Assembly (NCBI GenBank): GCA_963662685.1
Contig: OY759745.1
Location: 17,752-81,751 of the forward strand
Direction: 5' to 3'
Source of the DNA: Bacteroidales bacterium
GTDB lineage: Bacteria > Bacteroidota > Bacteroidia > Bacteroidales > VadinHA17
Length of the DNA: 64,000 nt
Every line of letters starts with the position of its first letter. Positions within the stretch are counted from its first letter, which is position 1. Below the pieces are notes generated by a model. That model was not told where the DNA came from and searched no databases. It saw only the letters and a program-made list of their open reading frames with translations. This document shows positions 1 through 64,000 of this stretch, piece after piece. The translations under genes were made by a program, and so were the position numbers.

Positions 1-1237
1 AATAGGCATTTTCACCATTATTCATTGGCTGAAAAAATTTATCATCGTCAGCCGTATTAATTGGAAATCCCATGTTACTGGGTTGTGACCAATCAGCATC
101 GGTTCTGCTGCTCTTAAAAATATCGTAGCCACCCATTGAGTTATGCCCCTCCGAACTGAAAAACAATTCAGAATCATTCTCAGTTATAAAGGGAGTGTCT
201 TCATTAAAAGGAGTGTTGATTGTCGGTCCCAGATTTACGGCAGGACCCCAATCTCCTTTTGCGGTTCTTTCGGAAACATATATATCAAGATTCCCGTAAC
301 CTCCTGTCCTGTTGCTTGTAAAATAAAGCTTGGTGCCGTCAAATGATATTGATGCGTGAGACTCAAAATATTTAGTGTTGATATTTTTGTTAAGCTTGGC
401 AATCGGAGTCCATTTCCCGTCTACATACCTTGATGAATAAATTGCTCCGTCATAGTCATCTGTTTTATATAGAAACAGTTCCGTTCCATCACTGTTCAAA
501 GAACACGACGAACAATCTGTTCCGGCGTTTAGTTCATCGTTGATCGGTATGGATGGAGTCCATCCACCATTCTCCTTCCTGGAGAAGAAAATAGTATTCT
601 CTATACCAATCTTCTCTGTATATACCAGTGTATTACCATCATAACTAACAGCAGGATTTTCATTCATAGCGCCACCGACCACATTTGCGCCCAGCATCTC
701 TTCCAAAAAGCTTACCGGGACTTTTCTGAACTGGATCGCATTTTCGCACGCATCAATGAGTTGATATATGTAGCCGACATTTTCCATCTCGCCGTATTCA
801 TCATTATCTCTGATGATAGCCTCAAATTTTTCCAGCATACTCAGCGCCATCTCAAAATCATTATTGATCATATAAGCCCTTGCGAGGAAAAAGTACAGAT
901 CAAGAGGAGCGCTTGTCTCTTTATAAGATTCGGGATCACAGTCAGCGGAGATTCTTCCGGAAGCTTCCTGAAGATATGATATTGATTTTTCTTTCTCTCC
1001 GGGAATATTCAGATAGCAATTACCGATTTTGTATTTGATGTTCATATTATCTGGATTATCAATAAGCATATATAACTGTTGTGCCAGTTCATATTCCTCA
1101 TAGATATAGTAAGATTCAGCCTGAAGAAAAATATCCTTTACCTCTTCTTCTGACTGCGCTGTACATACGGTTCCTATCAATATCATGGATAATAGTGAAC
1201 AAAAAAACCTCTTTGTTTTATATATAAAATAAACCAT
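1..1237 (-). CDS. Secreted TPR + PD40/TolB-like beta-propeller repeat protein; the C-terminal part lies outside the window
   Basis: Not in the ORF track because it runs off the window edge. Manual minus-strand translation from the ATG (CAT at 1235-1237) gives MVYFIYKTKRFFCSLLSMILIGTVCTAQSEEE..., a signal peptide. A TPR-like helical part follows (YYIYEEYELAQQLY, FFLARAYMINNDFEMAL). Repeated PD40-type blades come next (SLNSDGTELFLYK; SISFDGTKLYFTSNRTGGYGNLDIYVS; ITENDSELFFSSEGHNSMGGYDIF). The frame stays open to position 1. Confidence 0.65.
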   Translation of the reverse strand, partial: MVYFIYKTKRFFCSLLSMILIGTVCTAQSEEEVKDIFLQAESYYIYEEYELAQQLYMLIDNPDNMNIKYKIGNCYLNIPGEKEKSISYLQEASGRISADCDPESYKETSAPLDLYFFLARAYMINNDFEMALSMLEKFEAIIRDNDEYGEMENVGYIYQLIDACENAIQFRKVPVSFLEEMLGANVVGGAMNENPAVSYDGNTLVYTEKIGIENTIFFSRKENGGWTPSIPINDELNAGTDCSSCSLNSDGTELFLYKTDDYDGAIYSSRYVDGKWTPIAKLNKNINTKYFESHASISFDGTKLYFTSNRTGGYGNLDIYVSERTAKGDWGPAVNLGPTINTPFNEDTPFITENDSELFFSSEGHNSMGGYDIFKSSRTDADWSQPSNMGFPINTADDDKFFQPMNNGENAY

Positions 1238-1315
1238 CTCAAAAAGTATTTATATAAGTATTTCCGCACGTCACGGACAGATAACCAACAACGACACATA
1301 CCCCTCCTTCATGGA

Positions 1316-1750
1316 TTATTTAACAAGCGATACCACACCAACGCCAGATCCTTTCTTGGTCCCTGTAAAATCAAAGCTTATCTGGTATATCCCACTTTTA
1401 TTACAAATAAAATCCACTGTACTGTAAGCTTTGCCGGTTTTAGCATCATATGAAGTTAAAACCAGCTTACTGTCATCATTATCCAGATTAAGTATCATCT
1501 GCTCGGGAGAATCATCAGTAGTACACATGGTAAACCTGTATTTCATGTCCTTCCAGAGTGATATATTTGCCTTGTACCTGAATTCGTTCCCACCATTATA
1601 TTCACCAAGTATTATCATGTAATCCTTGATGTACTTGGCGTCACTTCCAGCATTCTCCATACATTTACTGATAAGTAATTCGGTCGTTTGACAATAAGAT
1701 AACTGTCCCAATGCCAATATTGCCAATAATGTAAAAAGTAGTTTTTTCAT
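1316..1750 (-). CDS. Small secreted protein with a PPC-like (pre-peptidase C-terminal-like) beta-sandwich pattern; paralog of 30309-30821
   Basis: The 144-aa ORF has a signal peptide (MKKLLFTLLAILALGQLSYCQ). Its C-terminal blocks YRFTMC...ILNLDNDDSKLVLTS...FICNKSGIYQISFDF...GSGVGVVSL align by eye with 30309-30821. Confidence 0.6.
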   Translation of the reverse strand: MKKLLFTLLAILALGQLSYCQTTELLISKCMENAGSDAKYIKDYMIILGEYNGGNEFRYKANISLWKDMKYRFTMCTTDDSPEQMILNLDNDDSKLVLTSYDAKTGKAYSTVDFICNKSGIYQISFDFTGTKKGSGVGVVSLVK

Positions 1751-1885
1751 ATCATCTTATTTTGATTTCCATGTTTTGATAATAGGCATGTTATTAAAAG
1801 CTGTTCCCTTTATTGGTGCCATAACTCCAGAATCTGGGTAAAAACTGTTTGTCATATCATTAATTGCATATTTTATTTATATGGA

Positions 1886-4800
1886 TTACCCATTGTTCTT
1901 CATCCTGCCCAAACCTGAGATCAGCTTTCCCAATAAATCATAATACAGCGTTATAAAAAGGATCATGGACATAATCCATATTACTATCAAATTGAAAACA
2001 AGTGTGCTCACCTGCTCTCCTGCCACATATTTGTTAGGAGCGAAAAAATGGGATCTAAGTGAGAATAGTCCCGGCTCAGAGGGATTCAGAAAAATTGGCT
2101 CAAAATTCCGAAACAGATAATCCCCTTCTCTCTTGATTTTGTCGGTAACAGTAGCCTTTCTGACAATATCAGAAAGGAACTCGTTGTAATAACTTTCACG
2201 GAATTGAACATACCCACCATTACCGGAATACTCATTCTGAAGAAACTCAATAAGTTCATTCTTTTTCTTATTTGCCGCATTATAAACCTTTACATACTTC
2301 TCATCTAAAGCGGCCAAATAAGAGAGAGCCTCATTTCCCGCACTTCCATCAAATCCATCCGGATCAAATGATTTAATGTCTATAACCGGTATATCATCAT
2401 TACGTTGAATCAGGGTAATAAATTCATTCCTCAGAAGGTCAAGGTCATTGTTAAATCCAGCATCAACTCTTTTACCAACAGCGTTTACGGCAGATACAGA
2501 TCTGTTAATGATTTTCTGCAATTCCGGAATATAAAAGGATTGGAAATAATATGCTTCACTCTCGATCTGTTCTATTTCAAAAAAGTTCTGTTCATACCTG
2601 TTACTCCGGAACTGAGTAACCGCAAGAGCCTCATAAGACCATCTTGATGCCATAATATCAGATAGAACCGGTGTGGTGTTTTTGTTTCCTCCAAATGATT
2701 TACTGATCTTATCGAAATTGAACATAGCTCCACCCAGGGCCATTTGGGGTATCACGAGTAATGGTATAAGAATATAGATCGTTACCGCTGAATCAAATGC
2801 CGATGATATATTCAATCCCAGCATATTAGCGAAACATGACACCGAAAACAATACAATCCAGTATTCAAATGACAATCCTTTTATTTCAAGTATTGTATTG
2901 CCAACAAATACAAAAATAACCATTTGTATGGCGGACAGAGTGAACAGTATCACTATTTTTGATAGTATATAACTCAATCTGGATAGATTCAGAAATCTCT
3001 CCCTTTTCAGTATTTTTCTGTCCTTGAATATCTCTTCGGCACTCACTGACAAACCAATAAACAGAGCTATAATTATGCTCATAAAAATATAAGGAGGAAT
3101 ATTCTCATTTTCGCTGAAGACATAATGATTTCTGTTATCTGGGATATATTTAATGATCATGGTCAGAAAAACAGCCATTATCGGAGCCTCAAGGAGGCTT
3201 ATAAGCACATATTGCAGGTTACTTATTTTAGAAAGGACATCTCTCTTAATAAACAAACCCGTTTGTTTGAATTTACCGGGGATTTTGAATGTTTTAGGCG
3301 GTAAAGCTTTTGTCTCTTCAACATTCTTTATTCTGAAATTGTTCAAGAACAACCGGTTCCATTCATCAGGTTCTTTGATCCTGTGTTCCGTGAACTGGCC
3401 GAATTCATCCACTTCTCTCGATTCAATTATGTTAAATAACAGTTCAGGATTAACATTTCCGCAAGCATAACACTCTCCCACCTCAGAATTTACCTGCTGT
3501 GCCTCCTTTTTGAAATACATTACAGATTCTATAGGATTACCATAATAAATGGGGTATCCTCCCCTATCAAGAAGCAGCAGGCTGTCAAACATTTTAAATA
3601 TATCTGAAGAAGGCTGGTGAATAACAACAAATACCAGTTTCATCTGAAGTGATATTTCTTTGAGTAAATCCATGACATTCTCTGAATCCCTGGAAGAAAG
3701 ACCCGAAGTCGGTTCATCAACAAAAAGAACCGAAGGTTCCCTGATAATTTCAAGAGCTATGTTCAATCTCTTTCTCTGCCCTCCGCTTATTTTCTTATTA
3801 AGAGGACCTCCGACCTTGATATCCTTGATATCCAGAAGTCCAAGCGTTGAAAGTGTTTTGTTGACGAGTTCGGTAATCCCGCCATCATCCAGATTACTGA
3901 AACACAATTTTGAGTTATAATAAAGATTTTCGAATACCGTAAGATCTTCGATCAAAAGATCATCCTGGGATATATACCCGATCATACTTTTTGTCTCGTC
4001 TATATTTCTATGTATGTCCAGACCATTTAATACAACACTTCCTTCGCAAGGTTTTTCAATTCCTGACAGCACATTTAGAAGTGTTGTTTTGCCCGATCCA
4101 CTGGCTCCCATGATGCCAATAAGACCAAATTCTTCTGAAATATTGATTTTTTTGAGACCAATGACACCATTGGGAAACCTGTATACCAAATTGTTGGCCT
4201 TAAAAGAGAGCATGTTCTTACTCTCAGTCCGGAGAAACCTTGAAACAACATCATTATAATATACAGTTCCTTTGGGCATCCTTATGGTACTTCCATTGGG
4301 AAACAGGTATATTTTGTTGGTGTTGAACAACTGCCCGTTCAAAAAGATTTCGCTTGATCCGTTATATTTGACAAAGTAGAGATCGGCGCTTTTTATACGC
4401 ATGAAAACCATAGAATTATCAAATAAAATATGATCTTTGACATACATATCTCCATCAAGACCTTCGATGTCAGATGTATTGTTACGGATTATCAATATCT
4501 CACGGAGGTTTACCTGGTCCGGCCTTATGTTTCTGATAAAACCATTGATCAGGTTAAGTTCTTCTGTTTTGATATTGAATACCTCAGATACAGTGGATAT
4601 GATTCCTATACGCTGCCCTGTAAAAGACTGTTCGGTCATAAGCATTTCATAAAGCCTGATAAGCACTATTACTTTTTGCCCATGGGTCAGTGTTTTATTT
4701 ATTTTACGACATATTGCCAGAGTCTTGACAGAATCTTTTACAGTGGTTAGCCTGCCAACACTTTTCTCTGGTTCCTTTTTGGCATGAGACTCGTCATCAA

Positions 4801-4963
4801 CTTTGCTGTCATACAGAGAGAGATACTCCTGCACTTTCTGGTCATTCAACTGCGTTGAAAGAAAGGTCTCGACAAACTTCCTTTGGTTGACCGTAGAGCC
4901 ATCGTCCTGTTTGGAAATGATAGCGAACAACTGCATCAGTGCTTTTAATATCTCTTCGCTCAT
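1886..4963 (-). CDS. ABC transporter, fused ATPase + ABC-2-type permease (ABCG-like), with an N-terminal TerB-like helical region and an FHA-like domain
   Basis: ATPase motifs: Walker A GASGSGKTTLLNVLSG, signature ISGGQRKRLNIA, Walker B VLFVDEPTSGLS. Multiple TM helices follow the NBD. The N-terminal ~270 aa contain VKYNGSSEIFLNGQLF...LFPNGSTIRMPKGTVYY, which resembles the FHA core (STNGTxVNG...GDxIxIG). The FHA call is a weaker inference. Confidence 0.85.
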   Translation of the reverse strand: MSEEILKALMQLFAIISKQDDGSTVNQRKFVETFLSTQLNDQKVQEYLSLYDSKVDDESHAKKEPEKSVGRLTTVKDSVKTLAICRKINKTLTHGQKVIVLIRLYEMLMTEQSFTGQRIGIISTVSEVFNIKTEELNLINGFIRNIRPDQVNLREILIIRNNTSDIEGLDGDMYVKDHILFDNSMVFMRIKSADLYFVKYNGSSEIFLNGQLFNTNKIYLFPNGSTIRMPKGTVYYNDVVSRFLRTESKNMLSFKANNLVYRFPNGVIGLKKINISEEFGLIGIMGASGSGKTTLLNVLSGIEKPCEGSVVLNGLDIHRNIDETKSMIGYISQDDLLIEDLTVFENLYYNSKLCFSNLDDGGITELVNKTLSTLGLLDIKDIKVGGPLNKKISGGQRKRLNIALEIIREPSVLFVDEPTSGLSSRDSENVMDLLKEISLQMKLVFVVIHQPSSDIFKMFDSLLLLDRGGYPIYYGNPIESVMYFKKEAQQVNSEVGECYACGNVNPELLFNIIESREVDEFGQFTEHRIKEPDEWNRLFLNNFRIKNVEETKALPPKTFKIPGKFKQTGLFIKRDVLSKISNLQYVLISLLEAPIMAVFLTMIIKYIPDNRNHYVFSENENIPPYIFMSIIIALFIGLSVSAEEIFKDRKILKRERFLNLSRLSYILSKIVILFTLSAIQMVIFVFVGNTILEIKGLSFEYWIVLFSVSCFANMLGLNISSAFDSAVTIYILIPLLVIPQMALGGAMFNFDKISKSFGGNKNTTPVLSDIMASRWSYEALAVTQFRSNRYEQNFFEIEQIESEAYYFQSFYIPELQKIINRSVSAVNAVGKRVDAGFNNDLDLLRNEFITLIQRNDDIPVIDIKSFDPDGFDGSAGNEALSYLAALDEKYVKVYNAANKKKNELIEFLQNEYSGNGGYVQFRESYYNEFLSDIVRKATVTDKIKREGDYLFRNFEPIFLNPSEPGLFSLRSHFFAPNKYVAGEQVSTLVFNLIVIWIMSMILFITLYYDLLGKLISGLGRMKNNG

Positions 4964-5050
4964 TTTTTGCTTTCTTAATTATTTGATAAATCCTGGTCTC
5001 AGGTTTTAGTTTTAAGTCCGTAATGTTTTATTTTCCGAACAGCTTTTTTA

Positions 5051-5434
5051 TTAAGCCGGAGAGTAGGGAATCAAATCAAAAGGAACCTCTACTATTTCCG
5101 AATATTCTTCACCAGCCTCCTGCATGTCAGTGTCTGACTCAGGATAGTGCCATATAACCTTTATATCAGAACCTGAATCCTTTATATCCTCAAGTTTCAG
5201 AAAAATATCAAGTAATAATTTTGACGACGCTGTATTAAAATATTCAAGTTTTATAGAAAGCTCCATTGTTGTTATTGGATTGTCCATCAATTCGTCAAAC
5301 CAATCCATAATCGGTTTATAAAATAATACCACATCTTCCGGAAGAGATCTTCCGGATATTTCAAAAACCCTGTTCTCCCTGTCCAGAACGACATTGGGAG
5401 TATCCTCCGTGGAGGCAATGTTTATTGTTTCCAT
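5051..5434 (-). CDS. siaC: SiaC-like regulatory phosphoprotein (DUF1987 family)
   Basis: The 127-aa ORF begins TPNVVLDRENRVFEISGRSLPEDVVLFYKPIMDWFDEL and carries LEYFNTASSKLLLDIF, with a Thr at residue 68. It sits in an operon with a PP2C phosphatase and SiaB-like kinases. Confidence 0.75.
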   Translation of the reverse strand: METINIASTEDTPNVVLDRENRVFEISGRSLPEDVVLFYKPIMDWFDELMDNPITTMELSIKLEYFNTASSKLLLDIFLKLEDIKDSGSDIKVIWHYPESDTDMQEAGEEYSEIVEVPFDLIPYSPA

Positions 5435-5451
5435 ATTGTGTGTTATATTGA

Positions 5452-6027
5452 TTATTTGTTCACGCTTATCATCAATGAAAATGTCGAGACATGGTCGTCA
5501 ATCCCCTCAATCATATAATCAAGCTTATTCTCTGATTTTCTGGCTATGTCAATTAACCCTATACCCGCTCCGGCCTTTTCTGAAAAAGAGTTGCCCAGCC
5601 TTGCCTCTTTGTACAGTTTTTTTAATCCATCCTTATCAAGACTGTTTATATGATCGATTCTTTCGCTTATCCATGATACTTTACTGTTCAGGATCAGATT
5701 ACTGGATATCAAGATATAGCAGTCAGATGTAACGCCTATCATGAAAACCGAGGAAGATGCGTTAGGTACAAGATCATAGTTTATTTTGTTTTTACTGATA
5801 TTCTGTAATACTTCAACCATTATATTGAATACCTTTCGTCTGGTATTATCCTCAACATTATCGGCTTTGAACTTCCTTTCGATAAACGACAACAGGGTCT
5901 TATTCAGTTCCTGCGAGAATTCTCCCGAATAAGCCAGCATAACATCCTTATCGTTTATCAGCTTGTAAAAACTATATATTGATGTTATCTGTCTGTTGCT
6001 TGATGTTACTTTTATTTCATTTTCCAT
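5452..6027 (-). CDS. SiaB-like Ser/Thr kinase (GHKL/anti-sigma-kinase-like ATPase), copy 2
   Basis: The 191-aa ORF has the N-terminal block MLAYSGEFSQELNKTLL and a C-terminal G-box-like KAGAGIGLIDIARKS. It is a paralog of 6040-6597. Confidence 0.7.
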   Translation of the reverse strand: MENEIKVTSSNRQITSIYSFYKLINDKDVMLAYSGEFSQELNKTLLSFIERKFKADNVEDNTRRKVFNIMVEVLQNISKNKINYDLVPNASSSVFMIGVTSDCYILISSNLILNSKVSWISERIDHINSLDKDGLKKLYKEARLGNSFSEKAGAGIGLIDIARKSENKLDYMIEGIDDHVSTFSLMISVNK

Positions 6028-6039
6028 TGCTTATCCTGA

Positions 6040-6597
6040 TTAATAATCAACCCTTGTGCTCAATGAGAAGAAAAAATGTTCTCCGTCTATCTTTTCAAAC
6101 GCGAAATCAATGGCGTTTCCGGTTTTTCTCGCTATTTGGATGAGGCCCAGGCCAAATCCAGATTTACCGGCAACGGTATCATGCTTCAAAAGATTTTTGC
6201 CAAACTCCTTGAGTTCATCTTCGTCCATCATGTTAATCCTTGCCAGCTTATCTTTGAGATCAATCACCTTTTGACGGACAATAACGTTACCACTGTTAAT
6301 GACATATCCATCTTCATTTTTACCTATCATAAAAAGATTTGAGCGACTGTATTTATCTTTCTCACTATGTTGGGTTATGTTCTGCAAACATTCGACCATT
6401 ACCGAAAATACCCTGGCCTTTGTCGTGTGGCTTGAATTAGAATGATTTAACTTGCTCTCTGTAAGATTCAGGAGCGCTATTACGATATCCTGTGACATCT
6501 CTCCCCTGTAACATAGCATAAGCCTGTCATTGTTCATATGGTCTCTTACCGCATTGACATAGCCAAGGTCTGACTGATTTATATCCCCCATTTTCAT
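6040..6597 (-). CDS. SiaB-like Ser/Thr kinase (GHKL/anti-sigma-kinase-like ATPase), copy 1
   Basis: The 185-aa ORF has MLCYRGEMSQDIVIALL and KSGFGLGLIQIARKTG. Its start overlaps the stop of the PP2C gene by 4 nt (6594-6597). Confidence 0.7.
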   Translation of the reverse strand: MKMGDINQSDLGYVNAVRDHMNNDRLMLCYRGEMSQDIVIALLNLTESKLNHSNSSHTTKARVFSVMVECLQNITQHSEKDKYSRSNLFMIGKNEDGYVINSGNVIVRQKVIDLKDKLARINMMDEDELKEFGKNLLKHDTVAGKSGFGLGLIQIARKTGNAIDFAFEKIDGEHFFFSLSTRVDY

Positions 6598-9203
6598 ATT
6601 TTTATTCCTATTACTAATACATCATCCATTTGCTTATGGTCTCCTCGCCAGACCTGATATGTTTCTCTGAAAAGAGAGCCTATCTGGAAAATGCTCAAAT
6701 GAGCGTTGTCCCGTATCATGTTGGCAACCGCGTTACTGCCAAATTTCATGTTACCGGTAGGCCCGCCAAACTGATCAGGATACCCGTCAGTCATAAAAAA
6801 AAGAGAGTCACCTTGTTTTAGCTTAATAGTCGTGTTTCCAAAATCCTTTCTGTTCCTGTACTGTGTACTTCCAACCGGAAACCTGTCGCCTTTGACAATA
6901 GTCATGGAGCCGTTACTGACATGATATAAAGGCCGGTGAGCCCCACAAAAGTCCAGAATTTTAGTCTTAAGGTTTATCCTGCAAAGAGCAGCATCCATAC
7001 CATCATTTATCCTGCACCCCTCTTCCGACTGTTTCAATCTGTCAACAACATTGACATGAAGCATGTTAAGCAATTCCCCAGCGTTTAAATCTTCATTTTT
7101 CTGGATGATAATATCCTGCAGGAAATATCCGATAACTGACATAAGCGCCCCCGGAACGCCATGTCCGGTACAATCCATAGCACCAACATAAACGCAATCT
7201 CCTTTTTCGAATAACCAGGGGTAGTCCCCACTGACCACATCCTTTGGCTGGTATATCATAAATGAGTTGGGCAATATCCCGCGAAGATCCTTTTCATCCG
7301 GCATCAAGGCACTCTGAATGTTTAACGCGTAATTGATACTGTCACTTATACTTTTCTGTTTTTTTCTGATCAGTTCCTCTCTGGCTTTCGCTTCAGTGAT
7401 ATCATGACAAGCGAACAACACTGATTCAGGCTCATTATTTTCATTAAATTCCGGTATCGCGTTAACATTCATTATTATCTCTCCATCCGGAGAAGGGAAA
7501 ATCATTTCAACACTCTTATTCTTACTACTGGCGGACACCTCTTTCAATAAATCCTTCAAGGTATCTATAACTCCTGAAGACAATTCAGTTGAAGTAATAG
7601 GTTTGTTGATATAATTATCTTTTTTGATCCCGGTATACCTCTCTATGACAGGATTTATATAGGTACAACGGCTGAATATGTCGAGTCTGATGATCAGGTC
7701 AGAACTGTTTTCTGATAGTGCCTGCATTTTTGCCCTGATGCGTTGTTCCCTGGCCGCTATTCGCTGTTCGGAAATATCTCTTGAATTAATTATGTAACCT
7801 TTAATGACTTCATCCGACAACAGGTTTTTTCCTTTCGCTTCCATCCAGAGTACTTCTCCGCCTTTTTTTAAATACCTGTACTGAGTAGTGTGTTCCCTTT
7901 CCGGAAACGATCTCATCTCATCCATTAGCCGCCTTATTCTTTCAGTATCGAGAGGGTGAACATTCTCGGTTTCATCCTTACCGAGTAATTCCTCCGGAAA
8001 GTACCCCGTGATAGCCCTAATAGACGGACTTACATACCTGATCTTTCTCCCAGCGGAAAATATTATAATTACTTCATTAGCGTTCTCCAGCAGTATTTGT
8101 GAGCGTTTGTTCGTATTATGGACCTCTTTGACCTGTTCCCCAAGTTTTATATTGGATCTTTTAAGCTCTGCCTGCGTTTTGACCAGATCTTCAGCATTTC
8201 TCATCAATTGTTTTTTTTGCAGGATCAATTCATTGCTCATCGTTTCCGACTCTTTCAGCAAATCGTAGGTTATGAGATTCACTTTCGCGTTCTGGACTGT
8301 TCTGGCAATTATTTTGGACACCTCCTCAATCTTACAGCAATCCAGTGGAGAGAATTTTCTGAATGAAGCTAGTTCTATTACACCAACAACATTGTCTTCC
8401 GCCAATAATGGAGATATCAGTATAGATTTTGGTTTGGCGTGTCCCAACAATCCCGATTTGATGGTAGCGTAATCTTCGGGTATCTCAGTTCTTACAATGA
8501 GTTCCCTCTCAAGTGCGGTCTGGCCAATAAGCCCCTGTCCGAATTTAAACCCGGCCCGCAGATATCTCTTGCGATCATAGGCATAACTAGCCTTTAGTTT
8601 TATTATATCATCTCCATTATCATCCTGTTCCACTAAATAAAAAGCTCCCTGCACCGTACCATCAAGTCTGTTGACCAGAAAAGAGATTGTATCATCACAA
8701 AGTTTATCAAGCCCTTCCCTTGATTGCAGGAGAAGTCCTATTTCACTAGCTATCCTGCTCACTTCATTCCTTTCATACTCTTTTCTTGATGTCGAAATAA
8801 TACTCTTGCGCATAGACTCAAGTGACTCCGCGAGAACTTTCTCTCCATTGACCGGGACATATCCGCAATCAAGGTTTCCCTTCTCAATCTGGTTCGCGAA
8901 CGTCATTAACCTTGTCTGCATAGTCTCATAATCTGAAACATGCTTTCTTTTTTGATCTTCCTCTTTTATTTTCCGCACCCCGGAGACCGCACCCAAGAGA
9001 CCGGAAAAAAGAGGAATAAGGTTCAGTGAGTATAGAATATTATAAGTGTTGACCAGACTTTTGTAATTACCTGATGATATTGAAAGATGTGCGGGAACCA
9101 ATGCCGCGGAAAGCGCTATAAGTCTTACTATTAAACCCGCCGAGGTGAATAACAGTATATAGCTGACAATGATTTTTATCCTTTTGACATCTTCTGAGCT
9201 CAT
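6594..9203 (-). CDS. Membrane-anchored GAF-PAS-PAS-PP2C (SpoIIE-type) protein phosphatase, SiaA/RsbU-like
   Basis: N-terminal TM helices are present. GAF block: GQTALERELIVRTEIPEDYATIKSGLLGHAKPKSILISPLL...VIELASFRKF. A coiled coil and two PAS-like segments follow. C-terminal PP2C motifs: GDYPWLF...VGAMDCTGHGVPGALMS, NDGMDAALCRI, LFFMTDGYPDQFGG, DDVLVIGIKI. Confidence 0.85.
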   Translation of the reverse strand: MSSEDVKRIKIIVSYILLFTSAGLIVRLIALSAALVPAHLSISSGNYKSLVNTYNILYSLNLIPLFSGLLGAVSGVRKIKEEDQKRKHVSDYETMQTRLMTFANQIEKGNLDCGYVPVNGEKVLAESLESMRKSIISTSRKEYERNEVSRIASEIGLLLQSREGLDKLCDDTISFLVNRLDGTVQGAFYLVEQDDNGDDIIKLKASYAYDRKRYLRAGFKFGQGLIGQTALERELIVRTEIPEDYATIKSGLLGHAKPKSILISPLLAEDNVVGVIELASFRKFSPLDCCKIEEVSKIIARTVQNAKVNLITYDLLKESETMSNELILQKKQLMRNAEDLVKTQAELKRSNIKLGEQVKEVHNTNKRSQILLENANEVIIIFSAGRKIRYVSPSIRAITGYFPEELLGKDETENVHPLDTERIRRLMDEMRSFPEREHTTQYRYLKKGGEVLWMEAKGKNLLSDEVIKGYIINSRDISEQRIAAREQRIRAKMQALSENSSDLIIRLDIFSRCTYINPVIERYTGIKKDNYINKPITSTELSSGVIDTLKDLLKEVSASSKNKSVEMIFPSPDGEIIMNVNAIPEFNENNEPESVLFACHDITEAKAREELIRKKQKSISDSINYALNIQSALMPDEKDLRGILPNSFMIYQPKDVVSGDYPWLFEKGDCVYVGAMDCTGHGVPGALMSVIGYFLQDIIIQKNEDLNAGELLNMLHVNVVDRLKQSEEGCRINDGMDAALCRINLKTKILDFCGAHRPLYHVSNGSMTIVKGDRFPVGSTQYRNRKDFGNTTIKLKQGDSLFFMTDGYPDQFGGPTGNMKFGSNAVANMIRDNAHLSIFQIGSLFRETYQVWRGDHKQMDDVLVIGIKI

Positions 9204-9212
9204 AATAGTAAA

Positions 9213-9806
9213 TCAATTATTTGATTTGTTTATCAGAATTAATATCTGATTCGCTATCATTGGCGAAATCATTTCAAAAAAGGCCGCATCATTATCATCA
9301 AACCTTCTAAATGAAGCAAGTTCAATAACAGCCAGTACCTTATCATCACTCTTAACAGGGAATGCGATTAATGATGCGGGATATGCCTTTCCTAAACCTG
9401 ATGTTATCTTAAAACAGTCATCAGGAATCTCTGATATATTAATTAGTCGACCATCTTTTGCCACCTGCCCGGGAATCCCTTCTCCTATTTCCAAAATATC
9501 TATAATATTATCCGGATCCGGTGTTGCGTAACCAGACAAAAACTTCAGCACCGGCTCGCCGTTATGGTCTGAGTTTATGTAAAAGGCGCCCTGGGATATC
9601 TCTTTCTCTTTTGAGAGTGCCGACAACAGCACAAAAGAGTAACTGACTATACTGTTTCCGTCATAATGACAGTTATTTATGAAAGCATCGGATATAGCAA
9701 CAATCCGTTCTTCAAGATTTTCTTCTCTTGTGCTTTTCGATACGATTGTTCCTTTATCGGAATTCATAGCTTTCTTCTTTTTCAGGAACTCAATCATGGC
9801 ATTCAT
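9213..9806 (-). CDS. Stand-alone GAF-domain protein
   Basis: The 197-aa ORF carries GQVAKDGRLINISEIPDDCFKITSGLGKAYPASLIAFPV...VIELASFRRF. This is the same GAF subtype as in 6594-9203 and 27340-29304. Its start overlaps the upstream cheB-like stop by 17 nt. Confidence 0.7.
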   Translation of the reverse strand: MNAMIEFLKKKKAMNSDKGTIVSKSTREENLEERIVAISDAFINNCHYDGNSIVSYSFVLLSALSKEKEISQGAFYINSDHNGEPVLKFLSGYATPDPDNIIDILEIGEGIPGQVAKDGRLINISEIPDDCFKITSGLGKAYPASLIAFPVKSDDKVLAVIELASFRRFDDNDAAFFEMISPMIANQILILINKSNN

Positions 9807-10383
9807 TTTTCAGTTTGTGTATAAAACCTGATATTTCCATATCAGTAAGCACCTCGTGTGGGGTAAAATATTTAAAGACCTCATTGGGCATAGTTCTAAA
9901 GCTTGCGTTATCAGGACTCTGAACTATGGTATACGCACCGTTCCGGTATGCGCTAAACAGCCCTCTGGCACCATCTGAATTGGCACCGGAAAGAATAATG
10001 CCGATCATATTGTTCCTTGCGGCATAACCAGCTGTCATAAATGTAAGATCAAGAGACGGCCGCGAATAGTTAATATCGGGCTCTGTTGAAAGAGCGATTT
10101 TATAACCGGGCTCCACTAACATATGATAATTTGCCGGACTCAGATAAGCAACTCCAGGTTCAATAGTTGTCTTGTCAAGCGGTTCCATTATACGTACCGC
10201 TGACCCTCGGTTCAATGATTCGACAAATCCATTTCTGAATTCCTTGAGCCTGTGCAGACAAAAAAGCAGTGGAAACGGAAAGTTATCGGGAATAGATGAG
10301 AGAATTTTCTGCACCACGGGAAAACTTCCCGCGGATCCCCCTATAACTATTATTTTCATTTTTTCTTTCATTATTTCTCGCAT
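9790..10383 (-). CDS. cheB: CheB-type protein-glutamate methylesterase, catalytic domain only (no receiver domain)
   Basis: A Ser/His/Asp triad context is present: KIIVIGGSAGSFPVVQKIL, LFCLHRL, ILSGANSDGARG. The ORF-track start at 10509 would overlap cheR by 100 nt, so I prefer the internal start MREIMKEKMKIIVIGG at 10383, 26 nt after the cheR stop. Confidence 0.8.
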   Translation of the reverse strand: MREIMKEKMKIIVIGGSAGSFPVVQKILSSIPDNFPFPLLFCLHRLKEFRNGFVESLNRGSAVRIMEPLDKTTIEPGVAYLSPANYHMLVEPGYKIALSTEPDINYSRPSLDLTFMTAGYAARNNMIGIILSGANSDGARGLFSAYRNGAYTIVQSPDNASFRTMPNEVFKYFTPHEVLTDMEISGFIHKLKNECHD

Positions 10384-10408
10384 AAATCCGGTTTGCCGGC
10401 ACAAATAT

Positions 10409-11242
10409 TCAGCCTGCCTTTCTTTTATATATTTTCTCTTCGAAATTTTCTTCAGTAAAATACCTGGCTGCTCTGCACCAACCAATAGACTCCTTTGACC
10501 CCAAACCAAGAAAAGAATCAGGAAGCAACGCTCTACTGAACTTATATATCACTCTATCCTGAAAATCAGAATTGAAATAAATAAGAACATTCCTGCACAA
10601 AATCAGATCATACGATTCTAATGCATTGTTCTGGACAAGATTATGATACCTGAATTCAGTATTTGACAGCAAACCTTTGTTGAAATGAACCGTATTCCCA
10701 ACATGCATATAATAATCACTTAGTTTACGGTTGCCTCCATATTTAACATAGTTACTTTCATAGAGATCCATGTTTTTGACCGGACACTCTCCATGTCGCG
10801 CTATATCAAGTACGTTCCTGTTCAAATCAGTTGCCAGAATTCTTGCCTTGTCCAACATCCCGGACTCCTCAAGTATGATTGCCATAGTATAAACTTCCTC
10901 TCCGGTAGAACATGCCGTTAACCATATATTTAGTTGCCGTCTCTCCTTCAATTGCGGTAGTATTCTGTCTCTTAAGTGAGTCCAAAAAGAGGGATCCCTG
11001 AACATTTCCGTTACGTTAACGGTAATCTGCCACACAAGTTGATCAGCATAGTCTCTGTCAAACCTGACCATCTCTGTCAATGACTTTATTGTCGGAATCT
11101 TATTAATCTCCATGAATCTTACTATTCTGCGTTTGTAAGAAGAAAAAGCATAACCGCCGAAATCAATCCCTGTTGCTTCTCTCAAAGCATCCGAAACCTT
11201 ATGCAAGTCTCCCAACTCAATATTTTTCACCATTGAATCCAA
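10409..11242 (-). CDS. cheR: CheR-type protein-glutamate O-methyltransferase (second copy)
   Basis: TEMFRDPSFW, WLTACSTGEEVYTMAIIL and DLILCRNVLIYFN are classic CheR SAM-MTase motifs. Confidence 0.9.
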   Translation of the reverse strand: MDSMVKNIELGDLHKVSDALREATGIDFGGYAFSSYKRRIVRFMEINKIPTIKSLTEMVRFDRDYADQLVWQITVNVTEMFRDPSFWTHLRDRILPQLKERRQLNIWLTACSTGEEVYTMAIILEESGMLDKARILATDLNRNVLDIARHGECPVKNMDLYESNYVKYGGNRKLSDYYMHVGNTVHFNKGLLSNTEFRYHNLVQNNALESYDLILCRNVLIYFNSDFQDRVIYKFSRALLPDSFLGLGSKESIGWCRAARYFTEENFEEKIYKRKAG

Positions 11243-11392
11243 TTTTCTTCAAGAAAGCCAAACACAAAAAACAATGTCTTCATCCGTCCAATGATTCATA
11301 AGTATGAACCCTGTTATTACAAAAATAGTTTTAGATATATGCTGGCTTAAGAGAGATGTCACGTGAAATATGTCCCTGTTATACCCGTTTAA

Positions 11393-11412
11393 CCCAGGTA
11401 TTTTTACCTGGG
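11393..11412. promoter_or_regulatory. Perfect 20-bp palindrome CCCAGGTA-TTTT-TACCTGGG (core CAGGTA-N4-TACCTG), candidate operator about 160 bp upstream of cheR2
   Basis: Read directly at 11393-11412. The same 16-bp core recurs at 19062-19077 and 30950-30965, each in the non-coding region heading a minus-strand gene block. Confidence 0.45.
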
Positions 11413-11517
11413 AATAAGGGTGTTTTTTCTTGTGTGCTGGTTCCAATAAGAGGTTATCTTTACCGTTACGTTTTGTTATTTTAAATGACACTAAAAATTT
11501 AGGGTTAGATTTATTGA

Positions 11518-11549
11518 ATAGGAGGAATACTGTTTTAGTTTCCTCCTAT
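11518..11549. terminator. 10-bp perfect inverted repeat (ATAGGAGGAA / TTCCTCCTAT, 12-nt loop); possible terminator between the MCP/CheW/CheR block and the cheR2 block
   Basis: Read directly. It lies about 190 nt downstream of the stop at 11739, inside a roughly 500-bp non-coding gap. The flanking T-run is weak in either orientation, hence the low confidence. Confidence 0.3.
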
Positions 11550-11738
11550 ATTGTTTTCACTATCAAGCATATAAGCAATCCAATACCGGGATCAGAATCC
11601 AGATCACTTAAAAAAAGTTTAAATTGTTATCGGCATTGCCTCTATGATCGGAAAAACAATAAAAAACTCGCTTTTATACGTTGTGGATTAATTGTATTAC
11701 TGATTTGTGAACGATCATCCACAATCTTTGGCGGCCGT

Positions 11739-12767
11739 TCAGGATATTGGTTCCTTTACCGCATTTATCCTCATGGTTATGTTATCTATATCCTTAACAA
11801 GATCATAAACCATAAGAAAATGTTTATTTATATTTGTCTGCTCTTTGGATGGTTTAGCGGTAATTCCCTCCAGCTTTCCTCCTTTATCAAGAAAATCTAT
11901 TATTTGCCGCAATGATGTACATATCCTGAGAAAAAGATCTTCATTGCCGTCACCGGTATCACGCATTCCAATAAGATCTATAACCACGTTCTGTATTGTA
12001 TTGGTCGTCGCGGATTCGAGTTCCTGTTCCAGGGAGACAAATATTTCATCATCAAGCGATAAGCTAAGTATCTCAAGCTGAAGATGCTTTATTCTTAGCA
12101 CCTTCTTATATAATTCGACTATTCTTGAGGAACAGAAAAAAATTGATTCGAGGACTTTATCTCCGTCAGGTATATCAATAATCAATAATTCCTTGTCAAC
12201 AAAAAAAACCAACGGCTCATACGTACTACCCTGGATCACATCAGAGTAGTCAATTATAATTTTGTTCCATATTCTCGCGTAACGTTCAAAATCGTTGATA
12301 GTGTTAACCTTTGTTTTTCCCTCGAACATAACAGCCAGAAGAGATTTATCATCAATAGTATCAGTTTTGATTGCAAAATCTTTGAGTAGCTCCGTGTTCA
12401 TGCCTCCAAACCTCCGCAATTCAGAGGCCATTGCTTTTATCTGTTTTAACAATACCACTGGATTGATACTATTCTCTTCAAAATGTGAAGTCAGTTTACT
12501 GGCACCTCTTTTCCCTGTTACACCATGTTCATCAATTTTATTGAGCATTACAGTATTTAAATAAGAGCCGTCAGAGAGCTCCATCCCAAGCAAATCTTCA
12601 ATAAGCTGGCTTTTGTTTTTTTCAATCTCGGCAGTAACATCATTACCTTCTGAATTGGCCGCCAAATCCAACAATTCCATTAACGTTTCAAACTTCCGCA
12701 CAAGCTGTCTTGATTCTATCTCTGTTTTAAGATGATCTATCAGATCAATTGTTGTCTGTATTCGCAT
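11739..12767 (-). CDS. Hypothetical soluble protein, unrecognised family (paralog A); directly follows cheR
   Basis: The 342-aa ORF has no signal peptide or TM helix and no motif I can assign. It is a full-length paralog of 20226-21278. Shared blocks: TIDLIDH.K..IES.QLV.KF, G.RGA..L.H.FE.N, ERYARIW.KII.DYS, I.IP.GD..LESI, YKK.LRI..LQLE, DLF...SL.QI.DF.DKGGK.E. Confidence 0.8.
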   Translation of the reverse strand: MRIQTTIDLIDHLKTEIESRQLVRKFETLMELLDLAANSEGNDVTAEIEKNKSQLIEDLLGMELSDGSYLNTVMLNKIDEHGVTGKRGASKLTSHFEENSINPVVLLKQIKAMASELRRFGGMNTELLKDFAIKTDTIDDKSLLAVMFEGKTKVNTINDFERYARIWNKIIIDYSDVIQGSTYEPLVFFVDKELLIIDIPDGDKVLESIFFCSSRIVELYKKVLRIKHLQLEILSLSLDDEIFVSLEQELESATTNTIQNVVIDLIGMRDTGDGNEDLFLRICTSLRQIIDFLDKGGKLEGITAKPSKEQTNINKHFLMVYDLVKDIDNITMRINAVKEPIS

Positions 12768-12859
12768 ATTAAATATTTTGTATCATCGATTACTTTATGA
12801 TAAATCATTATCCACAAACCAACCGGACTTAAAGAATCATAAATATGTCCACCTCATCA

Positions 12860-13687
12860 TTAATACTTGAGAAATATCGTTGACCGGACCTGATCAAGCG
12901 GGACATCCATATTTGTTATCGATTCCGAATGACCCAGAAAAAAATGGCCACCTGCGCCGAGTTTCCCACATAGCTTGTTTATTACCGCCTCCTGTGTATC
13001 ACGATCAAAATATATCAGCACATTACGACAGAAAATAACATCAAACGGACCCTGAATATTATAATATCCCGACATGAAGTTTAAGCTTTTGAAATCAACT
13101 CTCGACCTGAGTTCAGGGACTATCCTTACAGTTTTCTCCTGCTTATCCTTACTCCGCAGAAAATACTTCTTTTTATAGTATTCTTCGACCTGTGCGATTT
13201 TTTCTTCTGGATATATAGCAACAGTCCCCCTCTGAATCATCCTGTTAGAGATATCTGTTGCCGTAATATGAAAATCAAAATCGCTGCATTTATTTTTAAA
13301 TTCCTGTAAAATCATGGCGATAGTGTATGCCTCCTCACCACTGGAACATCCCGCCGACCATACCCGCATGAATTTCTTACCGTATTCTTTATAAAATACC
13401 GGTAGCAGTTGTTCCGTCAAATAATCAAAATGAACCGGCTCCCTGAAAAAATCAGTTTTGTTAGTTGTGATTATATCCGTCATCAGTACCTTCTCGGCAG
13501 TGCCCTCTCTACTGAACACGAAATCAAGATAATCACTGAAGGAGTGTTTTTGAAGTTCCCTCAAACGGCGTTGTAACCTGCCCTGAAGCATTATCCGTTT
13601 AACATCCGGCATTTTGATCCCCAGTTCTTCCGTAATATATGCCGCCAGTCTTCTAAACTCCTTATCACCTAACTCGATCTGGTTCAT
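12860..13687 (-). CDS. cheR: CheR protein-glutamate O-methyltransferase
   Basis: TDFFREPVHF, VWSAGCSSGEEAYTIAMIL and DVIFCRNVLIYFD. Confidence 0.9.
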   Translation of the reverse strand: MNQIELGDKEFRRLAAYITEELGIKMPDVKRIMLQGRLQRRLRELQKHSFSDYLDFVFSREGTAEKVLMTDIITTNKTDFFREPVHFDYLTEQLLPVFYKEYGKKFMRVWSAGCSSGEEAYTIAMILQEFKNKCSDFDFHITATDISNRMIQRGTVAIYPEEKIAQVEEYYKKKYFLRSKDKQEKTVRIVPELRSRVDFKSLNFMSGYYNIQGPFDVIFCRNVLIYFDRDTQEAVINKLCGKLGAGGHFFLGHSESITNMDVPLDQVRSTIFLKY

Positions 13688-13797
13688 TTTGATATATCGG
13701 TAAATTCAGGGCACCGCCCATTGATCTCCACTCATATCCAACCGCATAACCCCGGCGCCCTGAGAACCTACTTAAAAAAATCCAACCCGACAACTCA

Positions 13798-15786
13798 TCA
13801 AAATTTCTCATAATCTTCATTAAGAGGGTCATTACCACTAATATTAACGGCACGGCCATGTTTCCTTTTCTGATCCTTTCCGCACACATTCCCATCGTTA
13901 TCCAGCCCAATAATCCTCTGTTTATCATCTGTTGATGCATTGTCTGCCATTTTTTTCCGAAATTCACCCGGAAGGCTGAAAAAAGAGACATTATCAAGAA
14001 GTTTTTCCGACTGTATAGCCAACGCTTCTGAACTGGTAGCGACCTCTTCAGAAGCGGAGGCGTTCTGTTGCGTCACCTGGTTCAGTTGCTGGATCGCACT
14101 GTTAACCTGTTCACTTCCAGAATTCTGTTCAGTACTCGCGGCAGCGATCTCCTGAACCAGTCTTGCCGTCTTTTCGATATCCGGTATTATCGATTCCATG
14201 AGTTCACCGGCCTCCTTTGTCATCTTAAGTGATCTTTTTGAGAGATTATCTATCTCCACCGCGGAAACCTGGCTCCTCTCCGCCAGACGTCTTACCTCGG
14301 TAGCCACTACAGCGAAACCTTTGCCGTGTTCTCCCGCCCTTGCCGCCTCAACGGCGGCATTCAAAGCCAGAATATTTGTTTCACGGGCAATCTCTCCAAT
14401 TATTGATACCTTATTTGCTATCTCTTCAACATTAATCAAGGTATTTCTTGCGGCAGCGGCAACGTTTTTTATCCCGTCAGCGGCTTTAACCGCAATTAAC
14501 CGGGTCTCCTGGGCGTTCTCCATATTCTGCTGAATATTGGCCGCCATCTCTTCCATTGACGATGATATCTCCTCAACTGACGAAGCCTGTTCAGATGCTC
14601 TCTGGCTCATCTCCTGTGAGGTAGAACTTAGTTGCTGACTGGAACCGGACATATTTTCCGCAACCATCTGAAATTCCGAGATAACCCTAGCTACAGAGCT
14701 TGCCATTTCCGAGAAAGATTGCATCAAATCATCATTTTCTGACCGTTTCCGCAAATCAACGGTCAGGTCGCCATGCGCTATCAATCTCGCCTTTTCCGTA
14801 ATCTCATCCAGGGTTTGAATCAACTGGTTCACGTTATTCTTGATCGCGTTAAAATCACCTTTATACTCTTCAATTATTTCTTCGGGAATATCGCCTATCG
14901 AAATCTTTTCAACATAGTTAGCGGATACTTTAAGGGGATTTACCAACGCATCAAGAACATCATTTAACCCGACCGTTATTTCGCGAAACTCAAAATTGGT
15001 AGTTCCCGTGTCAATTCGTGAATCAAGGTTACCGTTCAAAGCATCATCAACCAGCTTCTTAATCTGAAGTACAATGGATTTTATTATACCATTGATATTC
15101 GCAGATATCCATAATCCAACAATTATCGCGAACAAAATCCCGGCTATTATACTAATGATCAAAAATACAGTAACATTTTTCACATCTGAAACGGCGGATA
15201 TACTGGCATTTTCAGCATTACGTACCTGCATTTCTGATATTTTCTGAACATCTTCTTCACAAAGAGCCAAAACCGTACTAACCTCACTATTATAATACAC
15301 AAAAAGCTGGTAATCAAGAGTAATGCACCTAATATCTTCATTATCCAAACCCTCATCCATCATATCAGTTCTTGTATTATAATAATGGGTATATGTCTCC
15401 CCAATTGTCCTCCATGTATTAAGGTTTGAAATGAAAGAATCCCATAAAGCCTGCTCACTGGCATCCTTTTCGAACGTATTAAATTTTTCAATCTGTTCAT
15501 CCATCTCTTTCAGACGGTTCTGAATCCTGTCGGCCATTTCCCTTCTTTCCTGAACGCTATATCCATTGTTTAATAGCGCATATTCATCTGATTTGATATC
15601 TGTTTGCAGAAACTGTATCCTCGAAATAGTCTGCAGTGAGGGAATAGACTTGGACAACATCGAATCCTGGGCATCCATTGAAGTATTCATTCCTTTATAG
15701 CCAACAAAACCAACCAATATGATAATAATTGACAGGAACAAAAAACTGGTATAAAGCTTTATACGTATTGATAAATTATTCAACAT
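13798..15786 (-). CDS. Methyl-accepting chemotaxis protein (four-helix-bundle-type periplasmic sensor, HAMP, MA domain)
   Basis: The hairpin-tip signature is [41 protein letters not shown]. There are two TM segments and HAMP-like regions. The C-terminal tail is ...NEDYEKF. Confidence 0.95.
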
Positions 15787-15788
15787 AA

Positions 15789-16319
15789 CTATTGTTCTCC
15801 TGGTTTTAAATCTTTGGATTTACCGTCTAAATCTGCTTGGTTCAGCGCCTCATTGAAATCGATAATTTCCTCTGTAGCGAATACTTTATCGATATTCAGA
15901 ATCATAATGAAATTAGAGTCGCATCTTTTCATGCCACTTATGAATCCCGCATTATACTTTGTACCAATTGAAGGGGAGTCAACTATTTCCTCGTCCCTGA
16001 ACTCCAGCACTTCTTTGACCGCATCAACCAACACGCCTACCATCAGTTCTTCATTATTCTTGTTAATGCTCAAAACTATTATGCTGGAATCAACAGTTAT
16101 CTCGTTTTCCCTGAGTCCGAATTTTATCCTCATATCGACAACGGGAAGCACATTACCTCGCAAGTTTATTACGCCTTTCATATAGTCTGGCGATTTAGGC
16201 ACTTTAGTTATAGGACTCATCTCCAGGATATTTAAAACCTTGGATACATTGATCGCAAAAACTTCTTCTCCCAGTTTAAATGAAAGATATGTTTGTATAG
16301 CAGTTTGTTCTGTATTCAT
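15789..16319 (-). CDS. cheW: CheW coupling protein
   Basis: [23 protein letters not shown]...[19 protein letters not shown], a typical CheW fold signature. Its stop is 2 nt from the MCP start. Confidence 0.9.
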
Positions 16320-16369
16320 AACTTCTGTAATTGTTTGATCTTACACACAGGTATATATTCGGTAACTCT

Positions 16370-16825
16370 TTATAGAGAAAATGTAATAGGAATCATATAC
16401 CATACAGGGACGGGGACCCCGTCTTTTTTGCCCGGAATAAAGTTGTTCATTGTCTGTATAATCCTCATAGCTTCTTTATCAAGATCAGTATCGACACTTT
16501 TAAGAACACTGACCATTGTCACACTACCTTTAGCGGTTACGCAAAACTTAACAACAACCTTGCCCTGTATTCCTCTCTCCATTGCCCTGACCGGATATTT
16601 AATATTATTGCTGATGTAATCAACCATAGCGGAATTGCCGCCAGGGTACATTGGCATCTCTTCCACTGCTACATACGGTTCTATATCCGCTCCACCAGCA
16701 GCATTGCTCCCAGAGGAATTCTGTCCATTCATCACATTATTGAATAGAATTCCCGAAGTAATAACTAGCACTATGATTCTTAAGAATCGTAGATTTTTTT
16801 CATTGTAATAAAAATGATGTTTCAT
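16370..16825 (-). CDS. TonB C-terminal-domain protein (single TM anchor plus TonB_C)
   Basis: VEEMPMYPGGNSAMVDYISNNIKYPVRAMERGIQGKVVVKFCVTAKGSV...IPGKKDGVPVPVWYMIPITFSL is a TonB_C pattern. I prefer the ATG at 16825 (MKHHFYY...) over the GTG at 16864. Confidence 0.75.
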   Translation of the reverse strand: MKHHFYYNEKNLRFLRIIVLVITSGILFNNVMNGQNSSGSNAAGGADIEPYVAVEEMPMYPGGNSAMVDYISNNIKYPVRAMERGIQGKVVVKFCVTAKGSVTMVSVLKSVDTDLDKEAMRIIQTMNNFIPGKKDGVPVPVWYMIPITFSL

Positions 16826-16966
16826 CAGAATATAATTTAATTTTAATTGACTGAAGGAACCCACATGTCTCTTATCAGACGCATCAGTTCATGCGCGAAA
16901 TCTACATTTGGGTTATATAAAATGGAATTAATTGTTCATAGTTTCAAAAATACCTTTCAGAGAAAA

Positions 16967-18844
16967 CTAAAACCTCTCATAATTAGCGTCATGGGCATCT
17001 TTGTTCATGTTGATGGTAACGCCCCGTTTTGCTTTGTTTGAGGACCCGTTTGGTTTAGAATGTTTTTTATCCGGCAAGTTATTGTTGGCTATATTGACAT
17101 TCGCTCCCATTTTAAGACCATGTCGCTCCATAGAAACCATTTCTGATTTCAGTTTAAAGAAAGAGATCATTTCCAGTAGTTGTTGTGCCTGGCTTGCCAG
17201 TTCTTCTGAACTTGTTGCCATCTCTTCTGAAGCGGCGGCATTTTGCTGGGTAACCTGGTTAAGTTGCTGAATGGCGCTGTTTACCTGGTTAGCGCCGGAG
17301 TTTTGCTCAATACTTGCGGCAGCGATCTCCTGAACAAGCTTAGCCGTTTTTCCGATCTCAGGAGCGATAGCTCCAAGCAGTTTCACTGATTCCTCGGTAG
17401 CATTGACACTATTTTTAGTCAGGTTATCAATTTCAACGGCTGATAACTGGCTTCTTTCCGCAAGTTTCCTCACCTCAGCGGCCACAACCGCGAATCCCTT
17501 TCCGTGCTCTCCGGCCCTTGCCGCTTCAACTGCGGCATTAAGAGCCAGAATATTCGTCTGACGGGCTATTTCTCCAATAATCGACACCTTGTCGGCTATA
17601 TCTCTCATATAGTTCAAAGTCTGGTCAGAAGCCTCTTTTACCTTGCTTATGCCCTCAGACGCATTAAAGGCTATCTTTTCTGTCTGTTGGGCGTTCTCCG
17701 TATTTTGTTGAATATTGGCAGCCATCTCTTCCATTGAAGAAGAAACCTCTTCGGCTGAAGAGGCTTGTTCAGATGCGCCCTGACTGAGCTCTTGTGAAGT
17801 GGAACTCATCTGTTCACTTGAAGCTGAAATATTGTTGGCGGCCGATTGGAATTCAGTAATAATCCTGGCCGTAGATTTAACCATATCGGTCAACGACTGT
17901 AAAAGATGATCATTATCAGAACGCTTTTTAAGATCTACAGTCAGGTCACCAGAGGCGACCATTTTTGCTTTTACCACAATATCGTTCAGAGTATTTATGA
18001 GAAGATTCAAATTACTGATAATTATATTAATATCTCCTTTATACTTATCAGTAATCACAGATGGCATATCACCTATAGAAATCTTTGAAATATAGTCAGC
18101 CGCAAGATCTAACGGTGTAACAAGCGAATCAACGACATTATTAAGGCCCTTTGTTATGCCCCTGAATTCAAAGTTTGTCCTCATAACATCGGCCCTTATT
18201 TTAAGGTTCCCGTCCAGAACACCGTCAACAACATCTTTTATCTGATTGTTTACTGCAGTAATATTGTTTTGAATGGACCTTCCAAGAACAAGACCAAGAA
18301 TTATAGCCAGGGCCACTCCAATTAATATAGCGACAACCGTAGCGTTTCTTGTTACGTTTATCACATGGAGAAGATCATCCTCATATATAGTTGTGGATAC
18401 ATACCACTCGGCCGGCTCGTAATAAGTGAAATGCTGGTATTTTATACGTCCTTCCCATTCATACGTGATCTTTCCTTCACCCATAGCGATCATCTCTTTA
18501 AAAAAGTCCTCGTTAGCTATATTATCGCCCTCACTGGTCGGATGAATTATAAACGTCCCGCCTTTATCTACAACATAGCCATAACCATTCGTATAAAACT
18601 TTTTCTCGTTGAAAATTTCTTTTAAAACTGTGAGGTCACTGTCCCTGTGTATACCAATCTGCAAATCGATCATCTGTTTCATATCGGACACCTGTTCAAA
18701 GAGTCTGTCATCAGAGTCGGATATTACGGATTTCCTTTGATTCCTAATGGAATATAACCCAAAGATTATCAATATTACACAAACAGCGAGACTTAGGGTA
18801 ACACTGAGTTTAGCACCTGTAGTCAGATCATTGATTTTTTTCAT
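16967..18844 (-). CDS. Methyl-accepting chemotaxis protein (single-Cache-like periplasmic sensor, HAMP, MA domain)
   Basis: Cache-like [20 protein letters not shown]. Signalling tip [42 protein letters not shown]-terminal tail ...DANYERF. I prefer the ATG at 18844 (MKKINDL...) over the TTG at 18871. Confidence 0.95.
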
Positions 18845-19061
18845 TTTTACATGCTTAAAAGTTTCAAACAATTATGGTCTTGATATTTAGATTTACTTAA
18901 TCACTGAAAATTAAGACAACAGCATTACCATATCCAGTACCGTATTGGGTTTTATGATCCATCTCTTTCCCGTTTTTCAGCAATATCAAATGTAGTTAAG
19001 AACAAACTCCAGTTTTAGAGAATTGTCACCTGAAATACTTCCAGGTTACACCTGTTTATCT

Positions 19062-19077
19062 CAGGTATTTTTACCTG
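19062..19077. promoter_or_regulatory. Palindrome CAGGTA-TTTT-TACCTG, candidate operator about 200 bp upstream of the MCP gene, with extra half-sites nearby
   Basis: Read directly. Additional ACCTG/CAGGT half-sites lie at 19028-19032, 19042-19046 and 19050-19054. A candidate -7 box (TACATTTG on the minus strand) lies at 18987-18994. Confidence 0.45.
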
Positions 19078-19130
19078 TGACAACTGGTGGTTTACTCTTA
19101 CATATTACGATTGTATCAGGCTGGGAACCA

Positions 19131-20207
19131 TTAAACTCCCGACAGTACTAAAGGTATTTTATCCAATGGCAGGATTCTGCAAACAGAATTGAGCTTAATT
19201 GCTTCCTTTGGCATTCCGAAGACAACACAACTTTCCTCGTCCTGGGCGACGGTAAGTGCACCCGCTTCTTTCATCTCAAGTAATCCCCTGGCACCATCAT
19301 CCCCCATTCCTGTCATTATTATGCCTATAGCGTTTGCTCCGGCGAACTGGGCCGCTGATCTGAACAGTACATCAACGGAAGGCCTGTGCCTGTTAACCAG
19401 GGGACCGTCAGTGATCTTAACATAATATCTGGCACCACTTCTTTTAACAAGCATATGCTTGTTTCCCGGAGCGATCAGGGTGTGCCCCCTTAAAATGCTA
19501 TCCCCGTCTTCAGCTTCTTTGACATTGATCCTGCATGACTGGTTCAATCTGTTAGCAAATGATTTGGTAAACATTTCAGGCATGTGCTGGACAATAACGA
19601 TACCAGGAGAATCAGAAGGCAAAGCTTCAAGAAATCGGGCAATAGCCTCTGTTCCTCCTGTTGAAGCGCCAACAACCACGACTTTCTCGGTTGTTTTGAT
19701 CATACTCTGTTTTCTCATGGAAGACAATACTACATCAGCGCTATATTTTGGAGGAACCGTAACGGGAATCTGACCGAAAGCATATTTCAGTTTCTTTTGT
19801 CTGCCTTTTGTCATCGCGGCAGCCCTGACAGCATCGCATAATACGATCTTCGACTCCTCAAAAAATTCCTTTGTGGCAAGTTGCGGTTTTGTTATTATCT
19901 CAACAGCGCCAAGCTCCATAGCTCTCATAGCTGTTTCAGTACCACTGGCTGTAAGACTCGATATTATCACCACCGGAATAGGATGTTGGGTCATAATTTT
20001 TCTGAGAAAAGTAATACCATCCATCCTTGGCATCTCAATATCAAGAGTTATCACGTCAGGTACTTCTTCTTTGATTATATGCGCCGCACGATAAGGATCT
20101 GAGGCTGTATCCAAAACCTCAAGCATAGGGTCAGATATGAATATTTCCTTTAATACCTGGCGTACCAGCGCTGAATCATCAACTATCAGTACTTTGATTT
20201 TCTTCAA
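19131..20207 (-). CDS. cheB: CheB methylesterase, full length (REC + catalytic domain)
   Basis: REC motifs: [29 protein letters not shown]. Catalytic motifs: [30 protein letters not shown]. The start is TTG: an in-frame TAG lies 2 codons upstream, and the next Met would truncate the REC domain. Confidence 0.9.
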
Positions 20208-20225
20208 AACTATTTTATTAACAGA

Positions 20226-21278
20226 TTATTCCTCCTTAGAAACAACTCCAGTTCCACCTATTATATCACATATTTTGAAAGAAACATTATCTATCTCATC
20301 AACAAGATGGTATGCCGTAAGAAACAGTTTATTACCCTTGGCAAGGGCTTCAGAATCTTTTGAAGAAACGCATTCTATTTTTCCTCCCTTATCAATAAAA
20401 TCAAGGATCTGTCCCAAAGATGACATTATACTTACAAAAAGGTCGTCGTTGTCAGTCACATCATTAATATCGTTCATATTCATCAGCTCGGCGACAACTT
20501 TCCTTGATGTTTTTTCAACAATGGTTTTGGCCTCGAATTCCAAAGCCTCATAAATTTTGTCGTCAAGAGCAAGAACAACGGCTTCAAGCTGAAGCTTCCT
20601 TATTCTTAATATCTTTTTGTACGCATCTATAATGCTAGTCGCGCCATAAGATATGGATTCAAGAATACTGTCTCCTCCAGGTATCTCAATAACCATATAT
20701 TCCTTATCAAGGTATCGTATTTTTGGTTTGATCTCAGATGCGCTGATCAAACAGGAGTAATCCCGTATAATCTTGTCCCATATCCTCGCATATCTCTCTA
20801 TATCACCGATAGAGTTGATACCCGCGCTTCCCTCAAATATCAAAGTCAACAAGGATTTGCCATTATCCGGTTCCTTTTCGTCAACAAACAGCTTTAACAG
20901 GTCAGTATCGGTATGTTTCAACTTGTTGATCTCATCTATCATTATTGTGATCTGCTGTAATAATCCCGCAGGATTAGTCCTGTTGGTCTCAAAAATATGA
21001 ACAAGATTCCTGGCGCCCCTTTCACCAACGACTCCATATTTATCGATTTTAGCCAGCATCCTGAATCGTGAATACAACCAGTCAGCTGACTCGATACCCG
21101 TCAAGTCGTCGATCAATCCTGCTTTAGATTTTTCAATATCAACAATAAGATTTTCACTTCCAGACTTGGATATCATCCGAACCATTTCCAGCAGTCCGTC
21201 AAATTTTGAAACAAGTTGTTTCGATTCTATCTGCCTTTTTATGTGATCAATTAGATCAATGGTCGCTTGTGCCAGCAT
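20226..21278 (-). CDS. Hypothetical soluble protein, unrecognised family (paralog B); between cheD and cheB
   Basis: Paralog of 11739-12767. The ATG at 21278 (MLAQATIDLIDH...) aligns with the paralog A N-terminus (MRIQTTIDLIDH...). The track start at 21323 is a TTG. The gene overlaps the cheD 3' end by 23 nt. Confidence 0.8.
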   Translation of the reverse strand: MLAQATIDLIDHIKRQIESKQLVSKFDGLLEMVRMISKSGSENLIVDIEKSKAGLIDDLTGIESADWLYSRFRMLAKIDKYGVVGERGARNLVHIFETNRTNPAGLLQQITIMIDEINKLKHTDTDLLKLFVDEKEPDNGKSLLTLIFEGSAGINSIGDIERYARIWDKIIRDYSCLISASEIKPKIRYLDKEYMVIEIPGGDSILESISYGATSIIDAYKKILRIRKLQLEAVVLALDDKIYEALEFEAKTIVEKTSRKVVAELMNMNDINDVTDNDDLFVSIMSSLGQILDFIDKGGKIECVSSKDSEALAKGNKLFLTAYHLVDEIDNVSFKICDIIGGTGVVSKEE

Positions 21279-21762
21279 AATATATATTTTGTATCTGTTT
21301 TTCGATATATCTGTGAATAACAACGCCCTTACAAGTATCGAAAGCTATTTTTCTCCCTTGGGCGCCCCCTGTACACGCCCCGGCAATCCTGATATTATAC
21401 TGCTTGAGCGTTTCCATGGCGACTTCAATATTTCTTTCTCCGATGTTAAACTGTGAGGCCATTGTCTGCAGTACTTCTCCTCCTCCAAAAACCTTTGCTA
21501 TTATGTTCCTCCTGTCACATCCAATCTCAAGCATCTTATCTAGCAGTTTTATTATAGCTATGTTTCCAAACTTGGGAGACGCAAGTCCCTGCCCATTCCA
21601 GAGAGGCAGCATATAATGGTTAATTCCGCCATATTCAAGTATTGGATCCCACAAACAAACCGACACGCATGAACCTAATATAGTGGTAACCATGGTCGGC
21701 TTCTTTGAGGCAAACAGTGTCGATGGAAAAAGAAAATGATCTGTATAATCGACCCGTTCCAT
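21256..21762 (-). CDS. cheD: CheD chemoreceptor glutamine deamidase
   Basis: MVTTILGSCVSVCLWDPILEYGGINHYMLP...KVFGGG...IGERNIE, the CheD signature with catalytic Cys/His context. Confidence 0.85.
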   Translation of the reverse strand: MERVDYTDHFLFPSTLFASKKPTMVTTILGSCVSVCLWDPILEYGGINHYMLPLWNGQGLASPKFGNIAIIKLLDKMLEIGCDRRNIIAKVFGGGEVLQTMASQFNIGERNIEVAMETLKQYNIRIAGACTGGAQGRKIAFDTCKGVVIHRYIEKQIQNIYYAGTSDH

Positions 21763-22643
21763 CAGAAAACCTCATTACGTGACGAAATCTCCGAGCCCTC
21801 TTCCCCAAAAAGATCATAGATACTTGTAACGTCCGCAGCTTCAGGGATATATAATCTGAATTCTGACCCCTGTCCGATATGGCTTGTCAACGATATGTTG
21901 CCATCAAGCAGTTCTGTCAGCGACCTGACTATCGCCAATCCGAGACCATGCCCCCTGTTCAGAGAATTTATCCTGTCGTCGACCCTCTTGAACCTGTCAA
22001 AAATCAGCTCTTTATTATCCTCCTCAATACCAATTCCGTCATCCCTTACAGCTACCATTATTCCTTCGCCACATTTTTCCATATTAACACTGACACGCCC
22101 GTTTTCAGTATATTTTACGGCATTACTTATTAGATTGGAGATAATAAGCTTTATTTTTTCTTCATCGATATAAAAAAAACTGTCAGGTAAACCTTTCGCC
22201 AGTACCAGGGAGACGTTCCTGCTGTCCGCTTCATGCCTGAAAGAGTCCATAATATTGTTAATAATCTCTACAATATTAACTTTTGACGCCTCTATATATA
22301 GTTCCCCTGCCTCAATCTTTGCACTGGCAAAAATATTTTTAAGCTGAAAATCAAGGCTGAAAGCTTCATCATAGATCAATCTGATCATATTGTATACTTT
22401 CTCCGGGACTAAACTCTTCATCATCAAGAGGTTTCTCGATAAGCCCAATATTGATGCGAAGGGATTGATTATCTCATTTGTTATGCTGGAAATAAAATGA
22501 GTCTTAAGTGCCTCTGATTCTACTAATTTTTCATTGGCGCTGACAAGCTCCTTTGACAATTCCTGTTGCTCCAAGAGCATATTTTTATACTCGCTGAACC
22601 TGCGTTCAAGTTCGTTCAATAGCTGTTCCTCCGAGATTTTCAT
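21762..22643 (-). CDS. Cytoplasmic histidine-kinase-like protein (coiled coil, DHp, HATPase_c) with the phospho-acceptor His replaced by Asn
   Basis: The H-box region KTHFISSITNEIINPFASILG aligns in register with the canonical [21 protein letters not shown], giving H->N. The CA domain looks intact: N-box NLISNAVKYT, G1 DDGIGI, F IFDRFKRV, G2 GHGLGLAIV. The C-terminus is ...SRNEVF. Confidence 0.8.
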   Translation of the reverse strand: MKISEEQLLNELERRFSEYKNMLLEQQELSKELVSANEKLVESEALKTHFISSITNEIINPFASILGLSRNLLMMKSLVPEKVYNMIRLIYDEAFSLDFQLKNIFASAKIEAGELYIEASKVNIVEIINNIMDSFRHEADSRNVSLVLAKGLPDSFFYIDEEKIKLIISNLISNAVKYTENGRVSVNMEKCGEGIMVAVRDDGIGIEEDNKELIFDRFKRVDDRINSLNRGHGLGLAIVRSLTELLDGNISLTSHIGQGSEFRLYIPEAADVTSIYDLFGEEGSEISSRNEVF

Positions 22644-22673
22644 TATTGTATATATTAGATATTTAATACCGCA

Positions 22674-24707
22674 TCATTCTCTATATGAAAACGAACTGAT
22701 TATTTTATTGGGGTCCAGCAATAGGGCAACGGTTCCATCACCCAGAATAGTAGCCCCAGAAATCAGTTCCTGTTGTTTGTACATCAAACCGAGAGTCTTC
22801 AGAACCGCCTGATATTCACCAATAACGTGATCCACTGCCAGTCCAAAAAAAGTATCCCCCTGTCTTATCACTACAACTTCCTCATTAGCAGGAGACTCGG
22901 TTTTGATATTGAACTCTTTCCTAAGATATATGAAAGGTATATGTCCGTCATTGACATAAATAAGATTATTGACCGGGTTTATCAGTTCCTGGTGTTTAAA
23001 CTCCATGCACTTGTTAACAAAATTCAGGGGAATAACAAAAAACGAGTTATCTATACTTACAAGGAGCCCATCAATAATTGAAAGAGTCAATGGAAGTTTT
23101 AATATTATGGTCGTTCCTTTGTCAATTTCGGATTTTATTTCCACTTCCCCCCTGAGTTCGGATATTTTTCTCTTAACCACATCCATACCCACGCCCCTGC
23201 CTGAAATTTTCGTTATGCTTTCGGAAGTAGAAAAACCCGGAAGGAAAATAAAATCCAAAATATCCTTGCCGGCCACATCCTCATCAGAAGAAATAAGGCC
23301 TGAATCCAATGCGCGTTTTTTTATTCTTACCGGATCTATTCCTTTTCCATCGTCGGAGATCTCCATAATAACGTTAGCCCCAGAATAATAAGCTTTCAGT
23401 CTTATTTCTCCACGTTGAGGTTTACCCTTTTCCTTCCTGACTTCAGGGCATTCAATACCATGATCAATACTGTTCCTAATAATATGCATTATAGGGTCCA
23501 CCAATCCTTCTATCATATTTTTGTCCATTTCAGTATCGGTTCCTTCTGTCTGAAAGGCGATATCTTTGTTCATCTCATTTGACAACTCCCTTACCAGGCG
23601 TTGAAAACGGGTAACCATATTTTCAACAGGAATAAGCCTAATGCCAAAAGTATTATCCCTCAACCGGCGGGTGATCTTTTCGATATCCTCAGAAAGCTGC
23701 ATCAGTTCTTTATTATCAATACGCTCTGAAACAAGGGAAAGTCCGGCCTGACGTGTTACCAACTCACTTACAAGATTGATAAGTTCATCCAGCTTATCTG
23801 AAGAAACGCGTATGCTTGATATATTATTTTCTCTGATCGCCCTCTGGACTTTTTCAGTATGCTCCTCTGGTACCGGACCAACTTTATTAGGTTTGCGTCC
23901 CTCCGCGATACCTTCAATATCTGATACCTGTATCTTGTCTGAAGTAACCGCCGCATCGAGAAGCTTAATGAATTCCTCATCAGACAAAAGATCCTTGTCG
24001 CTTATCTTCTTAATCAACAGATTACAATCAAGATCCACAAAAATGAAAACATCCCGTATATCCTTCTCCGACACCTCGGTTGACAGAACAATTACCCAGG
24101 ACACATAACATGAATGGACGTCGAGTTCCGCGAAATCAGGTATTTTCGCAAGTCCCGGAATCACCCTGGATGTTCCTAGAGTTGTCAGTTCCTTAACGGT
24201 AAGTAACGGATTCGTACCATTTTTCAAAATATCTTTTTTCGGTTCAAAGCAGATATAATATGTTGACTTCCCCCCCATGATGGTACCGGATGTTTTTTCA
24301 TTGCTTTCATTTCCTTCATCATTTCCGGTATTTGGGCCCAATAGTCCGGCTATAGACTTCAACAACATCTCATGATTATCCAAAGTCTCAGGGGACAACT
24401 TATCATCCTCACTAAGCAGAACTTTAATATGGTCAATCGATTTAAATGTAATGTCCATAAAATGGTCGGTTACAATATCCTGACCACTTCTTATCCTGTC
24501 AAAGGCGGATTCCATCTGGTGGGTAAAAAAATCAATCTTATCAAAACCAAACATAGCGCTGGCGCCCTTAAGTGAATGCATTGCCCTGAAGATAACTTCA
24601 ATATGCTCTTCATTAGTAGGATCTTCGCTAAGTTTAAGAGAGGATTTTTCTAGATCCAGAATAAGATCAAGAGCCTCTTCAATAAATTTGTACTTGAATT
24701 GTTCCAT
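22674..24707 (-). CDS. cheA: CheA histidine kinase
   Basis: Hpt H-box AMHSLKGASAMFGF. Kinase motifs: HIIRNSIDHGIE, DDGKGID, GRGVGMDVV. A C-terminal CheW-like domain is present. Confidence 0.95.
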   Translation of the reverse strand: MEQFKYKFIEEALDLILDLEKSSLKLSEDPTNEEHIEVIFRAMHSLKGASAMFGFDKIDFFTHQMESAFDRIRSGQDIVTDHFMDITFKSIDHIKVLLSEDDKLSPETLDNHEMLLKSIAGLLGPNTGNDEGNESNEKTSGTIMGGKSTYYICFEPKKDILKNGTNPLLTVKELTTLGTSRVIPGLAKIPDFAELDVHSCYVSWVIVLSTEVSEKDIRDVFIFVDLDCNLLIKKISDKDLLSDEEFIKLLDAAVTSDKIQVSDIEGIAEGRKPNKVGPVPEEHTEKVQRAIRENNISSIRVSSDKLDELINLVSELVTRQAGLSLVSERIDNKELMQLSEDIEKITRRLRDNTFGIRLIPVENMVTRFQRLVRELSNEMNKDIAFQTEGTDTEMDKNMIEGLVDPIMHIIRNSIDHGIECPEVRKEKGKPQRGEIRLKAYYSGANVIMEISDDGKGIDPVRIKKRALDSGLISSDEDVAGKDILDFIFLPGFSTSESITKISGRGVGMDVVKRKISELRGEVEIKSEIDKGTTIILKLPLTLSIIDGLLVSIDNSFFVIPLNFVNKCMEFKHQELINPVNNLIYVNDGHIPFIYLRKEFNIKTESPANEEVVVIRQGDTFFGLAVDHVIGEYQAVLKTLGLMYKQQELISGATILGDGTVALLLDPNKIISSFSYRE

Positions 24708-24814
24708 TATAAGTTTCTATTCCTCAAAGTGACTAATGCGTTAAAATGTCCACATACTGATCTGTCTCCGGGTAACACTATTGAATGCGTTTCAGATCAG
24801 TTGATCATTTTGGT

Positions 24815-25180
24815 TCAGTTAAGCACCTTGTAAATAGCGCTTATAAGCTTGGCGGGTACAAAAGGTTTAATGATCCACCCAGTAGCACCGGCATCCCTGG
24901 CTTCAAGTTTCTTTTCCACCTGAGATTCGGTGGTAAGGAACAAAATAGGAATCAGCTTATAGTTCTCGTTATTTCTAACTGCCTTAATCAGCTCAATACC
25001 ATTCATAACTGGCATGTGTAAATCAGTTATAATAAGATCAATCTTATCGCCGTTAAGGAATTTAAGAGCGTCGTGTCCGTTAATCCCCACTTTTACCTTG
25101 AACCCCTCGTTCTCTAGAGTAAAAGAGACCACTTCTCTTATACTCTCTGAATCATCTACGATTAAAATAGTTCGTTCCAT
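24815..25180 (-). CDS. cheY: CheY single-domain response regulator
   Basis: ILIVDDSE, IITDLHMPVMNG, LFLTTES and WIIKPF: all receiver signature residues are present. Confidence 0.9.
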   Translation of the reverse strand: MERTILIVDDSESIREVVSFTLENEGFKVKVGINGHDALKFLNGDKIDLIITDLHMPVMNGIELIKAVRNNENYKLIPILFLTTESQVEKKLEARDAGATGWIIKPFVPAKLISAIYKVLN

Positions 25181-25198
25181 GTTTGAAGTAATATATTA

Positions 25199-25525
25199 TT
25201 ATTGCCTAATGTTTATCATGTCCCCAAATCCGGTATTACACATAAGATCAACCACATAAATTTCATCATCGCAATTAATCAACAACGATTGCCCCATATC
25301 TGCCAACTTTTTTCGATATGAGTAAAGCACCTGTATGCTGGTCAGGTCATATGAATCTATATTTCTAAGGTCAATTACGACATTGCTCCCATCCGGGTTC
25401 AACGATTCAAGGGCATGTTTCAGATTAATTATTTCCTTTACTGCGATATCGCCCTCAAGTTTAATATGATAAAGGTTATCGCTTTCATTTGTACCCGATT
25501 GTATTTTGAATCCTGTATTACTCAT
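25199..25525 (-). CDS. STAS-domain protein (anti-sigma-antagonist-like)
   Basis: The 108-aa ORF has the pattern IKLEGDIAVKEI...VVIDLRNIDSYDLTSIQVLYSYRKKL. The Ser in IDS sits at the position phosphorylated in SpoIIAA/RsbV-type proteins. Confidence 0.7.
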   Translation of the reverse strand: MSNTGFKIQSGTNESDNLYHIKLEGDIAVKEIINLKHALESLNPDGSNVVIDLRNIDSYDLTSIQVLYSYRKKLADMGQSLLINCDDEIYVVDLMCNTGFGDMINIRQ

Positions 25526-25537
25526 GTTTACATATAA

Positions 25538-27322
25538 TTAAAACAGCTCTATATCATAATCATCCGTATTATCCTTCGCGGAAATGCTATCGGTGAAACC
25601 ATCGTTTATAACCTGATCATGAACAATCCTTTCGCTAGCTACCGTATAAAACACTTCCATCTCTTTGAGATTCTTCTCTTTCAGACTTTTACAACTACTT
25701 TCCCCATCTTTTTTCAACCGATAGTTAATCATATCTAACTTGCCAATAATATTAGCCAGAAGTTTTTCGAATAATTCATTATAATCGGCCTGGTTCAATA
25801 TGTTCTTCAGACGATCCATAACGTCTTTCTTGATGCTTCCATTCTCAACTATAACTGCATCCATATTTTTGCCTTCAACATCAAGCTGATCAAGTACTTT
25901 ACTGACTTTGACCATGACTTTTATCTGTTCTTCTTCAAGAGAGGTCCTAAAACCCGAATTATCGAACTTAACCTGGAATGCTTCCGATAATCCTCTAAAC
26001 TCTGACAATTCCTTCTCCATTTCAGAATTTTTTTCGAAAATATCTCCGATCAATGATGCTATTTGAACCACTATATTGGGCTTTTCTGCAGCATTATTCC
26101 TTGAAAAAACACTTATAGGTATTCCCGGTTCAAGATTTTTCAAAGGCCTAGTCAATGATTTATTCGCTTTATCGCAAACCTTATCGACCAAACCCCTAAT
26201 ACTAAGCAAGTCAGCATTAAATATATTCGAATTGTATTCATCAAGAACCATAAGGAACCTGTCGAGCCGACCTTTCACGACATTTAATAGAGTTGTCCCG
26301 GAATCGGATTCATCCAGAGAAAATTCATGCGAAACCGTTGATACCATAGTAATATCACCAGCAATCTTCTGGAAATTCCGGGAAATGACATCAAGGGCAT
26401 TCTGATACTCCTTTGAGATAAGAATCAGTTGAGCCGACTGGAGTCCGGAAAGGTCGGCTATAAGCGACAATATATCATCATCATCGCTGATAATTATGTC
26501 GCCGCCATGTTCATCAAGCTTAGCCACCAGTTTCGCCGTGATTTTCTCGTGCGACTCATGGATATGCTCTATTTTCTGCCTTATTATATCATGATACTGC
26601 AGGTGCTTGATAATATTGGCAATAGAATCTGTCGTACTTTTCAACTTTTCCCTGATTTCTGGAACATACATCCTTGATTCCATCTTTTTCTTTTTTATCA
26701 ATGAAATAGACGATTTCAGTTCTTCAAAAAAAACCGCATTTATGGCAATACATTTTTGTGAATGCGACCTTACGGCATCGTTCAGAGTTTCCAGTTTTTT
26801 TCTGACAATAACAGTATGCTCATCGAGTACCGTCAAACAGGCAAGAATACCGTCAACATACTTTTCCCATCTGTTTATTTCACCCAAAGCAATAACCGAC
26901 AGCTCCTCGTTTCTTGAAATGACTTTATAATTTGAGAACAGAAATTTCAGTGTCAGCATATCCTGCTTCATATTTCTTATCAGCAACAAAATACTATCAG
27001 CCTTAGCGTTAAGCTTTGACTCTGTCATAAGATTTACATCCAGTTCATTCTCGGTGCCAGATCTGAAATCAACATATTCATCAAATATGTCGTACAATTC
27101 GGATGAAAAAGAGTAATCACCGTTATCCGCTATCGAATCAAATATATGTGTCGCATTGGACGTAACTGTGTTATTCTTTTTAGAATAGTCTTTCAGAAAA
27201 CTATTTAAATGCATAAACACCTGCGATGAACTGTCATATAGTTCACGGATTATCAAGTCAATATCATGAAAGACTCCAAGAAGCTCTCCAATTTTAATAT
27301 ACCTGTCGTCCTGTTTCAACAT
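25538..27322 (-). CDS. Hypothetical 594-aa helical protein with an HDxxxQ motif and an acidic C-terminal tail
   Basis: The ORF has no TM helix or signal peptide. The central segment is IIKHLQYHDIIRQKIEHIHESHEKI and the C-terminus is ...KDNTDDYDIELF. It sits 12 nt upstream of the STAS gene. Confidence 0.8.
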   Translation of the reverse strand: MLKQDDRYIKIGELLGVFHDIDLIIRELYDSSSQVFMHLNSFLKDYSKKNNTVTSNATHIFDSIADNGDYSFSSELYDIFDEYVDFRSGTENELDVNLMTESKLNAKADSILLLIRNMKQDMLTLKFLFSNYKVISRNEELSVIALGEINRWEKYVDGILACLTVLDEHTVIVRKKLETLNDAVRSHSQKCIAINAVFFEELKSSISLIKKKKMESRMYVPEIREKLKSTTDSIANIIKHLQYHDIIRQKIEHIHESHEKITAKLVAKLDEHGGDIIISDDDDILSLIADLSGLQSAQLILISKEYQNALDVISRNFQKIAGDITMVSTVSHEFSLDESDSGTTLLNVVKGRLDRFLMVLDEYNSNIFNADLLSIRGLVDKVCDKANKSLTRPLKNLEPGIPISVFSRNNAAEKPNIVVQIASLIGDIFEKNSEMEKELSEFRGLSEAFQVKFDNSGFRTSLEEEQIKVMVKVSKVLDQLDVEGKNMDAVIVENGSIKKDVMDRLKNILNQADYNELFEKLLANIIGKLDMINYRLKKDGESSCKSLKEKNLKEMEVFYTVASERIVHDQVINDGFTDSISAKDNTDDYDIELF

Positions 27323-27339
27323 ATATGCTTGTCTTTTTA

Positions 27340-29304
27340 CTAAAAGAGATCTACCGATATCTGTTGGGCGAAAATCGTGAATGTCTCATTGTTTCCTACC
27401 TTCGCCCTTGTTAATGTGACCAGCATGTCATAATCCCTGCCGTCTTCACTGACCCAGCTTACCTCAGTCCTTACACCCAACTCCCTTTGTTCTCCGTTTA
27501 TTCCCGAATATGCGGTATATGAACCGTTCTTCTGTTCGAGTTTAAGCGGAATGATATCCTCTATCATTCTGCCCATGATGGTACTGCGCTGAATGCCCCA
27601 GGTCTCTTCGGCAGTTTTATTGAAATATTCTATCTTGCCTGTATGGTCAAAGCTTATCACACTATCAACACACCCCTCAAGAATAGCGATATTTTTTGCC
27701 TTTTCCGTCTCTATATCAATGATCTTTTTCTTAAGTCCGGTACTCGCCTCTTCTAATTTTTCGCTCAGGTTCTGTTTAATATCTTCAAGCTCACGAGTAT
27801 ATACCTGAAGTTTATCTCCCTGCATCCTGAGTTCCTCTGCCTGTCTCTTCGTCTCCAGTTCAACGTTCTTTTTCTCAGTAATATCAGTAGCCAGGGCAAT
27901 CACCTTATATGGTATACCATCCTTATTCAACGCTGGTGTATAAGACGCATTCAGCCATATCTCACGACCGGTTCTGGTCACTCTCTTGAAATCGCCACTT
28001 TGAAGCTTTCCAGTGACCAACTGTTTCCAGAATTCGTTATAAAATTCTATTGGTTCATTGGATTTGTCCGCGAATATCCTGTCTGTCTGGTTTACTATCT
28101 CTTCAATGGAATACCCCATCATGTCAAGAAACTTATTGTTGGCGTCAATTATCCTTCCCGACATATCGAATTCAACAGTAGCGATGGTATTGTTTATGGC
28201 AGTGAAAATACCGATTCTCTCAACTTCCCGCTGCTGCATCTCCTCCTGTGTAGCGTTCATCTCCTCCATGCTCTGACGCAACTCTTCCTCCTGTGTACGT
28301 AGCTCCTCGGTCAGCTTTTGGGAGTCCTGAAGCAACTTCTTTGTTTGCTTGTTGATGTTAGTCCGTGAGATGGTTGACGCGACAATCTCCGCCAGTCTCT
28401 CTACGAACTCTATTTCGAATGGTTCAAATTGTCTGAAAGAGGCAAACTCCATAACCCCAAAAAGCTCCTCGTTAAATAGTAACGGAACTATCAAAATGCT
28501 TGTAGGATTGGCATCTCCGAGCCCTGAAGTAATTTTTATAAAGCTATCAGGAACATCGATAAGATAGATCGTACCCTTCTCTATAGCAGCCTGTCCTATC
28601 AACCCTTCACCAATCTTAATTTTTTTGGAGATATATTTTTTTCTGTTCCATGCATAAACAGAAACCATCTCAAGAAAGGGGTCGTCCTTATTATCGTTAT
28701 TAAAAAGATACATTGCCCCCTGATTTACGGCAAGGTATTTGATCAGATCCGACAGAAACCTATCAAACAAGACTTTAAGATCGTCAACATTATCCCTCAA
28801 TATGGCTCCAAACCTGGCAATACCTTCTGTTGACCATTGTGCCCGGGCATCTTCTGTCACAAGCTTGTGGAGTTTATCCCTCATACCCTTAATTGAGTAT
28901 CCCAACTTATCATCTTCACTCAATACAACATATTCTATATTGAAATTTCCGTCGCCAATCTTTTCCAGAAAATCGGCCTGTTCAAACTGATTCTTAACGA
29001 TCAAGTTGATATATTGAGAGATATTGCCAAACTCATCCTTGCTTTCAAGTTTTATCTTGGCGTCAAGATCGCCTACCGAGATCATCCGCAACACTCTCTC
29101 TATCTCCTTGACAGGAATATAAATGTATCTGTGTATAATTCTGTATACAAGGTACAATGCGATCATCCATATTGCCAGCACTATTATTAAAGACGAAACC
29201 TGTCCGTAAATTGCCGGCAGGGAGATATTTCTAAGAACGAACACAACACCACTGATAATAATAACCAGTAATAATGCCAATATTAGATTGATCTTCGATC
29301 GCAT
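27340..29304 (-). CDS. Membrane sensor: 2 TM, HAMP, GAF, coiled coil, PAS, PAS, with no recognisable output domain
   Basis: HAMP: PVKEIERVLRMISVGDLDAKI. GAF: GQAAIEKGTIYLIDVPDSFIKITSGLGDANPTSILIVPLL...VMEFASFRQF. Two PAS-like segments follow. The protein ends right after the second PAS (...QQISVDLF). Confidence 0.8.
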   Translation of the reverse strand: MRSKINLILALLLVIIISGVVFVLRNISLPAIYGQVSSLIIVLAIWMIALYLVYRIIHRYIYIPVKEIERVLRMISVGDLDAKIKLESKDEFGNISQYINLIVKNQFEQADFLEKIGDGNFNIEYVVLSEDDKLGYSIKGMRDKLHKLVTEDARAQWSTEGIARFGAILRDNVDDLKVLFDRFLSDLIKYLAVNQGAMYLFNNDNKDDPFLEMVSVYAWNRKKYISKKIKIGEGLIGQAAIEKGTIYLIDVPDSFIKITSGLGDANPTSILIVPLLFNEELFGVMEFASFRQFEPFEIEFVERLAEIVASTISRTNINKQTKKLLQDSQKLTEELRTQEEELRQSMEEMNATQEEMQQREVERIGIFTAINNTIATVEFDMSGRIIDANNKFLDMMGYSIEEIVNQTDRIFADKSNEPIEFYNEFWKQLVTGKLQSGDFKRVTRTGREIWLNASYTPALNKDGIPYKVIALATDITEKKNVELETKRQAEELRMQGDKLQVYTRELEDIKQNLSEKLEEASTGLKKKIIDIETEKAKNIAILEGCVDSVISFDHTGKIEYFNKTAEETWGIQRSTIMGRMIEDIIPLKLEQKNGSYTAYSGINGEQRELGVRTEVSWVSEDGRDYDMLVTLTRAKVGNNETFTIFAQQISVDLF

Positions 29305-29366
29305 TCCGGATATTGTTAACTCATTAATAAATTAACGTTGCACGCTGTTTATGAATTACCAAATAT

Positions 29367-30272
29367 TTATTGATTGTAAATGAGCCGGGAACGTATTTCC
29401 CTTACAAGATTAGCGACTTCATCAACCTGTTCGTACGAGATCATGGCCTTTGAAGTACTTTTATCTACTATCACCAGCCTGCCATCAATCTCAACAGCCT
29501 CTGGCTCCCGATATTCATATGATATTGTTATTTCAGAGTAAAGATACTTAAGGTCGTTCATATCAGCCAGAATATCTATGAAATAACTATCTTCCGAGTA
29601 AGCCGATAGCCCCAGGATAAGTTGGTCTATAATAGCTTTCTGATGACCAATCCATTGCATGATATCGTCATTATTCCGTATCATATAATTCTGAGACGCG
29701 ATGTAAAGACCCTCAAGCCACGTACCAAAAACCATCAATATACTCATGTTACTTCTTTTCTTGGAACGCAGGAAAGAATCCATGTTATTGAAATTAATGG
29801 TTGTCAGATAAATGAGAGAATCCATCTGGGAACTGTTCGATGCCATCCGTTTGATTGTCGCGAAATCAAAAAACTGGCCTATATCTATATCGTCCGCCAG
29901 TTTTTGAATAGTGCCCAGATAGTTTATCATCAAATATGTCTTTTCATAAATATTGATATATCCCATATCAGCGCTGTAAACGCCAAGTCCCAGGGCTTTG
30001 GACATATCGTTGGTATAAAGCTGAATGTTATCAATATCATTAAGAAACTCCTCCTCAAAATCAATCCCGTTGTGCTCAAGAACCATCGCAATCTCTATAG
30101 GAGATGGAATTGATTCTATTATTTCATTCATAGATTCTTCCGAAATCTCCAGATTCTCAGATTCTTCAGCGAGTAAGGAATCGATGGAGAGTTTATCATT
30201 ATTTGCTTGTCTCCCTCCACATGCTGATAACAAAATAGCTATAGCGACTAAAAAAACGATTTTTATCTTCAT
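29367..30272 (-). CDS. Hypothetical lipoprotein
   Basis: The lipobox MKIKIVFLVAIAILLSAC appears if translation starts at the ATG at 30272; the track start at 30302 adds 10 aa. I recognise no family. Confidence 0.65.
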   Translation of the reverse strand: MKIKIVFLVAIAILLSACGGRQANNDKLSIDSLLAEESENLEISEESMNEIIESIPSPIEIAMVLEHNGIDFEEEFLNDIDNIQLYTNDMSKALGLGVYSADMGYINIYEKTYLMINYLGTIQKLADDIDIGQFFDFATIKRMASNSSQMDSLIYLTTINFNNMDSFLRSKKRSNMSILMVFGTWLEGLYIASQNYMIRNNDDIMQWIGHQKAIIDQLILGLSAYSEDSYFIDILADMNDLKYLYSEITISYEYREPEAVEIDGRLVIVDKSTSKAMISYEQVDEVANLVREIRSRLIYNQ

Positions 30273-30308
30273 GAATATATAATTTGAAATTTCCGAAACC
30301 ATTTTTAT

Positions 30309-30821
30309 TTATTGTTTTATTCCAAGGATGCACATCCCACATCCTGATTTTGAATTCTTAAACTGTACCCTCATGTAATAAAGTCCTGTAGCCGAGCATA
30401 AAAACTTCAGATTCGAAAAAACCTCGCCATCTTCCCGGCAAGTAGAGGCTATAAGCCTGTCTTCCCGGTCATAAAGATTGATTATAATATTAGCACTGCT
30501 CTCCTCCTTCCCTTCACACGCTATAATTATATACTCCGCTCCTTCACTGAATACATAATAGAGTTCAGACTTATCCATTTTTCTCTTACTGGAAACAAAT
30601 GATTGAATATAGTGGTACTCCTCCAGATTGACGGAACAGCTATGTAGAAATGCCCCCGTATCACACTGCCCATATGAAGTATATGAAAAAAGAAAGGCAC
30701 ACATAAATACACAGATTGTATATAAACATCCCCGGCTTTTATCCAAATACCCTCTATTCAATGAATAACTCTCCATGTATTTAATTTTCATCTCAGATTT
30801 TTTTCGCATAAATTTTGGCAT
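30309..30821 (-). CDS. Small secreted PPC-like protein, paralog of 1316-1750 (start codon uncertain)
   Basis: Hydrophobic leader ...CVFMCAFLFSYTSYGQ. Blocks YIIIACEG...IIINLYDREDRLIAST...FLCSATGLYYMRVQF...GCGMCILGI align by eye with 1316-1750. Confidence 0.55.
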   Translation of the reverse strand: MPKFMRKKSEMKIKYMESYSLNRGYLDKSRGCLYTICVFMCAFLFSYTSYGQCDTGAFLHSCSVNLEEYHYIQSFVSSKRKMDKSELYYVFSEGAEYIIIACEGKEESSANIIINLYDREDRLIASTCREDGEVFSNLKFLCSATGLYYMRVQFKNSKSGCGMCILGIKQ

Positions 30822-30949
30822 TACAATAATGTAAGCTAATCACAAACATGTCAAAATTAGTCCCTATGTATTCTATTCATAGAGGAGAATACACTCGATT
30901 TAAAAAAACCATCACCTAATTAATTAACCGTATATATACTGGAGATTTC

Positions 30950-30965
30950 CAGGTAATAATACCTG
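30950..30965. promoter_or_regulatory. Palindrome CAGGTA-ATAA-TACCTG, candidate operator about 135 bp upstream of the first gene of the supercluster
   Basis: Read directly. A candidate -7 box (TAATTTTG on the minus strand) lies at 30852-30859. Confidence 0.4.
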
Positions 30966-31099
30966 TCATGTCCGCTACATTATGAAATAGGAGTAATACG
31001 TAACAATATAGAGTTACTAGTCACTAAAACAGAATTCCAGAAGTGGGTGACGTGAATCAAATAAAAAAAGGAAAGGCTAACCCTAGTCTGTAAAATTTA

Positions 31100-31762
31100 C
31101 TATCTAATGTCAACAAGCCTGTTTTTAACGGCATAAATTACCAGCCCCAGCGAGTCTTTAACTCCAACCTTATTTATCATTATAGATTTATAATTCTCCA
31201 GGGTACGTTGGCTTATTGACAGGTCTTTTGAGATTTCCGCATTCGTTTTTCCCAGGCAGATCATCTTTAGTATTGACTGTTCCATCATATTCATTCTTAC
31301 GAATGTTTTGTTTTGCGTGGCTACCTCTGAAACAGGGCCCTGTTTCTTGGATATTAATTTATGTATAAGTTTCGGGGAAAAGTATTGTTCGCCTTTTACC
31401 ACTGATCGAATTGCCCTGAACAGTTCTTCCTTTCCTGAATCTTTCAAGATATATCCGGAAATGCCAGATGAGACTAATCGGTCATAGTACTCTTTATCAC
31501 TTAACATAGACAGTACTATTATCTTAAGTTCTGGTTGTTTCTTCAGTGCGGCCTCAATAGCTTCAACTCCGTTCATTCCCGGCATCATAATGTCCATCAA
31601 GACAACGTTCACTTTAACTGTATCGATCATGTCGAGAAAATCATTGCCATTAGTAGCCTCACCAACAACTTCAATATCTTTTGAGTTGGAGAATACAACC
31701 ATCATAACTTCCCGAAACAACTTATGATCATCGACAATTATTACTTTAATATTATTTTCCAT
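31100..31762 (-). CDS. NarL/FixJ-family response regulator (REC + LuxR-type HTH), orphan
   Basis: REC motifs: VIIVDDHKLFRE, VLMDIMMPGMNG, ILKD. C-terminal HTH: EISKDLSISQRTLENYKSIMINKVG. The ATG at 31762 (MENNIKV...) is preferred. Confidence 0.85.
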   Translation of the reverse strand: MENNIKVIIVDDHKLFREVMMVVFSNSKDIEVVGEATNGNDFLDMIDTVKVNVVLMDIMMPGMNGVEAIEAALKKQPELKIIVLSMLSDKEYYDRLVSSGISGYILKDSGKEELFRAIRSVVKGEQYFSPKLIHKLISKKQGPVSEVATQNKTFVRMNMMEQSILKMICLGKTNAEISKDLSISQRTLENYKSIMINKVGVKDSLGLVIYAVKNRLVDIR

Positions 31763-32455
31763 TTGAATATCATTCATAATATGTATAAAACCAATCACAT
31801 AACCTTAAGCATCAGTATTAACTCTTTAGTCCGGACAAAAACACGAAAACCCAAAGAATAAAATCGCTGTCATCAGATATGATCGGGCAACGATCATACC
31901 AGGAACAGACATACGCTTTACTCGCCTATCCCCCGTTCAGACTTTTCAACGGAAAAAACCAGATCGTGTTCCGAAAATTTTGTTCTTTGTTCTCATAAAA
32001 TACAAACTTTTGATAAACAACAATACTTTATAGGAGTAAAATGTTTATATCTGTTTTACGTGACAATATCAGTAGTTTCAGCGCCAATCCCAGTTTAAAA
32101 CTTAGAATATAGAGCTATAAATTAGTTGCATTAACTGTTCCATTTAGTATTGCTATCAGCAACTTAATCCAATTATTACAAGTTTTTGTTATTCAAAATT
32201 AGCATATTAGGGCTATCAACAACCACAGGATTACCCCCTTTTTTCATGCTTTTATTACTTGATTATTTTTACAATGCACCAGTAAAATCACTGATGAAGC
32301 CTCTCCTGACCCAAGAGAAAGCAAGAGACAGACATATACACTATTGTCTCCGTTCTTTCATTTCAGCCCACCTACTCCCGCAACAAATAAAGAATTCCTA
32401 ACTATAAAAATAACTAAGCACAAATTTTTTGAATGCGGTACATATAACAATTATG

Positions 32456-33127
32456 CTAGAATAGTGAAATATTTACATATTTATTCTTAATGGCGTACAT
32501 CACCAAACTGATTGAATTCTTAACACCTGTCTTGCTCAACAAATTAGACTTGTGTCCTTCTATTGTTCTTAAGCTAAGGCATAACTTATCAGATATCTCA
32601 CTATTTGATAAACCCTGGCATATAAGGTTCAATATCTCAGTCTCACGATTGGTCAGCTTGACTTTATCATTTTCCTGGTCACTCTTGTTTGTTTTTCCCT
32701 TATCCAAAGAGACAAGAATATGATGTAGTATTTTTTGTGAAAAATAATTTTCTCCCGAAACCACGGTTTCCATAGCCTCAATAAGCTCATCTTTGCCCGA
32801 ATCTTTTAACACGTAACCGGAAACACCAGCCTGAACCGCCTTATAATAATAATCCTCATCACAGAACATCGTAAGAGCGATTACCTTCAGATCCGGATTT
32901 TTCGTAAGCGCTCGTTTAGTCGCTTCAATCCCATCAATATTCGGCATAGAAATATCCATTATTACTATATCAGCATCCAACTCTTCTATCTGCTTCAGAA
33001 ACGCTTTACCATTAGATGCCTCACCTACAACTTCAAAATTTTTTAACTTAGAAATCATAAATGCCAACCCTTCCCTGAATATCTTATGATCATCCACCAA
33101 TATTATCTTAACTTTATCCTTAGTCAT
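32456..33127 (-). CDS. NarL/FixJ-family response regulator (REC + LuxR-type HTH), orphan
   Basis: REC motifs: IILVDDHKIFRE, VIMDISMPNIDG, YVLKD. HTH: EISDKLCLSLRTIEGHKSNLLSKTG. Confidence 0.9.
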   Translation of the reverse strand: MTKDKVKIILVDDHKIFREGLAFMISKLKNFEVVGEASNGKAFLKQIEELDADIVIMDISMPNIDGIEATKRALTKNPDLKVIALTMFCDEDYYYKAVQAGVSGYVLKDSGKDELIEAMETVVSGENYFSQKILHHILVSLDKGKTNKSDQENDKVKLTNRETEILNLICQGLSNSEISDKLCLSLRTIEGHKSNLLSKTGVKNSISLVMYAIKNKYVNISLF

Positions 33128-33507
33128 GTAACAAATGTATCAAATATCAAAAAATAACTATAATGAAAACTGTCTTTATCTCCTCTTTAAAATCTCCACC
33201 AGTATCTGTATTGTAATATAAACCACATGAAAATATGCCTGCTATTGGAATTTTAGTTCAATATGATAGAAACTATTCATTTCTATTAATCAGGCAAAAG
33301 CCATCAAATATATTTGTTATTTACAAAGATGTTCATTTATGAAACGACAAGTAATGCCTCGATATGGTATAAATCCATTATCATGTACACGTCACTCGGG
33401 CATAAGCCAACTCATAACAGTAAAATTTCAAACTTCATCAACACTACAATAAAACAACAACAAAGATTATACAGACACATAAAATATCACGCAATATAAA
33501 AACCAAT

Positions 33508-33759
33508 TCAATTCCTGTTAAAAATATGTCGATCGTGTTTCATCCGGTCTTTCAGAAGGTTCTCCCTGTATTCGCGCAAAAATGGAGAAGTGATCGTACT
33601 TGCCGGTTTGTACCTATTCTTTAGATAATAATCCGAGACATCCTCATATCCATAACAACCATATCTTTTGGTGGGCGTACAGGATATAATGCCCTCTATT
33701 AATATCGGCAGTGATATCAGCGCAATTGCCAGCATTTTTGAAATTGTTTTATTTCTCAT
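33508..33759 (-). CDS. Possible small lipoprotein (83 aa)
   Basis: It has a hydrophobic leader with Cys (LAIALISLPILIEGIISC). There is no homology evidence, and it is isolated in an AT-rich region. Confidence 0.3.
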   Translation of the reverse strand: MRNKTISKMLAIALISLPILIEGIISCTPTKRYGCYGYEDVSDYYLKNRYKPASTITSPFLREYRENLLKDRMKHDRHIFNRN

Positions 33760-34157
33760 AACAATAATGAATTAGTGGTTACGTTTTGTTAGTTCAGTGC
33801 GAGCGTGATAATGACGAAAATTAAAATTAGACGTTCAACCACTATTTTAATCTACGTGTGGACACGTGATTTATATACATGAAACACGTGATTTTCTTAT
33901 CGGCATTCACTTAAAAAACATAGATTTTTCGTGTATCTATCCTGGTAAAGATTACACAAACCACTGAAATTAGACAACTTACAATACAATCAGCAACTAC
34001 GATTCCAATTGACTCCATAAACCGCGGTGTTTAACAATTTTTTATCTTATTTGACGTTTACTGGGTATAAAGATCAATCCCTTCAGGCGATAAACAGATA
34101 CCACAAATGACAATTGTTCTCAGTATAAAAATATTTGAAACGATTTTATAGGTTTAT

Positions 34158-34188
34158 TTTGTAGATCCAAAATTGTAATTTATATTTG
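34158..34188 (+). promoter_or_regulatory. Bacteroidota-type promoter for tRNA-Val (-33 TTTG, -7 TATATTTG)
   Basis: TTTG lies at 34158-34161 and TATATTTG at 34181-34188, 19 nt apart. The -7 box ends 13 nt before the tRNA 5' end. Confidence 0.55.
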
Positions 34189-34200
34189 CAGCCGATTTGA

Positions 34201-34275
34201 GGGCGATTAGCTCAGTTGGTTCAGAGCATCTGCCTTACAAGCAGAGGGTCGGCGGTTCGACCCCGTCATCGCCCA
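34201..34275 (+). tRNA. tRNA-Val (anticodon TAC)
   Basis: Manual cloverleaf: acceptor GGGCGAT/ATCGCCC, D-arm GCTC/GAGC, anticodon stem TCTGC/GCAGA with loop CTTACAA, T-arm GGCGG-TTCGACC-CCGTC, discriminator A. CCA is not encoded. Confidence 0.9.
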
Positions 34276-34278
34276 CAA

Positions 34279-34316
34279 AAAGGAGGCTATCGAATACAAT
34301 GGCCTCCTTTTTTTTA
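34279..34316 (+). terminator. Rho-independent terminator after tRNA-Val
   Basis: The stem AAAGGAGGC / GCCTCCTTT carries a 14-nt loop and runs straight into a run of eleven T (34308-34318). Confidence 0.75.
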
Positions 34317-34359
34317 TCGTTGATTATTTCTATATTAGCGAGACTATTTAAGCCATCAA

Positions 34360-34746
34360 ATGAACGAACTACATAGAAAACTCAACTATAAAGGGCAGAA
34401 CAGAATAGCAATTCTTTACGCCAACGAATATTACGAAAAGAAATTTGCGGCTTTATTTGGCAATAACGTAAAAATCGACACCGATATAGATCTCAGGTTC
34501 CCGTACGACTTTATGATAGTATTTGTGGATTCATCCATTGAGATCAAGAAGTTAACACAAAAACTATTACACAACTTGGTTTATGATGGTATAATCTGGT
34601 TTTGCATTCCGGCGCATAATAAAGGTTTATCGGTAAGCAGAGGATGGAAGAGCCTTTTTGATGCAGGGATGAGCCGGAAAAATGTTGTTGATATAGACGA
34701 CGAAAAAGTAGCTATTGAATTTCTGAATCCGGGATTCAAAGGCTAG
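34360..34746 (+). CDS. Hypothetical protein (128 aa)
   Basis: ORF track only; I recognise no motif with confidence. Confidence 0.5.
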   Translation: MNELHRKLNYKGQNRIAILYANEYYEKKFAALFGNNVKIDTDIDLRFPYDFMIVFVDSSIEIKKLTQKLLHNLVYDGIIWFCIPAHNKGLSVSRGWKSLFDAGMSRKNVVDIDDEKVAIEFLNPGFKG

Positions 34747-34747
34747 G

Positions 34748-35359
34748 TCAGTTTTTTTTCCTCGCTTTAAATCCCTTATAGATCAGATATATCACGAACA
34801 GGATACCCACAAAAATCATTATCTCCTTTAAATAAGGAAATATCTTGTCCTTTATTCCATACATAAAATAGCCTATAACAGCGAGTAAAATATTCCAAAT
34901 CAGTGCTCCAGCGAGAGTATAGAGAGAAAAATCCCTCAATCCCATCTTAGACAAACCAGCGGGAATAGATATTAACTGCCTTACAGCTGGAACAAGTCTG
35001 CCAATGAAGGTGGAAACCTTTCCGTTTTTAATAAAATAGTTTTCAGCATGTTCTACCTTCTCCCTTGAGAGAAGACACATCTTTCCAAGAGTAGATTCAG
35101 AGAACCTGTAGATAATGGGTCTGCCAAGCCATACTGACAAAAAATAATTTATATATGCGCCCAAAAGAGCTCCGACAGTACCTAAAAGCACTACAAGAAA
35201 AACATTAAGGTCTCCTTCAGCCGCCTTATAAGCGGCAAATGGAATCACTACTTCTGACGGGAACGGAATAAAAGAACTTTCAATTGTCATTAACAACATT
35301 ATCGAAAGGTAATTCAGGTTGGCCATATACCAGTCGATTACTGTGTGAAAAATATCCAT
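34748..35359 (-). CDS. DedA/SNARE-associated family membrane protein
   Basis: LLMTIESSFIPFPSEVV and GRLVPAVRQLISIPAG are DedA signatures. The ATG at 35359 is preferred because the track start at 35455 overlaps the upstream gene. Confidence 0.8.
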   Translation of the reverse strand: MDIFHTVIDWYMANLNYLSIMLLMTIESSFIPFPSEVVIPFAAYKAAEGDLNVFLVVLLGTVGALLGAYINYFLSVWLGRPIIYRFSESTLGKMCLLSREKVEHAENYFIKNGKVSTFIGRLVPAVRQLISIPAGLSKMGLRDFSLYTLAGALIWNILLAVIGYFMYGIKDKIFPYLKEIMIFVGILFVIYLIYKGFKARKKN

Positions 35360-35451
35360 ATTACAATTATGCTTGAAACGGCTCAAATATAAATCATTTA
35401 TTTGATGCTTCCATAATGTTTTCCTGCACAGGAGAGGGAAAATAGTATCTA

Positions 35452-37026
35452 TCAAAAGGGAAAATCATCCAAACCTGACCGCACCGGCTCTTCATTCTCG
35501 GGTCTTCTTGAAGTCTTATGAACAGGAGAACCATCAACATATATGGCCTTATAAGGAGTCATAGGACAGGAATACTCACAATGACCGCAACCAATGCACA
35601 GTGATGGATCCACTTCAGGAATAAGCAGGTTGCCCTCATAGGGAATCAGGTAAACAGCCTTAGTAGGACAACTCTCAGAGCAGGCACCACAAGCTGTCTT
35701 TTCAATTTTAACAATACAATTGTCTTTTATAAAATGTGATATCCCGATCTGGGTGCTTTTCTTCGCTTCAACAGTAAGTAAAGATAAAGCATTAGTAGGG
35801 CAAACCTCAGAACAGGCGGCACAATCATAATCGCAGAAACCTTTTCCGTAGTTCATCACAGGTTGCATCATTCCCCATATCCCATACTCTTTCAGAGAAG
35901 GCCGCAATACATTTGTGGGGCATATACTGATACATAAAGAACATGCGGTACATTTCGCATTAAAACTCTCGAAATCACCTGAGCCAGGAGGCATAACAGG
36001 GAAACTCCTCTCCTCCTCCACTGTCGATTCAATTGTTGGGATAATATTGGCTTCCTGTGCCCTAACCGTTGAAGGAATACCGATAGCGAAAGCTACAGAA
36101 CCGGCAACAAACTTACGTCTGTCCATGCCTTCGCCACCACCATCCTTTGAAGGCGGCATCTCTTTTTTTAGGCTCAAGAATCCAAACGAAATAGCTTTTT
36201 CGGGACAGGTTTTTATACAATTAAAACAATTCACGCACCTGGAAAGATCCACCTCATTTTTCATAAAGTCGATACAGGATGATTTGCATGAGACGGCGCA
36301 TCTGCCGCATCTGGAGCATTTTGACTTATCAAATTTAATTCTGAAAAGTGAAATCTTAGCGATTAATCCAAGAAATGTTCCAACCGGACAAATTGTATTA
36401 CAATACAATCTTCCTTTGGTAAACGACATTATACCTACAATAATAAAAAACAGACCGGGTATTATATATGCGGACAGCCGATAGCCTACCACATTGACCC
36501 TGGCTATTGAATAGAGATCAAATTTTTCCAGGAGTGACGCTAACAGATTATTGAACAGGGAAACTAAAGGCTGCACAAAAAACAATACTCCTCTACCGAA
36601 AATGCTGTATGGATCGAGAAGAGTCAACAAATAGCCGCTTGAAAAAATGGTCATTATCAGGACAGCGGCAAGTAACGTATAACGAACAATAGTATGAGGT
36701 TTGCGATAACCGAAACGCCTGAATTTTTTTTTAAATCTTCCACCAATCCTACTATTAATATCCTGCGCTATACCCAGAGGGCATAAAAAAGAACAGTACG
36801 TCTTTCCTGTCACAAACGTCAGTACCAACACTATCAGAAAAGAGGCAGAAAGTATAGTGCCCGTATCAAAATACTTAATTACCGAAGGTACAAATTGAAC
36901 AGACAGTAGTATTTCTATCCATCTCTCCGGAATAAGATGCTTTAAATCAACAAACACCAACAAGAAACAAATAAAAACTATTCCTGAAAAGATGGTACGG
37001 AACAACTTAAGCAAGCTACGCCTCAT
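35452..37026 (-). CDS. Membrane poly-ferredoxin (NapH/MauN-like N-terminal membrane part plus multiple 4Fe-4S motifs)
   Basis: Cys motifs: CPLGIAQD, CNTICPVGTF, CSRCGRCAVSC, CVNCFNCIKTCP, CTACSLCISICP, CAACSEVCP, CGACSESCP, CIGCGHCEYSCP. An internal twin-Arg-like segment (MDRRKFVAGSVAF) is present. Confidence 0.8.
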   Translation of the reverse strand: MRRSLLKLFRTIFSGIVFICFLLVFVDLKHLIPERWIEILLSVQFVPSVIKYFDTGTILSASFLIVLVLTFVTGKTYCSFLCPLGIAQDINSRIGGRFKKKFRRFGYRKPHTIVRYTLLAAVLIMTIFSSGYLLTLLDPYSIFGRGVLFFVQPLVSLFNNLLASLLEKFDLYSIARVNVVGYRLSAYIIPGLFFIIVGIMSFTKGRLYCNTICPVGTFLGLIAKISLFRIKFDKSKCSRCGRCAVSCKSSCIDFMKNEVDLSRCVNCFNCIKTCPEKAISFGFLSLKKEMPPSKDGGGEGMDRRKFVAGSVAFAIGIPSTVRAQEANIIPTIESTVEEERSFPVMPPGSGDFESFNAKCTACSLCISICPTNVLRPSLKEYGIWGMMQPVMNYGKGFCDYDCAACSEVCPTNALSLLTVEAKKSTQIGISHFIKDNCIVKIEKTACGACSESCPTKAVYLIPYEGNLLIPEVDPSLCIGCGHCEYSCPMTPYKAIYVDGSPVHKTSRRPENEEPVRSGLDDFPF

Positions 37027-37031
37027 CGGGT

Positions 37032-37955
37032 CTACATTTTTATTCTGTTTATTTCTAGAGTATCAAGGTTCATATTCCCGACACCCATATCATGGGCTAA
37101 AGGAATATAACCGACATCTTTGGGGTCCAAACCCAGCATCAAGGCGCCAGCGGCATCAGCCGCTACCCAGTCTGTTGATAAAATTTGCGATTTCATCAAC
37201 ACCAGATCTTCTTTAGAAATGCCACGCGGTCCGTTCTTCACCATAACATTGTAGCAGTCAACCACGTTCAATACCGGTTTTTTCTGGTATAAGGCATAAT
37301 CCGCTATACACTGGTTTATATCATTAGCATGCCAGAAATCGCGATCCCAGACAACCCCCATCATATTTTGCAAAGATGCGGTCATCAGCGTAGAGTTATG
37401 ATTTTTCAAAACAGGTACATTAATAAAAATATCTGTTTCCAATAGTTGTTGGTGCACTTTTACGGTCTTAAGCTTCACCCCTCCTGCAATTTCGATATCC
37501 TCATAATACTTTTCGGTATTGGCCGGTACAATCTTACCTCCAGCATCCTTAACGGCCTTTTCTATACCAGAATTTTTATAGCAATCAGACCAGTTATCAT
37601 ATGAATGATCAAAGACGTACACATCTTTAGCACCAGCCTTGAAACAATGCTCAATGATTCTTTTCACAAGGGCAGGGTTGGTATTAGCCGCCAGTTCGGG
37701 AACAACATCCCATCCAATATCAGGTTTTACCAAAATCTTCTGGCCCTTTGATACGAATGCCCCCATACCGCCAAGTTGCTGTATTCCCAAATCGAACATA
37801 GCCTCTGGCTCTCCGTTCATTAGAGCGATCAAATCATATTTTGAAGCGTAGGAAACACTTCCGGACAAGCCTGTCACGGATCCAAGACCAAGAACAGTAC
37901 CGGTAGCCATTCCGGCAATCGTAGATTTTTTCAGAAAATCTCTTCTATTCATCAC
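37032..37955 (-). CDS. TAT-exported DUF362-like protein
   Basis: Twin-arginine signal MMNRRDFLKKSTIAGMATG. The DUF362 assignment comes from my recollection of the family pattern and is the weaker part. Confidence 0.55.
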   Translation of the reverse strand: MMNRRDFLKKSTIAGMATGTVLGLGSVTGLSGSVSYASKYDLIALMNGEPEAMFDLGIQQLGGMGAFVSKGQKILVKPDIGWDVVPELAANTNPALVKRIIEHCFKAGAKDVYVFDHSYDNWSDCYKNSGIEKAVKDAGGKIVPANTEKYYEDIEIAGGVKLKTVKVHQQLLETDIFINVPVLKNHNSTLMTASLQNMMGVVWDRDFWHANDINQCIADYALYQKKPVLNVVDCYNVMVKNGPRGISKEDLVLMKSQILSTDWVAADAAGALMLGLDPKDVGYIPLAHDMGVGNMNLDTLEINRIKM

Positions 37956-38070
37956 GTGCCAACTATTAGCTTTACAAAGTTACAACATTTTTATTTATAA
38001 TATTAGATTTTGAACGTTAAGGGGTATTATTATCAGATATTACCTATCTTTATCTGACAAAAAATTAAGT

Positions 38071-39243
38071 ATGAGAATTCTTTACTACGACTGTTTTTCG
38101 GGCATTAGCGGCGACATGAACCTTGGGGCGATGATTGATTTGGGCGTTGACAAGAAATATCTTTTGGATCAGTTAAACAGTCTTTGGTTGGAAGGTTGGG
38201 AATTAATCGTGGAAAAAGATCAACGGCATGGAATTACGGGAACAAAAGTAACTGTAAAACAGACAAAACATGAGCATATTCACAGGCATTTATCAGATAT
38301 TGAAAAGATAATAGACGGATCGGGATTAAAAGCCGAAGACAAGACCTTAAGCAGGAAAATATTCGAAGCAGTAGCTCAAGCCGAAGCTAAAGTGCATAAT
38401 GTGCCGGTTGACAAGATACATTTTCATGAGGTAGGTGCCATCGATTCTATCATTGACATTGTCGGTGCCGCAATCTGCTTCAATTCTCTTGGTATTGATG
38501 AGGTACATGTTTCTGCAGTAGAATTAGGAAGAGGTTCGGTGAAATGCGCTCACGGCATTTTGCCTGTACCGACCCCCGCCACCGTGGAAATCATAAAGGG
38601 AATACCTGTATCCAAAGATGGTGTGAATTTTGAAGCGACTACACCGACAGGTGCCGCTATAATCGCTACCCTGGGCAATTGTTTCGAAGAAAAGGGATCA
38701 TTTAAAATAGAAAAATGCGGGTATGGAATAGGACAAAGAGAAAATCCGGAGAGACCAAACATATTACGTCTCTTTATCGGGGAATCGGATGAGTCGTCAT
38801 CCGTAGATAACGCGATACAGATAGAATGCAATATTGATGACATGAATCCTGAATGGTATGGATACATTTCCGGACGTCTCTTCGATTCCGGTGCCTCAGA
38901 TGTTTTTTACTCCAGCATTACGATGAAGAAAGGAAGACCATCCATGTTACTAAGTGTCATTTGCGCAAAAGAGAAAGAAAAGGAGCTTAAAGAGATTATT
39001 TTTACGGAAACGACTACTCTGGGCGTAAGGATTTTCCCTTTCAGAAAAGAGACATTAGCCAGAAAATTTGAGAGAGTTAATACTCCTTTGGGTCCGGTAA
39101 GAATTAAAAGATCGTTTCTGGATGGGCGGTTAGTTACAGAAAAACCTGAGTATGAAGATTGTAAAAAAATAGCGAAAGAGAAAGAATTGCCATTAAAAAA
39201 AGTGTATGACGGCATACTGTCGTTCATAAAAAAGGATGTATGA
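38071..39243 (+). CDS. larC: LarC nickel-insertion protein (nickel-pincer nucleotide cofactor biosynthesis)
   Basis: MRILYYDCFSGISGDMNLGAMIDLGV and HFHEVGAIDSIIDIVG are the DUF111/LarC signature. Confidence 0.85.
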   Translation: MRILYYDCFSGISGDMNLGAMIDLGVDKKYLLDQLNSLWLEGWELIVEKDQRHGITGTKVTVKQTKHEHIHRHLSDIEKIIDGSGLKAEDKTLSRKIFEAVAQAEAKVHNVPVDKIHFHEVGAIDSIIDIVGAAICFNSLGIDEVHVSAVELGRGSVKCAHGILPVPTPATVEIIKGIPVSKDGVNFEATTPTGAAIIATLGNCFEEKGSFKIEKCGYGIGQRENPERPNILRLFIGESDESSSVDNAIQIECNIDDMNPEWYGYISGRLFDSGASDVFYSSITMKKGRPSMLLSVICAKEKEKELKEIIFTETTTLGVRIFPFRKETLARKFERVNTPLGPVRIKRSFLDGRLVTEKPEYEDCKKIAKEKELPLKKVYDGILSFIKKDV

Positions 39244-40061
39244 GCAATAACAACAAGCTATCTAGATTTGATGAGTTGATAAGAAAGTCGGGAAAGACGG
39301 CAATAGCTTTCTCCGGCGGAGTTGATAGTTCTTTTCTGCTGCACAGGGCGAGTAATATCGGGGGAGATAAAATTGTCGCCGTCACTGTCAACACACCCTA
39401 CATGTCATCTCGTGAAACCGAAGATGCCGTAGAGTTCACAAAGCAACATGAGATACTTCATAAAATAATAAATATACCTATCCCGGCAAATATTAGGTAC
39501 AACCCTGCCGACAGATGCTATTTGTGCAAAAAAACAATCTTCGGACATATAACAAAATATGCTAATGAAAATGGTTTCTCCTCTGTATTTGATGGCACTA
39601 ACGGGGACGACATTCTGGAAATAAGGCCCGGAATAAAGGCGCTTCATGAACTGAACATAATAAGTCCACTGGCCGAAGCCGGTATGACAAAAAAGGATAT
39701 CAGAAAATACGCTAAAAAAGTAAATCTATCAATTTGGTCTAAACCCGCTATGAGCTGCCTTATGACCAGAATACCGCACGACACTGAAATCACCGAAAAA
39801 ATTTTGGAAATGATAACAAAGTCTGAGGCTGTTCTGTTTGATTCCGGATACCCGGGTTCAAGGGTAAGGATACATGGCGACGTGGCCAGGGTAGAATGTA
39901 TTCAGGGCTACATGAAAAAACTGATATCAGATCCTGACCGGGAAAAAATAGTTTATAAAATCAAAGAAGCGGGTTTCGCCTTCGTCTCATTGGATATGGA
40001 GGGATACCGCAGCGGAAGTATGGATATACCATTTAACAAATTTAACAACAATGACAAATAA
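39240..40061 (+). CDS. larE: LarE ATP-dependent sacrificial sulfur transferase
   Basis: PP-loop AFSGGVDSSFL, a Cys-containing segment MSCLMTRIP, and a 4-nt overlap with larC. Confidence 0.85.
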   Translation: MSNNNKLSRFDELIRKSGKTAIAFSGGVDSSFLLHRASNIGGDKIVAVTVNTPYMSSRETEDAVEFTKQHEILHKIINIPIPANIRYNPADRCYLCKKTIFGHITKYANENGFSSVFDGTNGDDILEIRPGIKALHELNIISPLAEAGMTKKDIRKYAKKVNLSIWSKPAMSCLMTRIPHDTEITEKILEMITKSEAVLFDSGYPGSRVRIHGDVARVECIQGYMKKLISDPDREKIVYKIKEAGFAFVSLDMEGYRSGSMDIPFNKFNNNDK

Positions 40062-40800
40062 AGAGTTAACGATAATACTGGAAGAGGTTAAACAAGGGTC
40101 AAGAAGTATTGAATCTGTTGTTGACATGTTAAAAAATTATCCATACGCCGAACTGGGTTTTGCCAAAATAGATCATCACAGGGAGTTGAGAACCGGTTAT
40201 CCCGAAATAATATACTGTGCCGGGAAAACAGTTAAACAGGTAACTGACATCTTTTTCCACATGGCCGGGAGTGAAAACAATATCGTTGGCACAAGAGCCA
40301 CTTCCGAAATGTTTAATATGGTCAGGGACATGTTACCCAAAGCGGTCTTTTATGAGACCGCGAGAATTATCTCGGTAAAAAACAAAAATCCAGAAAAACC
40401 ATCTTCTTTGATCGGTGTAATAACTGCCGGAACATCAGACATGCCTGTCGCTGAAGAAGCGGCAGTAACCTCGGAGCTATTGGGTAACGATGTCATCCGG
40501 ATCTATGATGCGGGAGTATCAGGAATTCACAGGTTATTCGACAAATTAGACGAAATAAGAAAATGTAAAGTTTTGATTGTCATCGCCGGGATGGAAGGAG
40601 CATTGGCCAGTGTAGTGGGCGGATTGGTAGATGTTCCTGTCATCGCGGTTCCTACAAGCATTGGCTACGGCGCCAACCTTGGTGGAATATCCGCACTTCT
40701 GGCCATGCTAACCAGTTGTTCTGCCGGAGTTACGGTTGTTAATATTGACAATGGGTTCGGAGCCGGTTTTACAGCCAGCTTGATAAACAAATTACGTTAG
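40051..40800 (+). CDS. larB: LarB (pyridinium-3,5-biscarboxylic acid mononucleotide synthase, AIR-carboxylase-like)
   Basis: GVITAGTSDMPVAEEA and IAGMEGALASVVGG. It overlaps the larE end. Confidence 0.85.
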   Translation: MTNKELTIILEEVKQGSRSIESVVDMLKNYPYAELGFAKIDHHRELRTGYPEIIYCAGKTVKQVTDIFFHMAGSENNIVGTRATSEMFNMVRDMLPKAVFYETARIISVKNKNPEKPSSLIGVITAGTSDMPVAEEAAVTSELLGNDVIRIYDAGVSGIHRLFDKLDEIRKCKVLIVIAGMEGALASVVGGLVDVPVIAVPTSIGYGANLGGISALLAMLTSCSAGVTVVNIDNGFGAGFTASLINKLR

Positions 40801-40810
40801 AGACTGAGTA

Positions 40811-41431
40811 ATGAACGGATTTCTTTTTTCCACATCTTATCTTCCTCCAATTGAATACATACATAAGATGACAGAAGCAGGGGAGATTTGGATCGAAACG
40901 AACGAAAACTATATCAAACAGAGTTACCGCAACAGGTGTTACATACTTTCAGCCAACGGGCCCCAGGCTTTGACTGTACCTGTTTTGCTCGGCAGTTTTC
41001 ACAAAACGGCCATAAAGGATATCAGGATAGACTACTCCAAAAGATGGCAGCAGGTACATTTAAAGGCAATTGTTTCAGCTTACAACAACGCTCCTTATTT
41101 TCAGTACTACTACGAAGAGATCGAAAAAACTATTATGAGGGGAACTGAATTCCTGATCGATCTCAACACAAAATTATTGAATATACTGCTACACTCTATG
41201 CGGATAGACAATACAGTAAGGTTCACCGAGAAATTTATTGCCACCGAAGAGAGTCCGGATGATTTCCGTTACAGCATATCTCCAAAAAACAAATCTGCAT
41301 ATACATATCCTGAGTATATACATGTATTTCCGTATAAAAATAATATTCACGGATTGAGCGTAATAGATCTTCTCTTTAATAATGGACCCGACTCATTGGG
41401 AATGCTTCGGATCAGGAAGCAGAGTCAATAA
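40811..41431 (+). CDS. WbqC-family protein
   Basis: SYLPPIEYIHKM and NYIKQSYRNRCYI are typical of the WbqC family. Confidence 0.65.
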   Translation: MNGFLFSTSYLPPIEYIHKMTEAGEIWIETNENYIKQSYRNRCYILSANGPQALTVPVLLGSFHKTAIKDIRIDYSKRWQQVHLKAIVSAYNNAPYFQYYYEEIEKTIMRGTEFLIDLNTKLLNILLHSMRIDNTVRFTEKFIATEESPDDFRYSISPKNKSAYTYPEYIHVFPYKNNIHGLSVIDLLFNNGPDSLGMLRIRKQSQ

Positions 41432-41455
41432 CGTTTAATAAGGCGTTATAAATGT

Positions 41456-42982
41456 CTAAAACCTGAAACCAAACGTAAGTGAAAAATTATTTGTCGTATA
41501 GTCTATATCAGCAATAGATGTCTCTGTCGGCGCGGTATATAAAATATATGTCTGCGGAGCAAACAGGGAAGAATAGCCAAAGTCGATCACAAATCTGCCC
41601 GTACGCAGGCCTACACCTCCAGCAATCATATTTTTCGATTTTCCGGAATTGTAATCCCCCTCTTCCCAAGGTGAACCGTAATATGCGTAACCTCCCCTTA
41701 AATAAAGCATAGAAACCCTGAATTCGGCTCCTACCCTAAAGTTGTTAGCCATCCTGAGATAGTTCCTGATATCAGTGTTGTGTTCAGTATAGTCGTATCC
41801 ATCACCTGTTTCTGAAAACCTGGCACCACCATAGTCTACCAACTCATAGTCCATGCTGACCATTCCAAAATCAGCAATCTGGTATGCCGCTCCGAACATT
41901 GCGCGCGAAGGGGTTTTTAGTTTGTATTCATACCTAGAAGTATTGTTCGAAACACTGTAACTGGTATTGCTCCTTCTGCCGGTAACACCGGTAAAATAAG
42001 TAGACATATTATCCGAAACATACTCTTCAACCCTGTAGATTGTTGGTGTATGGTAGGCGAACGCCAGTCGAAGCGACTCCACTGGTTTATATATCGCTCC
42101 AAATTTAAAATTAAAGCCGCTGGCAGAGTTGGAATATGTAAGCGTATAGTTGAAACTAGAGAGCAAAGAAGATAAGCCAAGATCTTCCGGAACGGTCTCA
42201 CTATGCTGATATGTATTGCTATACTCAAAGCTCGCGAAACCCAAGGTTGCCCCCAAATAAAGCTTATTGGAAATATTGGCTCCAACGGAGAAAGCGTTTT
42301 CCCTGGAGTATCCTTTGGATGAGATTAACCGTTTTATCGTCTGCCCGTACACAGGGTCCTCTCCCCCATAATTAGAGAAAGCCGATCCATAGGTAGTATA
42401 TTGATTCGACACAGTATCGATCAGATATGAATTCCATGCCAGATATGTGTCGGGTACGTTTGATGCCAGTTCATCTGAATAGTATCCGCCTCCATCAGGA
42501 TAACCATTAGAGGCGACATCGGTCCAATAGTCGGCCATAGAACTGTTATTACCTATACCTTTAACAATAGCCGATTGGTCATAGTTATTCGTCATATTCA
42601 ATGAATAACCAAAATTCAGGGCAACCAGGCCACTCTCTCTGTTCGAAAACGACATGGAAGAGACAACACCTAACTGAGATAAATTAAAACCAATCATCTC
42701 GTCTTCAGTGTTATTATTTTTAAAATAACTCATAGATTTACTACTATTCAACATCGGAGTAAAGGTAAATTCCGAAGAACGGTATACACCAAGTCCGGCC
42801 GGGTTCTGACTCAAGGAAGAAAGGTCCCCTCCCAGTGCGGTAAAGGCTCCCGCCATTGAGTTAAACCTGGCCGTACCACTCTGAATCTGCTCAGAATATC
42901 TCAGGGCATCGTCAATATTCTGTGATATAGCGGAAACTGTAACCGACAACAATATTACCGATACAAATATTATCTTTTTCAT
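41456..42982 (-). CDS. FadL/TodX-like outer-membrane beta-barrel protein
   Basis: Signal peptide MKKIIFVSVILLSVTVSAISQ, an N-terminal hatch-like SQNPAGLGVY, alternating beta-strand pattern, and a C-terminal ...FGFRF. The ATG at 42982 is preferred. Confidence 0.65.
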   Translation of the reverse strand: MKKIIFVSVILLSVTVSAISQNIDDALRYSEQIQSGTARFNSMAGAFTALGGDLSSLSQNPAGLGVYRSSEFTFTPMLNSSKSMSYFKNNNTEDEMIGFNLSQLGVVSSMSFSNRESGLVALNFGYSLNMTNNYDQSAIVKGIGNNSSMADYWTDVASNGYPDGGGYYSDELASNVPDTYLAWNSYLIDTVSNQYTTYGSAFSNYGGEDPVYGQTIKRLISSKGYSRENAFSVGANISNKLYLGATLGFASFEYSNTYQHSETVPEDLGLSSLLSSFNYTLTYSNSASGFNFKFGAIYKPVESLRLAFAYHTPTIYRVEEYVSDNMSTYFTGVTGRRSNTSYSVSNNTSRYEYKLKTPSRAMFGAAYQIADFGMVSMDYELVDYGGARFSETGDGYDYTEHNTDIRNYLRMANNFRVGAEFRVSMLYLRGGYAYYGSPWEEGDYNSGKSKNMIAGGVGLRTGRFVIDFGYSSLFAPQTYILYTAPTETSIADIDYTTNNFSLTFGFRF

Positions 42983-43084
42983 CTGTCTGGAATTTTTTAT
43001 TTTCTGAATGTTCCGGAAGTTTACATACATTCAGGAATTCACTTAATTTTTTAATCAATTCTTTCTGTACACGAGCCTGTAATT

Positions 43085-44428
43085 CTAACGTCTGCCACCC
43101 GATGATGAACTTCCACTGGATGATCTTGAGGAAGAGGAAGAGGAAGAAGAGGATGACCGTGAAGAAGAGGATGATGGGGCTATCGATCTCGACGAAGAAG
43201 ATGGGACCGATATCCTGCTTCCCGCACTTGAAGGAACTGATGATCTGTTCGATACGGACGGTACTGAAGACCTGCTGGAACTTCCCGAAGGCAATGAATA
43301 GGAATTCGATGAAGAACTGCTCCTTGTAGAGGTATTGTTAGTACTCCGGTTCACTGAAGGTAGCGTCACATTTGAATTGGTATTTGTACTCGACCGTGTA
43401 GTCGTTGTATTATACGACGGTCTGGTGGTCGTTCTGTTATTACTATACGTTGGAGTATATGTCCTGTTAACAGAGTTATATTGAGGACGGGTAACCGTCT
43501 CACTGTTACTGGTCGATGGATTGACAGTAGTAGTGGTGGGCACTGAACTCCTGGTAGCTGTCGTTGTATTCGTGCTCCTGTTTTCAGTAGCGCTCCTCGC
43601 AGTACTGGTTGATTGTGTCCTGCTAACAGTAGATGCTGCTGTACGGTTTGTTGATGAAACGCTCCTCTCGGAAACGGAACCGGAGCCTGCGGTAGCAGTT
43701 GGAGCGACTGTCCTCCTTGCGGTTGAAAGAGGCGTTCTTGAGGAAGAAAGAGACCTGCTCGCCGCAAGGTTGCTGCTACGCATCGAGGAAATAGCTCCTG
43801 TGCCGGCCGTACTGCTTGTCGACAGGTTACTTATACGATCCCGTCTGCCATATTGAACATTTTCAACATAAAATATGTTTACAGGTCTGTACGAGTAGTA
43901 GTAAGGATAGTAATAATCGTAACGATACCAGTACGGGTTATAATATCCGGAATAGCCATAGTAACTTGAATACGGATAATAGTAATCATAGTAGAAAGGA
44001 TCATAATAATATGGATAGTTCCAGCTATAATAGAGAGAACTTCTCCAATATGGATAAAAATAGTTCCCATGGAACATTGTTATCCTGTTGGCGTACGAAA
44101 AATTATCAGCCGCACTTTCGTAATAGTTGTTGTTTACATAAGTGGTGTGGCCATTTTCATCAACGTATACCTCATCGTATCCCAAAGCATCATAATACTC
44201 ATCCGACACCAGGGTGTCGGCCGTATATTTATTATTATAATATTCAGAAGATTGAAGGGTACGATCCCTGTCCTTATCGGTAACAACGGACGCAGAGCTT
44301 ACCACCTGTTTCTGGGAGGGACGATAATAGAGATCGTCAAACTCTCCCCCGCTCTGAACATACATGCTCGTGGAGCAAGATGTTGCGACAAACAAGGCTA
44401 AAACTGGTATGTACTTAATCGCTTTCAT
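43085..44428 (-). CDS. Lipoprotein with a Tyr-rich N-terminal half and a Ser/Thr/Arg/Asn-rich low-complexity tail
   Basis: Lipobox LALFVATSC. Tyr-rich stretch: YYYPYSSYYGYSGYYNPYWYRYDYYYPYYYSYRP. About 250 aa of S/T/R/N-rich sequence follow, ending ...SSSSSSSSSSRSSSGSSSSGGRR. Confidence 0.75.
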   Translation of the reverse strand: MKAIKYIPVLALFVATSCSTSMYVQSGGEFDDLYYRPSQKQVVSSASVVTDKDRDRTLQSSEYYNNKYTADTLVSDEYYDALGYDEVYVDENGHTTYVNNNYYESAADNFSYANRITMFHGNYFYPYWRSSLYYSWNYPYYYDPFYYDYYYPYSSYYGYSGYYNPYWYRYDYYYPYYYSYRPVNIFYVENVQYGRRDRISNLSTSSTAGTGAISSMRSSNLAASRSLSSSRTPLSTARRTVAPTATAGSGSVSERSVSSTNRTAASTVSRTQSTSTARSATENRSTNTTTATRSSVPTTTTVNPSTSNSETVTRPQYNSVNRTYTPTYSNNRTTTRPSYNTTTTRSSTNTNSNVTLPSVNRSTNNTSTRSSSSSNSYSLPSGSSSRSSVPSVSNRSSVPSSAGSRISVPSSSSRSIAPSSSSSRSSSSSSSSSSRSSSGSSSSGGRR

Positions 44429-44706
44429 CGAAGTATAATTTATTTTAACTGCCTTTTAAACCTCCTTACCGATCCACTTAATATAGTTTTAAATCCAAGT
44501 ACGAAAGTTTAATTTCACTATTCCTAAATTTTTAAAAGCAAAAATTGTACCAAAGAGCTACCACAAACACTTAAAAAGAATGATTGAGCCCTTAAATTTA
44601 ACGGCTCAATCACCCCGGCATCTTATTTCTCTCCAACCTGGCACATAGACCCCTTTTACATCCAGGCAATCAGAGCAATTCCTTGCCGTAAAGATGTGTC
44701 ATTCTA

Positions 44707-45906
44707 TTACCTGGTTCTGGTTGACTCCCGGGAAGAAGTACTACTTGTCGATGAATTACTTCCTCTGCGGGAAGCAGGTGTGGATCCCGAAGATGATGAA
44801 CCGCTGTTTCCCGAACTAGAGGAAGATCTCCTGGTAGTAGTTGTACTTCTGCTGTCGGATGAAGAACCTCCAGCCGTCGAGCCAGTATTTTTTGATGTTG
44901 ATCTGGTTATTATTCTGCTTATTATAGAAGAGTTTCCGGTATTGTTAGATGAATTTCCTACTGAAGCAGGTTGTGTCGCTCTCCTGTTTGTAGTGGTAGT
45001 AGAGCTTCCCGAACTTCTGGTAGTTGTAGTCTGAGAACTCCTGCTGACATTTGGTGTGGTCGTTACGTTACCAGCACTTCTTGCGGAAGAAGAAGATTGT
45101 GTACTTCTGGTCGTCGCTGTTGAAGTAGTGGTGCTGCCCGCACTCCTGGTTGTTTGTGTTTGAGTAGCTGTCCTGTTAGTGGATGTCGATCCTGTAGTAG
45201 TTCTTCTTCCACCTGACTGTACTGAAACTGATTCCCTGCTGTTAACTGAATTGACTGCCTGCGTATTTCTTGGAGCGCTACTGCTTGCCGGTGCGGAAGA
45301 GACCTGTCCTGTCCCGTTTCTCCCCTGGGATGCGTTACCGGAAAGGACTGACCTGGTATATCTTGTTGGCGGTTCCGGCGCTTTGGACGTATACCTGACC
45401 GAAGGGGTATTGGTATAATGAACTCCATGTACAATAACGGGTTGCTCGTAGTAGTGCCTGTTCCATGTGTAGTAAGTTTTTGTCTTTACCTTTACCCTTA
45501 CAACTACCGGGGAGTAGGCCCTATAATAATAAGGGTCATAGTAAGGATCATAAAATCCGTAGTTATAACCGTAGTTATAACCGTAGCTATAGCCATAATT
45601 ATTACCATAATAACCGATCGCGAATACCGGATATCCGGTAAAGCCTACACCAACAACATCGTTACCGTATATGCTTACTCCCCATGTATAAGGAGAGTAT
45701 GTATACCAGTAAGACTCCGTATACATTGGCGAATAAAACGAAAACGTCGTATAAGATTTGTGAAACCTCATTATTCTGGAAGAATACGAATAATCATATA
45801 TATGGTTCGGCGACATCACTCCCACATATTCCACTCTTTGCGCCCTGGCGGCACCTCCTATCAGCATCAGAGCGGCTATCATTGTTATGTAATTTTTTGC
45901 TTTCAT
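44707..45906 (-). CDS. Secreted protein with a Tyr/Gly/Asn-rich N-terminal half and a Ser/Thr/Arg-rich low-complexity tail
   Basis: Signal peptide MIAALMLIGGAARAQ. Tyr-rich stretch: GYYGNNYGYSYGYNYGYNYGFYDPYYDPYYYRAY. A long S/T/R-rich tail follows. The architecture matches 43085-44428. Confidence 0.75.
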   Translation of the reverse strand: MKAKNYITMIAALMLIGGAARAQRVEYVGVMSPNHIYDYSYSSRIMRFHKSYTTFSFYSPMYTESYWYTYSPYTWGVSIYGNDVVGVGFTGYPVFAIGYYGNNYGYSYGYNYGYNYGFYDPYYDPYYYRAYSPVVVRVKVKTKTYYTWNRHYYEQPVIVHGVHYTNTPSVRYTSKAPEPPTRYTRSVLSGNASQGRNGTGQVSSAPASSSAPRNTQAVNSVNSRESVSVQSGGRRTTTGSTSTNRTATQTQTTRSAGSTTTSTATTRSTQSSSSARSAGNVTTTPNVSRSSQTTTTRSSGSSTTTTNRRATQPASVGNSSNNTGNSSIISRIITRSTSKNTGSTAGGSSSDSRSTTTTRRSSSSSGNSGSSSSGSTPASRRGSNSSTSSTSSRESTRTR

Positions 45907-46010
45907 GGCTCACCTCCTGTTTTGTTTAAGTTTTTGCCTATTTTTGTGACCTTGATTATTTCGCGATCTTAACGATCCAAAAAGAATAAAACAAATACTG
46001 TACCAAAATA

Positions 46011-47486
46011 ATGGCAAAATTTCTTACAAACAAGGAAGAGAATTACTCTCAGTGGTATAACGATCTGGTTATAAAGGCAGATATGGCCGAAAATTCGGCC
46101 GTACGAGGTTGTATGGTTATTAAACCTTACGGTTACGCGATATGGGAAAAAGTTCAATCTGAACTCGACAAGATGTTCAAAGCGACTGGCCATGTTAACG
46201 CTTATTTTCCCCTTTTCATCCCAAAATCTTTTCTGAGCAGGGAGGCCGACCATGTTGAGGGTTTCGCTAAAGAATGCGCCGTTGTCACGCATTACAGGCT
46301 CAAAAACGACGAAAACGGACGGGGTGTGGTTGTTGATCCCGCAGCTAAGTTGGAAGAAGAACTGATAGTCAGGCCAACATCCGAAACAATAATATGGAAC
46401 TCATACAAAAACTGGGTACACTCATACAGGGATCTTCCCTTACTGATTAATCAATGGGCAAATGTAGTTCGATGGGAAATGAGAACCCGTCTGTTTCTAC
46501 GTACAGCTGAGTTCCTGTGGCAGGAAGGACATACAGCCCACGCCACGCAAGAAGAGGCAATTGAAGAGACTCAAAAAATGATAAATGTGTATGCGGAATT
46601 CGCTGAAAATTTCATGGCTATTCCTGTAATAAAAGGCGTTAAAACAGCCAGTGAACGTTTCGCTGGAGCGCTAGATACATACACAATAGAGACTTTAATG
46701 CAGGATGGCAAGGCGCTTCAGGCCGGAACCAGCCATTTTCTCGGACAAAATTTCGCTAAAGCGTTCGATGTGCAGTTCACAGACAAATCAGGAAAGCTGG
46801 ACTATGTATGGGCAACATCGTGGGGAGTATCGACCAGACTGATAGGAGCGTTGATAATGGCACACTCTGATAACAACGGACTGGTACTTCCTCCAAATCT
46901 AGCACCCATACAGGTTGTAATTGTCCCTATATTCAAAAATCCGGAACAACTCAACGCCATCTCAAAGGAGGCAGACAAGATAAAGACCGGACTTGAATCC
47001 CTTGGTATCTCGGTAAAATATGACGACAGGGACAATAACACTCCGGGCTTTAAGTTCGCCGACTATGAACTTAAAGGTGTACCTGTTAGACTTGCCATTG
47101 GTCCACGCGATCTCGAAAACGGCACTGTTGAAGTAGCACGGAGAGATACTCTTACAAAAGAGGTGGTAAGCATGCAGGCAATCACTAATTACATCCGGGA
47201 TCTACTCAGAGAAATACAGGAGAATATTTTTAGCAAAGCCCTTAAATTCAGGAAAGAAAATATTAGTTATGTAGATTCATGGGAAGAGTTCGTAGATACC
47301 CTGAACAAAAAAGGAGGATTCATTTATGCTCATTGGGATGGAACTCCCGCAACCGAAGAAAAGATCAAGGAAATGACAAAAGCGACTATAAGGTGCATAC
47401 CTCTCGACTCGAAAGAAGAGGAGGGCAAGTGCATTCTCACGGGAAAACCATCAACCAAGAGAGTTCTGTTCGCCAGAGCGTATTAA
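46011..47486 (+). CDS. proS: Prolyl-tRNA synthetase (archaeal/eukaryotic-like type)
   Basis: [42 protein letters not shown] and [16 protein letters not shown] are class II ProRS motifs. Confidence 0.95.
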
Positions 47487-47594
47487 CATCATTTCCATTG
47501 TATCGTTATCAGGAATAAAAACTTTACAAACTTTTTTTTAATTTTAGCCGTTGAATTTCAGTTATCCAAAAGTAATATTTGTTGACGGTTAAGA

Positions 47595-49577
47595 TTGATT
47601 TATCGTTTTTGCATATCGTGTAGACGGGTTGTCGCGTTTTCCCTCTTTTTTTCGTTTCATCCGTTATTATTCACCGTATCCGCTCAGAGTACATGGAATA
47701 ACGTTGATAGCGGCACAAATAATAATATGGAAGGAATAAACCTGCCTGAAAATGACAGTTGTTTTATTATCAACAATATTCATGTACCCCCTCTTTTCAA
47801 AGAACCGGTAGCTGACCTTAGTCCTGTTGCCAACTTTTCTTCGTACAATACGATACAGCTATTTGATTCCCTGAAGAATGGCGCATCAAACAATACTGTA
47901 ACGAAAACGTTGTATAATCTGCTTGTTGTCTCCGAGCAACCAGGATTCTATAAATCGGTTAACAACGCCAGCAACGAAGAGTTCAATGTACATAACGGAA
48001 AAATTATCAGAAATATCAGTGTTCACGCACTAGGGCCCTATGGTCTTGACCTGACAAATATAGATATTTCGAATATCTATCAAAGCGATAATCTTTTTAA
48101 CAAAACCCATATCAACACAAAAGAAAGGAAAATAAAAGACCAGCTTTTCTTCTCCTCTGGAGATGCGGTCGATCCAATGAAGATCAGTGATAACGAACGC
48201 ACAATAAGAGACCTTCCATATATATACGACTGCAGGATAGTCCTTGTCACCTGTGCGGACAATATGGTTGACGTCGTTGTTCTGACAAAAGATGTCTACT
48301 CGCTCGGGCTATCCGTAAAAAACTACGGTACTTACACACAAGGAACTGCTTCGGTTTTTGAAAAAAATGTTTTGGGATTGGGCCATGAACTCAGCATTAA
48401 AATCCCTTATGACGCAATGGACTTAAACAACGTTAAACTTGGGAAAGGATTCAGTTATAATATAAATAATCTGTTCAAAACATTCGCCAATCTTAGAATG
48501 TCGTTTACAGACAGTATGAATATCGAAACCTACGGCGTTTCTTTAGCAAGGGGCTTTTATAATTATGCCGCTAAATATGCTGGTGGAATTTCATTATCCA
48601 GACGACAGATCAAAGAAGAACAATTATCTTTTTCTTATCCACAATATGGGAAATACGACACAAGGGATATATGGCTGTCAAGGTCATTTCTTGTTGAGGA
48701 TGAACCTGCGACAAGAATTGTACTTGGGGCCCGTTACATATATAACGATGCGATACAACGTCCCGAGATTGAACCACAATCCCACCAGTACTACCAAAAC
48801 TACCAATCAGTAATGGGATCCATTACGCTTTCTTCGCAGCGTTACCATAAAAACAATCTCATATATGCGTATGGAAGAACAGAAGATATACCATATGGAG
48901 GACAATTTACCTTTACGACGGGTAAAGAATTTGGGGAGTTCAAAGACAGGTATTATACGGGCATCACCATATCATTCGGGCAACCTATAGGAACCCTTGG
49001 TTATTTTCACTCCACGATGGGACTCGCATCATATAGCTATCAGGGTGATTGGGAACAAGGTGTATTGATAGCTGATATCAACTATATATCCAATCTTTAC
49101 TATCTTGGGGCATTCAGGATGAGAAATTTCTTAAGATTTGAACTAGTCAACGGGATCAACCGGTATCGTGATGAGTATCTTGGATTCGTGAGCGAAGATG
49201 GATTTTCAGGATTCAGGAACGATTCTATATCAGGGACTAACCGACTGAAACTAAGCTTTGAATCGGTTGTATTTGGTCCAAGGTCCTGGATGGGATTCAG
49301 ATTCGCCTACTTTGCTTTTGGCGACGTAGGATATCTTTTTGAGCCAGGAGAAGAGTTATACAACGGTAATATCCTTTCAAGTATTGGCTTGGGAATAAGG
49401 CTTAGAAACGACAATCTCGTTTTGAATACTATATCTATAAGATTATCTTACTACCCCACAATCCCAGATTATTCCAATTACAGAAATACAATACTTTCAG
49501 GAGAACATCTATTAAAACCTGACAATTTTGAGCCAATACCTCCTAGTGTTATTCCTTATTACTCAAGACAGCGATGA
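47595..49577 (+). CDS. Putative Omp85/BamA-like outer-membrane protein (TTG start, uncertain)
   Basis: Signal-like N-terminus ...FSLFFSFHPLLFTVSAQS. The C-terminal half is beta-strand-rich with aromatic alternation. The start codon at 47595 is TTG and the first in-frame ATG is far downstream. Confidence 0.45.
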   Translation: MIYRFCISCRRVVAFSLFFSFHPLLFTVSAQSTWNNVDSGTNNNMEGINLPENDSCFIINNIHVPPLFKEPVADLSPVANFSSYNTIQLFDSLKNGASNNTVTKTLYNLLVVSEQPGFYKSVNNASNEEFNVHNGKIIRNISVHALGPYGLDLTNIDISNIYQSDNLFNKTHINTKERKIKDQLFFSSGDAVDPMKISDNERTIRDLPYIYDCRIVLVTCADNMVDVVVLTKDVYSLGLSVKNYGTYTQGTASVFEKNVLGLGHELSIKIPYDAMDLNNVKLGKGFSYNINNLFKTFANLRMSFTDSMNIETYGVSLARGFYNYAAKYAGGISLSRRQIKEEQLSFSYPQYGKYDTRDIWLSRSFLVEDEPATRIVLGARYIYNDAIQRPEIEPQSHQYYQNYQSVMGSITLSSQRYHKNNLIYAYGRTEDIPYGGQFTFTTGKEFGEFKDRYYTGITISFGQPIGTLGYFHSTMGLASYSYQGDWEQGVLIADINYISNLYYLGAFRMRNFLRFELVNGINRYRDEYLGFVSEDGFSGFRNDSISGTNRLKLSFESVVFGPRSWMGFRFAYFAFGDVGYLFEPGEELYNGNILSSIGLGIRLRNDNLVLNTISIRLSYYPTIPDYSNYRNTILSGEHLLKPDNFEPIPPSVIPYYSRQR

Positions 49578-50893
49578 TAAAAGAGTTCAATAGATATATT
49601 GACACAAACAACCTGTTCGATAAAGATTCGAAGATTCTATTGACCGTCAGCGGTGGAATAGATTCAACGGTAATGGCCTACCTGACAGTAAAAAGTGGCT
49701 ATTATGCTGCCATTGCCCATTGCAATTTTGGTCTTAGGGGTAAAGAATCGGACAAGGACGAGCTATTCGTAAAATCCTTCGCATCAAATCTTTCAATCGA
49801 TTTCCACACGGTAAGGTTTGAAACTTACAGGTTCGCGAAAGAGAACAAAGTATCAATACAAGTAGCCGCAAGAAACTTAAGGTATAACTGGTTCGAAAAA
49901 CTCAGAGAAGAAATTGGATTCGACTATATTGCCGTTGCGCACAATCTGAACGATAATGTTGAGACAATACTGTTTAATCTTACAAGGGGCACAGGAATAA
50001 CGGGTCTCTCAGGAATCCGGTTAACAAATGGCAGGATTATCCGTCCCCTGTTATTCGCATCAAGGGAGTCGATCAAAGAATACGCCAGCCGGGAAAATAT
50101 ACAATTCAGAGATGATCACACTAACAGTGAGACTAAATATAGCAGGAACAAGATCAGACATCTTGTCGTTCCGGTTTTAAAGGAGATAAACCCCGCACTG
50201 GAATCAACAATTACCGAAACAGGAAACAGACTACAGGAAATTCAGGAGTATTTTGAAGGAAAGATTGAAGAAGAGAAAAAAAGATATCTTCTGCGGGAAG
50301 AAAAAGGTTTATCAATAAAAATCGAAGACATCAGACAAGTATTTTCTAACCGTTCCGTTGCTTACTGTTTTTTTAAAGAGTTTGGAATCACACCTTCACT
50401 GTTAAATGATTTACAACAAATTATCGATTCATCCAGTGGCAAACAACTCTATACCTCCTCACATCGCATTGTAAGGGACAGGGATTATATCTTCATAATA
50501 CCTGATGTCAATAAAGAGTCGCAGCAGTTTACAATAACAAAGGTTAGCGAATTCAATGCTTTGAAGTTTATAAAAGCGAAAACCGTTGTCATCGGCAAGG
50601 ATTTCAGGATTCATCATGAGAGGGAATTCGCTACCCTTGATTTATCTCTTCTTAAATTTCCTCTTATTTTGAGAACATGGAAAAGCGGAGACTTTTTTTT
50701 CCCTTTTGGCATGAAAGGAAAAAAGAAAATAAGCGACTATCTTACGGATAACAAATACCCGGTTATTACCAAAGAACGGGCTATGGTACTTGTCAGTGGC
50801 AACGACATTGTTTGGCTGGTAGGAGAAAGAATCGACAACCGTTTTGGCCTGTCGGATAAAAGCAAAGAGGCTCTTGTGTTACGATTTTATTGA
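49574..50893 (+). CDS. tilS: tRNA(Ile)-lysidine synthetase
   Basis: PP-loop LLTVSGGIDSTV, then AHCNFGLRG and VAHNLNDNVETILFNLTRG. Confidence 0.9.
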   Translation: MIKEFNRYIDTNNLFDKDSKILLTVSGGIDSTVMAYLTVKSGYYAAIAHCNFGLRGKESDKDELFVKSFASNLSIDFHTVRFETYRFAKENKVSIQVAARNLRYNWFEKLREEIGFDYIAVAHNLNDNVETILFNLTRGTGITGLSGIRLTNGRIIRPLLFASRESIKEYASRENIQFRDDHTNSETKYSRNKIRHLVVPVLKEINPALESTITETGNRLQEIQEYFEGKIEEEKKRYLLREEKGLSIKIEDIRQVFSNRSVAYCFFKEFGITPSLLNDLQQIIDSSSGKQLYTSSHRIVRDRDYIFIIPDVNKESQQFTITKVSEFNALKFIKAKTVVIGKDFRIHHEREFATLDLSLLKFPLILRTWKSGDFFFPFGMKGKKKISDYLTDNKYPVITKERAMVLVSGNDIVWLVGERIDNRFGLSDKSKEALVLRFY

Positions 50894-51856
50894 CAAAAGA
50901 TCAGCTAACGCGATATATATTGCCGATTCCAGAACAACAGGTATCCTAAGAGCTATACATGCATCATGGCGACCTTTTGCTTCAAATGGTTCCACTTTAT
51001 GGGTGGCCAGATTAAAGCTATTCTGGGTTACACTAATTGAAGAAGTAGGTTTAACCGCTACTCTGAATATGATTTCGTTTCCATTGGTTATGCCACCATT
51101 TATACCTCCGGCGTTGTTAGTTAGAGTAGTGCCCTCTCCATCTATCAAAGAATCATTATGCTTTGATCCATTCATTGTTGCCGCAGCGAATCCTGAACCG
51201 AATTCAATCCCTTTTGTCGCTGGAACAGAAAAAACCAGATGGGAAATAGCTGATTCAACAGAATAGAAAAAAGGTTCACCCAGACCTACCGGAACACCGG
51301 TAACACGACATTCAATAAGCCCACCAAGTGAATCTCCCGCATCAACAGCTTCTTCAATCGCTTTTTCTATATCGGTTCTACCTCCCACGGATAAAATCGA
51401 GGATTGAACTTTTATTTCCGAACCAACAATTTTTTTAGCAAGCACACCGGCTACAACAAGACCGTAGGTAATTCTTCCCGAGAAGTGTCCACTCCCCCTC
51501 ATATCGGCATATCCCGAAAACTTTTTTAACGCGACGAAGTCTGCGTGACCCGGACGGGGAATATCCTTAAACGTATCGTAGTCGGATGAAACTGTATTTT
51601 TATTTCTTGTACCGATCGCGATTGGGAATCCTGTTGTAACACCATTGTAAATACCGCTTAAAATCTCAGGCAGGTCGGGTTCTGCCCTTGGCGTTGTGCC
51701 CTTTCTTGTGCCGCCCCTTCTACGGGATAAAGCTTCAGAAAAATCTTCCTGGCTAACATGTATCCCGGCAGGACACCCATCAATCACGATTCCAACAAAG
51801 GGTCCGTGTGATTCTCCAAAAATTGAGACCTTAAATTTTATTCCGTATGTATTCAT
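50879..51856 (-). CDS. aroC: Chorismate synthase
   Basis: FKVSIFGESHGPFVGIVIDGCPAG, RPGHADF and GRHDACI. It overlaps the 3' end of convergent tilS by 15 nt. Confidence 0.9.
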   Translation of the reverse strand: MNTYGIKFKVSIFGESHGPFVGIVIDGCPAGIHVSQEDFSEALSRRRGGTRKGTTPRAEPDLPEILSGIYNGVTTGFPIAIGTRNKNTVSSDYDTFKDIPRPGHADFVALKKFSGYADMRGSGHFSGRITYGLVVAGVLAKKIVGSEIKVQSSILSVGGRTDIEKAIEEAVDAGDSLGGLIECRVTGVPVGLGEPFFYSVESAISHLVFSVPATKGIEFGSGFAAATMNGSKHNDSLIDGEGTTLTNNAGGINGGITNGNEIIFRVAVKPTSSISVTQNSFNLATHKVEPFEAKGRHDACIALRIPVVLESAIYIALADLLSIKS

Positions 51857-52896
51857 TTTTCCTTGTTTTTTAAAAATCTGGAATAAAAACCTACCAACTC
51901 ATCTATCGAGATTTTTTCGATCACAGATTTTCCGACATCCTCTATCAAAACAAAATGGATACCATTACCCGATTTTTTCTTGTCCCTTGAGATCAGTTCC
52001 CGCATATTTTCTGCCGTAATCTCATATTCGGGCACAATATCATAAAGTTCAAGTAAATTAAGTGCCCTATTCATTACCTCCTGGCTGAGTAAACCCTTTT
52101 CAAAAGATAAATGTATAGCAAGTTCCATGCCCGCGGCGACAGCGAATCCGTGCTGAAAATGGTTAGCCATCTCTATGGGGTGACCATAAGTATGTCCAAA
52201 ATTAAGCACCCGTCGGATACCGGCCTCTTTTTCGTCTTCAGCGACTACCGATGCCTTGAATTTTATTGTCCGTGATACCGCACTTGTTAGTAGTTCTTTA
52301 TCCCTGTCAAAAAAAGCTGCTTGATTTTTTTCGGTGATTTCAATCAAATCGGCATCACCAATAAAACCTATTTTAAGCATCTCGGCCAAACCCGACAAAT
52401 ACTCATTATCAGGCAATGTTCCTAACATAGTTGTATCACAGATTACGAACTCAGGCTGTCTGAACGTACCAATAACATTTTTGTAAAGTCCCGCATCAAC
52501 ACCGTTTTTCCCACCAACGCTGGCATCGATTTGAGATAGAAGAGAAGATGAGACAAAACCAAACCTGATCCCCCTCAGGTAAATAGAAGCGACAAAACCC
52601 GCGATATCACAAACAACCCCACCGCCTATACCCAAAATAAAACATGAACGATCCGCTCCCAACTTTAAAAGCTCATCAACTATTCTTCCTGCCATCGATA
52701 ATGTTTTACTTCCCTCTCCCGGAGGTATTTTTATTACAGGGAAATCAGGAAAATCGGGACCGTATATATCATATACATTATCATCGGTCAAAATTACCAC
52801 ACCACTCCCGGGCAACATTTTAACCACCGCCTGCCATTTCCCTCCCACAACTATAGCTGAAACTGAACTTTCAGTGTTGATTACAATCTTTTCCAT
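51853..52896 (-). CDS. aroB: 3-dehydroquinate synthase
   Basis: LGIGGGVVCDIAGFVAS and NFGHTYGHPIE. It has a 4-nt overlap with aroC. Confidence 0.9.
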   Translation of the reverse strand: MEKIVINTESSVSAIVVGGKWQAVVKMLPGSGVVILTDDNVYDIYGPDFPDFPVIKIPPGEGSKTLSMAGRIVDELLKLGADRSCFILGIGGGVVCDIAGFVASIYLRGIRFGFVSSSLLSQIDASVGGKNGVDAGLYKNVIGTFRQPEFVICDTTMLGTLPDNEYLSGLAEMLKIGFIGDADLIEITEKNQAAFFDRDKELLTSAVSRTIKFKASVVAEDEKEAGIRRVLNFGHTYGHPIEMANHFQHGFAVAAGMELAIHLSFEKGLLSQEVMNRALNLLELYDIVPEYEITAENMRELISRDKKKSGNGIHFVLIEDVGKSVIEKISIDELVGFYSRFLKNKEK

Positions 52897-52948
52897 TCTA
52901 AAAATAAAAACGTAAAAATAACTATCTTTCGCGCATTTCCATCTATTT

Positions 52949-53587
52949 ATGACTTTAAAAGAGAGATACGATTTTGTAATTAGGTATTTTGAAGAGACGA
53001 GACCTGTCGCCGAAACTGAACTAAATTACAATAATCCATTTGAACTGACAGTCGCTGTAATCCTTTCGGCCCAATGTACAGATAAGAGGGTCAACAGTAT
53101 AACTCCGGTACTTTTTAAAAGATTCCCTGATCCCGCAACCATGGCGAAAGCCGATCCTTCGGAGATATTTGAGTCCATTAAGTCGTGCTCTTACCCCAAT
53201 AGTAAAGCAAAATACCTTTCGGGTATGTCCAGAATGTTAATAACTGAGTTCTATGGAATTGTACCATCTGAAAGAAACGACTTGGAGCGCCTTCCGGGAG
53301 TAGGAAGAAAAACCGCAAACGTAATTTCTTCTGTCGTTTTCAAAAAACCTTATATGGCTGTCGACACTCATGTATTCAGGGTATCCGCTAGAATAGGCCT
53401 GACCAACAACGTAAAAAACCCCTTGGAAGCGGAAATACAACTCACAAAACATTTTCCCGAAAAAATAATGGTTAAGGCGCATCATTGGCTGATACTACAT
53501 GGAAGATATGTATGTAAAGCTAAAAAACCAGAATGTGACAACTGTGGATTGGCAAAATGTTGTAAATTTTATCTGGAAACCCGTTAA
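52949..53587 (+). CDS. nth: Endonuclease III
   Basis: HhH-GPD motif LPGVGRKTANV and the 4Fe-4S cluster loop CKAKKPECDNCGLAKCC. Confidence 0.9.
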   Translation: MTLKERYDFVIRYFEETRPVAETELNYNNPFELTVAVILSAQCTDKRVNSITPVLFKRFPDPATMAKADPSEIFESIKSCSYPNSKAKYLSGMSRMLITEFYGIVPSERNDLERLPGVGRKTANVISSVVFKKPYMAVDTHVFRVSARIGLTNNVKNPLEAEIQLTKHFPEKIMVKAHHWLILHGRYVCKAKKPECDNCGLAKCCKFYLETR

Positions 53588-53674
53588 AAAAAACATATCT
53601 TTATCATCTTCAAATAATTTAACCACAGGCGAAACAACTTGACTCTGAAAAGCGGCCTCTTTAAGATAATCAAA

Positions 53675-56077
53675 ATGATCAGGAGAATCTTCAATAAAAA
53701 AAAGACCACCTCACAACAGGATGCAGTTTTCAATAATTTCGAAAAACTATTTCCCAGTGTCCTCTTCGAGATAAATGTCGATGGAAAATTTGAATACCTA
53801 AACTATCATGGTCGAATATTTTTCGGGCTATCTGATGCCGACCTTAAAAAAGGTATATCCATTGAAGACGTATTTCCTGATCATTACAAGAGAATACATA
53901 AAAAACTAAGTTATATAAAAGGCCCTGACGATATTTCTTCTGAAGAATATCTGATTAAAAACGCTGACGGAAAACAAATAACCTGTCTTTTCAAAACCTC
54001 CGGGATTTTTTCAGGGAACAGGCTTACGGGATATCGGGGTATAATAACGGACATAAGCAAACAGAAAGACACCGAAAACCAAATAATTAAGGAGAAAGCT
54101 TTTTTTAAAAGTATGTTTGATTACTCTCCTGAAGCGACAGCTATAATAGACACAACTGGGATAATAATAAGGATCAACCTTGAATTTACCAAGCTGTTTG
54201 GATTTTCGGCCGATATGGCGCTAAACATGAATATATCAGAACTGATATTGCCTTTGGATAACAGAAATGATTCAATAAGCCCTGATCTGCTTCCAAAAAC
54301 AGAAAAAGAGACGGTCCTGATGGATATGTCCGGTAAGCGTTTAAACATTAATCTATCCGCTGCTGTTGTAACTGTTGACAATAAGGATATCGCATACATA
54401 CTTTCATTCAGAAACATATCACAGGAGAGAATTCTACACATGTTGCAGGAAGCTGTATACAATATCTCATCTTTAGTACTTGATCTGCCTTCTATCAATG
54501 ATATTTATCCGATAATTTGCCGTGAACTGAACAATGTATGGCACTCTGAAAACTTCTTTATTGCGATTACCGATGAAAATAAAGATACCCTTACTCTGCC
54601 TTATTTCATCGACGAAAAAGATGAATTCAAAACGATTCCCAGAAATAAGACATTGACGGGCTGGCTTATTGGAACCAAACAACCGGTAATACTAAAAAAA
54701 ACGGACATTCTCAAACTTGAAAAACAGGGGCTTATTGACCAGGTAGGATCTGACTGTGAAGTATGGATGGGGGCACCTATTGAAGTCGGTGACCGGATCA
54801 TTGGGGCAATATGCATCCAGGACTATAAAGACGAGAACCGTTATTCCGAAAAGGATCTCGGATTACTTGACTATGCGGCTAAACATGTTGCCATAGCCAT
54901 TGACAGGAGGATGCTGCTCGACAGTATGAAAGACGCAAAAAAACTGGCAGAAAATACAGCGAGCAGCAAACAGACGTTTCTGTCGACTATGAGCCACGAA
55001 ATCAGAACCCCCTTGAATGAAGTTATCGGTATAGCTAACATTTTATTGCAGGAGAATCTAAGACCTGATCATATAGACTATATCAGATCCCTTCTATTCT
55101 CAAGCAACCATCTATTGACATTAGTCAACGATGTCTTGGATTTCAGTAAAATAGATGCCGGCAGGATAGATTTTGAGAATATTCCCTTTAGTTTAAAAAA
55201 TTACCTGGATGATCTTAAAAAAGCTTATGCGATAAGAGCAAATACCAAACATCTGAAGTTTGAGCTTATAAAAGGGAATTCCATCCCTGAGTATGTTATT
55301 GGCGACCAGGTCAGACTTAACCAGATCATATCCAATCTGTTCTCCAACTCACTAAAATTCACAAGAGAGGGTGGTATTAGGATAATAGTGAATGAGAAAA
55401 CCAGAACAGATAACAAATCTACTATTGAATTCAGGATTGAAGATACCGGTATAGGCATTCAATCCGACAAACTGAATTCTATTTTTGAAACCTTTACCCA
55501 GGCTTCAAAAAGCACAACCAGGCAATATGGAGGTTCAGGATTGGGGCTTACAATTTCGAAAAGGATAGTAGAACTCCTGGGAGGAACCCTGAAGGTCGAC
55601 TCTTCATATGGTAAAGGATCATCGTTCTACTTCAAGTTGGAGTTCAGGCTTCCATCAAACATCGAAAGTGGCGAAAAAACAATCGTTGAAAATCCCGAAT
55701 TACTGATGGGAAAGAGAATACTTATAGCTGAAGATAACAATATTAACTTTATGGTGGCCAATAAGATTCTCTCAGCAAGAGGGCTCGTCGTATCCCACGC
55801 CGAAAACGGCAGGAAAGCTGTTGAAATGGTAGAGAAGCAATATTTTGACCTGGTGCTGATGGACCTTCATATGCCTGAGATGGACGGCATTGAAGCGACA
55901 AAAATAATACGTAACTCGCAAGACATTAAAATCAATAATATTCCTATTGTAGCTCTTACAGCGGTAGCTTTATCGGATTGTAAAGAAAGGATAGCCGATA
56001 TCAGATTTGATGGCTATATACTCAAACCTTTCAAACCAGAGAGTCTTTTTGGGACTATTACACGTCTCTTATCGTAA
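53675..56077 (+). CDS. Hybrid sensor histidine kinase (PAS, PAS, GAF, HisKA, HATPase_c, REC)
   Basis: Canonical H-box FLSTMSHEIRTPLN. Kinase motifs: NLFSNSLKFT, DTGIGI, GGSGLGLTI. C-terminal REC: ILIAEDNNIN, VLMDLHMPEMDG, ILKPF. The ATG at 53675 is preferred over the TTG at 53639. Confidence 0.9.
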   Translation: MIRRIFNKKKTTSQQDAVFNNFEKLFPSVLFEINVDGKFEYLNYHGRIFFGLSDADLKKGISIEDVFPDHYKRIHKKLSYIKGPDDISSEEYLIKNADGKQITCLFKTSGIFSGNRLTGYRGIITDISKQKDTENQIIKEKAFFKSMFDYSPEATAIIDTTGIIIRINLEFTKLFGFSADMALNMNISELILPLDNRNDSISPDLLPKTEKETVLMDMSGKRLNINLSAAVVTVDNKDIAYILSFRNISQERILHMLQEAVYNISSLVLDLPSINDIYPIICRELNNVWHSENFFIAITDENKDTLTLPYFIDEKDEFKTIPRNKTLTGWLIGTKQPVILKKTDILKLEKQGLIDQVGSDCEVWMGAPIEVGDRIIGAICIQDYKDENRYSEKDLGLLDYAAKHVAIAIDRRMLLDSMKDAKKLAENTASSKQTFLSTMSHEIRTPLNEVIGIANILLQENLRPDHIDYIRSLLFSSNHLLTLVNDVLDFSKIDAGRIDFENIPFSLKNYLDDLKKAYAIRANTKHLKFELIKGNSIPEYVIGDQVRLNQIISNLFSNSLKFTREGGIRIIVNEKTRTDNKSTIEFRIEDTGIGIQSDKLNSIFETFTQASKSTTRQYGGSGLGLTISKRIVELLGGTLKVDSSYGKGSSFYFKLEFRLPSNIESGEKTIVENPELLMGKRILIAEDNNINFMVANKILSARGLVVSHAENGRKAVEMVEKQYFDLVLMDLHMPEMDGIEATKIIRNSQDIKINNIPIVALTAVALSDCKERIADIRFDGYILKPFKPESLFGTITRLLS

Positions 56078-56107
56078 TAACGATAGGGCCTTATGAAGCG
56101 GGAAAGT

Positions 56108-57322
56108 TTACTCACAATTCCTCTCCAAAAGGAAAGAGGCTCTGTCATCACCCATTTTCTGCGCCATTTTCAAACAAAAACAACCAGTATCTTCCTGTCT
56201 GAGATTTAAATGTGATATTCCCTTGTTTAGCCAGCTTTCAGAATTATCAGGATTTAGGTCAAGGGCCATGCCATAGTCATTAGCCGCTAGCTCCCATGAT
56301 TTTACCATAAAATATGTATCGGCCCTGTCAATATAAAACCGTGGTTCACCGCTATTTGCTTCCAGACATTTCGAATAATACCGAAGGGCACTGTTATAAT
56401 TACCCGCAGCCCTTTCAATTGAGCCTCCGAGACTCAAAGCATCAGTGTCTGAAGGGTATAAAGACAAATAAAGATCAACATAAGAGGCAGCCTCATCATA
56501 ATCCAGCCCACCTTTATAGCATTCGGCCAGTTTAAGTAAAATAATGGCATCCGCATCACCCACCTTAAGCAAACCCAGATAATTCATTGCCGCGCCCGCA
56601 TAATCTCCATTGGCGAAACTGGCATCGGCCAGGAGTCTGACATAATCGGCATTAGCCGGTTCCTCTTGAACCAACGGAGCCATAATTGTCGTTGCTTCAC
56701 GGTATTGTCCCGATGCATATTTAATATATCCTTCAATATAAGTCAATTTATTATCTTCAGCATAATCACTTTTTAGTTCGTTTAATATATCCATAGTTTC
56801 ACCGGTACGACCCAAGGAAATGTAATACTCAATTTCCGAAATTGATTTCTCAATTCTTGAGTACCACTCTTTTTTGATAAACTGTTTCCACTCCTGACTA
56901 TTTGATATCCTGCTAAGATCCTGATCCAGTAAAACCTCTTTTTCTCTCATCTTGTAGCCTGAACCCATATTTTTCTCAAGATAGCCAATAGCCGTAGCAG
57001 CATCACCTTTTAGAGCATAAACCCTGGCCAGACCGAAACTTGCCGCACCTGGTGAAATATTATCGGCCTCCACTAAATCGCTTATTGCCTTATCCAACTG
57101 ACCTAATGACATATAAACCTCGGCTCTTTCAAGATACAGTCCGGTAGTCTTATCGGCAGCAATAGCCGATGAAAGAATATTTATCGCTTCTCCGGTTTTT
57201 TTATTTTCCAATAAGGCCTGGGCTTTCAATATATCCAAAGGAATATCCTGTCCGCATGAATAATATTGGGAAACCATAATAGCCAATAAAAAAACAGAAC
57301 AATATTTAAGAAATCCTTTCAC
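56108..57322 (-). CDS. TPR-repeat protein (secreted)
   Basis: A signal peptide is followed by repeated TPR-like A..Y...G....A helical pairs throughout. Confidence 0.75.
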   Translation of the reverse strand: MKGFLKYCSVFLLAIMVSQYYSCGQDIPLDILKAQALLENKKTGEAINILSSAIAADKTTGLYLERAEVYMSLGQLDKAISDLVEADNISPGAASFGLARVYALKGDAATAIGYLEKNMGSGYKMREKEVLLDQDLSRISNSQEWKQFIKKEWYSRIEKSISEIEYYISLGRTGETMDILNELKSDYAEDNKLTYIEGYIKYASGQYREATTIMAPLVQEEPANADYVRLLADASFANGDYAGAAMNYLGLLKVGDADAIILLKLAECYKGGLDYDEAASYVDLYLSLYPSDTDALSLGGSIERAAGNYNSALRYYSKCLEANSGEPRFYIDRADTYFMVKSWELAANDYGMALDLNPDNSESWLNKGISHLNLRQEDTGCFCLKMAQKMGDDRASFLLERNCE

Positions 57323-57332
57323 CTTTATTAAT

Positions 57333-59945
57333 TCAATAGATAATATCTTCGTTCGATGCTCCTTTTTCTGTCATAATATGTATAAATCCTGAAAGATGGA
57401 ACTGTTCCAATCCGGTTATCCTCCATTCAAACACATCACAATTATAAAAATATACCCCCGGAGGGACAACACTGCCTTTATACTCTCCGTCCCAGTTCAA
57501 TTTAGGTTCCTCTGTGCTGAAGATCAAAACACCGGTCCTGCTATACAACTTAAAGTCAACTCTGTCCACCAATCCTGAAGCCTTGGCAACCAGATAATCA
57601 TTCTTCCCGTCTCCGTTAGGCGAAAAAACATTCGGTATCTCATAAAAGTTACACGAATCAACGCATACCATTGTCGACTTAACGCTCTCATTACCCGCTA
57701 AGTCAACAGTTGTTACCGCATAACAACCTGAAATTGTCTCTTCTGTCAGTTGGTGAATATACGCAAAAGTGTCGCCATCCGTAATTGTCGTCAACAAGTT
57801 CAATATCTCATCGTTTATGCCTTTATAGTAAATATTATATCCGGCAGCATCAGCATCACAATCAATCCCTGGTTCAACGCTCCATTCAATATTATTATAA
57901 AGGTCGGTGCAATTACTCAATACTTTGATAGAAGGAGGGCATGGCGCCTCATTATCTTCAGGAATTACGGTTACCTCTTCCGACCAGTTTACCAAGTTTT
58001 TAGGCATCATGTCAAACGGATACGAACCGGTTGATCTGACCTTATATTTGTATTGTTGTCCGTTTATGAGTCCATTATCCGTATATGATAAAGTAATTGT
58101 CGTCCCAATTGAGTCCCATAATGATGATAGGGGATTATACCTGAAGATGTCGTACCTTTCGTTTAACCAGGGAACATTTTTGCTCATAGTGAGCTTCGAC
58201 TTAAAATCTCCGGGCGCACCATCCAGAAACAATGAAGAAGCATAACCAGGTTCACCCACCAAAAACTCCCATCCCGGTGTAAGATTCCACAATTCCACTT
58301 TATAGTTATATCCTGTTTCATTTGTATTTAAAGATACGTCTGTATAAGTAGTATCATTTAAATCTGTTGTAGGTATTGATGTAAATTGCGAGAAGTCAAC
58401 ACCGCTAACCCCCTCTGCTCTGAATAATCTGTACTCATACGGACCATTAGCATGCGGAATTGTATCCAATTTGTCCGGTTTTCTCCAGACAAGCAGTATA
58501 TAACCGTTTTCGTTATCGCTTTCAACTACAGATACGTTACGCATAACAGGCACACCCGATACCAAAGTTGTGGACAGTTCATCTGAGGGTTTGCTCTCAG
58601 TACCATTCGGGTATACGGCCACAACGCGATATGCGTACTCTTTACCAAATTCGAGACCTTCATCTCCTCCCAGATCCAAAAAAGATACCGTTGAACTACC
58701 AGCAGCATACCCTACCATTTCAAATCCTGTAGATTCAGGCAAACCAGTTGTACAGTCATCTGCCTCATAACCAGAGATCCCTTCACGTCTGTAGATATGA
58801 AATCCGGCTATTACTCCAGTTCCATAGTTCTCCCAGGCAATCCTTATGCTTTTGCCCTCAGGAGTAACGGTATTTAGCACCGGAGAAGGCGCCATAACCT
58901 TTATGGTAAACTCTTTCAAATCAACAAGGTTTACATCAGAGTTATTATCGTCAACCTTCATAAGCACGGAGTAGGGCTGACTTCTCACAGCTTCATGGCA
59001 TGGTGTCCAGTCAAAAACCGATGTTACAGTACCTACCCCGGAAGACTCATCGCATGAGGCCGGACAACCGGATAAACATAGAAGTCCCGATGTAGCCGAT
59101 AATGTAATGTTATCTTCATTGGGGTCAGTTGCCGTTATAGGAATAGAGAGAGTCTCACCCACTTCAACACAGATATCGTCAGGAATCTCTATCTCCGGGG
59201 GTTCATTATCTGTCTCATAAACATCTATCTGCATATCCCGTATCACCACGCCAATTTTTTTACCGTCGCGCCACTCCTGTATTTCAATGGCAACATTGTA
59301 TTTTCCCACATTTTCAGGGCTATCCCAAACCAGATCTCCCGTAACCGGATCAAGAGTAAATGAATTTGACGCCGGAGGAAGCGTGTAATTCTCAATAGGA
59401 TCTCCATCAATACTGGTGCAAGCTGTCAGTTCATAAGAGAGGCTGTCCCCATCTTCATCAAATGCTCCCGGATTATGGACAAAAACATAACCAACAGCTG
59501 CTTTGTCGAATGGTACGTTAAGCAACTCCGGGGCATTATTCCCTCCCATAGTAGTGTTAACAGTCAATACTGATGTAATAGAAAAAACCACGTTTACAGA
59601 GTTGGGAATATTCTCAACACCCAGATTTCTGTTGGGATCCTGAACCAGAAGCTTATATATACCGGGACCAGGAAATGTGTGTGTAGCCACATATACGTTT
59701 TTTCTATAATAATTTGGGAGTTCTGTTTTTGTTACTCTGGGTGCTATGGTTATACTGTTATCTCCCCAGGAAATTTCGAGTTCATCCCTGTCAGCGGCAC
59801 TTAATGTATATGTATAGGTCGTAATGGTTACCTCATAAGTCAGTGCGGAAATTTGACGGTATGTTATCTCTCCCGCCCGGTTATGAGTGGCCGAAAGAAT
59901 TATAGTATCAACCATAAATAGTACCAGAAAAAATAACTTTTTCAT
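57333..59945 (-). CDS. Large surface protein with a T9SS type-B (gliding-motility-associated, CHU_C) C-terminal sorting domain
   Basis: The C-terminal IPNVFSPNGDGKNDYLV...YSRTGVLIF...WDG is the type-B sorting-domain signature. A signal peptide is present at the N-terminus. Confidence 0.85.
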   Translation of the reverse strand: MKKLFFLVLFMVDTIILSATHNRAGEITYRQISALTYEVTITTYTYTLSAADRDELEISWGDNSITIAPRVTKTELPNYYRKNVYVATHTFPGPGIYKLLVQDPNRNLGVENIPNSVNVVFSITSVLTVNTTMGGNNAPELLNVPFDKAAVGYVFVHNPGAFDEDGDSLSYELTACTSIDGDPIENYTLPPASNSFTLDPVTGDLVWDSPENVGKYNVAIEIQEWRDGKKIGVVIRDMQIDVYETDNEPPEIEIPDDICVEVGETLSIPITATDPNEDNITLSATSGLLCLSGCPASCDESSGVGTVTSVFDWTPCHEAVRSQPYSVLMKVDDNNSDVNLVDLKEFTIKVMAPSPVLNTVTPEGKSIRIAWENYGTGVIAGFHIYRREGISGYEADDCTTGLPESTGFEMVGYAAGSSTVSFLDLGGDEGLEFGKEYAYRVVAVYPNGTESKPSDELSTTLVSGVPVMRNVSVVESDNENGYILLVWRKPDKLDTIPHANGPYEYRLFRAEGVSGVDFSQFTSIPTTDLNDTTYTDVSLNTNETGYNYKVELWNLTPGWEFLVGEPGYASSLFLDGAPGDFKSKLTMSKNVPWLNERYDIFRYNPLSSLWDSIGTTITLSYTDNGLINGQQYKYKVRSTGSYPFDMMPKNLVNWSEEVTVIPEDNEAPCPPSIKVLSNCTDLYNNIEWSVEPGIDCDADAAGYNIYYKGINDEILNLLTTITDGDTFAYIHQLTEETISGCYAVTTVDLAGNESVKSTMVCVDSCNFYEIPNVFSPNGDGKNDYLVAKASGLVDRVDFKLYSRTGVLIFSTEEPKLNWDGEYKGSVVPPGVYFYNCDVFEWRITGLEQFHLSGFIHIMTEKGASNEDIIY

Positions 59946-59955
59946 CTATCTGACT

Positions 59956-60429
59956 TTATAAAGAGAAATCCTTCTCCCTGAATTCCGGCGTAAATTTGAT
60001 CCCTTCTTCACGATCGTCTAACCTGACTATGGTCATATTTGATTGATCGGCGTAAAGATCGGTCAAAAAAGCCACATACAGGTATATTGATTTACCTCCA
60101 TTTTCTACCGGGTAAACGAGATTAACCTCCATTTCATTGTCTTCAATGCCTAAATTAACGATCTTCCCTTCCAGATTTCTTCCATCAACAACAAGTTTAA
60201 GCCGGTCTGATATATACGAGAGCAGTTTTTCTGGAGGGAAAACCGACTTCTCGGCGTACAGTTGAAGATCCTGGTCTTCATCAAATAATCTGTAATCCAG
60301 CAAAAAATCATCAAAATACAACTTAACAAAAACCTCCATCGTACCAGAACCACTGTCATGGCCGATACTAATCATACCTACATGTACGGGATGCAGCAAC
60401 AAAAAAAACGGTATAAAAAGAAAACGCAT
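59956..60429 (-). CDS. Hypothetical protein (157 aa, N-terminal hydrophobic leader)
   Basis: ORF track only. It is tightly packed between pyk and the T9SS cargo gene. Confidence 0.55.
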   Translation of the reverse strand: MRFLFIPFFLLLHPVHVGMISIGHDSGSGTMEVFVKLYFDDFLLDYRLFDEDQDLQLYAEKSVFPPEKLLSYISDRLKLVVDGRNLEGKIVNLGIEDNEMEVNLVYPVENGGKSIYLYVAFLTDLYADQSNMTIVRLDDREEGIKFTPEFREKDFSL

Positions 60430-60432
60430 TTT

Positions 60433-61866
60433 TCAGTCTTCTGTAATGCTTACCCTGTCTTTCAGATAATGAACAGTACCCACCTCAATAAACGAGAATC
60501 CGGATGTCCCGGAGAAATTTCCCGCCAACACCACAACAAGATCATCATCCTTGAGTCCTGTAGGTGTTAAAAGATTCTTCAAGGCCACATGCATAAACTT
60601 GTCAATGGAATCGTTACGTTCCTGATAACTTGGATATACACCATAAGATAAAGCCAGTTCACGCATGGTTTTCTTGGAATAACACTGAGCAAGCACAAGA
60701 TTGTACCCCCTAAAGGATGCCATATCTCTAATAGTCTTGCCCTCAACAGTATCAGCTATAATACCTTTGGCACCCAGTCTTACGGAGGTTTTTACCGCAA
60801 CTTTCGCAAGGTACCCTGATACCTCTCCAATAGTATTTATATATGCGGTATCCAAGAATTTCTCTTTGTTTTGTTCAACCTCCAGGGCAACCTTTGTCAT
60901 AGTTCTGACCGCTTCAACAGGGTATTTTCCGTAAGCCGTCTCCCCGCTGAGCATAATAGCATCTGTCTGAGAGTAAATAGCGCTGGCTATATCGCTTACC
61001 TCTGCCCTTGTAGGACGGGGATTGTTGATCATGGAATGGAGCATCTGGGTAGCTACTATCACCGGCTTGCGGCAATAAATACAGCGGGATATTATCATCC
61101 TCTGGATAGAAGGTATTTTCTCATATGGAATTTCAATTGCGAGATCACCTCGTGCCACCATAATCCCGTATACCTCCTCAAGAATGTCGGCCAGGTTATC
61201 AACCCCTTCCTGATTTTCTATCTTCGCTATTACTTTTATATTGCCACCTAAATCTCTTATTATGTTCTGTACATCGATGGCATCCTGGGCCGAGCGGACA
61301 AAAGAATGGGCGATAAAGTCGATATTGTTATCCACCGCAAATTTCAGAAACTGTTTATCCCTTTCGGAAACTGACGGGAGGTCGATCTTGACTCCCGGAA
61401 TATTTACACTTTTTCTGGAACCTATTACACCATCGTTTTCTGCCCTGCAAACAAGAGAGTTCCCTTTTCTCTCCATAACCTTAAGCTCAATATCCCCATC
61501 ATCTATCAACACCCTTGATCCTATCGGCACCACAGCCGCAAAACTCTTAAAACTGACAAAAACCTCGGTACCAACCGATTTTTTTTCGGGATCTCCTGTA
61601 ACGTTAAGCAAACTGTTCCTGGCCACGGTCAAAGGCTCATCACTACTCATTGTCCTGATTTCAGGACCCTTAGTATCTATCAGTATCGCTATTTTTTCAG
61701 AAACCGTACGAACATTATCTATTATCATTTTCGCCCCTTCCTGATTCAGGTGAGCGGAGTTGATCCTTACAACGTTCATACCGGCCTTAAATAACTCCCT
61801 TATAAATTCAACCTCACAGTTTTTATCAGATATTGTGGCTACGATTTTCGTTCTCTTACTTTTCAT
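60433..61866 (-). CDS. pyk: Pyruvate kinase
   Basis: KIVATISDKN..., GMNVVRINSAH, IAKIEN, MVARGDLAIEIP and ATQMLHSM. Confidence 0.95.
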   Translation of the reverse strand: MKSKRTKIVATISDKNCEVEFIRELFKAGMNVVRINSAHLNQEGAKMIIDNVRTVSEKIAILIDTKGPEIRTMSSDEPLTVARNSLLNVTGDPEKKSVGTEVFVSFKSFAAVVPIGSRVLIDDGDIELKVMERKGNSLVCRAENDGVIGSRKSVNIPGVKIDLPSVSERDKQFLKFAVDNNIDFIAHSFVRSAQDAIDVQNIIRDLGGNIKVIAKIENQEGVDNLADILEEVYGIMVARGDLAIEIPYEKIPSIQRMIISRCIYCRKPVIVATQMLHSMINNPRPTRAEVSDIASAIYSQTDAIMLSGETAYGKYPVEAVRTMTKVALEVEQNKEKFLDTAYINTIGEVSGYLAKVAVKTSVRLGAKGIIADTVEGKTIRDMASFRGYNLVLAQCYSKKTMRELALSYGVYPSYQERNDSIDKFMHVALKNLLTPTGLKDDDLVVVLAGNFSGTSGFSFIEVGTVHYLKDRVSITED

Positions 61867-62001
61867 CAGAATAGAATTTAAATTTATACTGTAAAATTAA
61901 CCCCGGAAGATCCAGTATAGCTACACCCACGTGTACTACTGACAATCATCATTCGTATTGATTTAAACACGCATATGGGACTCATAATGACCGGTTTTCC
62001 T

Positions 62002-62430
62002 CTAATTATCAATTTTCACCAACAGAGCTTCAACCGCCAGCCGGTAACTGTCTAGTCCGAATCCGGCTATACTCCCTATGCAGTTTTTTGCTATCAAACT
62101 GACATGGCGATACTCTTCGCGGGCATGGACATTGGTGATATGAACCTCTACGACAGGAGATTCTACCGATGATAACGCATCCGCTAAAGCTACAGAAGTA
62201 TGGGTATACCCTCCGGCATTCAGGATGATGCCATCAACCGCGAATCCCTTGTCTTGTATTTCATTAATAAGTTCGCCTTCAACATTAGACTGGAAATAAC
62301 TGAACTCAATTTCGGAATACACATTCTTCATCTCCCCATAAAACTCTTCGAAAGAGTTTGTTCCATATTTTTCCGGCTCCCTAACGCCCAGAAGATTTAA
62401 GTTGGGGCCATTGATTATCGCTATTTTCAT
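62002..62430 (-). CDS. aroQ: Type II 3-dehydroquinate dehydratase
   Basis: MKIAIINGPNLNLLGVREPEKYG and ILNAGGYTHTSVAL. The ATG at 62430 is preferred. Confidence 0.9.
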   Translation of the reverse strand: MKIAIINGPNLNLLGVREPEKYGTNSFEEFYGEMKNVYSEIEFSYFQSNVEGELINEIQDKGFAVDGIILNAGGYTHTSVALADALSSVESPVVEVHITNVHAREEYRHVSLIAKNCIGSIAGFGLDSYRLAVEALLVKIDN

Positions 62431-62618
62431 TAGAACAGAATTTAATTTTATAGTGAAAGATGAGTCCAATAAAGTCCAGATTGTCTAAGTCCACACTGTT
62501 TCCGGATTATATCCATCTTTATACATTTTTTGGTACAACAAAAAGAACTTCCGTTTTATTATCTGACAACAAAAGTAACTATTTTAGCCAAAATATTATA
62601 TAATCATTGTATTCTGCC

Positions 62619-63515
62619 ATGAGTTTGACATGGGAAAGAGCGAAAAAGGATTTTGAAACCTACCTAAGGCTGGAGAAATCATTATCGGTCAATAGTATAG
62701 ATGCCTACTTAAGAGATGTTGAAAAACTTGCATCATATCTCACTGAGACAGGTATTGAGAAGGAACCAGTAGAAATAGACTACGAAGAGATAAGGAATTT
62801 CATATTTTGGTACGGTAAGAATAACGAAAACGCCAGAACACAATCCAGAACGATATCAGGAATAAAAGCTTTTTACAGGTTTCTTGTTCTGGAGGGAGAG
62901 GTTGAAAACAATCCGGCCACACTTATCGAATCTCCAAGAATAGGATTCAAAATTCCCCAGGTATTGTCAGAACATGAAATTGAAAATATTCTTGGCGCTA
63001 TTGACCTCTCAAAACATGAGGGCCACAGGAACAAAGCGATCATTGAAACTCTTTATGGCTGTGGCCTGAGAGTGTCGGAACTGGTAAACCTGAAAATAAC
63101 TGACATCCATTTAAAGGAGAAATTTATCGTCGTAATAGGTAAAGGAGACAAACAAAGACTGGTTCCAATGGGCGAAAAAGCTATTCAGGCTATTCTGTTA
63201 TATTTTGAGAAAAGAAATACGAACAGGGTTATCGACGAAAATATAGTATTTCTCAACCGAAGAGGCAGAAAACTAACAAGAGCGATGATATTCACCATTA
63301 TAAAGGAATCAGCCCAATCCGCCGGCATCAAAAAGAATATCAGTCCCCATACCTTCCGGCACTCATTCGCCACCCATCTCGTTGAGCATGGCGCAGACCT
63401 CAGGGCGGTTCAGGAGATGCTGGGACATGAATCCATAACCACCACGGAGATATATACGCATGTCGACCGTACTTATCTCAGGGACACATTGATCATGTTC
63501 CATCCCAGGGCTTAA
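62619..63515 (+). CDS. xerD: Tyrosine recombinase XerD (chromosome dimer resolution type)
   Basis: The catalytic R..HxxR..Y context is present: GLRVSEL, HTFRHSFATHL, GHESITTTEIYTH. There are no flanking phage or IS genes. Confidence 0.85.
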   Translation: MSLTWERAKKDFETYLRLEKSLSVNSIDAYLRDVEKLASYLTETGIEKEPVEIDYEEIRNFIFWYGKNNENARTQSRTISGIKAFYRFLVLEGEVENNPATLIESPRIGFKIPQVLSEHEIENILGAIDLSKHEGHRNKAIIETLYGCGLRVSELVNLKITDIHLKEKFIVVIGKGDKQRLVPMGEKAIQAILLYFEKRNTNRVIDENIVFLNRRGRKLTRAMIFTIIKESAQSAGIKKNISPHTFRHSFATHLVEHGADLRAVQEMLGHESITTTEIYTHVDRTYLRDTLIMFHPRA

Positions 63516-63758
63516 CAGATAGTTCTTGAAAATGATACGGAAAATTATCAACAGAAAGATAAAACTCACCGTGACATAACAGACCGTTTAAACAAAGATT
63601 ATCAGCCTAAAATGCACTAAGATGCCAAATAAACAGAGTTTCACATTATTTAGTAAATAGCATGAGAATTCTCCTTTTATTTTCATAATAAATATTCTAT
63701 ATTTGCGCTCTATTTTGCTAAACGTTTATATTTCAAATAATTTCAAAACAATAAAATT

Positions 63759-64000
63759 ATGTCACAAGTTAAAAGAGTTTATTCATTTGGCAAGAAGGAT
63801 GCTGAAGGTAAGGCAGATATGAAGAACCTTCTTGGTGGAAAAGGCGCGAACCTGGCGGAAATGTGTCTATTGGGGTTGCCTGTTCCTGCCGGTTTCACTA
63901 TCACTACCGATTCCTGCATGGAATATTACAAAAACAACAGCACCCTTTCCAAAGAGTTGATGGACGAAGTTTGGGCCGCGATGACAAAAACTGAAGAGAC
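63759..64000 (+). CDS. ppdK: Pyruvate phosphate dikinase, N-terminal fragment (continues beyond the window)
   Basis: Manual translation from the ATG at 63759 gives MSQVKRVYSFGKKDAEGKADMKNLLGGKGANLAEMCLLGLPVPAGFTITT. A candidate -7 box TATATTTG lies at 63698-63705. Confidence 0.8.
   Translation, partial: MSQVKRVYSFGKKDAEGKADMKNLLGGKGANLAEMCLLGLPVPAGFTITTDSCMEYYKNNSTLSKELMDEVWAAMTKTEE

What the first reader, a model, noticed from the sequence alone, without database searches (positions are those of the whole stretch)
11739..21278. Two paralogous proteins of unrecognised family embedded next to the adaptation enzymes
Seen: 11739-12767 (342 aa) and 20226-21278 (about 350 aa) align over their full length. 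By eye roughly a third or more of positions are identical; this was not computed. Strongly conserved blocks are TIDLIDH.K..IES.QLV.KF, ERYARIW.KII.DYS, YKK.LRI..LQLE and DLF...SL.QI.DF.DKGGK.E. Neither has a signal peptide, a TM helix or any Che/two-component motif I recognise. One follows cheR by 92 nt. The other overlaps the cheD stop by 23 nt and ends 18 nt before cheB. Inference: duplication and retention inside one Che cluster, each copy beside a receptor-modifying enzyme, suggests a new accessory component of the adaptation or array machinery. One possibility is a functional replacement for the missing CheC partner of CheD.
Basis: partly seen in the sequence, partly recalled or inferred. 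Interest (0 to 1): 0.75.

Follow-up and report, generated by a model that had tools for sequence, protein, structure and literature searches.

The report
Unnamed protein pair inside chemosensory cluster
Two related genes of a widespread but never-named protein family sit among the receptor-modifying enzymes of a non-flagellar chemosensory gene cluster in a Bacteroidota genome. One branch of that family is always found in this kind of cluster, so it is probably a new accessory part of it, though what it does remains untested.

Summary
Window 11739-12767(-) (A, 342 aa) and 20226-21278(-) (B, 350 aa) are full-length paralogs: 46% identity, E 1e-102. The stated distances to cheR, cheD and cheB are correct. 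Neither matches Pfam, NCBIfam, PADLOC, PHROGs or any PDB sequence. A confident AlphaFold model (pLDDT 93) has no Foldseek match in PDB or BFVD.

The family is real and large: 724 representative clusters, nearly all about 350 aa. It is not restricted to Che clusters. Of 12 sampled lineages, 5 are Che-embedded, 1 is coupled to a REC-PAS-REC protein and 6 stand alone in unrelated contexts.

All Che-embedded members form one clade, named Bacteroidota where a name exists. There are 23 distinct loci in two fixed orders: CheR-HK*-CheD-X-CheB, or X-CheR-HK*-CheD-CheB. HK* is a conserved histidine kinase whose phospho-acceptor His is Asn.

Family-wide conserved residues are only G, F and W. The Che clade adds a polar set: E161, R165, E249, Q290 and K297. 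The best reading is a non-enzymatic accessory or adaptor of the adaptation module. A "CheC replacement" is not supported, and HK* is the better phosphatase candidate. The duplication is specific to this genome's lineage.

The parts
20226..21278 (-). Paralog B (350 aa), called X here: the orthologous, CheD-coupled copy of the unnamed family
   Evidence: It overlaps the CheD stop by 23 nt, as do its orthologues in L001, L018 and L019. The AF2 model has pLDDT 93.
11739..12767 (-). Paralog A (342 aa): the lineage-specific extra copy, last gene before a 497-nt gap
   Evidence: It keeps all 57 invariant columns of alignment A1. It sits on a long branch, sister to B and B's orthologues. No second copy is seen in any other locus.
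21256..21762 (-). CheD deamidase
   Evidence: Pfam CheD, E 3e-24. It aligns to T. maritima CheD 2f9z_C with the T...GSC...H residues kept.
21762..22643 (-). HK*: a 293-aa HisKA/HATPase protein with the phospho-acceptor His replaced by Asn. It always accompanies CheD and X.
   Evidence: It aligns to HK853 with 'SHELRTP' replaced by 'TNEIINP'. The H-to-N change is present in all 12 orthologues.
19131..20207 (-). CheB (REC + methylesterase), immediately downstream of B
12860..13687 (-). CheR, immediately upstream of A
13798..15786 (-). MCP (4HB-HAMP-signalling) ending in DYEKF
15789..16319 (-). CheW
16370..16864 (-). TonB_C protein; not part of the cluster in relatives
16967..18871 (-). MCP (Cache-HAMP-signalling) ending in NYERF
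22674..24707 (-). CheA
24815..25180 (-). CheY
25199..25525 (-). STAS (anti-sigma antagonist-type) protein
25538..27322 (-). 594-aa conserved protein with no family match; the first gene of this cluster type
10409..11242 (-). Second CheR; starts the downstream unit
9790..10509 (-). REC-less CheB methylesterase. The true start is probably downstream of the mechanical TTG.
9213..9806 (-). GAF protein
6594..9203 (-). GAF-PAS-PAS-SpoIIE (PP2C) phosphatase: the partner-switch output
5452..6597 (-). Two DUF6272 proteins
5051..5434 (-). SiaC-family regulatory phosphoprotein

Best explanation
A and B are paralogs of an unnamed family of soluble, acidic proteins of about 350 aa. Each has an N-terminal six-helix domain and a C-terminal domain of long helices packed on a four-stranded sheet. 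One clade of this family was recruited into a non-flagellar chemosensory pathway with a partner-switch output, found in Bacteroidota.

In that pathway the protein (X) is a fixed member of the receptor-modification operon segment, together with CheR, a His-less histidine kinase (HK*), CheD and CheB.

The most likely mode of action is non-enzymatic. I infer that X is an adaptor or regulatory subunit that binds one or more of CheD, HK* and CheB/CheR through a clade-specific polar surface (E149, E161, R165, Q230, E249, Q290, K297, N316). Through that binding it would tune receptor deamidation/methylation, or couple CheD to HK*.

B is the orthologous copy, translationally coupled to CheD. A is a lineage-specific duplicate, left behind after CheR when the operon was duplicated and rearranged. 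A is still under constraint.

Shown: paralogy, family size, lack of known relatives, clade-specific synteny, conservation pattern. Inferred: binding partners and effect on adaptation.
For: Paralogy: 46% identity, E 1e-102.

Family:
- 724 representatives with E<=1e-3 and 277 with E<=1e-10, nearly all full length at about 350 aa.
- No Pfam hit shared by more than 1 of the 106 members scanned, and no credible PDB sequence match.
- AF2 model with pLDDT 93 and pTM 0.87.

Synteny:
- The order CheR-HK*-CheD-X-CheB occurs in window B, L001, L007, L018-L027, L029, L030, L037, L038 and the P0006 and P0017 contigs.
- The order X-CheR-HK*-CheD-CheB-DUF6272-SiaC occurs in L013, L028 and L031-L036.
- The distance from the CheD stop to the X start ranges from -23 to about +70 nt.
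- All Che-linked members fall in one NJ clade.

Conservation:
- Family-wide near-invariant residues are only G85, F148, W167, F294, G298 and G299.
- E161, R165, E249, Q290 and K297 are 87-98% conserved in the Che clade and at most 58% outside it.
- X evolves faster than the enzymes of the cluster: 58% identity to the L001 orthologue, against 71-88% for CheR, HK*, CheD, CheB and CheY. This is typical of adaptors.
- A keeps all invariant columns of alignment A1.
Against: - No physical or genetic evidence of any interaction exists.
- Half of the sampled family lineages are outside any Che or two-component context. The core activity of the fold is therefore not chemotaxis-specific.
- The 21 metagenomic loci were retrieved with motifs derived from the Che clade, so their uniform context is partly built in.
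- The family-wide 'F-I-E/D-K-G-G' and 'D-L-E...W' motifs could mark a small-molecule site that I cannot assess.
- Foldseek was run on the whole chain only. A domain-level match to a known fold is not excluded.
Confidence: 0.5

Rival explanations
1. X is the functional replacement of CheC. It binds CheD by mimicking the receptor substrate and/or dephosphorylates CheY-P.
For: CheD is present with an intact catalytic motif. No CheC, CheX or CheZ domain was found in any cluster protein. X is translationally coupled to CheD in arrangement (i).
Against: - There is no CheC Pfam match in any of 106 members.
- There is no [DS]xxxExxN-x22-P motif and no receptor-like [ASTG]2xx[EQ]2xx[ASTG]2 motif in A or B.
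- No CheC or CheX structure appears among the top 50 Foldseek PDB matches listed.
- The only residues conserved across the whole family (G, F, W) are not catalytic types.
- In arrangement (ii), X is separated from CheD by CheR and HK*.
- HK* keeps the E and N of the HisKA phosphatase motif and lacks the His, so it is the better phosphatase candidate.
Confidence: 0.1
2. X is a target or partner of the His-less kinase HK*: a phosphoprotein or regulatory subunit of the partner-switching output, rather than of receptor adaptation.
For: - HK* and X co-occur in every Che-linked locus long enough to show both.
- HK* keeps its ATP-binding boxes but cannot autophosphorylate on the canonical His.
- The cluster carries STAS, PP2C, DUF6272 and SiaC partner-switch parts.
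- The basal relative P0067 is translationally coupled to a REC-PAS-REC protein.
Against: No Ser or Thr is invariant across the Che clade in the conservation table. X always sits among CheR, CheD and CheB, not next to the STAS, PP2C or SiaC genes. There is no precedent that I could test.
Confidence: 0.15
3. X is a passenger: a protein with a general, chemotaxis-unrelated role that happens to be fixed inside this operon.
For: Half of the sampled lineages are stand-alone genes. Their neighbours include a restriction-modification system, an FKBP isomerase and planctomycete-type PSD/PSCyt genes. The core motifs are shared by Che and non-Che members.
Against: - Position is conserved in 23 distinct loci, across about 25% identity and through an operon rearrangement.
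- X overlaps CheD.
- The Che clade has its own set of conserved polar residues.
- The extra copy A is retained intact.
Confidence: 0.15
4. X is a soluble sensory (input) module. It binds a ligand and passes the signal to the modification enzymes or the receptors.
For: The family-wide KGG and DLE...W motifs lie at helix-strand junctions and could form a pocket. In arrangement (ii), X follows two hemerythrin genes.
Against: There is no recognisable sensor domain. No pocket analysis was possible. The conserved residues are mostly structural types.
Confidence: 0.08

Closest known systems
CheC/CheX/FliY phosphatases as CheD partners (B. subtilis, T. maritima; PDB 2F9Z)
   Same: An auxiliary protein encoded next to CheD in a Che operon. 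It would fill the empty 'CheD partner' slot in a cluster without CheC.
   Different: There is no sequence, motif or fold similarity. X is about 350 aa and mostly helical with two domains. No candidate catalytic residues are conserved family-wide. The family also occurs outside Che clusters.
Ancestral ('stage 1') F7 chemosensory cluster of Vibrio cholerae / Methylomicrobium (Ortega et al. 2020, PMC7184735)
   Same: Both have the gene set STAS-cheY-cheA-cheW-MCP-cheR-cheD-cheB plus a serine phosphatase, and a function that is non-flagellar or unknown.
   Different: The window's cluster type inserts HK* and X into the cheR-cheD-cheB segment. It adds the 594-aa protein, a second CheR/CheB pair, and DUF6272 and SiaC. 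It is in Bacteroidota rather than gamma-proteobacteria. The class of its CheA was not determined.
His-less HisKA kinases such as DivL (PDB 4Q20); relevant to the neighbour HK*, not to X
   Same: HK* has the full DHp + CA architecture with the phospho-acceptor His substituted. DivL is among its PDB sequence hits.
   Different: DivL carries Tyr and HK* carries Asn. HK* has no sensor domain and is embedded between CheR and CheD.
SiaABC-type partner-switch modules (P. aeruginosa; PMC7647112, PMC8457831)
   Same: The cluster's downstream genes include a PP2C phosphatase and a SiaC-family protein.
   Different: This concerns the pathway output, not X. No SiaD-type cyclase was seen in the cluster.

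Membership tests
CheC/CheX/FliY | Match to the Pfam CheC-like domain | tested here: not met
   A and B have no Pfam hit at E<=0.01. None of the 106 family members hits a CheC or CheX model.
CheC/CheX/FliY | Active-site motif [DS]-x3-E-x2-N-x22-P | tested here: not met
   A regex search of A and B found none.
CheC/CheX/FliY | CheC-type alpha/beta fold | tested here: not met
   Foldseek of the pLDDT-93 model against PDB gave a best E of 5e-3 and TM<=0.21. No CheC or CheX chain is among the top 50 matches listed.
CheC/CheX/FliY | Binds CheD and dephosphorylates CheY-P | not testable with these tools
   This needs biochemistry or multimer modelling.
CheZ | Match to Pfam PF04344 | tested here: not met
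   Only 1 of 106 members matches, at E 0.0039.
MCP signalling domain (soluble receptor-like protein) | Profile similarity to MCPsignal, or methylation-site motifs | tested here: not met
   hhalign of A2 against the cluster MCP gives probability 0.6%. No methylation-type motif is present.
P-loop NTPase | Conserved Walker A motif | tested here: not met
   A chance match occurs in A only (AVMFEGKT). It is absent in B and not conserved.
Any curated protein family (Pfam-A, NCBIfam, PADLOC, PHROGs) or solved structure | Significant profile or sequence match | tested here: not met
   The only hits are spurious: GMP reductase at E 0.045 and a de novo four-helix design at E 6e-4.
Chemosensory-pathway auxiliary component (operational definition) | Conserved gene position inside Che operons across divergent lineages | tested here: met
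   23 distinct loci in two fixed arrangements, forming a monophyletic clade.
Chemosensory-pathway auxiliary component (operational definition) | Family restricted to Che neighbourhoods | tested here: not met
   6 of 12 sampled lineages are in unrelated contexts.
Chemosensory-pathway auxiliary component (operational definition) | Physical or functional interaction with Che proteins | not testable with these tools
   Structure-prediction jobs were exhausted and are single-chain only.

The most novel reading that the evidence does not exclude
X is a new class of chemosensory auxiliary protein with a previously unseen fold. Together with CheD and a His-less histidine kinase acting as phosphatase, it forms a three-part module that replaces the CheC-CheD feedback loop in non-flagellar Che pathways of Bacteroidota. 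The wider family would be a general signalling adaptor.
Probability: 0.25. Interest if true: 0.8.

Novelty: new variant of a known kind. Interest (0 to 1): 0.6.

Why it matters
The catalogue of chemosensory auxiliary proteins (CheC, CheD, CheV, CheX, CheZ) has been stable for years. How CheD works in the many clusters without CheC is still open.

Here a conserved trio accompanies the adaptation enzymes of a Che pathway in bacteria that have no flagella. The trio is a His-less kinase, CheD and an unnamed protein with no detected fold match. The pathway's output looks like a partner switch.

If X and HK* prove to be functional partners of CheD, that would define a new solution for signal termination or adaptation. 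It would also give a first function to a family of several hundred sequence clusters that no database names. All known members come from uncultured organisms, which limits immediate testing.

Tried and rejected
Family and structure searches with no meaningful result:
- Pfam, NCBIfam, PADLOC and PHROGs scans of A, B and diverse members.
- PDB sequence searches with single sequences and with the 106-member profile gave only spurious hits.
- Foldseek against PDB with the shallow model (pLDDT 69) and the deep model (pLDDT 93), and against BFVD, gave no match with E<=1e-3 or a meaningful TM-score. The weak recurrent RF1/RF2 and M16-protease hits have TM 0.1-0.2 and were rejected.

Searches for the origin of A:
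- Remnants of HK*, CheD or CheB next to A to document the duplication: none found.

Wider collections:
- tblastn of B and of a non-Che member against PLSDB plasmids: no match.
- The word-indexed search with the broad profile returned only 12 proteins.

Profile comparisons and motifs:
- hhalign of the family profile against the cluster MCP and the 594-aa protein showed no relation.
- Literature searches for DUF6272, for a CheD partner in the absence of CheC, and for Che/SiaC partner-switch clusters found no description of this protein.
- The idea that X tethers CheR/CheB to receptors lacking a pentapeptide was dropped, because both MCPs end in xYExF tails.
- A Walker-A-like string in A is not conserved.
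Full report
**Observation**

All genes of the region lie on the minus strand. A is 11739-12767 (342 aa). B is 20226-21278 (350 aa). The mechanical ORF of B extends to a TTG at 21323, but the ATG at 21278 aligns with the invariant first Met of all orthologues.

BLASTP of A against B gives 46% identity over 336 residues with two gaps, E 1e-102.

Pfam identifies the neighbours as stated: CheR (12860-13687), CheD (21256-21762) and CheB (19131-20207). The 92-nt gap, the 23-nt overlap and the 18-nt gap are all correct.

Neither protein has a hydrophobic stretch compatible with a TM helix; the maximum 19-residue Kyte-Doolittle mean is 1.0-1.1. Neither matches any Pfam or NCBIfam model.

**The cluster**

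Read 5' to 3' on the minus strand, the cluster is:
- HAMP-GAF-PAS protein
- a 594-aa protein with no family
- STAS, CheY, CheA
- a 293-aa HisKA/HATPase protein (HK*)
- CheD, then B, then CheB
- Cache-MCP, a TonB_C protein, CheW, 4HB-MCP
- CheR, then A, then a 497-nt gap
- a second CheR, a REC-less CheB, GAF
- GAF-PAS-PAS-SpoIIE phosphatase, two DUF6272 proteins, SiaC, an ABC transporter

A T9SS type-B sorting-domain protein elsewhere in the window places the genome in Bacteroidota. So do the names of relatives: a Bacteroidales MAG, 'Bacteroidetes bacterium GWE2_29_8', and Bacteroidales and Bacteroidota MAGs. From general knowledge, Bacteroidota are a phylum without flagella.

The cluster resembles the ancestral 'stage 1' F7 cluster described by Ortega et al. 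(PMC7184735). That cluster has STAS, cheY, cheA, cheW, MCP, cheR, cheD, cheB and a serine phosphatase. The window's cluster adds extra parts, among them HK* and the protein studied here.

**The family**

- The word-indexed search found only nine proteins.
- The exhaustive profile search with these found 724 representative clusters at E<=1e-3, 277 at E<=1e-10 and 47 at E<=1e-30. Nearly all are about 350 aa and matched end to end. This is a genuine, sizeable family.
- Sources that name its members call them only 'hypothetical protein'.
- A Pfam scan of 106 diverse members gave no shared hit.
- A PDB sequence search with the profile gave nothing credible. PADLOC and PHROGs gave nothing.
- With eight sequences AlphaFold gave pLDDT 69. 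With 106 sequences it gave pLDDT 93 and pTM 0.87.
- The model has a six-helix N-terminal domain (residues 1-130). The C-terminal domain has four helices of 22-33 residues and one of 23, packed with a four-stranded sheet.
- Foldseek of this model found no match at E<=1e-3 in PDB or BFVD. TM-scores were about 0.1-0.25.
- Only whole-chain searches could be run, so a domain-level resemblance is not excluded.

**Genomic context**

Close and intermediate relatives sit in the same kind of cluster. I sampled P0002, P0006, P0013 and P0017 individually. A metagenome scan returned 21 further loci. I screened them with the window's own Che proteins.

Two arrangements recur:
- Arrangement (i), CheR-HK*-CheD-X-CheB, in 16 distinct X sequences including B. 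The distance from the CheD stop to the X start ranges from -23 to about +70 nt.
- Arrangement (ii), X-CheR-HK*-CheD-CheB-DUF6272-SiaC, in 7 distinct sequences. In two of these loci that I examined (L028 and L035), X is preceded by two hemerythrin genes.

The scan's motifs came from the Che clade, so the scan does not measure the whole family. Independent sampling of other lineages gave stand-alone genes in unrelated settings:
- next to a BglII-type restriction-modification system and a Ser/Thr kinase (P0159)
- among unknowns (P0133)
- next to AHSA1 and FKBP genes (P0015)
- next to planctomycete-type PSD/PSCyt genes (P0085)
- between oppositely oriented genes (P0033 and P0051)

One member near the base of the Che clade overlaps a REC-PAS-REC gene by 4 nt (P0067).

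In a neighbour-joining tree all Che-linked members form one clade and all unrelated-context members lie outside it. The tree is a quick distance tree without support values.

**Conservation**

Across the family only G85, F148, W167, F294, G298 and G299 are nearly invariant. None of these is a catalytic type.

The Che clade additionally conserves a polar set: E149, E161, R165, Q230, E249, Q290, K297 and N316. These are 75-98% conserved in the Che clade. In the rest of the family the same residue is either much less frequent or not the commonest one. This is what a clade-specific binding surface would look like.

Between the window and the Bacteroidales MAG, X is 58% identical. CheR, HK*, CheD, CheB and CheY are 71-88% identical.

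**The duplication**

Every other locus has one copy, and the window has exactly two. A keeps all 57 invariant columns of the close alignment, so it is not decaying. It sits on a long branch as sister to B plus B's orthologues. The duplication therefore either predates those lineages or A evolved faster.

Compared with the MAG's order (CheA-CheW-MCP-CheR-HK*-CheD-X-CheB), the window's order fits a tandem duplication of the CheW-to-CheB segment followed by reciprocal deletions. That would leave A after CheR. No remnants are detectable, so this scenario remains an inference.

**Neighbours that bear on mechanism**

HK* aligns over its length to HK853 (E 4e-30). At the H-box it reads 'TNEIINP' where HK853 reads 'SHELRTP'. 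The His-to-Asn change is present in all 12 orthologues examined. The Glu and the Thr/Asn position of the HisKA phosphatase motif are retained, as are the ATP-binding boxes.

From established knowledge of HisKA kinases, that motif is what phosphatase activity needs. HK* is therefore a plausible dedicated phosphatase or pseudokinase.

CheD keeps the residues aligned with the catalytic Thr/Cys/His of T. maritima CheD. Both MCPs end in xYExF pentapeptide-like tails, so a tethering role for X is unnecessary.

**Interpretation**

The best-supported reading is that X is a non-enzymatic accessory or adaptor subunit of the receptor-modification module of this pathway type. It would have been recruited from a broader family of soluble proteins of unknown role. 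I put this at about 0.5.

The specific proposal that X replaces CheC is not supported:
- no CheC domain, motif or fold
- only G, F and W conserved across the whole family, none a catalytic type
- separation from CheD in arrangement (ii)
- a better phosphatase candidate next door

The alternatives cannot be excluded with the tools available. They are a target or partner of HK*, a passenger gene, and a soluble sensor.

**Novelty**

The protein family is unnamed and shows no detectable relative. The idea of lineage-specific accessory proteins in Che clusters is known. I found no paper describing this one. Legends in Campylobacterota surveys merely mark 'hypothetical proteins' and a histidine kinase inside some Che classes. 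I rate it a new variant of a known kind, with moderately high interest.

Noticed in passing
window 21762-22643 (-): This 293-aa histidine-kinase-like protein has Asn in place of the phospho-acceptor His ('FISSITNEIINPF'). The change is conserved in all 12 orthologues. The ExxN phosphatase motif and the ATP boxes are intact. It is a possible dedicated phosphatase or pseudokinase and always accompanies CheD and X.
   Followed up: partly
window 25538-27322 (-): A 594-aa protein with no Pfam match, encoded just upstream of STAS-CheY-CheA. It is conserved at the same position in L001, L007 and L027. It is a second unnamed component of this cluster type.
   Followed up: partly
window 13798-15786 (-) and 16967-18871 (-): Both MCPs end in pentapeptide-like tails (DYEKF and NYERF). 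These resemble the CheR/CheB tethering motif xWxxF.
   Followed up: no
L035 9040-9884; L028 8090-8946: In the alternative arrangement X-CheR-HK*-CheD-CheB, two tandem hemerythrin genes lie directly upstream of X in both loci examined.
   Followed up: no
contig of P0067 (no DNA held): A family member near the base of the Che clade overlaps a REC-PAS-REC response-regulator gene by 4 nt. This hints at a wider link of the family to two-component signalling.
   Followed up: no
window 5051-11242 (-): The downstream unit runs CheR2, REC-less CheB2, GAF, GAF-PAS-PP2C, two DUF6272 proteins, SiaC and an ABC transporter (1886-4963). It is conserved in L001, L029 and L037. It looks like a SiaABC-like partner-switch output of a Che pathway.
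   Followed up: partly
window 11243-11738: A 497-nt non-coding gap lies after A and contains a GGAGGA...TCCTCC hairpin. No gene remnant was detectable and no consensus terminator was called on the minus strand.
   Followed up: partly
window 16370-18871 (-): A Cache-MCP and a TonB_C protein are inserted between CheB and CheW. They are absent from the corresponding position in the closest relative, L001.
   Followed up: no
L005 10414-14993: A non-Che family member (P0133) lies 5.4 kb from a CheB-CheR-PAS fusion, a HisKA_3 kinase and a KaiC-like ATPase. This is probably coincidental.
   Followed up: no

Follow-up and report, generated by a model that had tools for sequence, protein, structure and literature searches.

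Organization of the locus

The window, which is the whole stretch of DNA that was analysed, covers 64,000 nucleotides of contig OY759745.1 from a Bacteroidales bacterium and carries a chemosensory gene cluster whose features are listed in Table 1. The cluster contains the gene for a 293-aa His-less HisKA/HATPase_c protein, hereafter protein X. The end of cheA (22674) lies 30 nt upstream of the X gene, and the X stop and the cheD start overlap by one base (21762, TGATG on the minus strand), exactly as the original prediction had described. A 99%-identical called protein was found on a 1.64-Mb contig, with cheA and cheD likewise as neighbours.

Table 1 Coordinates of protein X, its parts and the other genes of the chemosensory cluster
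Feature	Position	Strand	Remark
Protein X (293-aa His-less HisKA/HATPase_c protein)	21762..22643	minus	Whole ORF including stop, ATG start
X, N-terminal coiled-coil helix (aa 5-46)	22506..22631	minus	Runs into DHp helix 1
X, remodelled H-box (aa 47-68)	22440..22505	minus	K-T-H49-F-I-S-S-I-T-N56-E57-I-I-N60-P61-F
X, DHp helix 2 (aa 80-113)	22305..22406	minus	
X, CA (HATPase_c) domain (aa 120-267)	21843..22286	minus	
X, disordered acidic tail (aa 270-293)	21765..21836	minus	
X, example of tail peptide			DGNEFLFDTDEIF; receptor counterpart D-E-Y-E-K-F
cheD (168 aa)	21256..21762	minus	Catalytic GSC...NH present; constant neighbour of X
cheA (Hpt, H-kinase_dim, HATPase_c, CheW domains)	22674..24707	minus	Upstream of X in the window
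cheY (121-aa single receiver)	24815..25180	minus	Candidate docking partner of X
cheB (REC and methylesterase)	19131..20207	minus	Candidate docking partner of X
cheR	12860..13687	minus	Adjoins X in most relatives, displaced here
MCP (Cache, HAMP, MCPsignal)	16967..18871	minus	Ends in pentapeptide NYERF
MCP (4HB, HAMP, MCPsignal)	13798..15786	minus	Ends in pentapeptide DYEKF
594-aa helical protein (HDxxxQ protein)	25538..27322	minus	Ends in E-L-F-COOH
HAMP-GAF-PAS protein	27340..29304	minus	Ends in V-D-L-F-COOH; conserved cluster member

Results showed that protein X is a soluble protein made up of an N-terminal coiled coil, a HisKA-like DHp domain, a HATPase_c domain and a disordered acidic tail. 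Pfam gave HATPase_c (95.5 bits, E 3e-27, residues 160-269) and a HisKA match that stayed under the cutoff (20.5 against 26.9 bits, E 5e-4, residues 47-113), and a CheC/CheX fold was not found; the match to HATPase_c_2, the family of the anti-sigma Ser kinases, was weak. The AlphaFold2 model (pLDDT 80.5) contained helices 5-74 and 80-112, which form a two-helix hairpin, the CA domain at residues 120-267 and a disordered tail at residues 277-293. No sensor, PAS or transmembrane domain was found by Pfam or in the model, in agreement with the predicted lack of a sensor domain. The closest superpositions of the model were with HK853-RR468 complexes (TM 0.83-0.86, rmsd 2.2-2.8 Å), and DivL (4q20) was also among the top structural matches with a TM of 0.84. 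Conserved residues of the coiled-coil helix were L8, E11, R15, L33, N37, K39, L40, S43 and E44.

A STAS protein is also present in the window cluster. The beta-subdomain loop of the window CheR has the length of that of Salmonella CheR, a receptor-pentapeptide binder. The family of the 594-aa protein has the invariant motif LQ[YF]xD245IIxQ249K..H253, in which D245 and Q249 are invariant and the His of HDxxxQ varies (H, Q, E). The 594-aa protein was considered as a relative of CheZ and rejected (hhalign of its family profile with E. coli CheZ, probability 0.13, E 0.44), and the profile gave only generic coiled-coil and MCP-like matches against the PDB; the likeness of its D-x-x-x-Q to CheZ may serve as a motif-level lead.

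Replacement of the phospho-acceptor and conservation of the family

Thermotoga HK853 (2c2a, 3dge) aligned with residues 38-268 of protein X in phmmer with an E of 4e-30 and about 29% identity. The X H-box, LKTHFISSITNEIINPFASI, aligned with the HK853 H-box without gaps, with Asn56 opposite His260, the phospho-acceptor of HK853, and His49 opposite a Glu, so the H-box register and the exchange of His for Asn given in the original prediction were confirmed. The Asn56 codon of the window gene is AAT (22476-22478). The number of database homologs was 2026 at E <= 1e-10, and the family was present in at least 456 species representatives, mostly Bacteroidota. Cultured organisms that carry X include Anaerophaga thermohalophila DSM 12881, Breznakibacter xylanolyticus DSM 6779, Perlabentimonas gracilis and Carboxylicivirga linearis. 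A full-text literature search found no paper describing the family.

In pattern-free protein searches, Asn stood at position 56 of 120/120 close homologs, 93/94 diverse members (the query and 93 representatives) had it as well, and the long kinases outside the X family in the same match list had His in 57/57; the proposed check of orthologs thus found no His at this position. The Asn56 codons of 81 distinct X genes were AAT (44) and AAC (37). No CAY codon was used, though His is one base change away, and this counts for Asn56 being fixed. The 80 loci behind these codons were fetched by a genome scan with peptide patterns, one of which ends in Asn, so the loci are no proof of Asn invariance and the claim rests on the pattern-free searches. 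Asn56 is therefore no strain mutation; it is a fixed state of the whole family, and with an invariant Asn in place of the phospho-acceptor, X is without the canonical site of autophosphorylation.

The rest of the H-box was also conserved, with E57 kept in 91/94 and N60 in 92/94 diverse members, and P61 invariant or nearly so. The phosphatase motif of HisKA proteins is E/D-x-x-T/N, and CheX uses ExxN (PMC3510030). Both the acidic residue at His+1 and the Thr/Asn at His+4 are present in X, where E57-x-x-N60 is a putative phosphatase-type dyad that has been retained. Position 49 was His throughout the close homologs (120/120) and the 81 distinct X genes (CAT 55, CAC 26), and across the 94 diverse members it was His in 56 (60%), Asn in 24, Gln in 8, Asp in 2 and other residues once each. 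The 38 members without His49 keep N56, E57, N60 and the ATP-binding boxes equally strictly. S52 was Ala in 7 members and S43 was Ala in 14, and no Ser, Thr, Tyr or His acceptor conserved across the family was found on helix 1 in the X alignments.

The ATP-binding boxes were all present (N170/N174, D201xG203xG205, R217-F218 and G231xG233xG235-L236). N170, N174, G203, R217, F218, G231, G233, G235 and L236 were invariant in a 42-sequence alignment and conserved at 97% or above in the 94 diverse members, and D201 and G205 were conserved at 90% or above, so the N, G1, F and G2 boxes that had been called intact are indeed almost invariant across the family. On DHp helix 2, E93, Q100, N103, E111 and G113 were family-invariant. 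The conservation indicates strong purifying selection on the remainder of the H-box (E57, N60, P61), on the helix 2 polar residues (E93, Q100, N103) and on the ATP site.

Gene order and association with CheD

The gene directly downstream of X was cheD in about 77/81 loci from distinct species, which are essentially all loci that reach far enough past X. The gap between the two genes was typically 9-13 nt, with several overlaps. The position of X between cheA and cheD holds for the window but is not the family norm; the usual order is cheR-X-cheD-cheB, and the window has a local rearrangement. Among very divergent members, cheD came next in 3/4 checked; for one of these pairs the 8 kb upstream contained no further che gene, and its contig stops soon after cheD. 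Divergent loci had the order HD-GYP, DnaJ, X, cheD in one case (L085), cheR-cheB-X-cheD in another (L089), and X followed by cheD in a third (L090). Some loci consisted of cheR-X-cheD-cheB or of X-cheD alone, with no cheA or cheY in the 8-10 kb of flank read, and one divergent X-cheD pair had no single-domain receiver or cheB nearby. No receiver gene was constant beside X, and the STAS protein and the 594-aa protein were missing from many X loci.

Mirror-tree analysis of 68 loci gave partial correlations with X of 0.40 for CheD, 0.24 for CheR and 0.10 for CheB, values for which there is no valid significance test. The catalytic Cys of CheD was kept in 77/77 X-linked cases. When X and CheD were concatenated and searched against 5.8 billion proteins, only X homologs on their own were recovered (coverage <=66%), and no X-CheD fusion was found. 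The constant genomic partner of X is CheD, not CheY, and no other che gene is as tightly tied to CheD as X. Adjacency, translational coupling and the mirror-tree value are indirect evidence for a physical binding of X to CheD. No CheC, CheX or CheZ Pfam match was found in the window cluster or in the loci with precomputed Pfam annotations. The CheC-binding signature, Met101-Phe102 of B. subtilis CheD, was sought in the X-linked CheDs and found absent, with [VI][IL] in its place. These [VI][IL] positions are conserved and hydrophobic.

C-terminal tail

The tail of the window protein reads ...SIYDLF...RNEVF-COOH, and its terminal E-x-F is kept in the family. Most X members end in [DE]-x-Phe-COOH, and the receptors and two other cluster proteins have it too. 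The terminal residue was Phe in 197/211 members. At position -4, 164/211 members had Asp, Glu, Asn or Gly, and only 3/211 had an aromatic residue. The CheR/CheB pentapeptide tether is x-[FWYH]-x-x-[FWYH]-COOH, and McpA, with Val at pentapeptide position 2, shows no CheR binding (PMC7184735). Compared with this rule, the X tail has the C-terminal aromatic residue and lacks the aromatic residue at position 2, and the cluster MCPs agree with the rule (D-[DE]-Y-E-K-F).

Proposed function of protein X

Judged from its fixed Asn, its spread over hundreds of species and its place next to cheD, protein X looks like an accessory protein of chemosensory pathways and not like a broken kinase. The explanation that is tentatively favoured, at somewhat less than an even chance, sees in X a module that is dead as a kinase and coupled to CheD, and that would dock a phosphorylated receiver and probably dephosphorylate it through E57-x-x-N60 in a CheC-like manner. 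X would then belong to the HisKA superfamily as a soluble dimer without kinase activity and be the partner of the deamidase CheD in the adaptation branch. Its DHp four-helix bundle would still dock the receiver (CheY or the CheB REC domain) in its phosphorylated form; E57-x-x-N60 would speed receiver dephosphorylation with the Glu/Asn geometry of CheC and CheX, and nucleotide on the CA domain would stabilise the conformation that is competent as a phosphatase. By binding CheD, X would make the availability or activity of CheD at the receptors depend on receiver phosphorylation, and the tail would tether X to another cluster protein. X would in effect be a CheC analogue on a histidine-kinase scaffold. 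In known systems CheC is bound by CheD, more strongly in the presence of CheY-P, and is believed to regulate CheD at the receptors (PMC3513319). The earlier idea of a pseudo-kinase that reads CheY-P overlaps with the favoured explanation and is a live and reasonable one.

A phosphatase role is supported by N60, since Thr/Asn at His+4 of HisKA kinases is required for phosphatase activity only and loss of the His costs little (PMC3510030). The half-life of the CrdS substrate was 0.7 min with the wild type, 2.6 min with H371A and 47.6 min with N375A (PMC3510030), and NtrB H139N serves as a phosphatase-only enzyme (bioRxiv 10.1101/122606). The favoured explanation also draws on the superposition of the model on HK853-RR468 complexes, the constant cheD next to X, the mirror-tree values and the lack of CheC, CheX and CheZ matches. 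Several points argue against it. There is no constant receiver gene beside X, and the 594-aa protein, with its invariant D-x-x-x-Q, is the other candidate phosphatase in the cluster. E57 is near-invariant, yet the equivalent residue of CrdS is required for kinase activity only (PMC3510030), and the conservation of the ATP site is stricter than the role of a nucleotide cofactor obviously needs. The CheC-like part is weakened by the X-linked CheDs, which are without the Met-Phe pair of CheDs from CheC-containing species, and the coupling of X to CheD by the lack of a natural fusion among the 5.8 billion proteins.

Alternative explanations

An unlikely alternative that shares the docking step is a non-catalytic pseudo-kinase of the DivL type, whose DHp domain would bind the phosphorylated receiver without hydrolysis and signal allosterically to CheD, CheA or the receptors. 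The logic of DivL is alike, with the His replaced, the receiver-docking surface kept and neither kinase nor phosphatase activity (PMC4211667), its structure superposes closely on the X model, and the input of X, which has no sensor domain, must come from a protein partner. However, DivL binds ATP weakly and tolerates Y550F and Y550H, whereas X has all ATP-binding residues and a fixed Asn, and the near-invariant N60 and E57 suggest chemistry beyond docking. X is also without the PAS domains that add to phospho-specific binding in DivL (PMC4211667).

Conservation of the N, G1, F and G2 boxes and of the kinase-type Glu at His+1 as in real kinases, even with no His nearby, would fit an ATP-dependent phosphotransferase acting on Ser, Thr or Tyr of a partner (CheD, STAS, CheB) or on the His of a separate protein (CheA-Hpt, the 594-aa protein). 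The weak HATPase_c_2 match and the STAS protein of the cluster point the same way. This activity is nevertheless considered quite improbable, as helix 1 offers no family-wide acceptor, many X loci are without the STAS and 594-aa proteins, and the His of HDxxxQ is variable. The last two of these points leave the original suggestion, that the CA domain phosphorylates the HDxxxQ protein in trans, unsupported.

Only a small chance is given to X being a substrate or decoy of CheD, in which an amide-rich face (N53, N56, N60, Q100, N103) would mimic the Gln/Glu sites of receptors, so that CheD is sequestered or deamidates X and thereby switches it. CheD, with its catalytic Cys, is the sole constant partner of X, and at the height of the former active site the invariant positions that set X apart hold Asn and Gln. 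Receptor modification sites follow the consensus [AS]xx[QE][QE]xx[AS] with the spacing i, i+3, i+4, i+7. N53-x-x-N56-E57-x-x-N60 of X has this spacing, but inspection by eye found no match to the consensus in X; CheD is known for deamidation of glutamine, not asparagine, and the conservation of the ATP site is left unaccounted for.

A slim chance is left for X and CheD as a receptor-free two-protein switch, in which CheD would sit on the amide-lined former active site (N53, N56, N60, Q100, N103). CheD would either be trapped on it, as if on a receptor mimic that cannot be cleaved, or turn Asn56 or Gln100 to acid, and the acid would license an ATP-dependent reaction of the intact catalytic domain. 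If true, this would link a deamidase and a GHKL ATPase in a new way and be a new mechanism of adaptation in place of CheC.

It is very improbable that X is a true histidine kinase with its acceptor shifted two helical turns up helix 1 to His49, the His of KTHF. His49 and position 56 are seven residues apart and face the same side of the helix, neither the ATP site nor E57 is impaired, and H49 is fixed in the close homologs and in the X genes from the loci with both His codons in use. As a family-wide acceptor it was ruled out by the variation across the 94 members, of which the 38 without His49 keep the other residues, and the alternation of H, N and Q fits hydrogen bonding and not an acceptor role. 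That Asn56 is a strain-specific mutation, a sequencing error or part of a decaying pseudogene can practically be dismissed, given that independent assemblies carry this Asn in hundreds of sequences and with both synonymous codons, that the ORF is intact, and that the domains and the operon position are conserved.

Significance and comparison with known systems

The chemosensory auxiliaries CheC, CheD, CheX, CheV and CheZ have been defined in few model phyla, and what annotation pipelines call a "sensor histidine kinase" is here a distinct and strongly conserved family without the acceptor His, which inflates histidine-kinase counts and inferred kinase-regulator pairings in the genomes that carry it. 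If X is a CheD-coupled phosphatase or sensor of phosphorylated receivers, the function of CheC would have been reinvented on a histidine-kinase scaffold. X would also be a natural phosphatase-only HisKA protein for separating kinase from phosphatase chemistry, and a part of the adaptation machinery of Bacteroidota, for whose chemosensory clusters no output is known.

Like HK853 and other class I HisKA kinases, X has a DHp hairpin and a CA domain with the N, G1, F and G2 boxes, and its residues at His+1 (Glu), His+4 (Asn) and His+5 (Pro) are shared as well. It differs from HK853 in having Asn for the acceptor His, one of His, Asn or Gln for the Glu at -7, and Ile, Asn or Val for the Arg at +3; X has no sensor or transmembrane part and carries an extra acidic E-x-F tail. 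Caulobacter DivL and X share a His-less HisKA/CA core, a kept receiver-docking surface and the turning of an output into an input. In DivL the acceptor position is Tyr, where Phe or His is tolerated, ATP is bound weakly, and the protein is membrane-anchored, contains PAS domains and acts in the cell cycle. In X the Asn is strictly fixed and the ATP site fully conserved, PAS domains are absent, and the protein is coupled to CheD. DivL (E 8e-21) matched X no better than ordinary kinases did (HK853, E 4e-30), so X is of independent origin.

CheC, CheX and FliY have in common with X the helix Glu-x-x-Asn, a genetic coupling to cheD and the adaptation branch, but their fold is unrelated and the X-linked CheD is without the Met-Phe signature. 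The full active-site pattern of this phosphatase family is D/S-x3-E-x2-N-x22-P; this pattern is only partly matched in X, where the Pro follows directly after the Asn. NtrB H139N and CrdS H371A carry the same type of substitution as X (His to Asn in NtrB is identical) and have lost the kinase and kept the phosphatase. They are laboratory mutants of bifunctional sensors, whereas the substitution in X is natural, ancient and fixed, with an H-box that has been further remodelled.

The X-bearing clusters are F7-like by gene order, with the skeleton order and a partner-switch module nearby. The ancestral F7 clusters (V. cholerae cluster III, P. aeruginosa Che2) have in common with them the STAS-cheY-cheA-cheW-MCP-cheR-cheD-cheB skeleton, a STAS/Ser-phosphatase (partner-switch) module and receptors with C-terminal pentapeptides. 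In the published F7 order nothing lies between cheR and cheD (PMC7184735), and relative to this order X is an insertion between the two genes.

The X protein and its gene cluster

The gene for the His-less protein X belongs to a chemosensory cluster that is complete within the window and lies on its minus strand. Pfam gave a strong HATPase_c match (95.5 bits, residues 160-269) and a weak HisKA match over residues 47-113, whose 20.5 bits fall short of the cutoff of 26.9, while NCBIfam returned only generic partial sensor-kinase matches, all far under their cutoffs, and neither database holds an X-specific model. Residues 38-268 aligned to the Thermotoga HisKA kinase HK853 (phmmer, E 4e-30). The H-box, the DHp motif around the acceptor His, aligned without gaps, with LKTHFISSITNEIINPFASI opposite a 20-residue HK853 stretch, so that Asn56 stands where HK853 has its phospho-acceptor, His260, and His49 where it has a Glu. 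The AlphaFold2 model, built on 42 family sequences (mean pLDDT 80.5), predicted a long helix over residues 5-74 that is followed by a return helix (80-112) and an alpha/beta CA domain (120-267); confidence was low for the ATP lid, and the tail (277-293) was disordered. Its closest structures were complexes of HK853 with the receiver RR468 (TM 0.83-0.86, rmsd 2.2-2.8 A), and DivL, the Caulobacter Tyr-for-His pseudo-kinase, was also among the best matches. The stop of X overlaps the start of cheD by one base (TGATG) and cheA ends 30 nt upstream of X. The original prediction of a sensorless kinase paralog between cheA and cheD, with Asn in H-box register, intact ATPase boxes, an N-terminal coiled coil and this overlap, was correct in every element.

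Features of the chemosensory cluster and its neighbours in the window
Feature	Position	Strand	Place	C-terminal [DE]-x-Phe
LuxR-type (REC+GerE) regulator	32456-33127	minus	upstream of cluster	
LuxR-type (REC+GerE) regulator	31100-31798	minus	upstream of cluster	
HAMP-GAF-PAS protein (654 aa)	27340-29304	minus	cluster, 1st transcribed	yes
594-aa helical protein	25538-27322	minus	2nd	yes
STAS	25199-25525	minus	3rd	
cheY	24815-25180	minus	4th	
cheA	22674-24707	minus	5th	
X (293 aa)	21762-22643	minus	6th	yes
cheD	21256-21762	minus	7th	
365-aa protein, no detectable family	20226-21323	minus	8th	
cheB	19131-20207	minus	9th	
MCP	16967-18871	minus	10th	yes
TonB_C protein	16370-16864	minus	11th	
cheW	15789-16319	minus	12th	
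MCP	13798-15786	minus	13th	yes
cheR	12860-13687	minus	14th	
cheR2	10409-11242	minus	second module	
cheB2, REC-less	9790-10509	minus	second module	
GAF	9213-9806	minus	second module	
GAF-PAS-PAS-SpoIIE phosphatase	6594-9203	minus	second module	
DUF6272 protein	6040-6597	minus	second module	
DUF6272 protein	5452-6027	minus	second module	
SiaC	5051-5434	minus	second module	
ABC transporter, fused	1886-4963	minus	second module	

The longest ORF after cheD, of 365 aa, shares bases with the 3' end of that gene (the gene called in the source record encodes 350 aa), showed no detectable family, and was found at this place only in the closer relatives L001, L021, L047 and L076 (L numbers denote loci of X relatives). 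The TonB C-terminal-domain gene lies inside the cluster between MCP and cheW; L087 also has one, together with an OprB porin gene between MCP and cheR. The two LuxR-type regulators just upstream are possibly transcriptional outputs of the cluster or unrelated neighbours. The second module downstream (1886-11242) looks like a SiaABC-type partner switch with a methylation pair and was kept in L001, L002, L046, L047, L060, L066 and others.

Conservation of Asn56

Among 5.8 billion proteins, a word-indexed search detected 2026 X homologs with E <= 1e-10. Identity to X was 46-99% for the best 120, which were 278-306 aa long apart from one fragment of 208 aa. In an index-free HMMER search, run on 1.84 billion cluster representatives, the best 150 matches fell into two clean groups: 93 short proteins of 265-305 aa with 35-46% identity to X and 57 long multi-domain kinases (26-33% identity). 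All 57 long kinases had His at the aligned position, within ordinary SHE[LF]RTP motifs. Whether Asn is fixed in orthologs, a question raised with the original prediction, was answered by Asn in 120/120 close homologs and in 92 of the 93 short representatives, the remaining one having Ser. The codon in 81 distinct X genes was AAT (44) or AAC (37) and never CAY, a His codon being one base change away; since one of the patterns used to retrieve the loci contained Asn56, these genes illustrate codon usage only. An accidental Asn56 is extremely improbable.

The family consensus was S-E-x-[LM]-K-[ST]-x-F-[LI]-S-N-I-x-N-E-I-x-N-P-[FL]. Phe(-6), Asn(-3), Glu(+1) and Pro(+5) of canonical HisKA were retained, whereas Glu(-7) was replaced by His, Asn or Gln, His(0) by Asn, Arg(+3) by Ile, Asn or Val, and Thr/Asn(+4) was always Asn. 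A 42-sequence alignment (33-72% identity to the window protein) showed invariant residues in helix 1 (N37, L40, E44, F50, N56, E57, N60, P61), helix 2 (E93, Q100, N103, A108, E111, G113) and the ATP-binding boxes (D160, N170, N174, G203, R217, F218, G231, G233, G235, L236). The canonical acceptor is not available to X, and the former active site and ATP pocket are under strong selection.

No His column was conserved across the family (H49 60%, H232 67%, H137 31%). A shift of the acceptor to H49 is very unlikely: the residue was invariant in close homologs and all loci, with both His codons used, but in the wider family it was His in 56 members and Asn (24), Gln (8) or others elsewhere. The 38 members without H49 kept N56, E57, N60, Q100, N103 and all ATP boxes as strictly as the 56 with it; H49 is therefore not a family-wide relocated acceptor, and ATP-site conservation is independent of any nearby His.

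Distribution, gene order and the CheD partner

A GTDB scan (one genome per species) confirmed X relatives in at least 456 species. The best 80 loci were nearly all from Bacteroidales or Marinilabiliales, cultured carriers among them being Anaerophaga thermohalophila, Breznakibacter xylanolyticus, Perlabentimonas gracilis, Carboxylicivirga linearis and Thermophagus. When the loci were annotated by searching with the Che proteins of the window, the order cheR-X-cheD-cheB appeared in essentially all of them, the usual full operon being (REC)-594aa-(STAS)-cheY-cheA-cheW-(MCP)-cheR-X-cheD-cheB-GAF/PAS, of which the window is a rearranged variant. This skeleton matches the F7 'stage 1' cluster (STAS, cheY, cheA, cheW, cheW, aer2, cheR, cheD, cheB, mcpA, STAS, Ser phosphatase; PMC7184735), which has nothing between cheR and cheD, whereas X is inserted there.

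Minimal loci (MCP-cheR-X-cheD-cheB: L003, L010, L011, L019, L020, L022, L030, L031) had no cheA, cheW or cheY within 10 kb; they kept the X tail, and the MCP of L003, L010 and L011 had no C-terminal pentapeptide. Large PAS-rich hybrid histidine kinases with receivers (about 600-1800 aa, several lineages) adjoined cheR-X-cheD in L004/L018, L006-L008, L035, L037 and L051. The hybrid-kinase neighbourhoods suggest that the cheR-X-cheD module can connect to conventional phosphorelays, instead of CheA or alongside it.

Directly downstream of X lay cheD even in very divergent members, the one exception among those examined being the member with Ser at position 56. L085 (8001-9364; also L086) had a 35%-identical X and cheD with overlapping stop and start, in the order HD-GYP-like (tandem-HD) protein, DnaJ-domain membrane protein, X, cheD; there was no other che gene within 8 kb upstream, the contig ended 1.3 kb past cheD, neighbouring protein sequences looked high-GC, and this X lacked the terminal E-x-F. 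L089 showed cheR-cheB-X-cheD and L090, a 1.5-kb contig, X-cheD alone. The gap to cheD was mostly 9-13 nt, with several overlaps. X-linked CheD carried the catalytic Gly-Ser-Cys in 77/77 and the downstream His in every sequence inspected. A crude mirror-tree of 68 loci gave partial r of pairwise distances of 0.40 for X-CheD, 0.24 for X-CheR and 0.10 for X-CheB (reference pair CheR-CheB, 0.61), which is no more than suggestive of X-CheD coupling. A concatenated query found no natural X-CheD fusion in 5.8 billion proteins. X is co-inherited with CheD and probably co-translated with it.

The C-terminal motif

X ended in Phe in 197/211 family members, with Glu at -3 in 170/211; the typical ending is an acidic stretch, G-N-E-F-[LF]-F-D and [DEN]-[DEN]-E-[IVL]-F-COOH. 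Within the loci, [DE]-x-[FWY]-COOH was found in X (75/82), MCPs (46/55, as canonical pentapeptides D-[DE]-Y-E-[KN]-F), the 594-aa protein (32/34, as D-N-L-E-L-F) and nearly all 625-776-aa GAF-PAS proteins (as I-S-V-D-L-F, an ending also present in the three closest relatives of the window's 654-aa protein). It was absent from CheA, CheW, CheR, CheB, CheD and receivers including CheY, and from background ORFs (0/384). Five of 51 window ORFs had it, all within the che cluster. Its sharing by four unrelated families suggests a system-wide C-terminal docking code wider than the receptor pentapeptide.

The X tail has no aromatic residue at pentapeptide position 2, where Val blocks CheR binding in P. 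aeruginosa McpA (PMC7184735); a standard CheR-tethering role is accordingly improbable for this tail. The window CheR best matched the pentapeptide-binding Salmonella CheR (1bc5, E 1e-47), and its beta-subdomain loop aligned without a gap, in keeping with real receptor tethering.

Possible function of X

In HisKA kinases, His+4 (Thr or Asn) is needed for phosphatase activity only and His itself is minor, substrate half-life with CrdS being 0.7 min for wild type, 2.6 min for H371A and 47.6 min for N375A (PMC3510030). NtrB H139N is a phosphatase-only enzyme (bioRxiv 10.1101/122606). Among dedicated phosphatases, the residues used are Glu-x-x-Asn in CheX and CheC and Asp-x-x-x-Gln in CheZ (PMC3510030), and Bacillus CheD binds CheC, the more strongly with CheY-P (PMC3513319). 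X retains the CheC/CheX pair exactly as E57-x-x-N60, its predicted fold resembles the HK853-RR468 complex, and no CheC, CheX or CheZ domain occurred in the X clusters examined. On this basis a CheC-like role is tentatively ranked first, in which X would dock CheY~P or CheB~P, probably hydrolyse it, and thereby control CheD. Against this role, no receiver gene is constant beside X, the residue matching the invariant E57 is kinase-specific in CrdS (PMC3510030), the ATP site is conserved beyond cofactor need, and X-linked CheD has [VI][IL] where CheD of CheC-containing species has Met-Phe. The 594-aa protein is also a second candidate phosphatase: all-helical, without a Pfam family and kept just upstream of STAS/cheY, it carries L-Q-[YF]-x-D245-I-I-x-Q249-K-x-x-H253, which resembles the CheZ/NarX D-x-x-x-Q motif, though hhalign against CheZ was not significant.

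A non-catalytic sensor like DivL is unlikely. DivL has no kinase or phosphatase activity and binds ATP poorly (PMC4211667), and X differs from it in its fixed Asn and intact ATP site. It is quite unlikely that X is a kinase whose acceptor is a residue other than His or lies in trans. The original prediction had named the 594-aa HDxxxQ protein as one possible acceptor in trans, and this was not supported: D245, Q249 and H253 are invariant, but the 'HD' His varies among relatives (H, Q or E), and the protein is missing from many X loci. A small probability is given to X as a CheD substrate or decoy through its amide-rich face (N53/N56/N60/Q100/N103).

Comparison with known systems

X family members are labelled 'sensor histidine kinase' or 'HAMP domain-containing histidine kinase' in databases, and full-text searches of the literature gave no description of the family. 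A figure legend in PMC9239204 gives the gene orders of Campylobacterota chemosensory classes and lists there, without a name, a 'gene encoding histidine kinase', which may or may not be a member. Both pseudo-histidine kinases and phosphatase-only kinases have precedents; the X family is a new form of these, with a fixed Asn, an intact ATP site, obligate deamidase pairing and a terminal E-x-F tail.

Follow-up and report, generated by a model that had tools for sequence, protein, structure and literature searches.

The 64-kb window, which is the whole stretch of DNA that was analysed, carries a set of chemosensory genes on its minus strand. An ORF of 594 aa, described in the earlier note at 25538..27322, was borne out by ORF calling and translation, with the minus strand as the coding strand. 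The translations of its central segment IIKHLQYHDIIRQKIEHIHESHEKI and its C-terminus KDNTDDYDIELF were identical to those given before. The ORF is located directly upstream of the genes for STAS, CheY and CheA, as had been stated, with a gap of 12 nt to the STAS gene. In transcription order it is preceded, after a gap of 17 nt, by a gene for a HAMP-GAF-PAS-PAS sensor (27340-29304), which is a likely functional partner of the 594-aa protein. The features of the locus and of the ORF are:

27340..29304, minus strand: upstream gene for a TM-HAMP-GAF-PAS-PAS sensor with no output domain, ending SVDLF
25538..27322, minus strand: 594-aa ORF, ATG at 27322, stop codon 25538-25540
26930..26980, minus strand: conserved block IRNMKQDMLTLKFLFSN, aa 115-131, present in the long form only
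26561..26602, minus strand: motif LQYHDIIRQKIEHI, aa 241-254, most conserved block of the family
26588-26590, 26576-26578 and 26564-26566, minus strand: motif codons for D245, Q249 and H253, respectively
26402..26443, minus strand: second most conserved block LQSAQLILISKEYQ, aa 294-307, on the next long helix
25619..25786, minus strand: C-terminal module, aa 513-568, containing DYNELFE and YTVASERIVH
25541..25606, minus strand: disordered acidic tail, aa 573-594, ending DIELF (25541-25555)
25199..25525, minus strand: downstream single-domain STAS protein, in the position of CheS/CrsA
24815..25180, minus strand: CheY, 121 aa, the proposed substrate, 65-88% identical across loci
22674..24707, minus strand: CheA with Hpt, dimerisation, HATPase and CheW-like domains
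21762..22643, minus strand: His-less HisKA/HATPase protein with the H-box SITNEIINPF, ending NEVF, a rival phosphatase candidate or a partner

Judged by its hydropathy, the 594-aa protein is probably soluble, and the earlier description as a soluble protein is plausible. The highest Kyte-Doolittle mean over 19 residues was 1.64, and this peak corresponds to a conserved helix containing polar residues. The real transmembrane segment of the upstream sensor had a mean of 3.06. Searches of the ORF against Pfam and NCBIfam yielded sub-threshold noise only (HD domain, E=0.03; SpoIIIAB), the HD-domain match being caused by the residue pair 'HD'. The claim that the cluster holds no CheC, CheX, FliY or CheZ stood for the approximately 35 window ORFs scanned against Pfam. 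Two ORFs at 31100-33127, called NarL-family regulators in the earlier note, were read as translations only. CheR and CheB were each present with two copies in the window.

Protein family, conserved motif and predicted structure

The 594-aa protein belongs to a Bacteroidota family that was present in 241 species genomes and 2,739 representative clusters. It bears no informative name, and Pfam, NCBIfam and the PDB hold no relative. Pfam searches with 37 long and 48 short members gave no recurring family. When PDB sequences were searched from the single protein or from profiles A1, A3 and A4, the matches were coiled-coil noise only, for example coronavirus spike HR1, designed bundles and, at E ~0.04, MCPs. 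No homologues on plasmids were found in a plasmid search. Homologues in Cytophagales are shorter, at 205-212 aa or about 250 aa. They retain motif, tail and genomic position and are reduced to a four-helix-bundle core with the motif block plus the acidic tail ending in Phe. Some Cytophagales carry a tandem paralogue that has neither motif nor tail. A fusion with this paralogue as the origin of the long form found no support (profile probability <1%).

The gene order is fixed as (cheY)-X-STAS-cheY-cheA-cheW, with the family member in position X. Linkage to cheY-cheA was seen in 61 of the 80 species loci, where CheY was located within 650 nt downstream of the family gene. The interval matched a STAS gene in length in 55 of these, and in locus L025 the presence of STAS was confirmed. 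CheY was found directly upstream of the family gene in 36 of the 80 loci and on both sides in 34. Approximately 18 of the 80 loci, mostly from rumen or gut Bacteroidales MAGs, had the family gene apart from cheY and cheA.

The motif LQYHDIIRQKIEHI was the top 14-residue conservation window of the family with 4.15 of possible 4.32 bits, and the near-invariant block reads [LI]Q[YF][HQ]DI[IV][RK]QK[IMV][ED]H[IV]. Conservation of the motif among homologues had been set beforehand as a refutation test, and it was observed: Q242, D245 and Q249 occurred together in 214 of 215 long-family proteins, the sole exception being a C-terminal fragment, and in 66 of 69 short-family proteins. H253, one turn past Q249, was near-invariant, being present in 213 of 214 long members and in all 66 short proteins that bear the motif. 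At position 244, His, as in the HDxxxQ of HisKA_3, alternates with Gln, as in the QDxxxQ of CheZ. Among 214 long members it was H in 152, Q in 53, S in 5, D in 3 and N in 1. H244 was therefore replaced in 62 long members (29%), by Gln alone in about 25%, and full invariance was confined to the short families (66 of 66). The motif and its flanks were kept across families from 205 to 640 aa in length, down to about 25% identity. A bare DxxxQ is no more than chance, since the background ORFs, taken from related loci, predict 1.3 per 594 aa against 2 in the protein. The extended form [FY][QH]DxxxQ is rare, with 0.008 expected per 594 aa in the background. Because the top conserved stretch resembles the catalytic motif of CheY phosphatases, the 594-aa protein is a candidate signal-terminating enzyme.

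In its AF2 model (pLDDT 78.8), the 594-aa protein is all-helical with 13 helices. The long form was modelled as a rod of helices, the longest comprising 99 residues, and the conserved block IRNMKQDMLTLKFLFSN immediately precedes a predicted hairpin turn at aa 139-142. The model of a short-family protein was a single-chain four-helix bundle with a pTM of 0.76 and the motif on helix 2; the conserved core is predicted to be a monomeric four-helix bundle. To this core the long form adds two long helical insertions at about aa 66-225 and 336-510. The block LQSAQLILISKEYQ is the counterpart of L.ELS.A.L...EY in the short families, and hhalign of A1 residues 226-594 against A4 gave a probability of 99.6%. 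The C-terminal module is homologous to that of the 205-250-aa Cytophagales proteins (hhalign of A1 against A3, probability 93.7%). In support of the earlier note, the motif lies within a predicted helix. D245, Q249 and E252 point 130-175 degrees off the hydrophobic face, and we infer a solvent-exposed helix face for the motif, the exposure of D245 and Q249 being a helical-wheel calculation only. Neither AF2 model had a Foldseek match in the PDB with E below 1e-3; TM-scores stayed <0.5 throughout, and the best matches were generic or designed helical bundles (E>=1e-3). Internal duplication of the long protein found no support, with a probability of 7-11% between the N-terminal and the C-terminal or middle part. 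A metal or haem site, considered because of His, Asp, Glu and Tyr invariants and designed haem-bundle matches in Foldseek, had nothing in its favour beyond generic bundle geometry.

These features could also belong to a non-catalytic adaptor or scaffold, with a conserved polar face that binds STAS, CheA or CheY and a tail that docks to the array, but without hydrolysis. CheS of S. meliloti modulates phosphotransfer between CheA and CheY, and the 594-aa protein might act in the same way. The tight coupling of the family gene to STAS-CheY-CheA fits an adaptor, as do the rod of long helices with a conserved block beside the hairpin turn, a tail type common to other proteins of the cluster, the lack of an enzyme fold recognised by Foldseek for both models in the PDB and the tandem Cytophagales paralogue without motif and tail, which suggests hetero-oligomers. 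However, the Asp and the Gln with their CheZ-like flanks are near-absolutely invariant across the length and identity range of the families. As a sequence pattern, an invariant Asp and Gln four residues apart in such flanks are more typical of catalysis than of an interface. Moreover, the STAS gene is missing from 4 loci in which the family gene still adjoins CheY. An adaptor function as a whole, including the CheS-like variant, is considered doubtful.

Comparison with CheZ, CheT and histidine kinase modules

CheZ of E. coli (Pfam PF04344, structure 1KMI, about 214 aa) has the catalytic pair D143/Q147 and the tail DDLLxSLGF, and CheZ forms a long dimeric four-helix bundle built from two helical hairpins. 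The 594-aa protein resembles CheZ as an all-helical acidic protein encoded beside cheY and cheA, with an aromatic-[Q/H]-D-x-x-x-Q-x-[IV] on a helix as the top conserved block and a flexible linker that leads to a short acidic C-terminal peptide with a final Phe. It differs from CheZ in its length of 594 aa and in its tail, which reads hydrophobic-E-[LF]-F. The long helical hairpin that the earlier note proposed to look for was not predicted; the motif is on helix 2 of a single-chain four-helix bundle instead of a long dimeric hairpin. The signature A-x-x-[F/Y]-Q-D-x-x-x-Q was described for >1,800 CheZ sequences, and CheZ was described from Proteobacteria (PMC7750401), whereas the family is found in Bacteroidota. 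The family motif fits this signature before the Asp ([FY], [Q/H]) but lacks the Ala of A-x-x-[FY]-Q, which makes it a motif-level likeness of about 5 residues. Homology to CheZ found no support: Pfam CheZ gave no match in 85 members (none at E<=1 in 37 long and none at E<=10 in 48 short members), and Foldseek returned no CheZ. In hhalign, A1, A3 and A4 gave a probability of <1% when compared with a CheZ profile of five beta/gamma-proteobacterial sequences, taken from plasmid-borne cheZ genes, and A1 gave 0.1% against E. coli CheZ alone.

CheT of S. meliloti and Agrobacterium fabrum is a small DxxxQ phosphatase outside the CheZ family (Agbekudzi et al. 2024, summarised in PMC12654446). According to this source, alpha-proteobacterial che operons with the STAS protein CheS before cheY-cheA use CheT, a precedent for a separate phosphatase in such an operon, and S. 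meliloti CheT also binds CheR, which gives it a second docking function. The operon described there is similar to the locus studied here, with a DxxxQ protein encoded together with CheD and with a STAS protein directly before cheY-cheA. The CheT gene is reportedly located at the far operon end, whereas the family gene is upstream of the STAS gene. The reported AlphaFold model of CheT is CheZ-like in contrast to the models obtained here. The likeness to CheS of S. meliloti and to CrsA, whose STAS genes precede cheY-cheA, accounts for the neighbour at 25199-25525 and the likely operon class; it concerns the STAS gene and not the 594-aa ORF itself. CrsA is the STAS protein encoded before cheY-cheA in Shewanella che3, where the gene before the STAS gene encodes a REC-PP2C-HATPase regulator and not a helical protein.

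The string HDxxxQ on a helix of a helical bundle is exactly shared with HisKA_3 kinases such as NarX and DesK, and the DxxxQ of NarX is a phosphatase determinant (PMC3510030). A DHp-like module without catalytic domain had been offered earlier as the alternative to a phosphatase. In such a module, H244 or H253 would be phosphorylated in trans, for example by the ATPase of the His-less kinase, and would pass the phosphoryl group to CheY or to NarL-type regulators. The exact match to the HisKA_3 H-box, the near-invariance of H253 one turn beyond Q249 and the NarL-type regulators close by are in line with this function. The kinase of the operon is itself devoid of an acceptor His, since all che-operon orthologues seen read N-E-I-I-N (SNITNEIINPF) with Asn in place of His. 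Nevertheless, H244 is Gln, Ser, Asp or Asn in 29% of the long members, and neither the HisKA_3 profile PF07730 nor the Hpt profile PF01627 matched any of 85 members. No Hpt chain was among the Foldseek matches listed, and despite these negative Hpt searches H253 stands as a near-invariant His that is predicted to be exposed. HATPase_c was absent from the 594-aa protein and the family members in Pfam, and the bundle is predicted within one chain and not as a dimeric hairpin. The pairing with NarL regulators was weakened by Cytophagales loci that contain the family and a complete PAS-HisKA_3 kinase beside a NarL-type regulator (L089, L090). Cesiribacter loci keep the family and lack the His-less kinase. 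A DHp-like module is regarded as the least probable of the explanations.

The His-less HisKA protein could itself be the CheY-P phosphatase, and the 594-aa protein would then have no part in phosphate turnover. Phosphatase activity of HisKA kinases requires the T/N of E/DxxT/N (PMC3510030), and the E-x-x-N determinant is retained in the kinase of the window as part of the N-E-I-I-N present in all che-operon orthologues. Upstream of this site, the kinase has a His within LKTHF in the window and within LKSHF in most orthologues. Both roles could coexist, however, and the kinase is missing from Cesiribacter-type loci in which the family is retained. The invariant motif of the family is also left unaccounted for. 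This explanation is considered very unlikely.

The acidic C-terminal tail

The tail stretch aa 570-594 has a net charge of -6, and aa 579-594 showed pLDDT values below 50 in the AF2 model. The consensus at the family C-terminus is [DNE][LIVMF]E[LF]F, and the terminal Phe was present in 197 of 201 full-length long members. Similar ends were found on other proteins. All 17 orthologues of the upstream sensor end in S[VI]D[LF]F, GAF-PAS sensors of Cytophagales have the C-terminal sequence VAVELF, and 30 of 38 copies of the His-less kinase of the operon have a related acidic tail ending in Phe. Because the sensor and the His-less kinase carry similar tails, the tail is apparently a shared docking peptide and not CheZ-specific. 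The CheZ-like CheY-docking tail of the earlier note was thereby weakened, as the same tail type is present on a sensor without output and a related one on a His-less kinase. From these sequences, the family tail is probably not a CheY-P-specific dock.

Chemoreceptors have a C-terminal pentapeptide of the NWETF type with the consensus x-[WFY]-x-x-[FWY], in which the aromatic residue at position 2 is essential. The family tail, [DNE]-hydrophobic-E-[LF]-F, matches it in length: five residues, with Glu in the middle and Phe last, close the chain behind a disordered linker. It also sits in a system whose MCPs, encoded at the loci of the family, carry the classical [YF]E[KR][FY] pentapeptide at their ends. 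The 594-aa protein might be a substrate or regulator of the adaptation enzymes. Its tail would be a variant of the receptor pentapeptide and recruit CheR/CheB, and conserved Gln or Glu residues would be methylated or deamidated, or CheR would be regulated as by CheT. The family has several invariant Gln residues. The operons conserve CheR, CheD and CheB and frequently lack an MCP gene (18 of the 26 loci that had CheA, CheR and CheB), although MCP genes may reside elsewhere in the genome. The binding of CheR by S. meliloti CheT (PMC12654446) is a precedent. On the other hand, position 2 of the family tail is aliphatic, with I, L, V or M in nearly all members; of the aromatic residues at positions 2 and 5 that define the pentapeptide, the MCPs of the same loci have both, whereas nearly all family members have the one at position 5 only. 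The carrier is not a chemoreceptor, and the tail type is also found on a GAF-PAS sensor and a related one on a pseudo-kinase. Methylation sites have the consensus [AST][AST]xx[EQ][EQ]xx[AST][AST], and no site of this type was seen on reading the family alignment. MCPsignal (PF00015) had no Pfam match, and the PDB profile matches to MCPs at E ~0.04 appeared amid many coiled-coil matches and were no better than coiled-coil noise. A role as partner of CheR/CheB is quite unlikely.

Proposed function and significance

The earlier interpretation of the 594-aa ORF was partly supported. Our preferred reading, put forward tentatively from motif and gene position, is a DxxxQ-type CheY-P phosphatase that would be analogous and not homologous to known enzymes. 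The 594-aa protein would be an auxiliary protein of the Bacteroidota chemosensory pathway that ends the signal by speeding the hydrolysis of phospho-CheY, and thus a functional analogue of CheZ, CheT and the HisKA_3 phosphatase site. D245 and Q249 would enter the active site of CheY. D245 would pair with the conserved Lys of CheY and the amide of Q249 would position the attacking water, as proposed by analogy to D143/Q147 of CheZ and the DxxxQ of NarX. Through its flexible acidic tail, the protein would be anchored to a partner within the CheA-STAS-CheY complex. The two long helical insertions may serve localisation or regulation, possibly by the adjacent HAMP-GAF-PAS sensor, which has no output domain and ends in a tail of this type. 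Left unexplained by the CheZ model are the near-invariance of H253, E252, R248 and K250 and the second block LQxAQL..EY.

A further-reaching version, which is unlikely in its full extent, is a response-regulator phosphatase of new fold whose activity is the sensory input and is controlled by the adjacent sensor. Sensor, phosphatase and His-less kinase would be plugged into a CheA-STAS-CheY hub via their Phe-ending tails. If true, the Bacteroidota pathway would integrate signals at the removal of CheY-P as well as at CheA.

To our knowledge, the chemosensory pathways of Bacteroidota are essentially unstudied, and we know of no established pathway output or signal terminator. Most Bacteroidota have no flagella. 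A literature search for a phosphatase of Bacteroidota che systems yielded nothing relevant, and these systems appear to lack a known signal-terminating enzyme. The family gene occupies a set position next to cheY and cheA, and the motif suggests a defined mechanism that depends on two residues. Confirmation would add one more case, after CheZ, CheC/CheX/FliY, CheT and HisKA_3, in which a phosphatase site made of an acid and an amide arose independently, and a widespread 'hypothetical protein' would receive a functional annotation. The similar ends of several cluster proteins point to a docking code of these arrays that extends past the receptor pentapeptide. For structural work, the 212-aa version from Cesiribacter would be a convenient minimal protein.

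Gene neighbourhood of the 594-aa protein

The open reading frame at 25538-27322 was borne out on the minus strand, and direct reading of its translation gave 594 aa. Both peptides quoted in the earlier note were exact: aa 241-254 (nt 26561-26602) read LQYHDIIRQKIEHI and the C-terminus read …DNTDDYDIELF. Its placement directly 5' of STAS-CheY-CheA was also correct. All che-cluster genes of the window were located on the minus strand.

Genes at the head of the che cluster, in order
27340-29304, minus strand: TM-HAMP-GAF-PAS-PAS sensor without output domain, first in order, 17 nt before the 594-aa ORF
25538-27322, minus strand: 594-aa ORF, ATG at 27322
25199-25525, minus strand: STAS, 12 nt after the 594-aa ORF
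24815-25180, minus strand: CheY, after STAS
22674-24707, minus strand: CheA, after CheY
21762-22643, minus strand: HisKA/HATPase protein, after CheA

The HisKA/HATPase gene was followed, in order, by CheD, a 365-aa protein, CheB, an MCP, a TonB_C protein, CheW, an MCP and CheR. Beyond this first CheR came a second CheR, a REC-less CheB, a GAF protein, a GAF-PAS-PAS-SpoIIE (PP2C) phosphatase and two DUF6272 proteins (5452-11242, minus strand, 3' of the che genes). With STAS added, this set resembles an output module of the partner-switching kind coupled to the chemosensory pathway. The sensor may signal via protein-protein contact with the 594-aa protein; GAF-PAS proteins hold its slot in the Cesiribacter loci. 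No Pfam match was obtained for four minus-strand ORFs of 365 aa (20226-21323), 342 aa (11739-12767), 311 aa (29367-30302) and 170 aa (30309-30821), the last two of which were kept as a pair 5' of the sensor in 9-10 related loci. An 870-aa protein (57333-59945, minus strand) combining an fn3 domain with a CHU_C type IX secretion signal fits a Bacteroidota host of the gliding, T9SS type better than a flagellated one.

Synteny was analysed by running tblastn of the window proteins against 80 loci that carry the family gene. CheY was encoded within 650 nt 3' of the family gene in 61 of the 80 loci, and in 55 of these 61 the gap measured 250-500 nt, as would fit a STAS gene. In the distant locus L025, the small ORF filling this gap was STAS. 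CheA and CheW followed, usually also CheR, the HisKA-like protein, CheD and CheB. A second cheY was located directly upstream on the same strand in 36/80 loci, the family gene stood between two cheY genes in 34/80, and a HAMP-GAF-PAS sensor was directly 5' in 19/80. Two families of short Cytophagales relatives occupied the same slot, with the order sensor or paralogue, family gene, STAS-sized ORF, CheY, CheA, CheW, then CheR, CheD and CheB. Approximately 18 of the 80 loci, mostly from rumen or gut Bacteroidales MAGs, had the family gene away from cheA and outside any che operon, and these members (L031 and about 17 other rumen/gut loci) kept motif and tail. At L031 (5000-17500), the neighbours were a divergent cheW, a GT2 glycosyltransferase, a DUF4199 protein and gldF/gldG-like ABC-2 genes. 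Among loci L002-L080, 26 held CheA, CheR and CheB within 10 kb; no MCP signalling domain was present there in 18 of them, so receptors are often encoded elsewhere.

Family, motif and core fold

A word-indexed search returned 71 homologues, nearly all of 570-611 aa and none with a Pfam domain or an informative name. In an exhaustive profile search, 2,739 representative clusters scored E<=1e-3, 499 of them E<=1e-30; the best 150 of the 2,739 comprised about 140 near-full-length proteins (565-640 aa) and about ten shorter fragments. In species-representative genomes, relatives were present in 241, and the 80 listed of these were almost all Bacteroidales or Bacteroidota MAGs.

A bare DxxxQ carries no meaning: it occurred 1.3 times per 594 aa in background ORFs of related loci; the 594-aa protein has two. 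The form [FY][QH]DxxxQ occurred 0.008 times per 594 aa in the same background, and a stricter version that also demands aliphatic flanks was absent from 384,145 background residues. The pattern was picked after the sequence had been seen, so conservation outweighs these frequencies. The earlier note had made its reading depend on conservation among homologues, and aa 241-254 proved to be the most conserved 14-residue window (4.15 of 4.32 bits) in an alignment of 37 sequences of the long family, that of the 594-aa protein, reaching down to 18% identity. Invariant positions included Q242, Y243, D245, I246, I247, Q249, K250, H253, E592 and F594. Among 214 long members, H253 was found in 213, and position 244 was His in 152, Gln in 53, Ser in 5, Asp in 3 and Asn in one. 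The observation on the motif is confirmed and far from chance.

Searching with profiles of the motif region, and afterwards of the short proteins themselves, identified the two short families: 201-212 aa in Cesiribacter and Flammeovirgaceae, and about 250 aa in Pseudochryseolinea, Parachryseolinea and Cyclobacteriaceae, plus a handful measuring 300-360 aa. All shared LQ[YF]HDI[IL]RQK[ILM][EQ]H[IV], an L.ELS.A.L…EY block, an [FY][ST]M.SER block and an acidic tail whose last residues are [IV]ELF or [ED]IFF. Alignment of long and short profiles with hhalign gave probabilities of 99.6% over the motif and second block and 93.7% over the C-terminal module; the N-terminal helices could be linked only tentatively (49%). 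By this homology, the 594-aa form consists of the short core into which two predicted helical segments are inserted (about aa 66-225 and about 336-510). hhalign gave no sign of internal duplication in the long protein. In two loci of the 250-aa family, a paralogue just 5' of the family gene (L089, 9304-10008; L090, 9294-10004; hhalign probability 96.5%) had lost the LQYHDIIRQ motif and the Phe tail, so that a 'dead' copy sits in tandem with a 'live' one.

The 594-aa protein was predicted as all-helical with helices of up to 99 residues (pLDDT 78.8, pTM 0.54), a break at Q242, a motif-bearing helix at aa 243-272 and a disordered tail at aa 579-594. The 212-aa Cesiribacter protein (pTM 0.76) was predicted as a single-chain four-helix bundle with the motif on helix 2; two short helices and then a disordered tail come after the bundle. 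D245, Q249 and E252 are predicted on the exposed helix face, at 174, 134 and 166 degrees from the hydrophobic moment; exposure was judged by a helical wheel weighted by alignment hydrophobicity, not from model coordinates. Among the matches listed by Foldseek for both models against the PDB were generic or designed helical bundles only, and no CheZ, DHp or Hpt chain.

Candidate phosphatase function

DxxxQ supplies the acid and the amide on which phosphatase activity depends in CheZ and in the HisKA_3 kinase NarX (PMC3510030), and A-x-x-[F/Y]-Q precedes the Asp in more than 1,800 CheZ sequences (PMC7750401). The family signature [YF]-[H/Q]-D-I-I-[RK]-Q matches that of CheZ in the aromatic residue, Gln/His, Asp and Gln, but the CheZ Ala is missing. 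The His/Gln alternation at position 244 mirrors the difference between HisKA_3 'HD' and CheZ 'QD'. Membership in CheZ or HisKA_3 was rejected, as every homology test failed: Pfam CheZ, HisKA_3 and Hpt had no match in 85 family members, hhalign against a CheZ profile of five beta/gamma-proteobacterial sequences gave a probability below 1%, and sequence and profile searches found no PDB relative.

The closest parallel in gene organisation is the alpha-proteobacterial operon icpA-cheS-cheY1-cheA-cheW-cheR-cheB-cheY2-cheD-cheT. Its STAS protein, CheS, binds CheA, and its DxxxQ phosphatase CheT, which is not a CheZ, binds CheR as well (PMC12654446); the likeness to CheT is drawn from its published description. 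Docking to CheR or CheB as the role of the 594-aa protein is considered improbable.

The earlier note had proposed either the missing CheY-P phosphatase or a DHp-only module. Its first part stands, by analogy, as the single best reading: the 594-aa protein may work like CheZ, though it is not a CheZ, and would be an analogous DxxxQ-type CheY-P phosphatase, with a likelihood somewhat short of even. A second phosphatase candidate is the HisKA-like protein, whose H-box reads SNITNEIINPF compared with SNISHEIRTP in ordinary, unrelated kinases of the same loci. The acceptor His was Asn in every che-operon orthologue seen (L001-L080, L089 and L090), and E-x-x-N was kept; another His, seven residues nearer the N-terminus, is conserved (LKTHF in the window protein, LKSHF in most orthologues). 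The protein may be a pseudo-kinase, act as a dedicated phosphatase, or be a kinase whose acceptor site has moved. Since the T/N of E/DxxT/N is the phosphatase determinant of HisKA kinases (PMC3510030), it is a rival, yet quite unlikely to be the real phosphatase of the cluster. The His-less kinase also makes a split kinase conceivable, with the 594-aa protein in a DHp-like phosphotransfer role. However, H244 varies among the long members, the family occurs in Cesiribacter loci that lack the His-less kinase, Pseudochryseolinea-type loci hold a complete PAS-HisKA_3 kinase beside a NarL-type regulator, and no profile ties the family to DHp domains; this role is very unlikely. The family is widespread and unannotated; the two-residue hypothesis of the preferred phosphatase reading is sharply defined and testable, and the 212-aa version is a convenient minimal protein.

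C-terminal tails

The long-family tail ended in Phe in 197/201 full-length members (consensus [DNE][LIVMF]E[LF]F). Across the 80 loci, a Phe terminus was present in 76 of 77 members of the 594-aa family, 17 of 17 upstream sensors (S[VI]D[LF]F) and 30 of 38 HisKA-like proteins (EEETF, EEEIF, NEVF). MCPs were Phe-terminal in 19/24, with a few more ending in Tyr, and showed the classical pentapeptide type [YF]E[KRSQ][FY]. CheY, CheW, CheA, CheR, CheB, CheD and STAS almost never ended in Phe in these loci. Cesiribacter tails read VAVELF (sensor), NIELF (short protein) and DFEKY (MCP).

Window members of the Phe-tail classes (C-terminal peptides)
27340-29304, minus strand: sensor
25538-27322, minus strand: 594-aa protein
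21762-22643, minus strand: HisKA/HATPase protein
16967-18871, minus strand: MCP
13798-15786, minus strand: MCP

Sensor and family carry one tail type, hydrophobic-[ED]-[LF]-F, distinct from the MCP type; the tail of the His-less kinase is of a related acidic type ending in Phe. The common tail argues for a shared docking site and against the CheZ-style CheY-P-specific peptide proposed earlier. A non-catalytic adaptor role for the 594-aa protein is possible but doubtful. Phe tails in four protein classes suggest a docking code wider than the receptor pentapeptide. Two further minus-strand proteins, the second putative NarL-type regulator of the earlier note (32456-33127) and a 4Fe-4S-like membrane protein (35452-37026), ended in NISLF and DDFPF, respectively; C-terminal Phe may be unusually common across this genome beyond the cluster.
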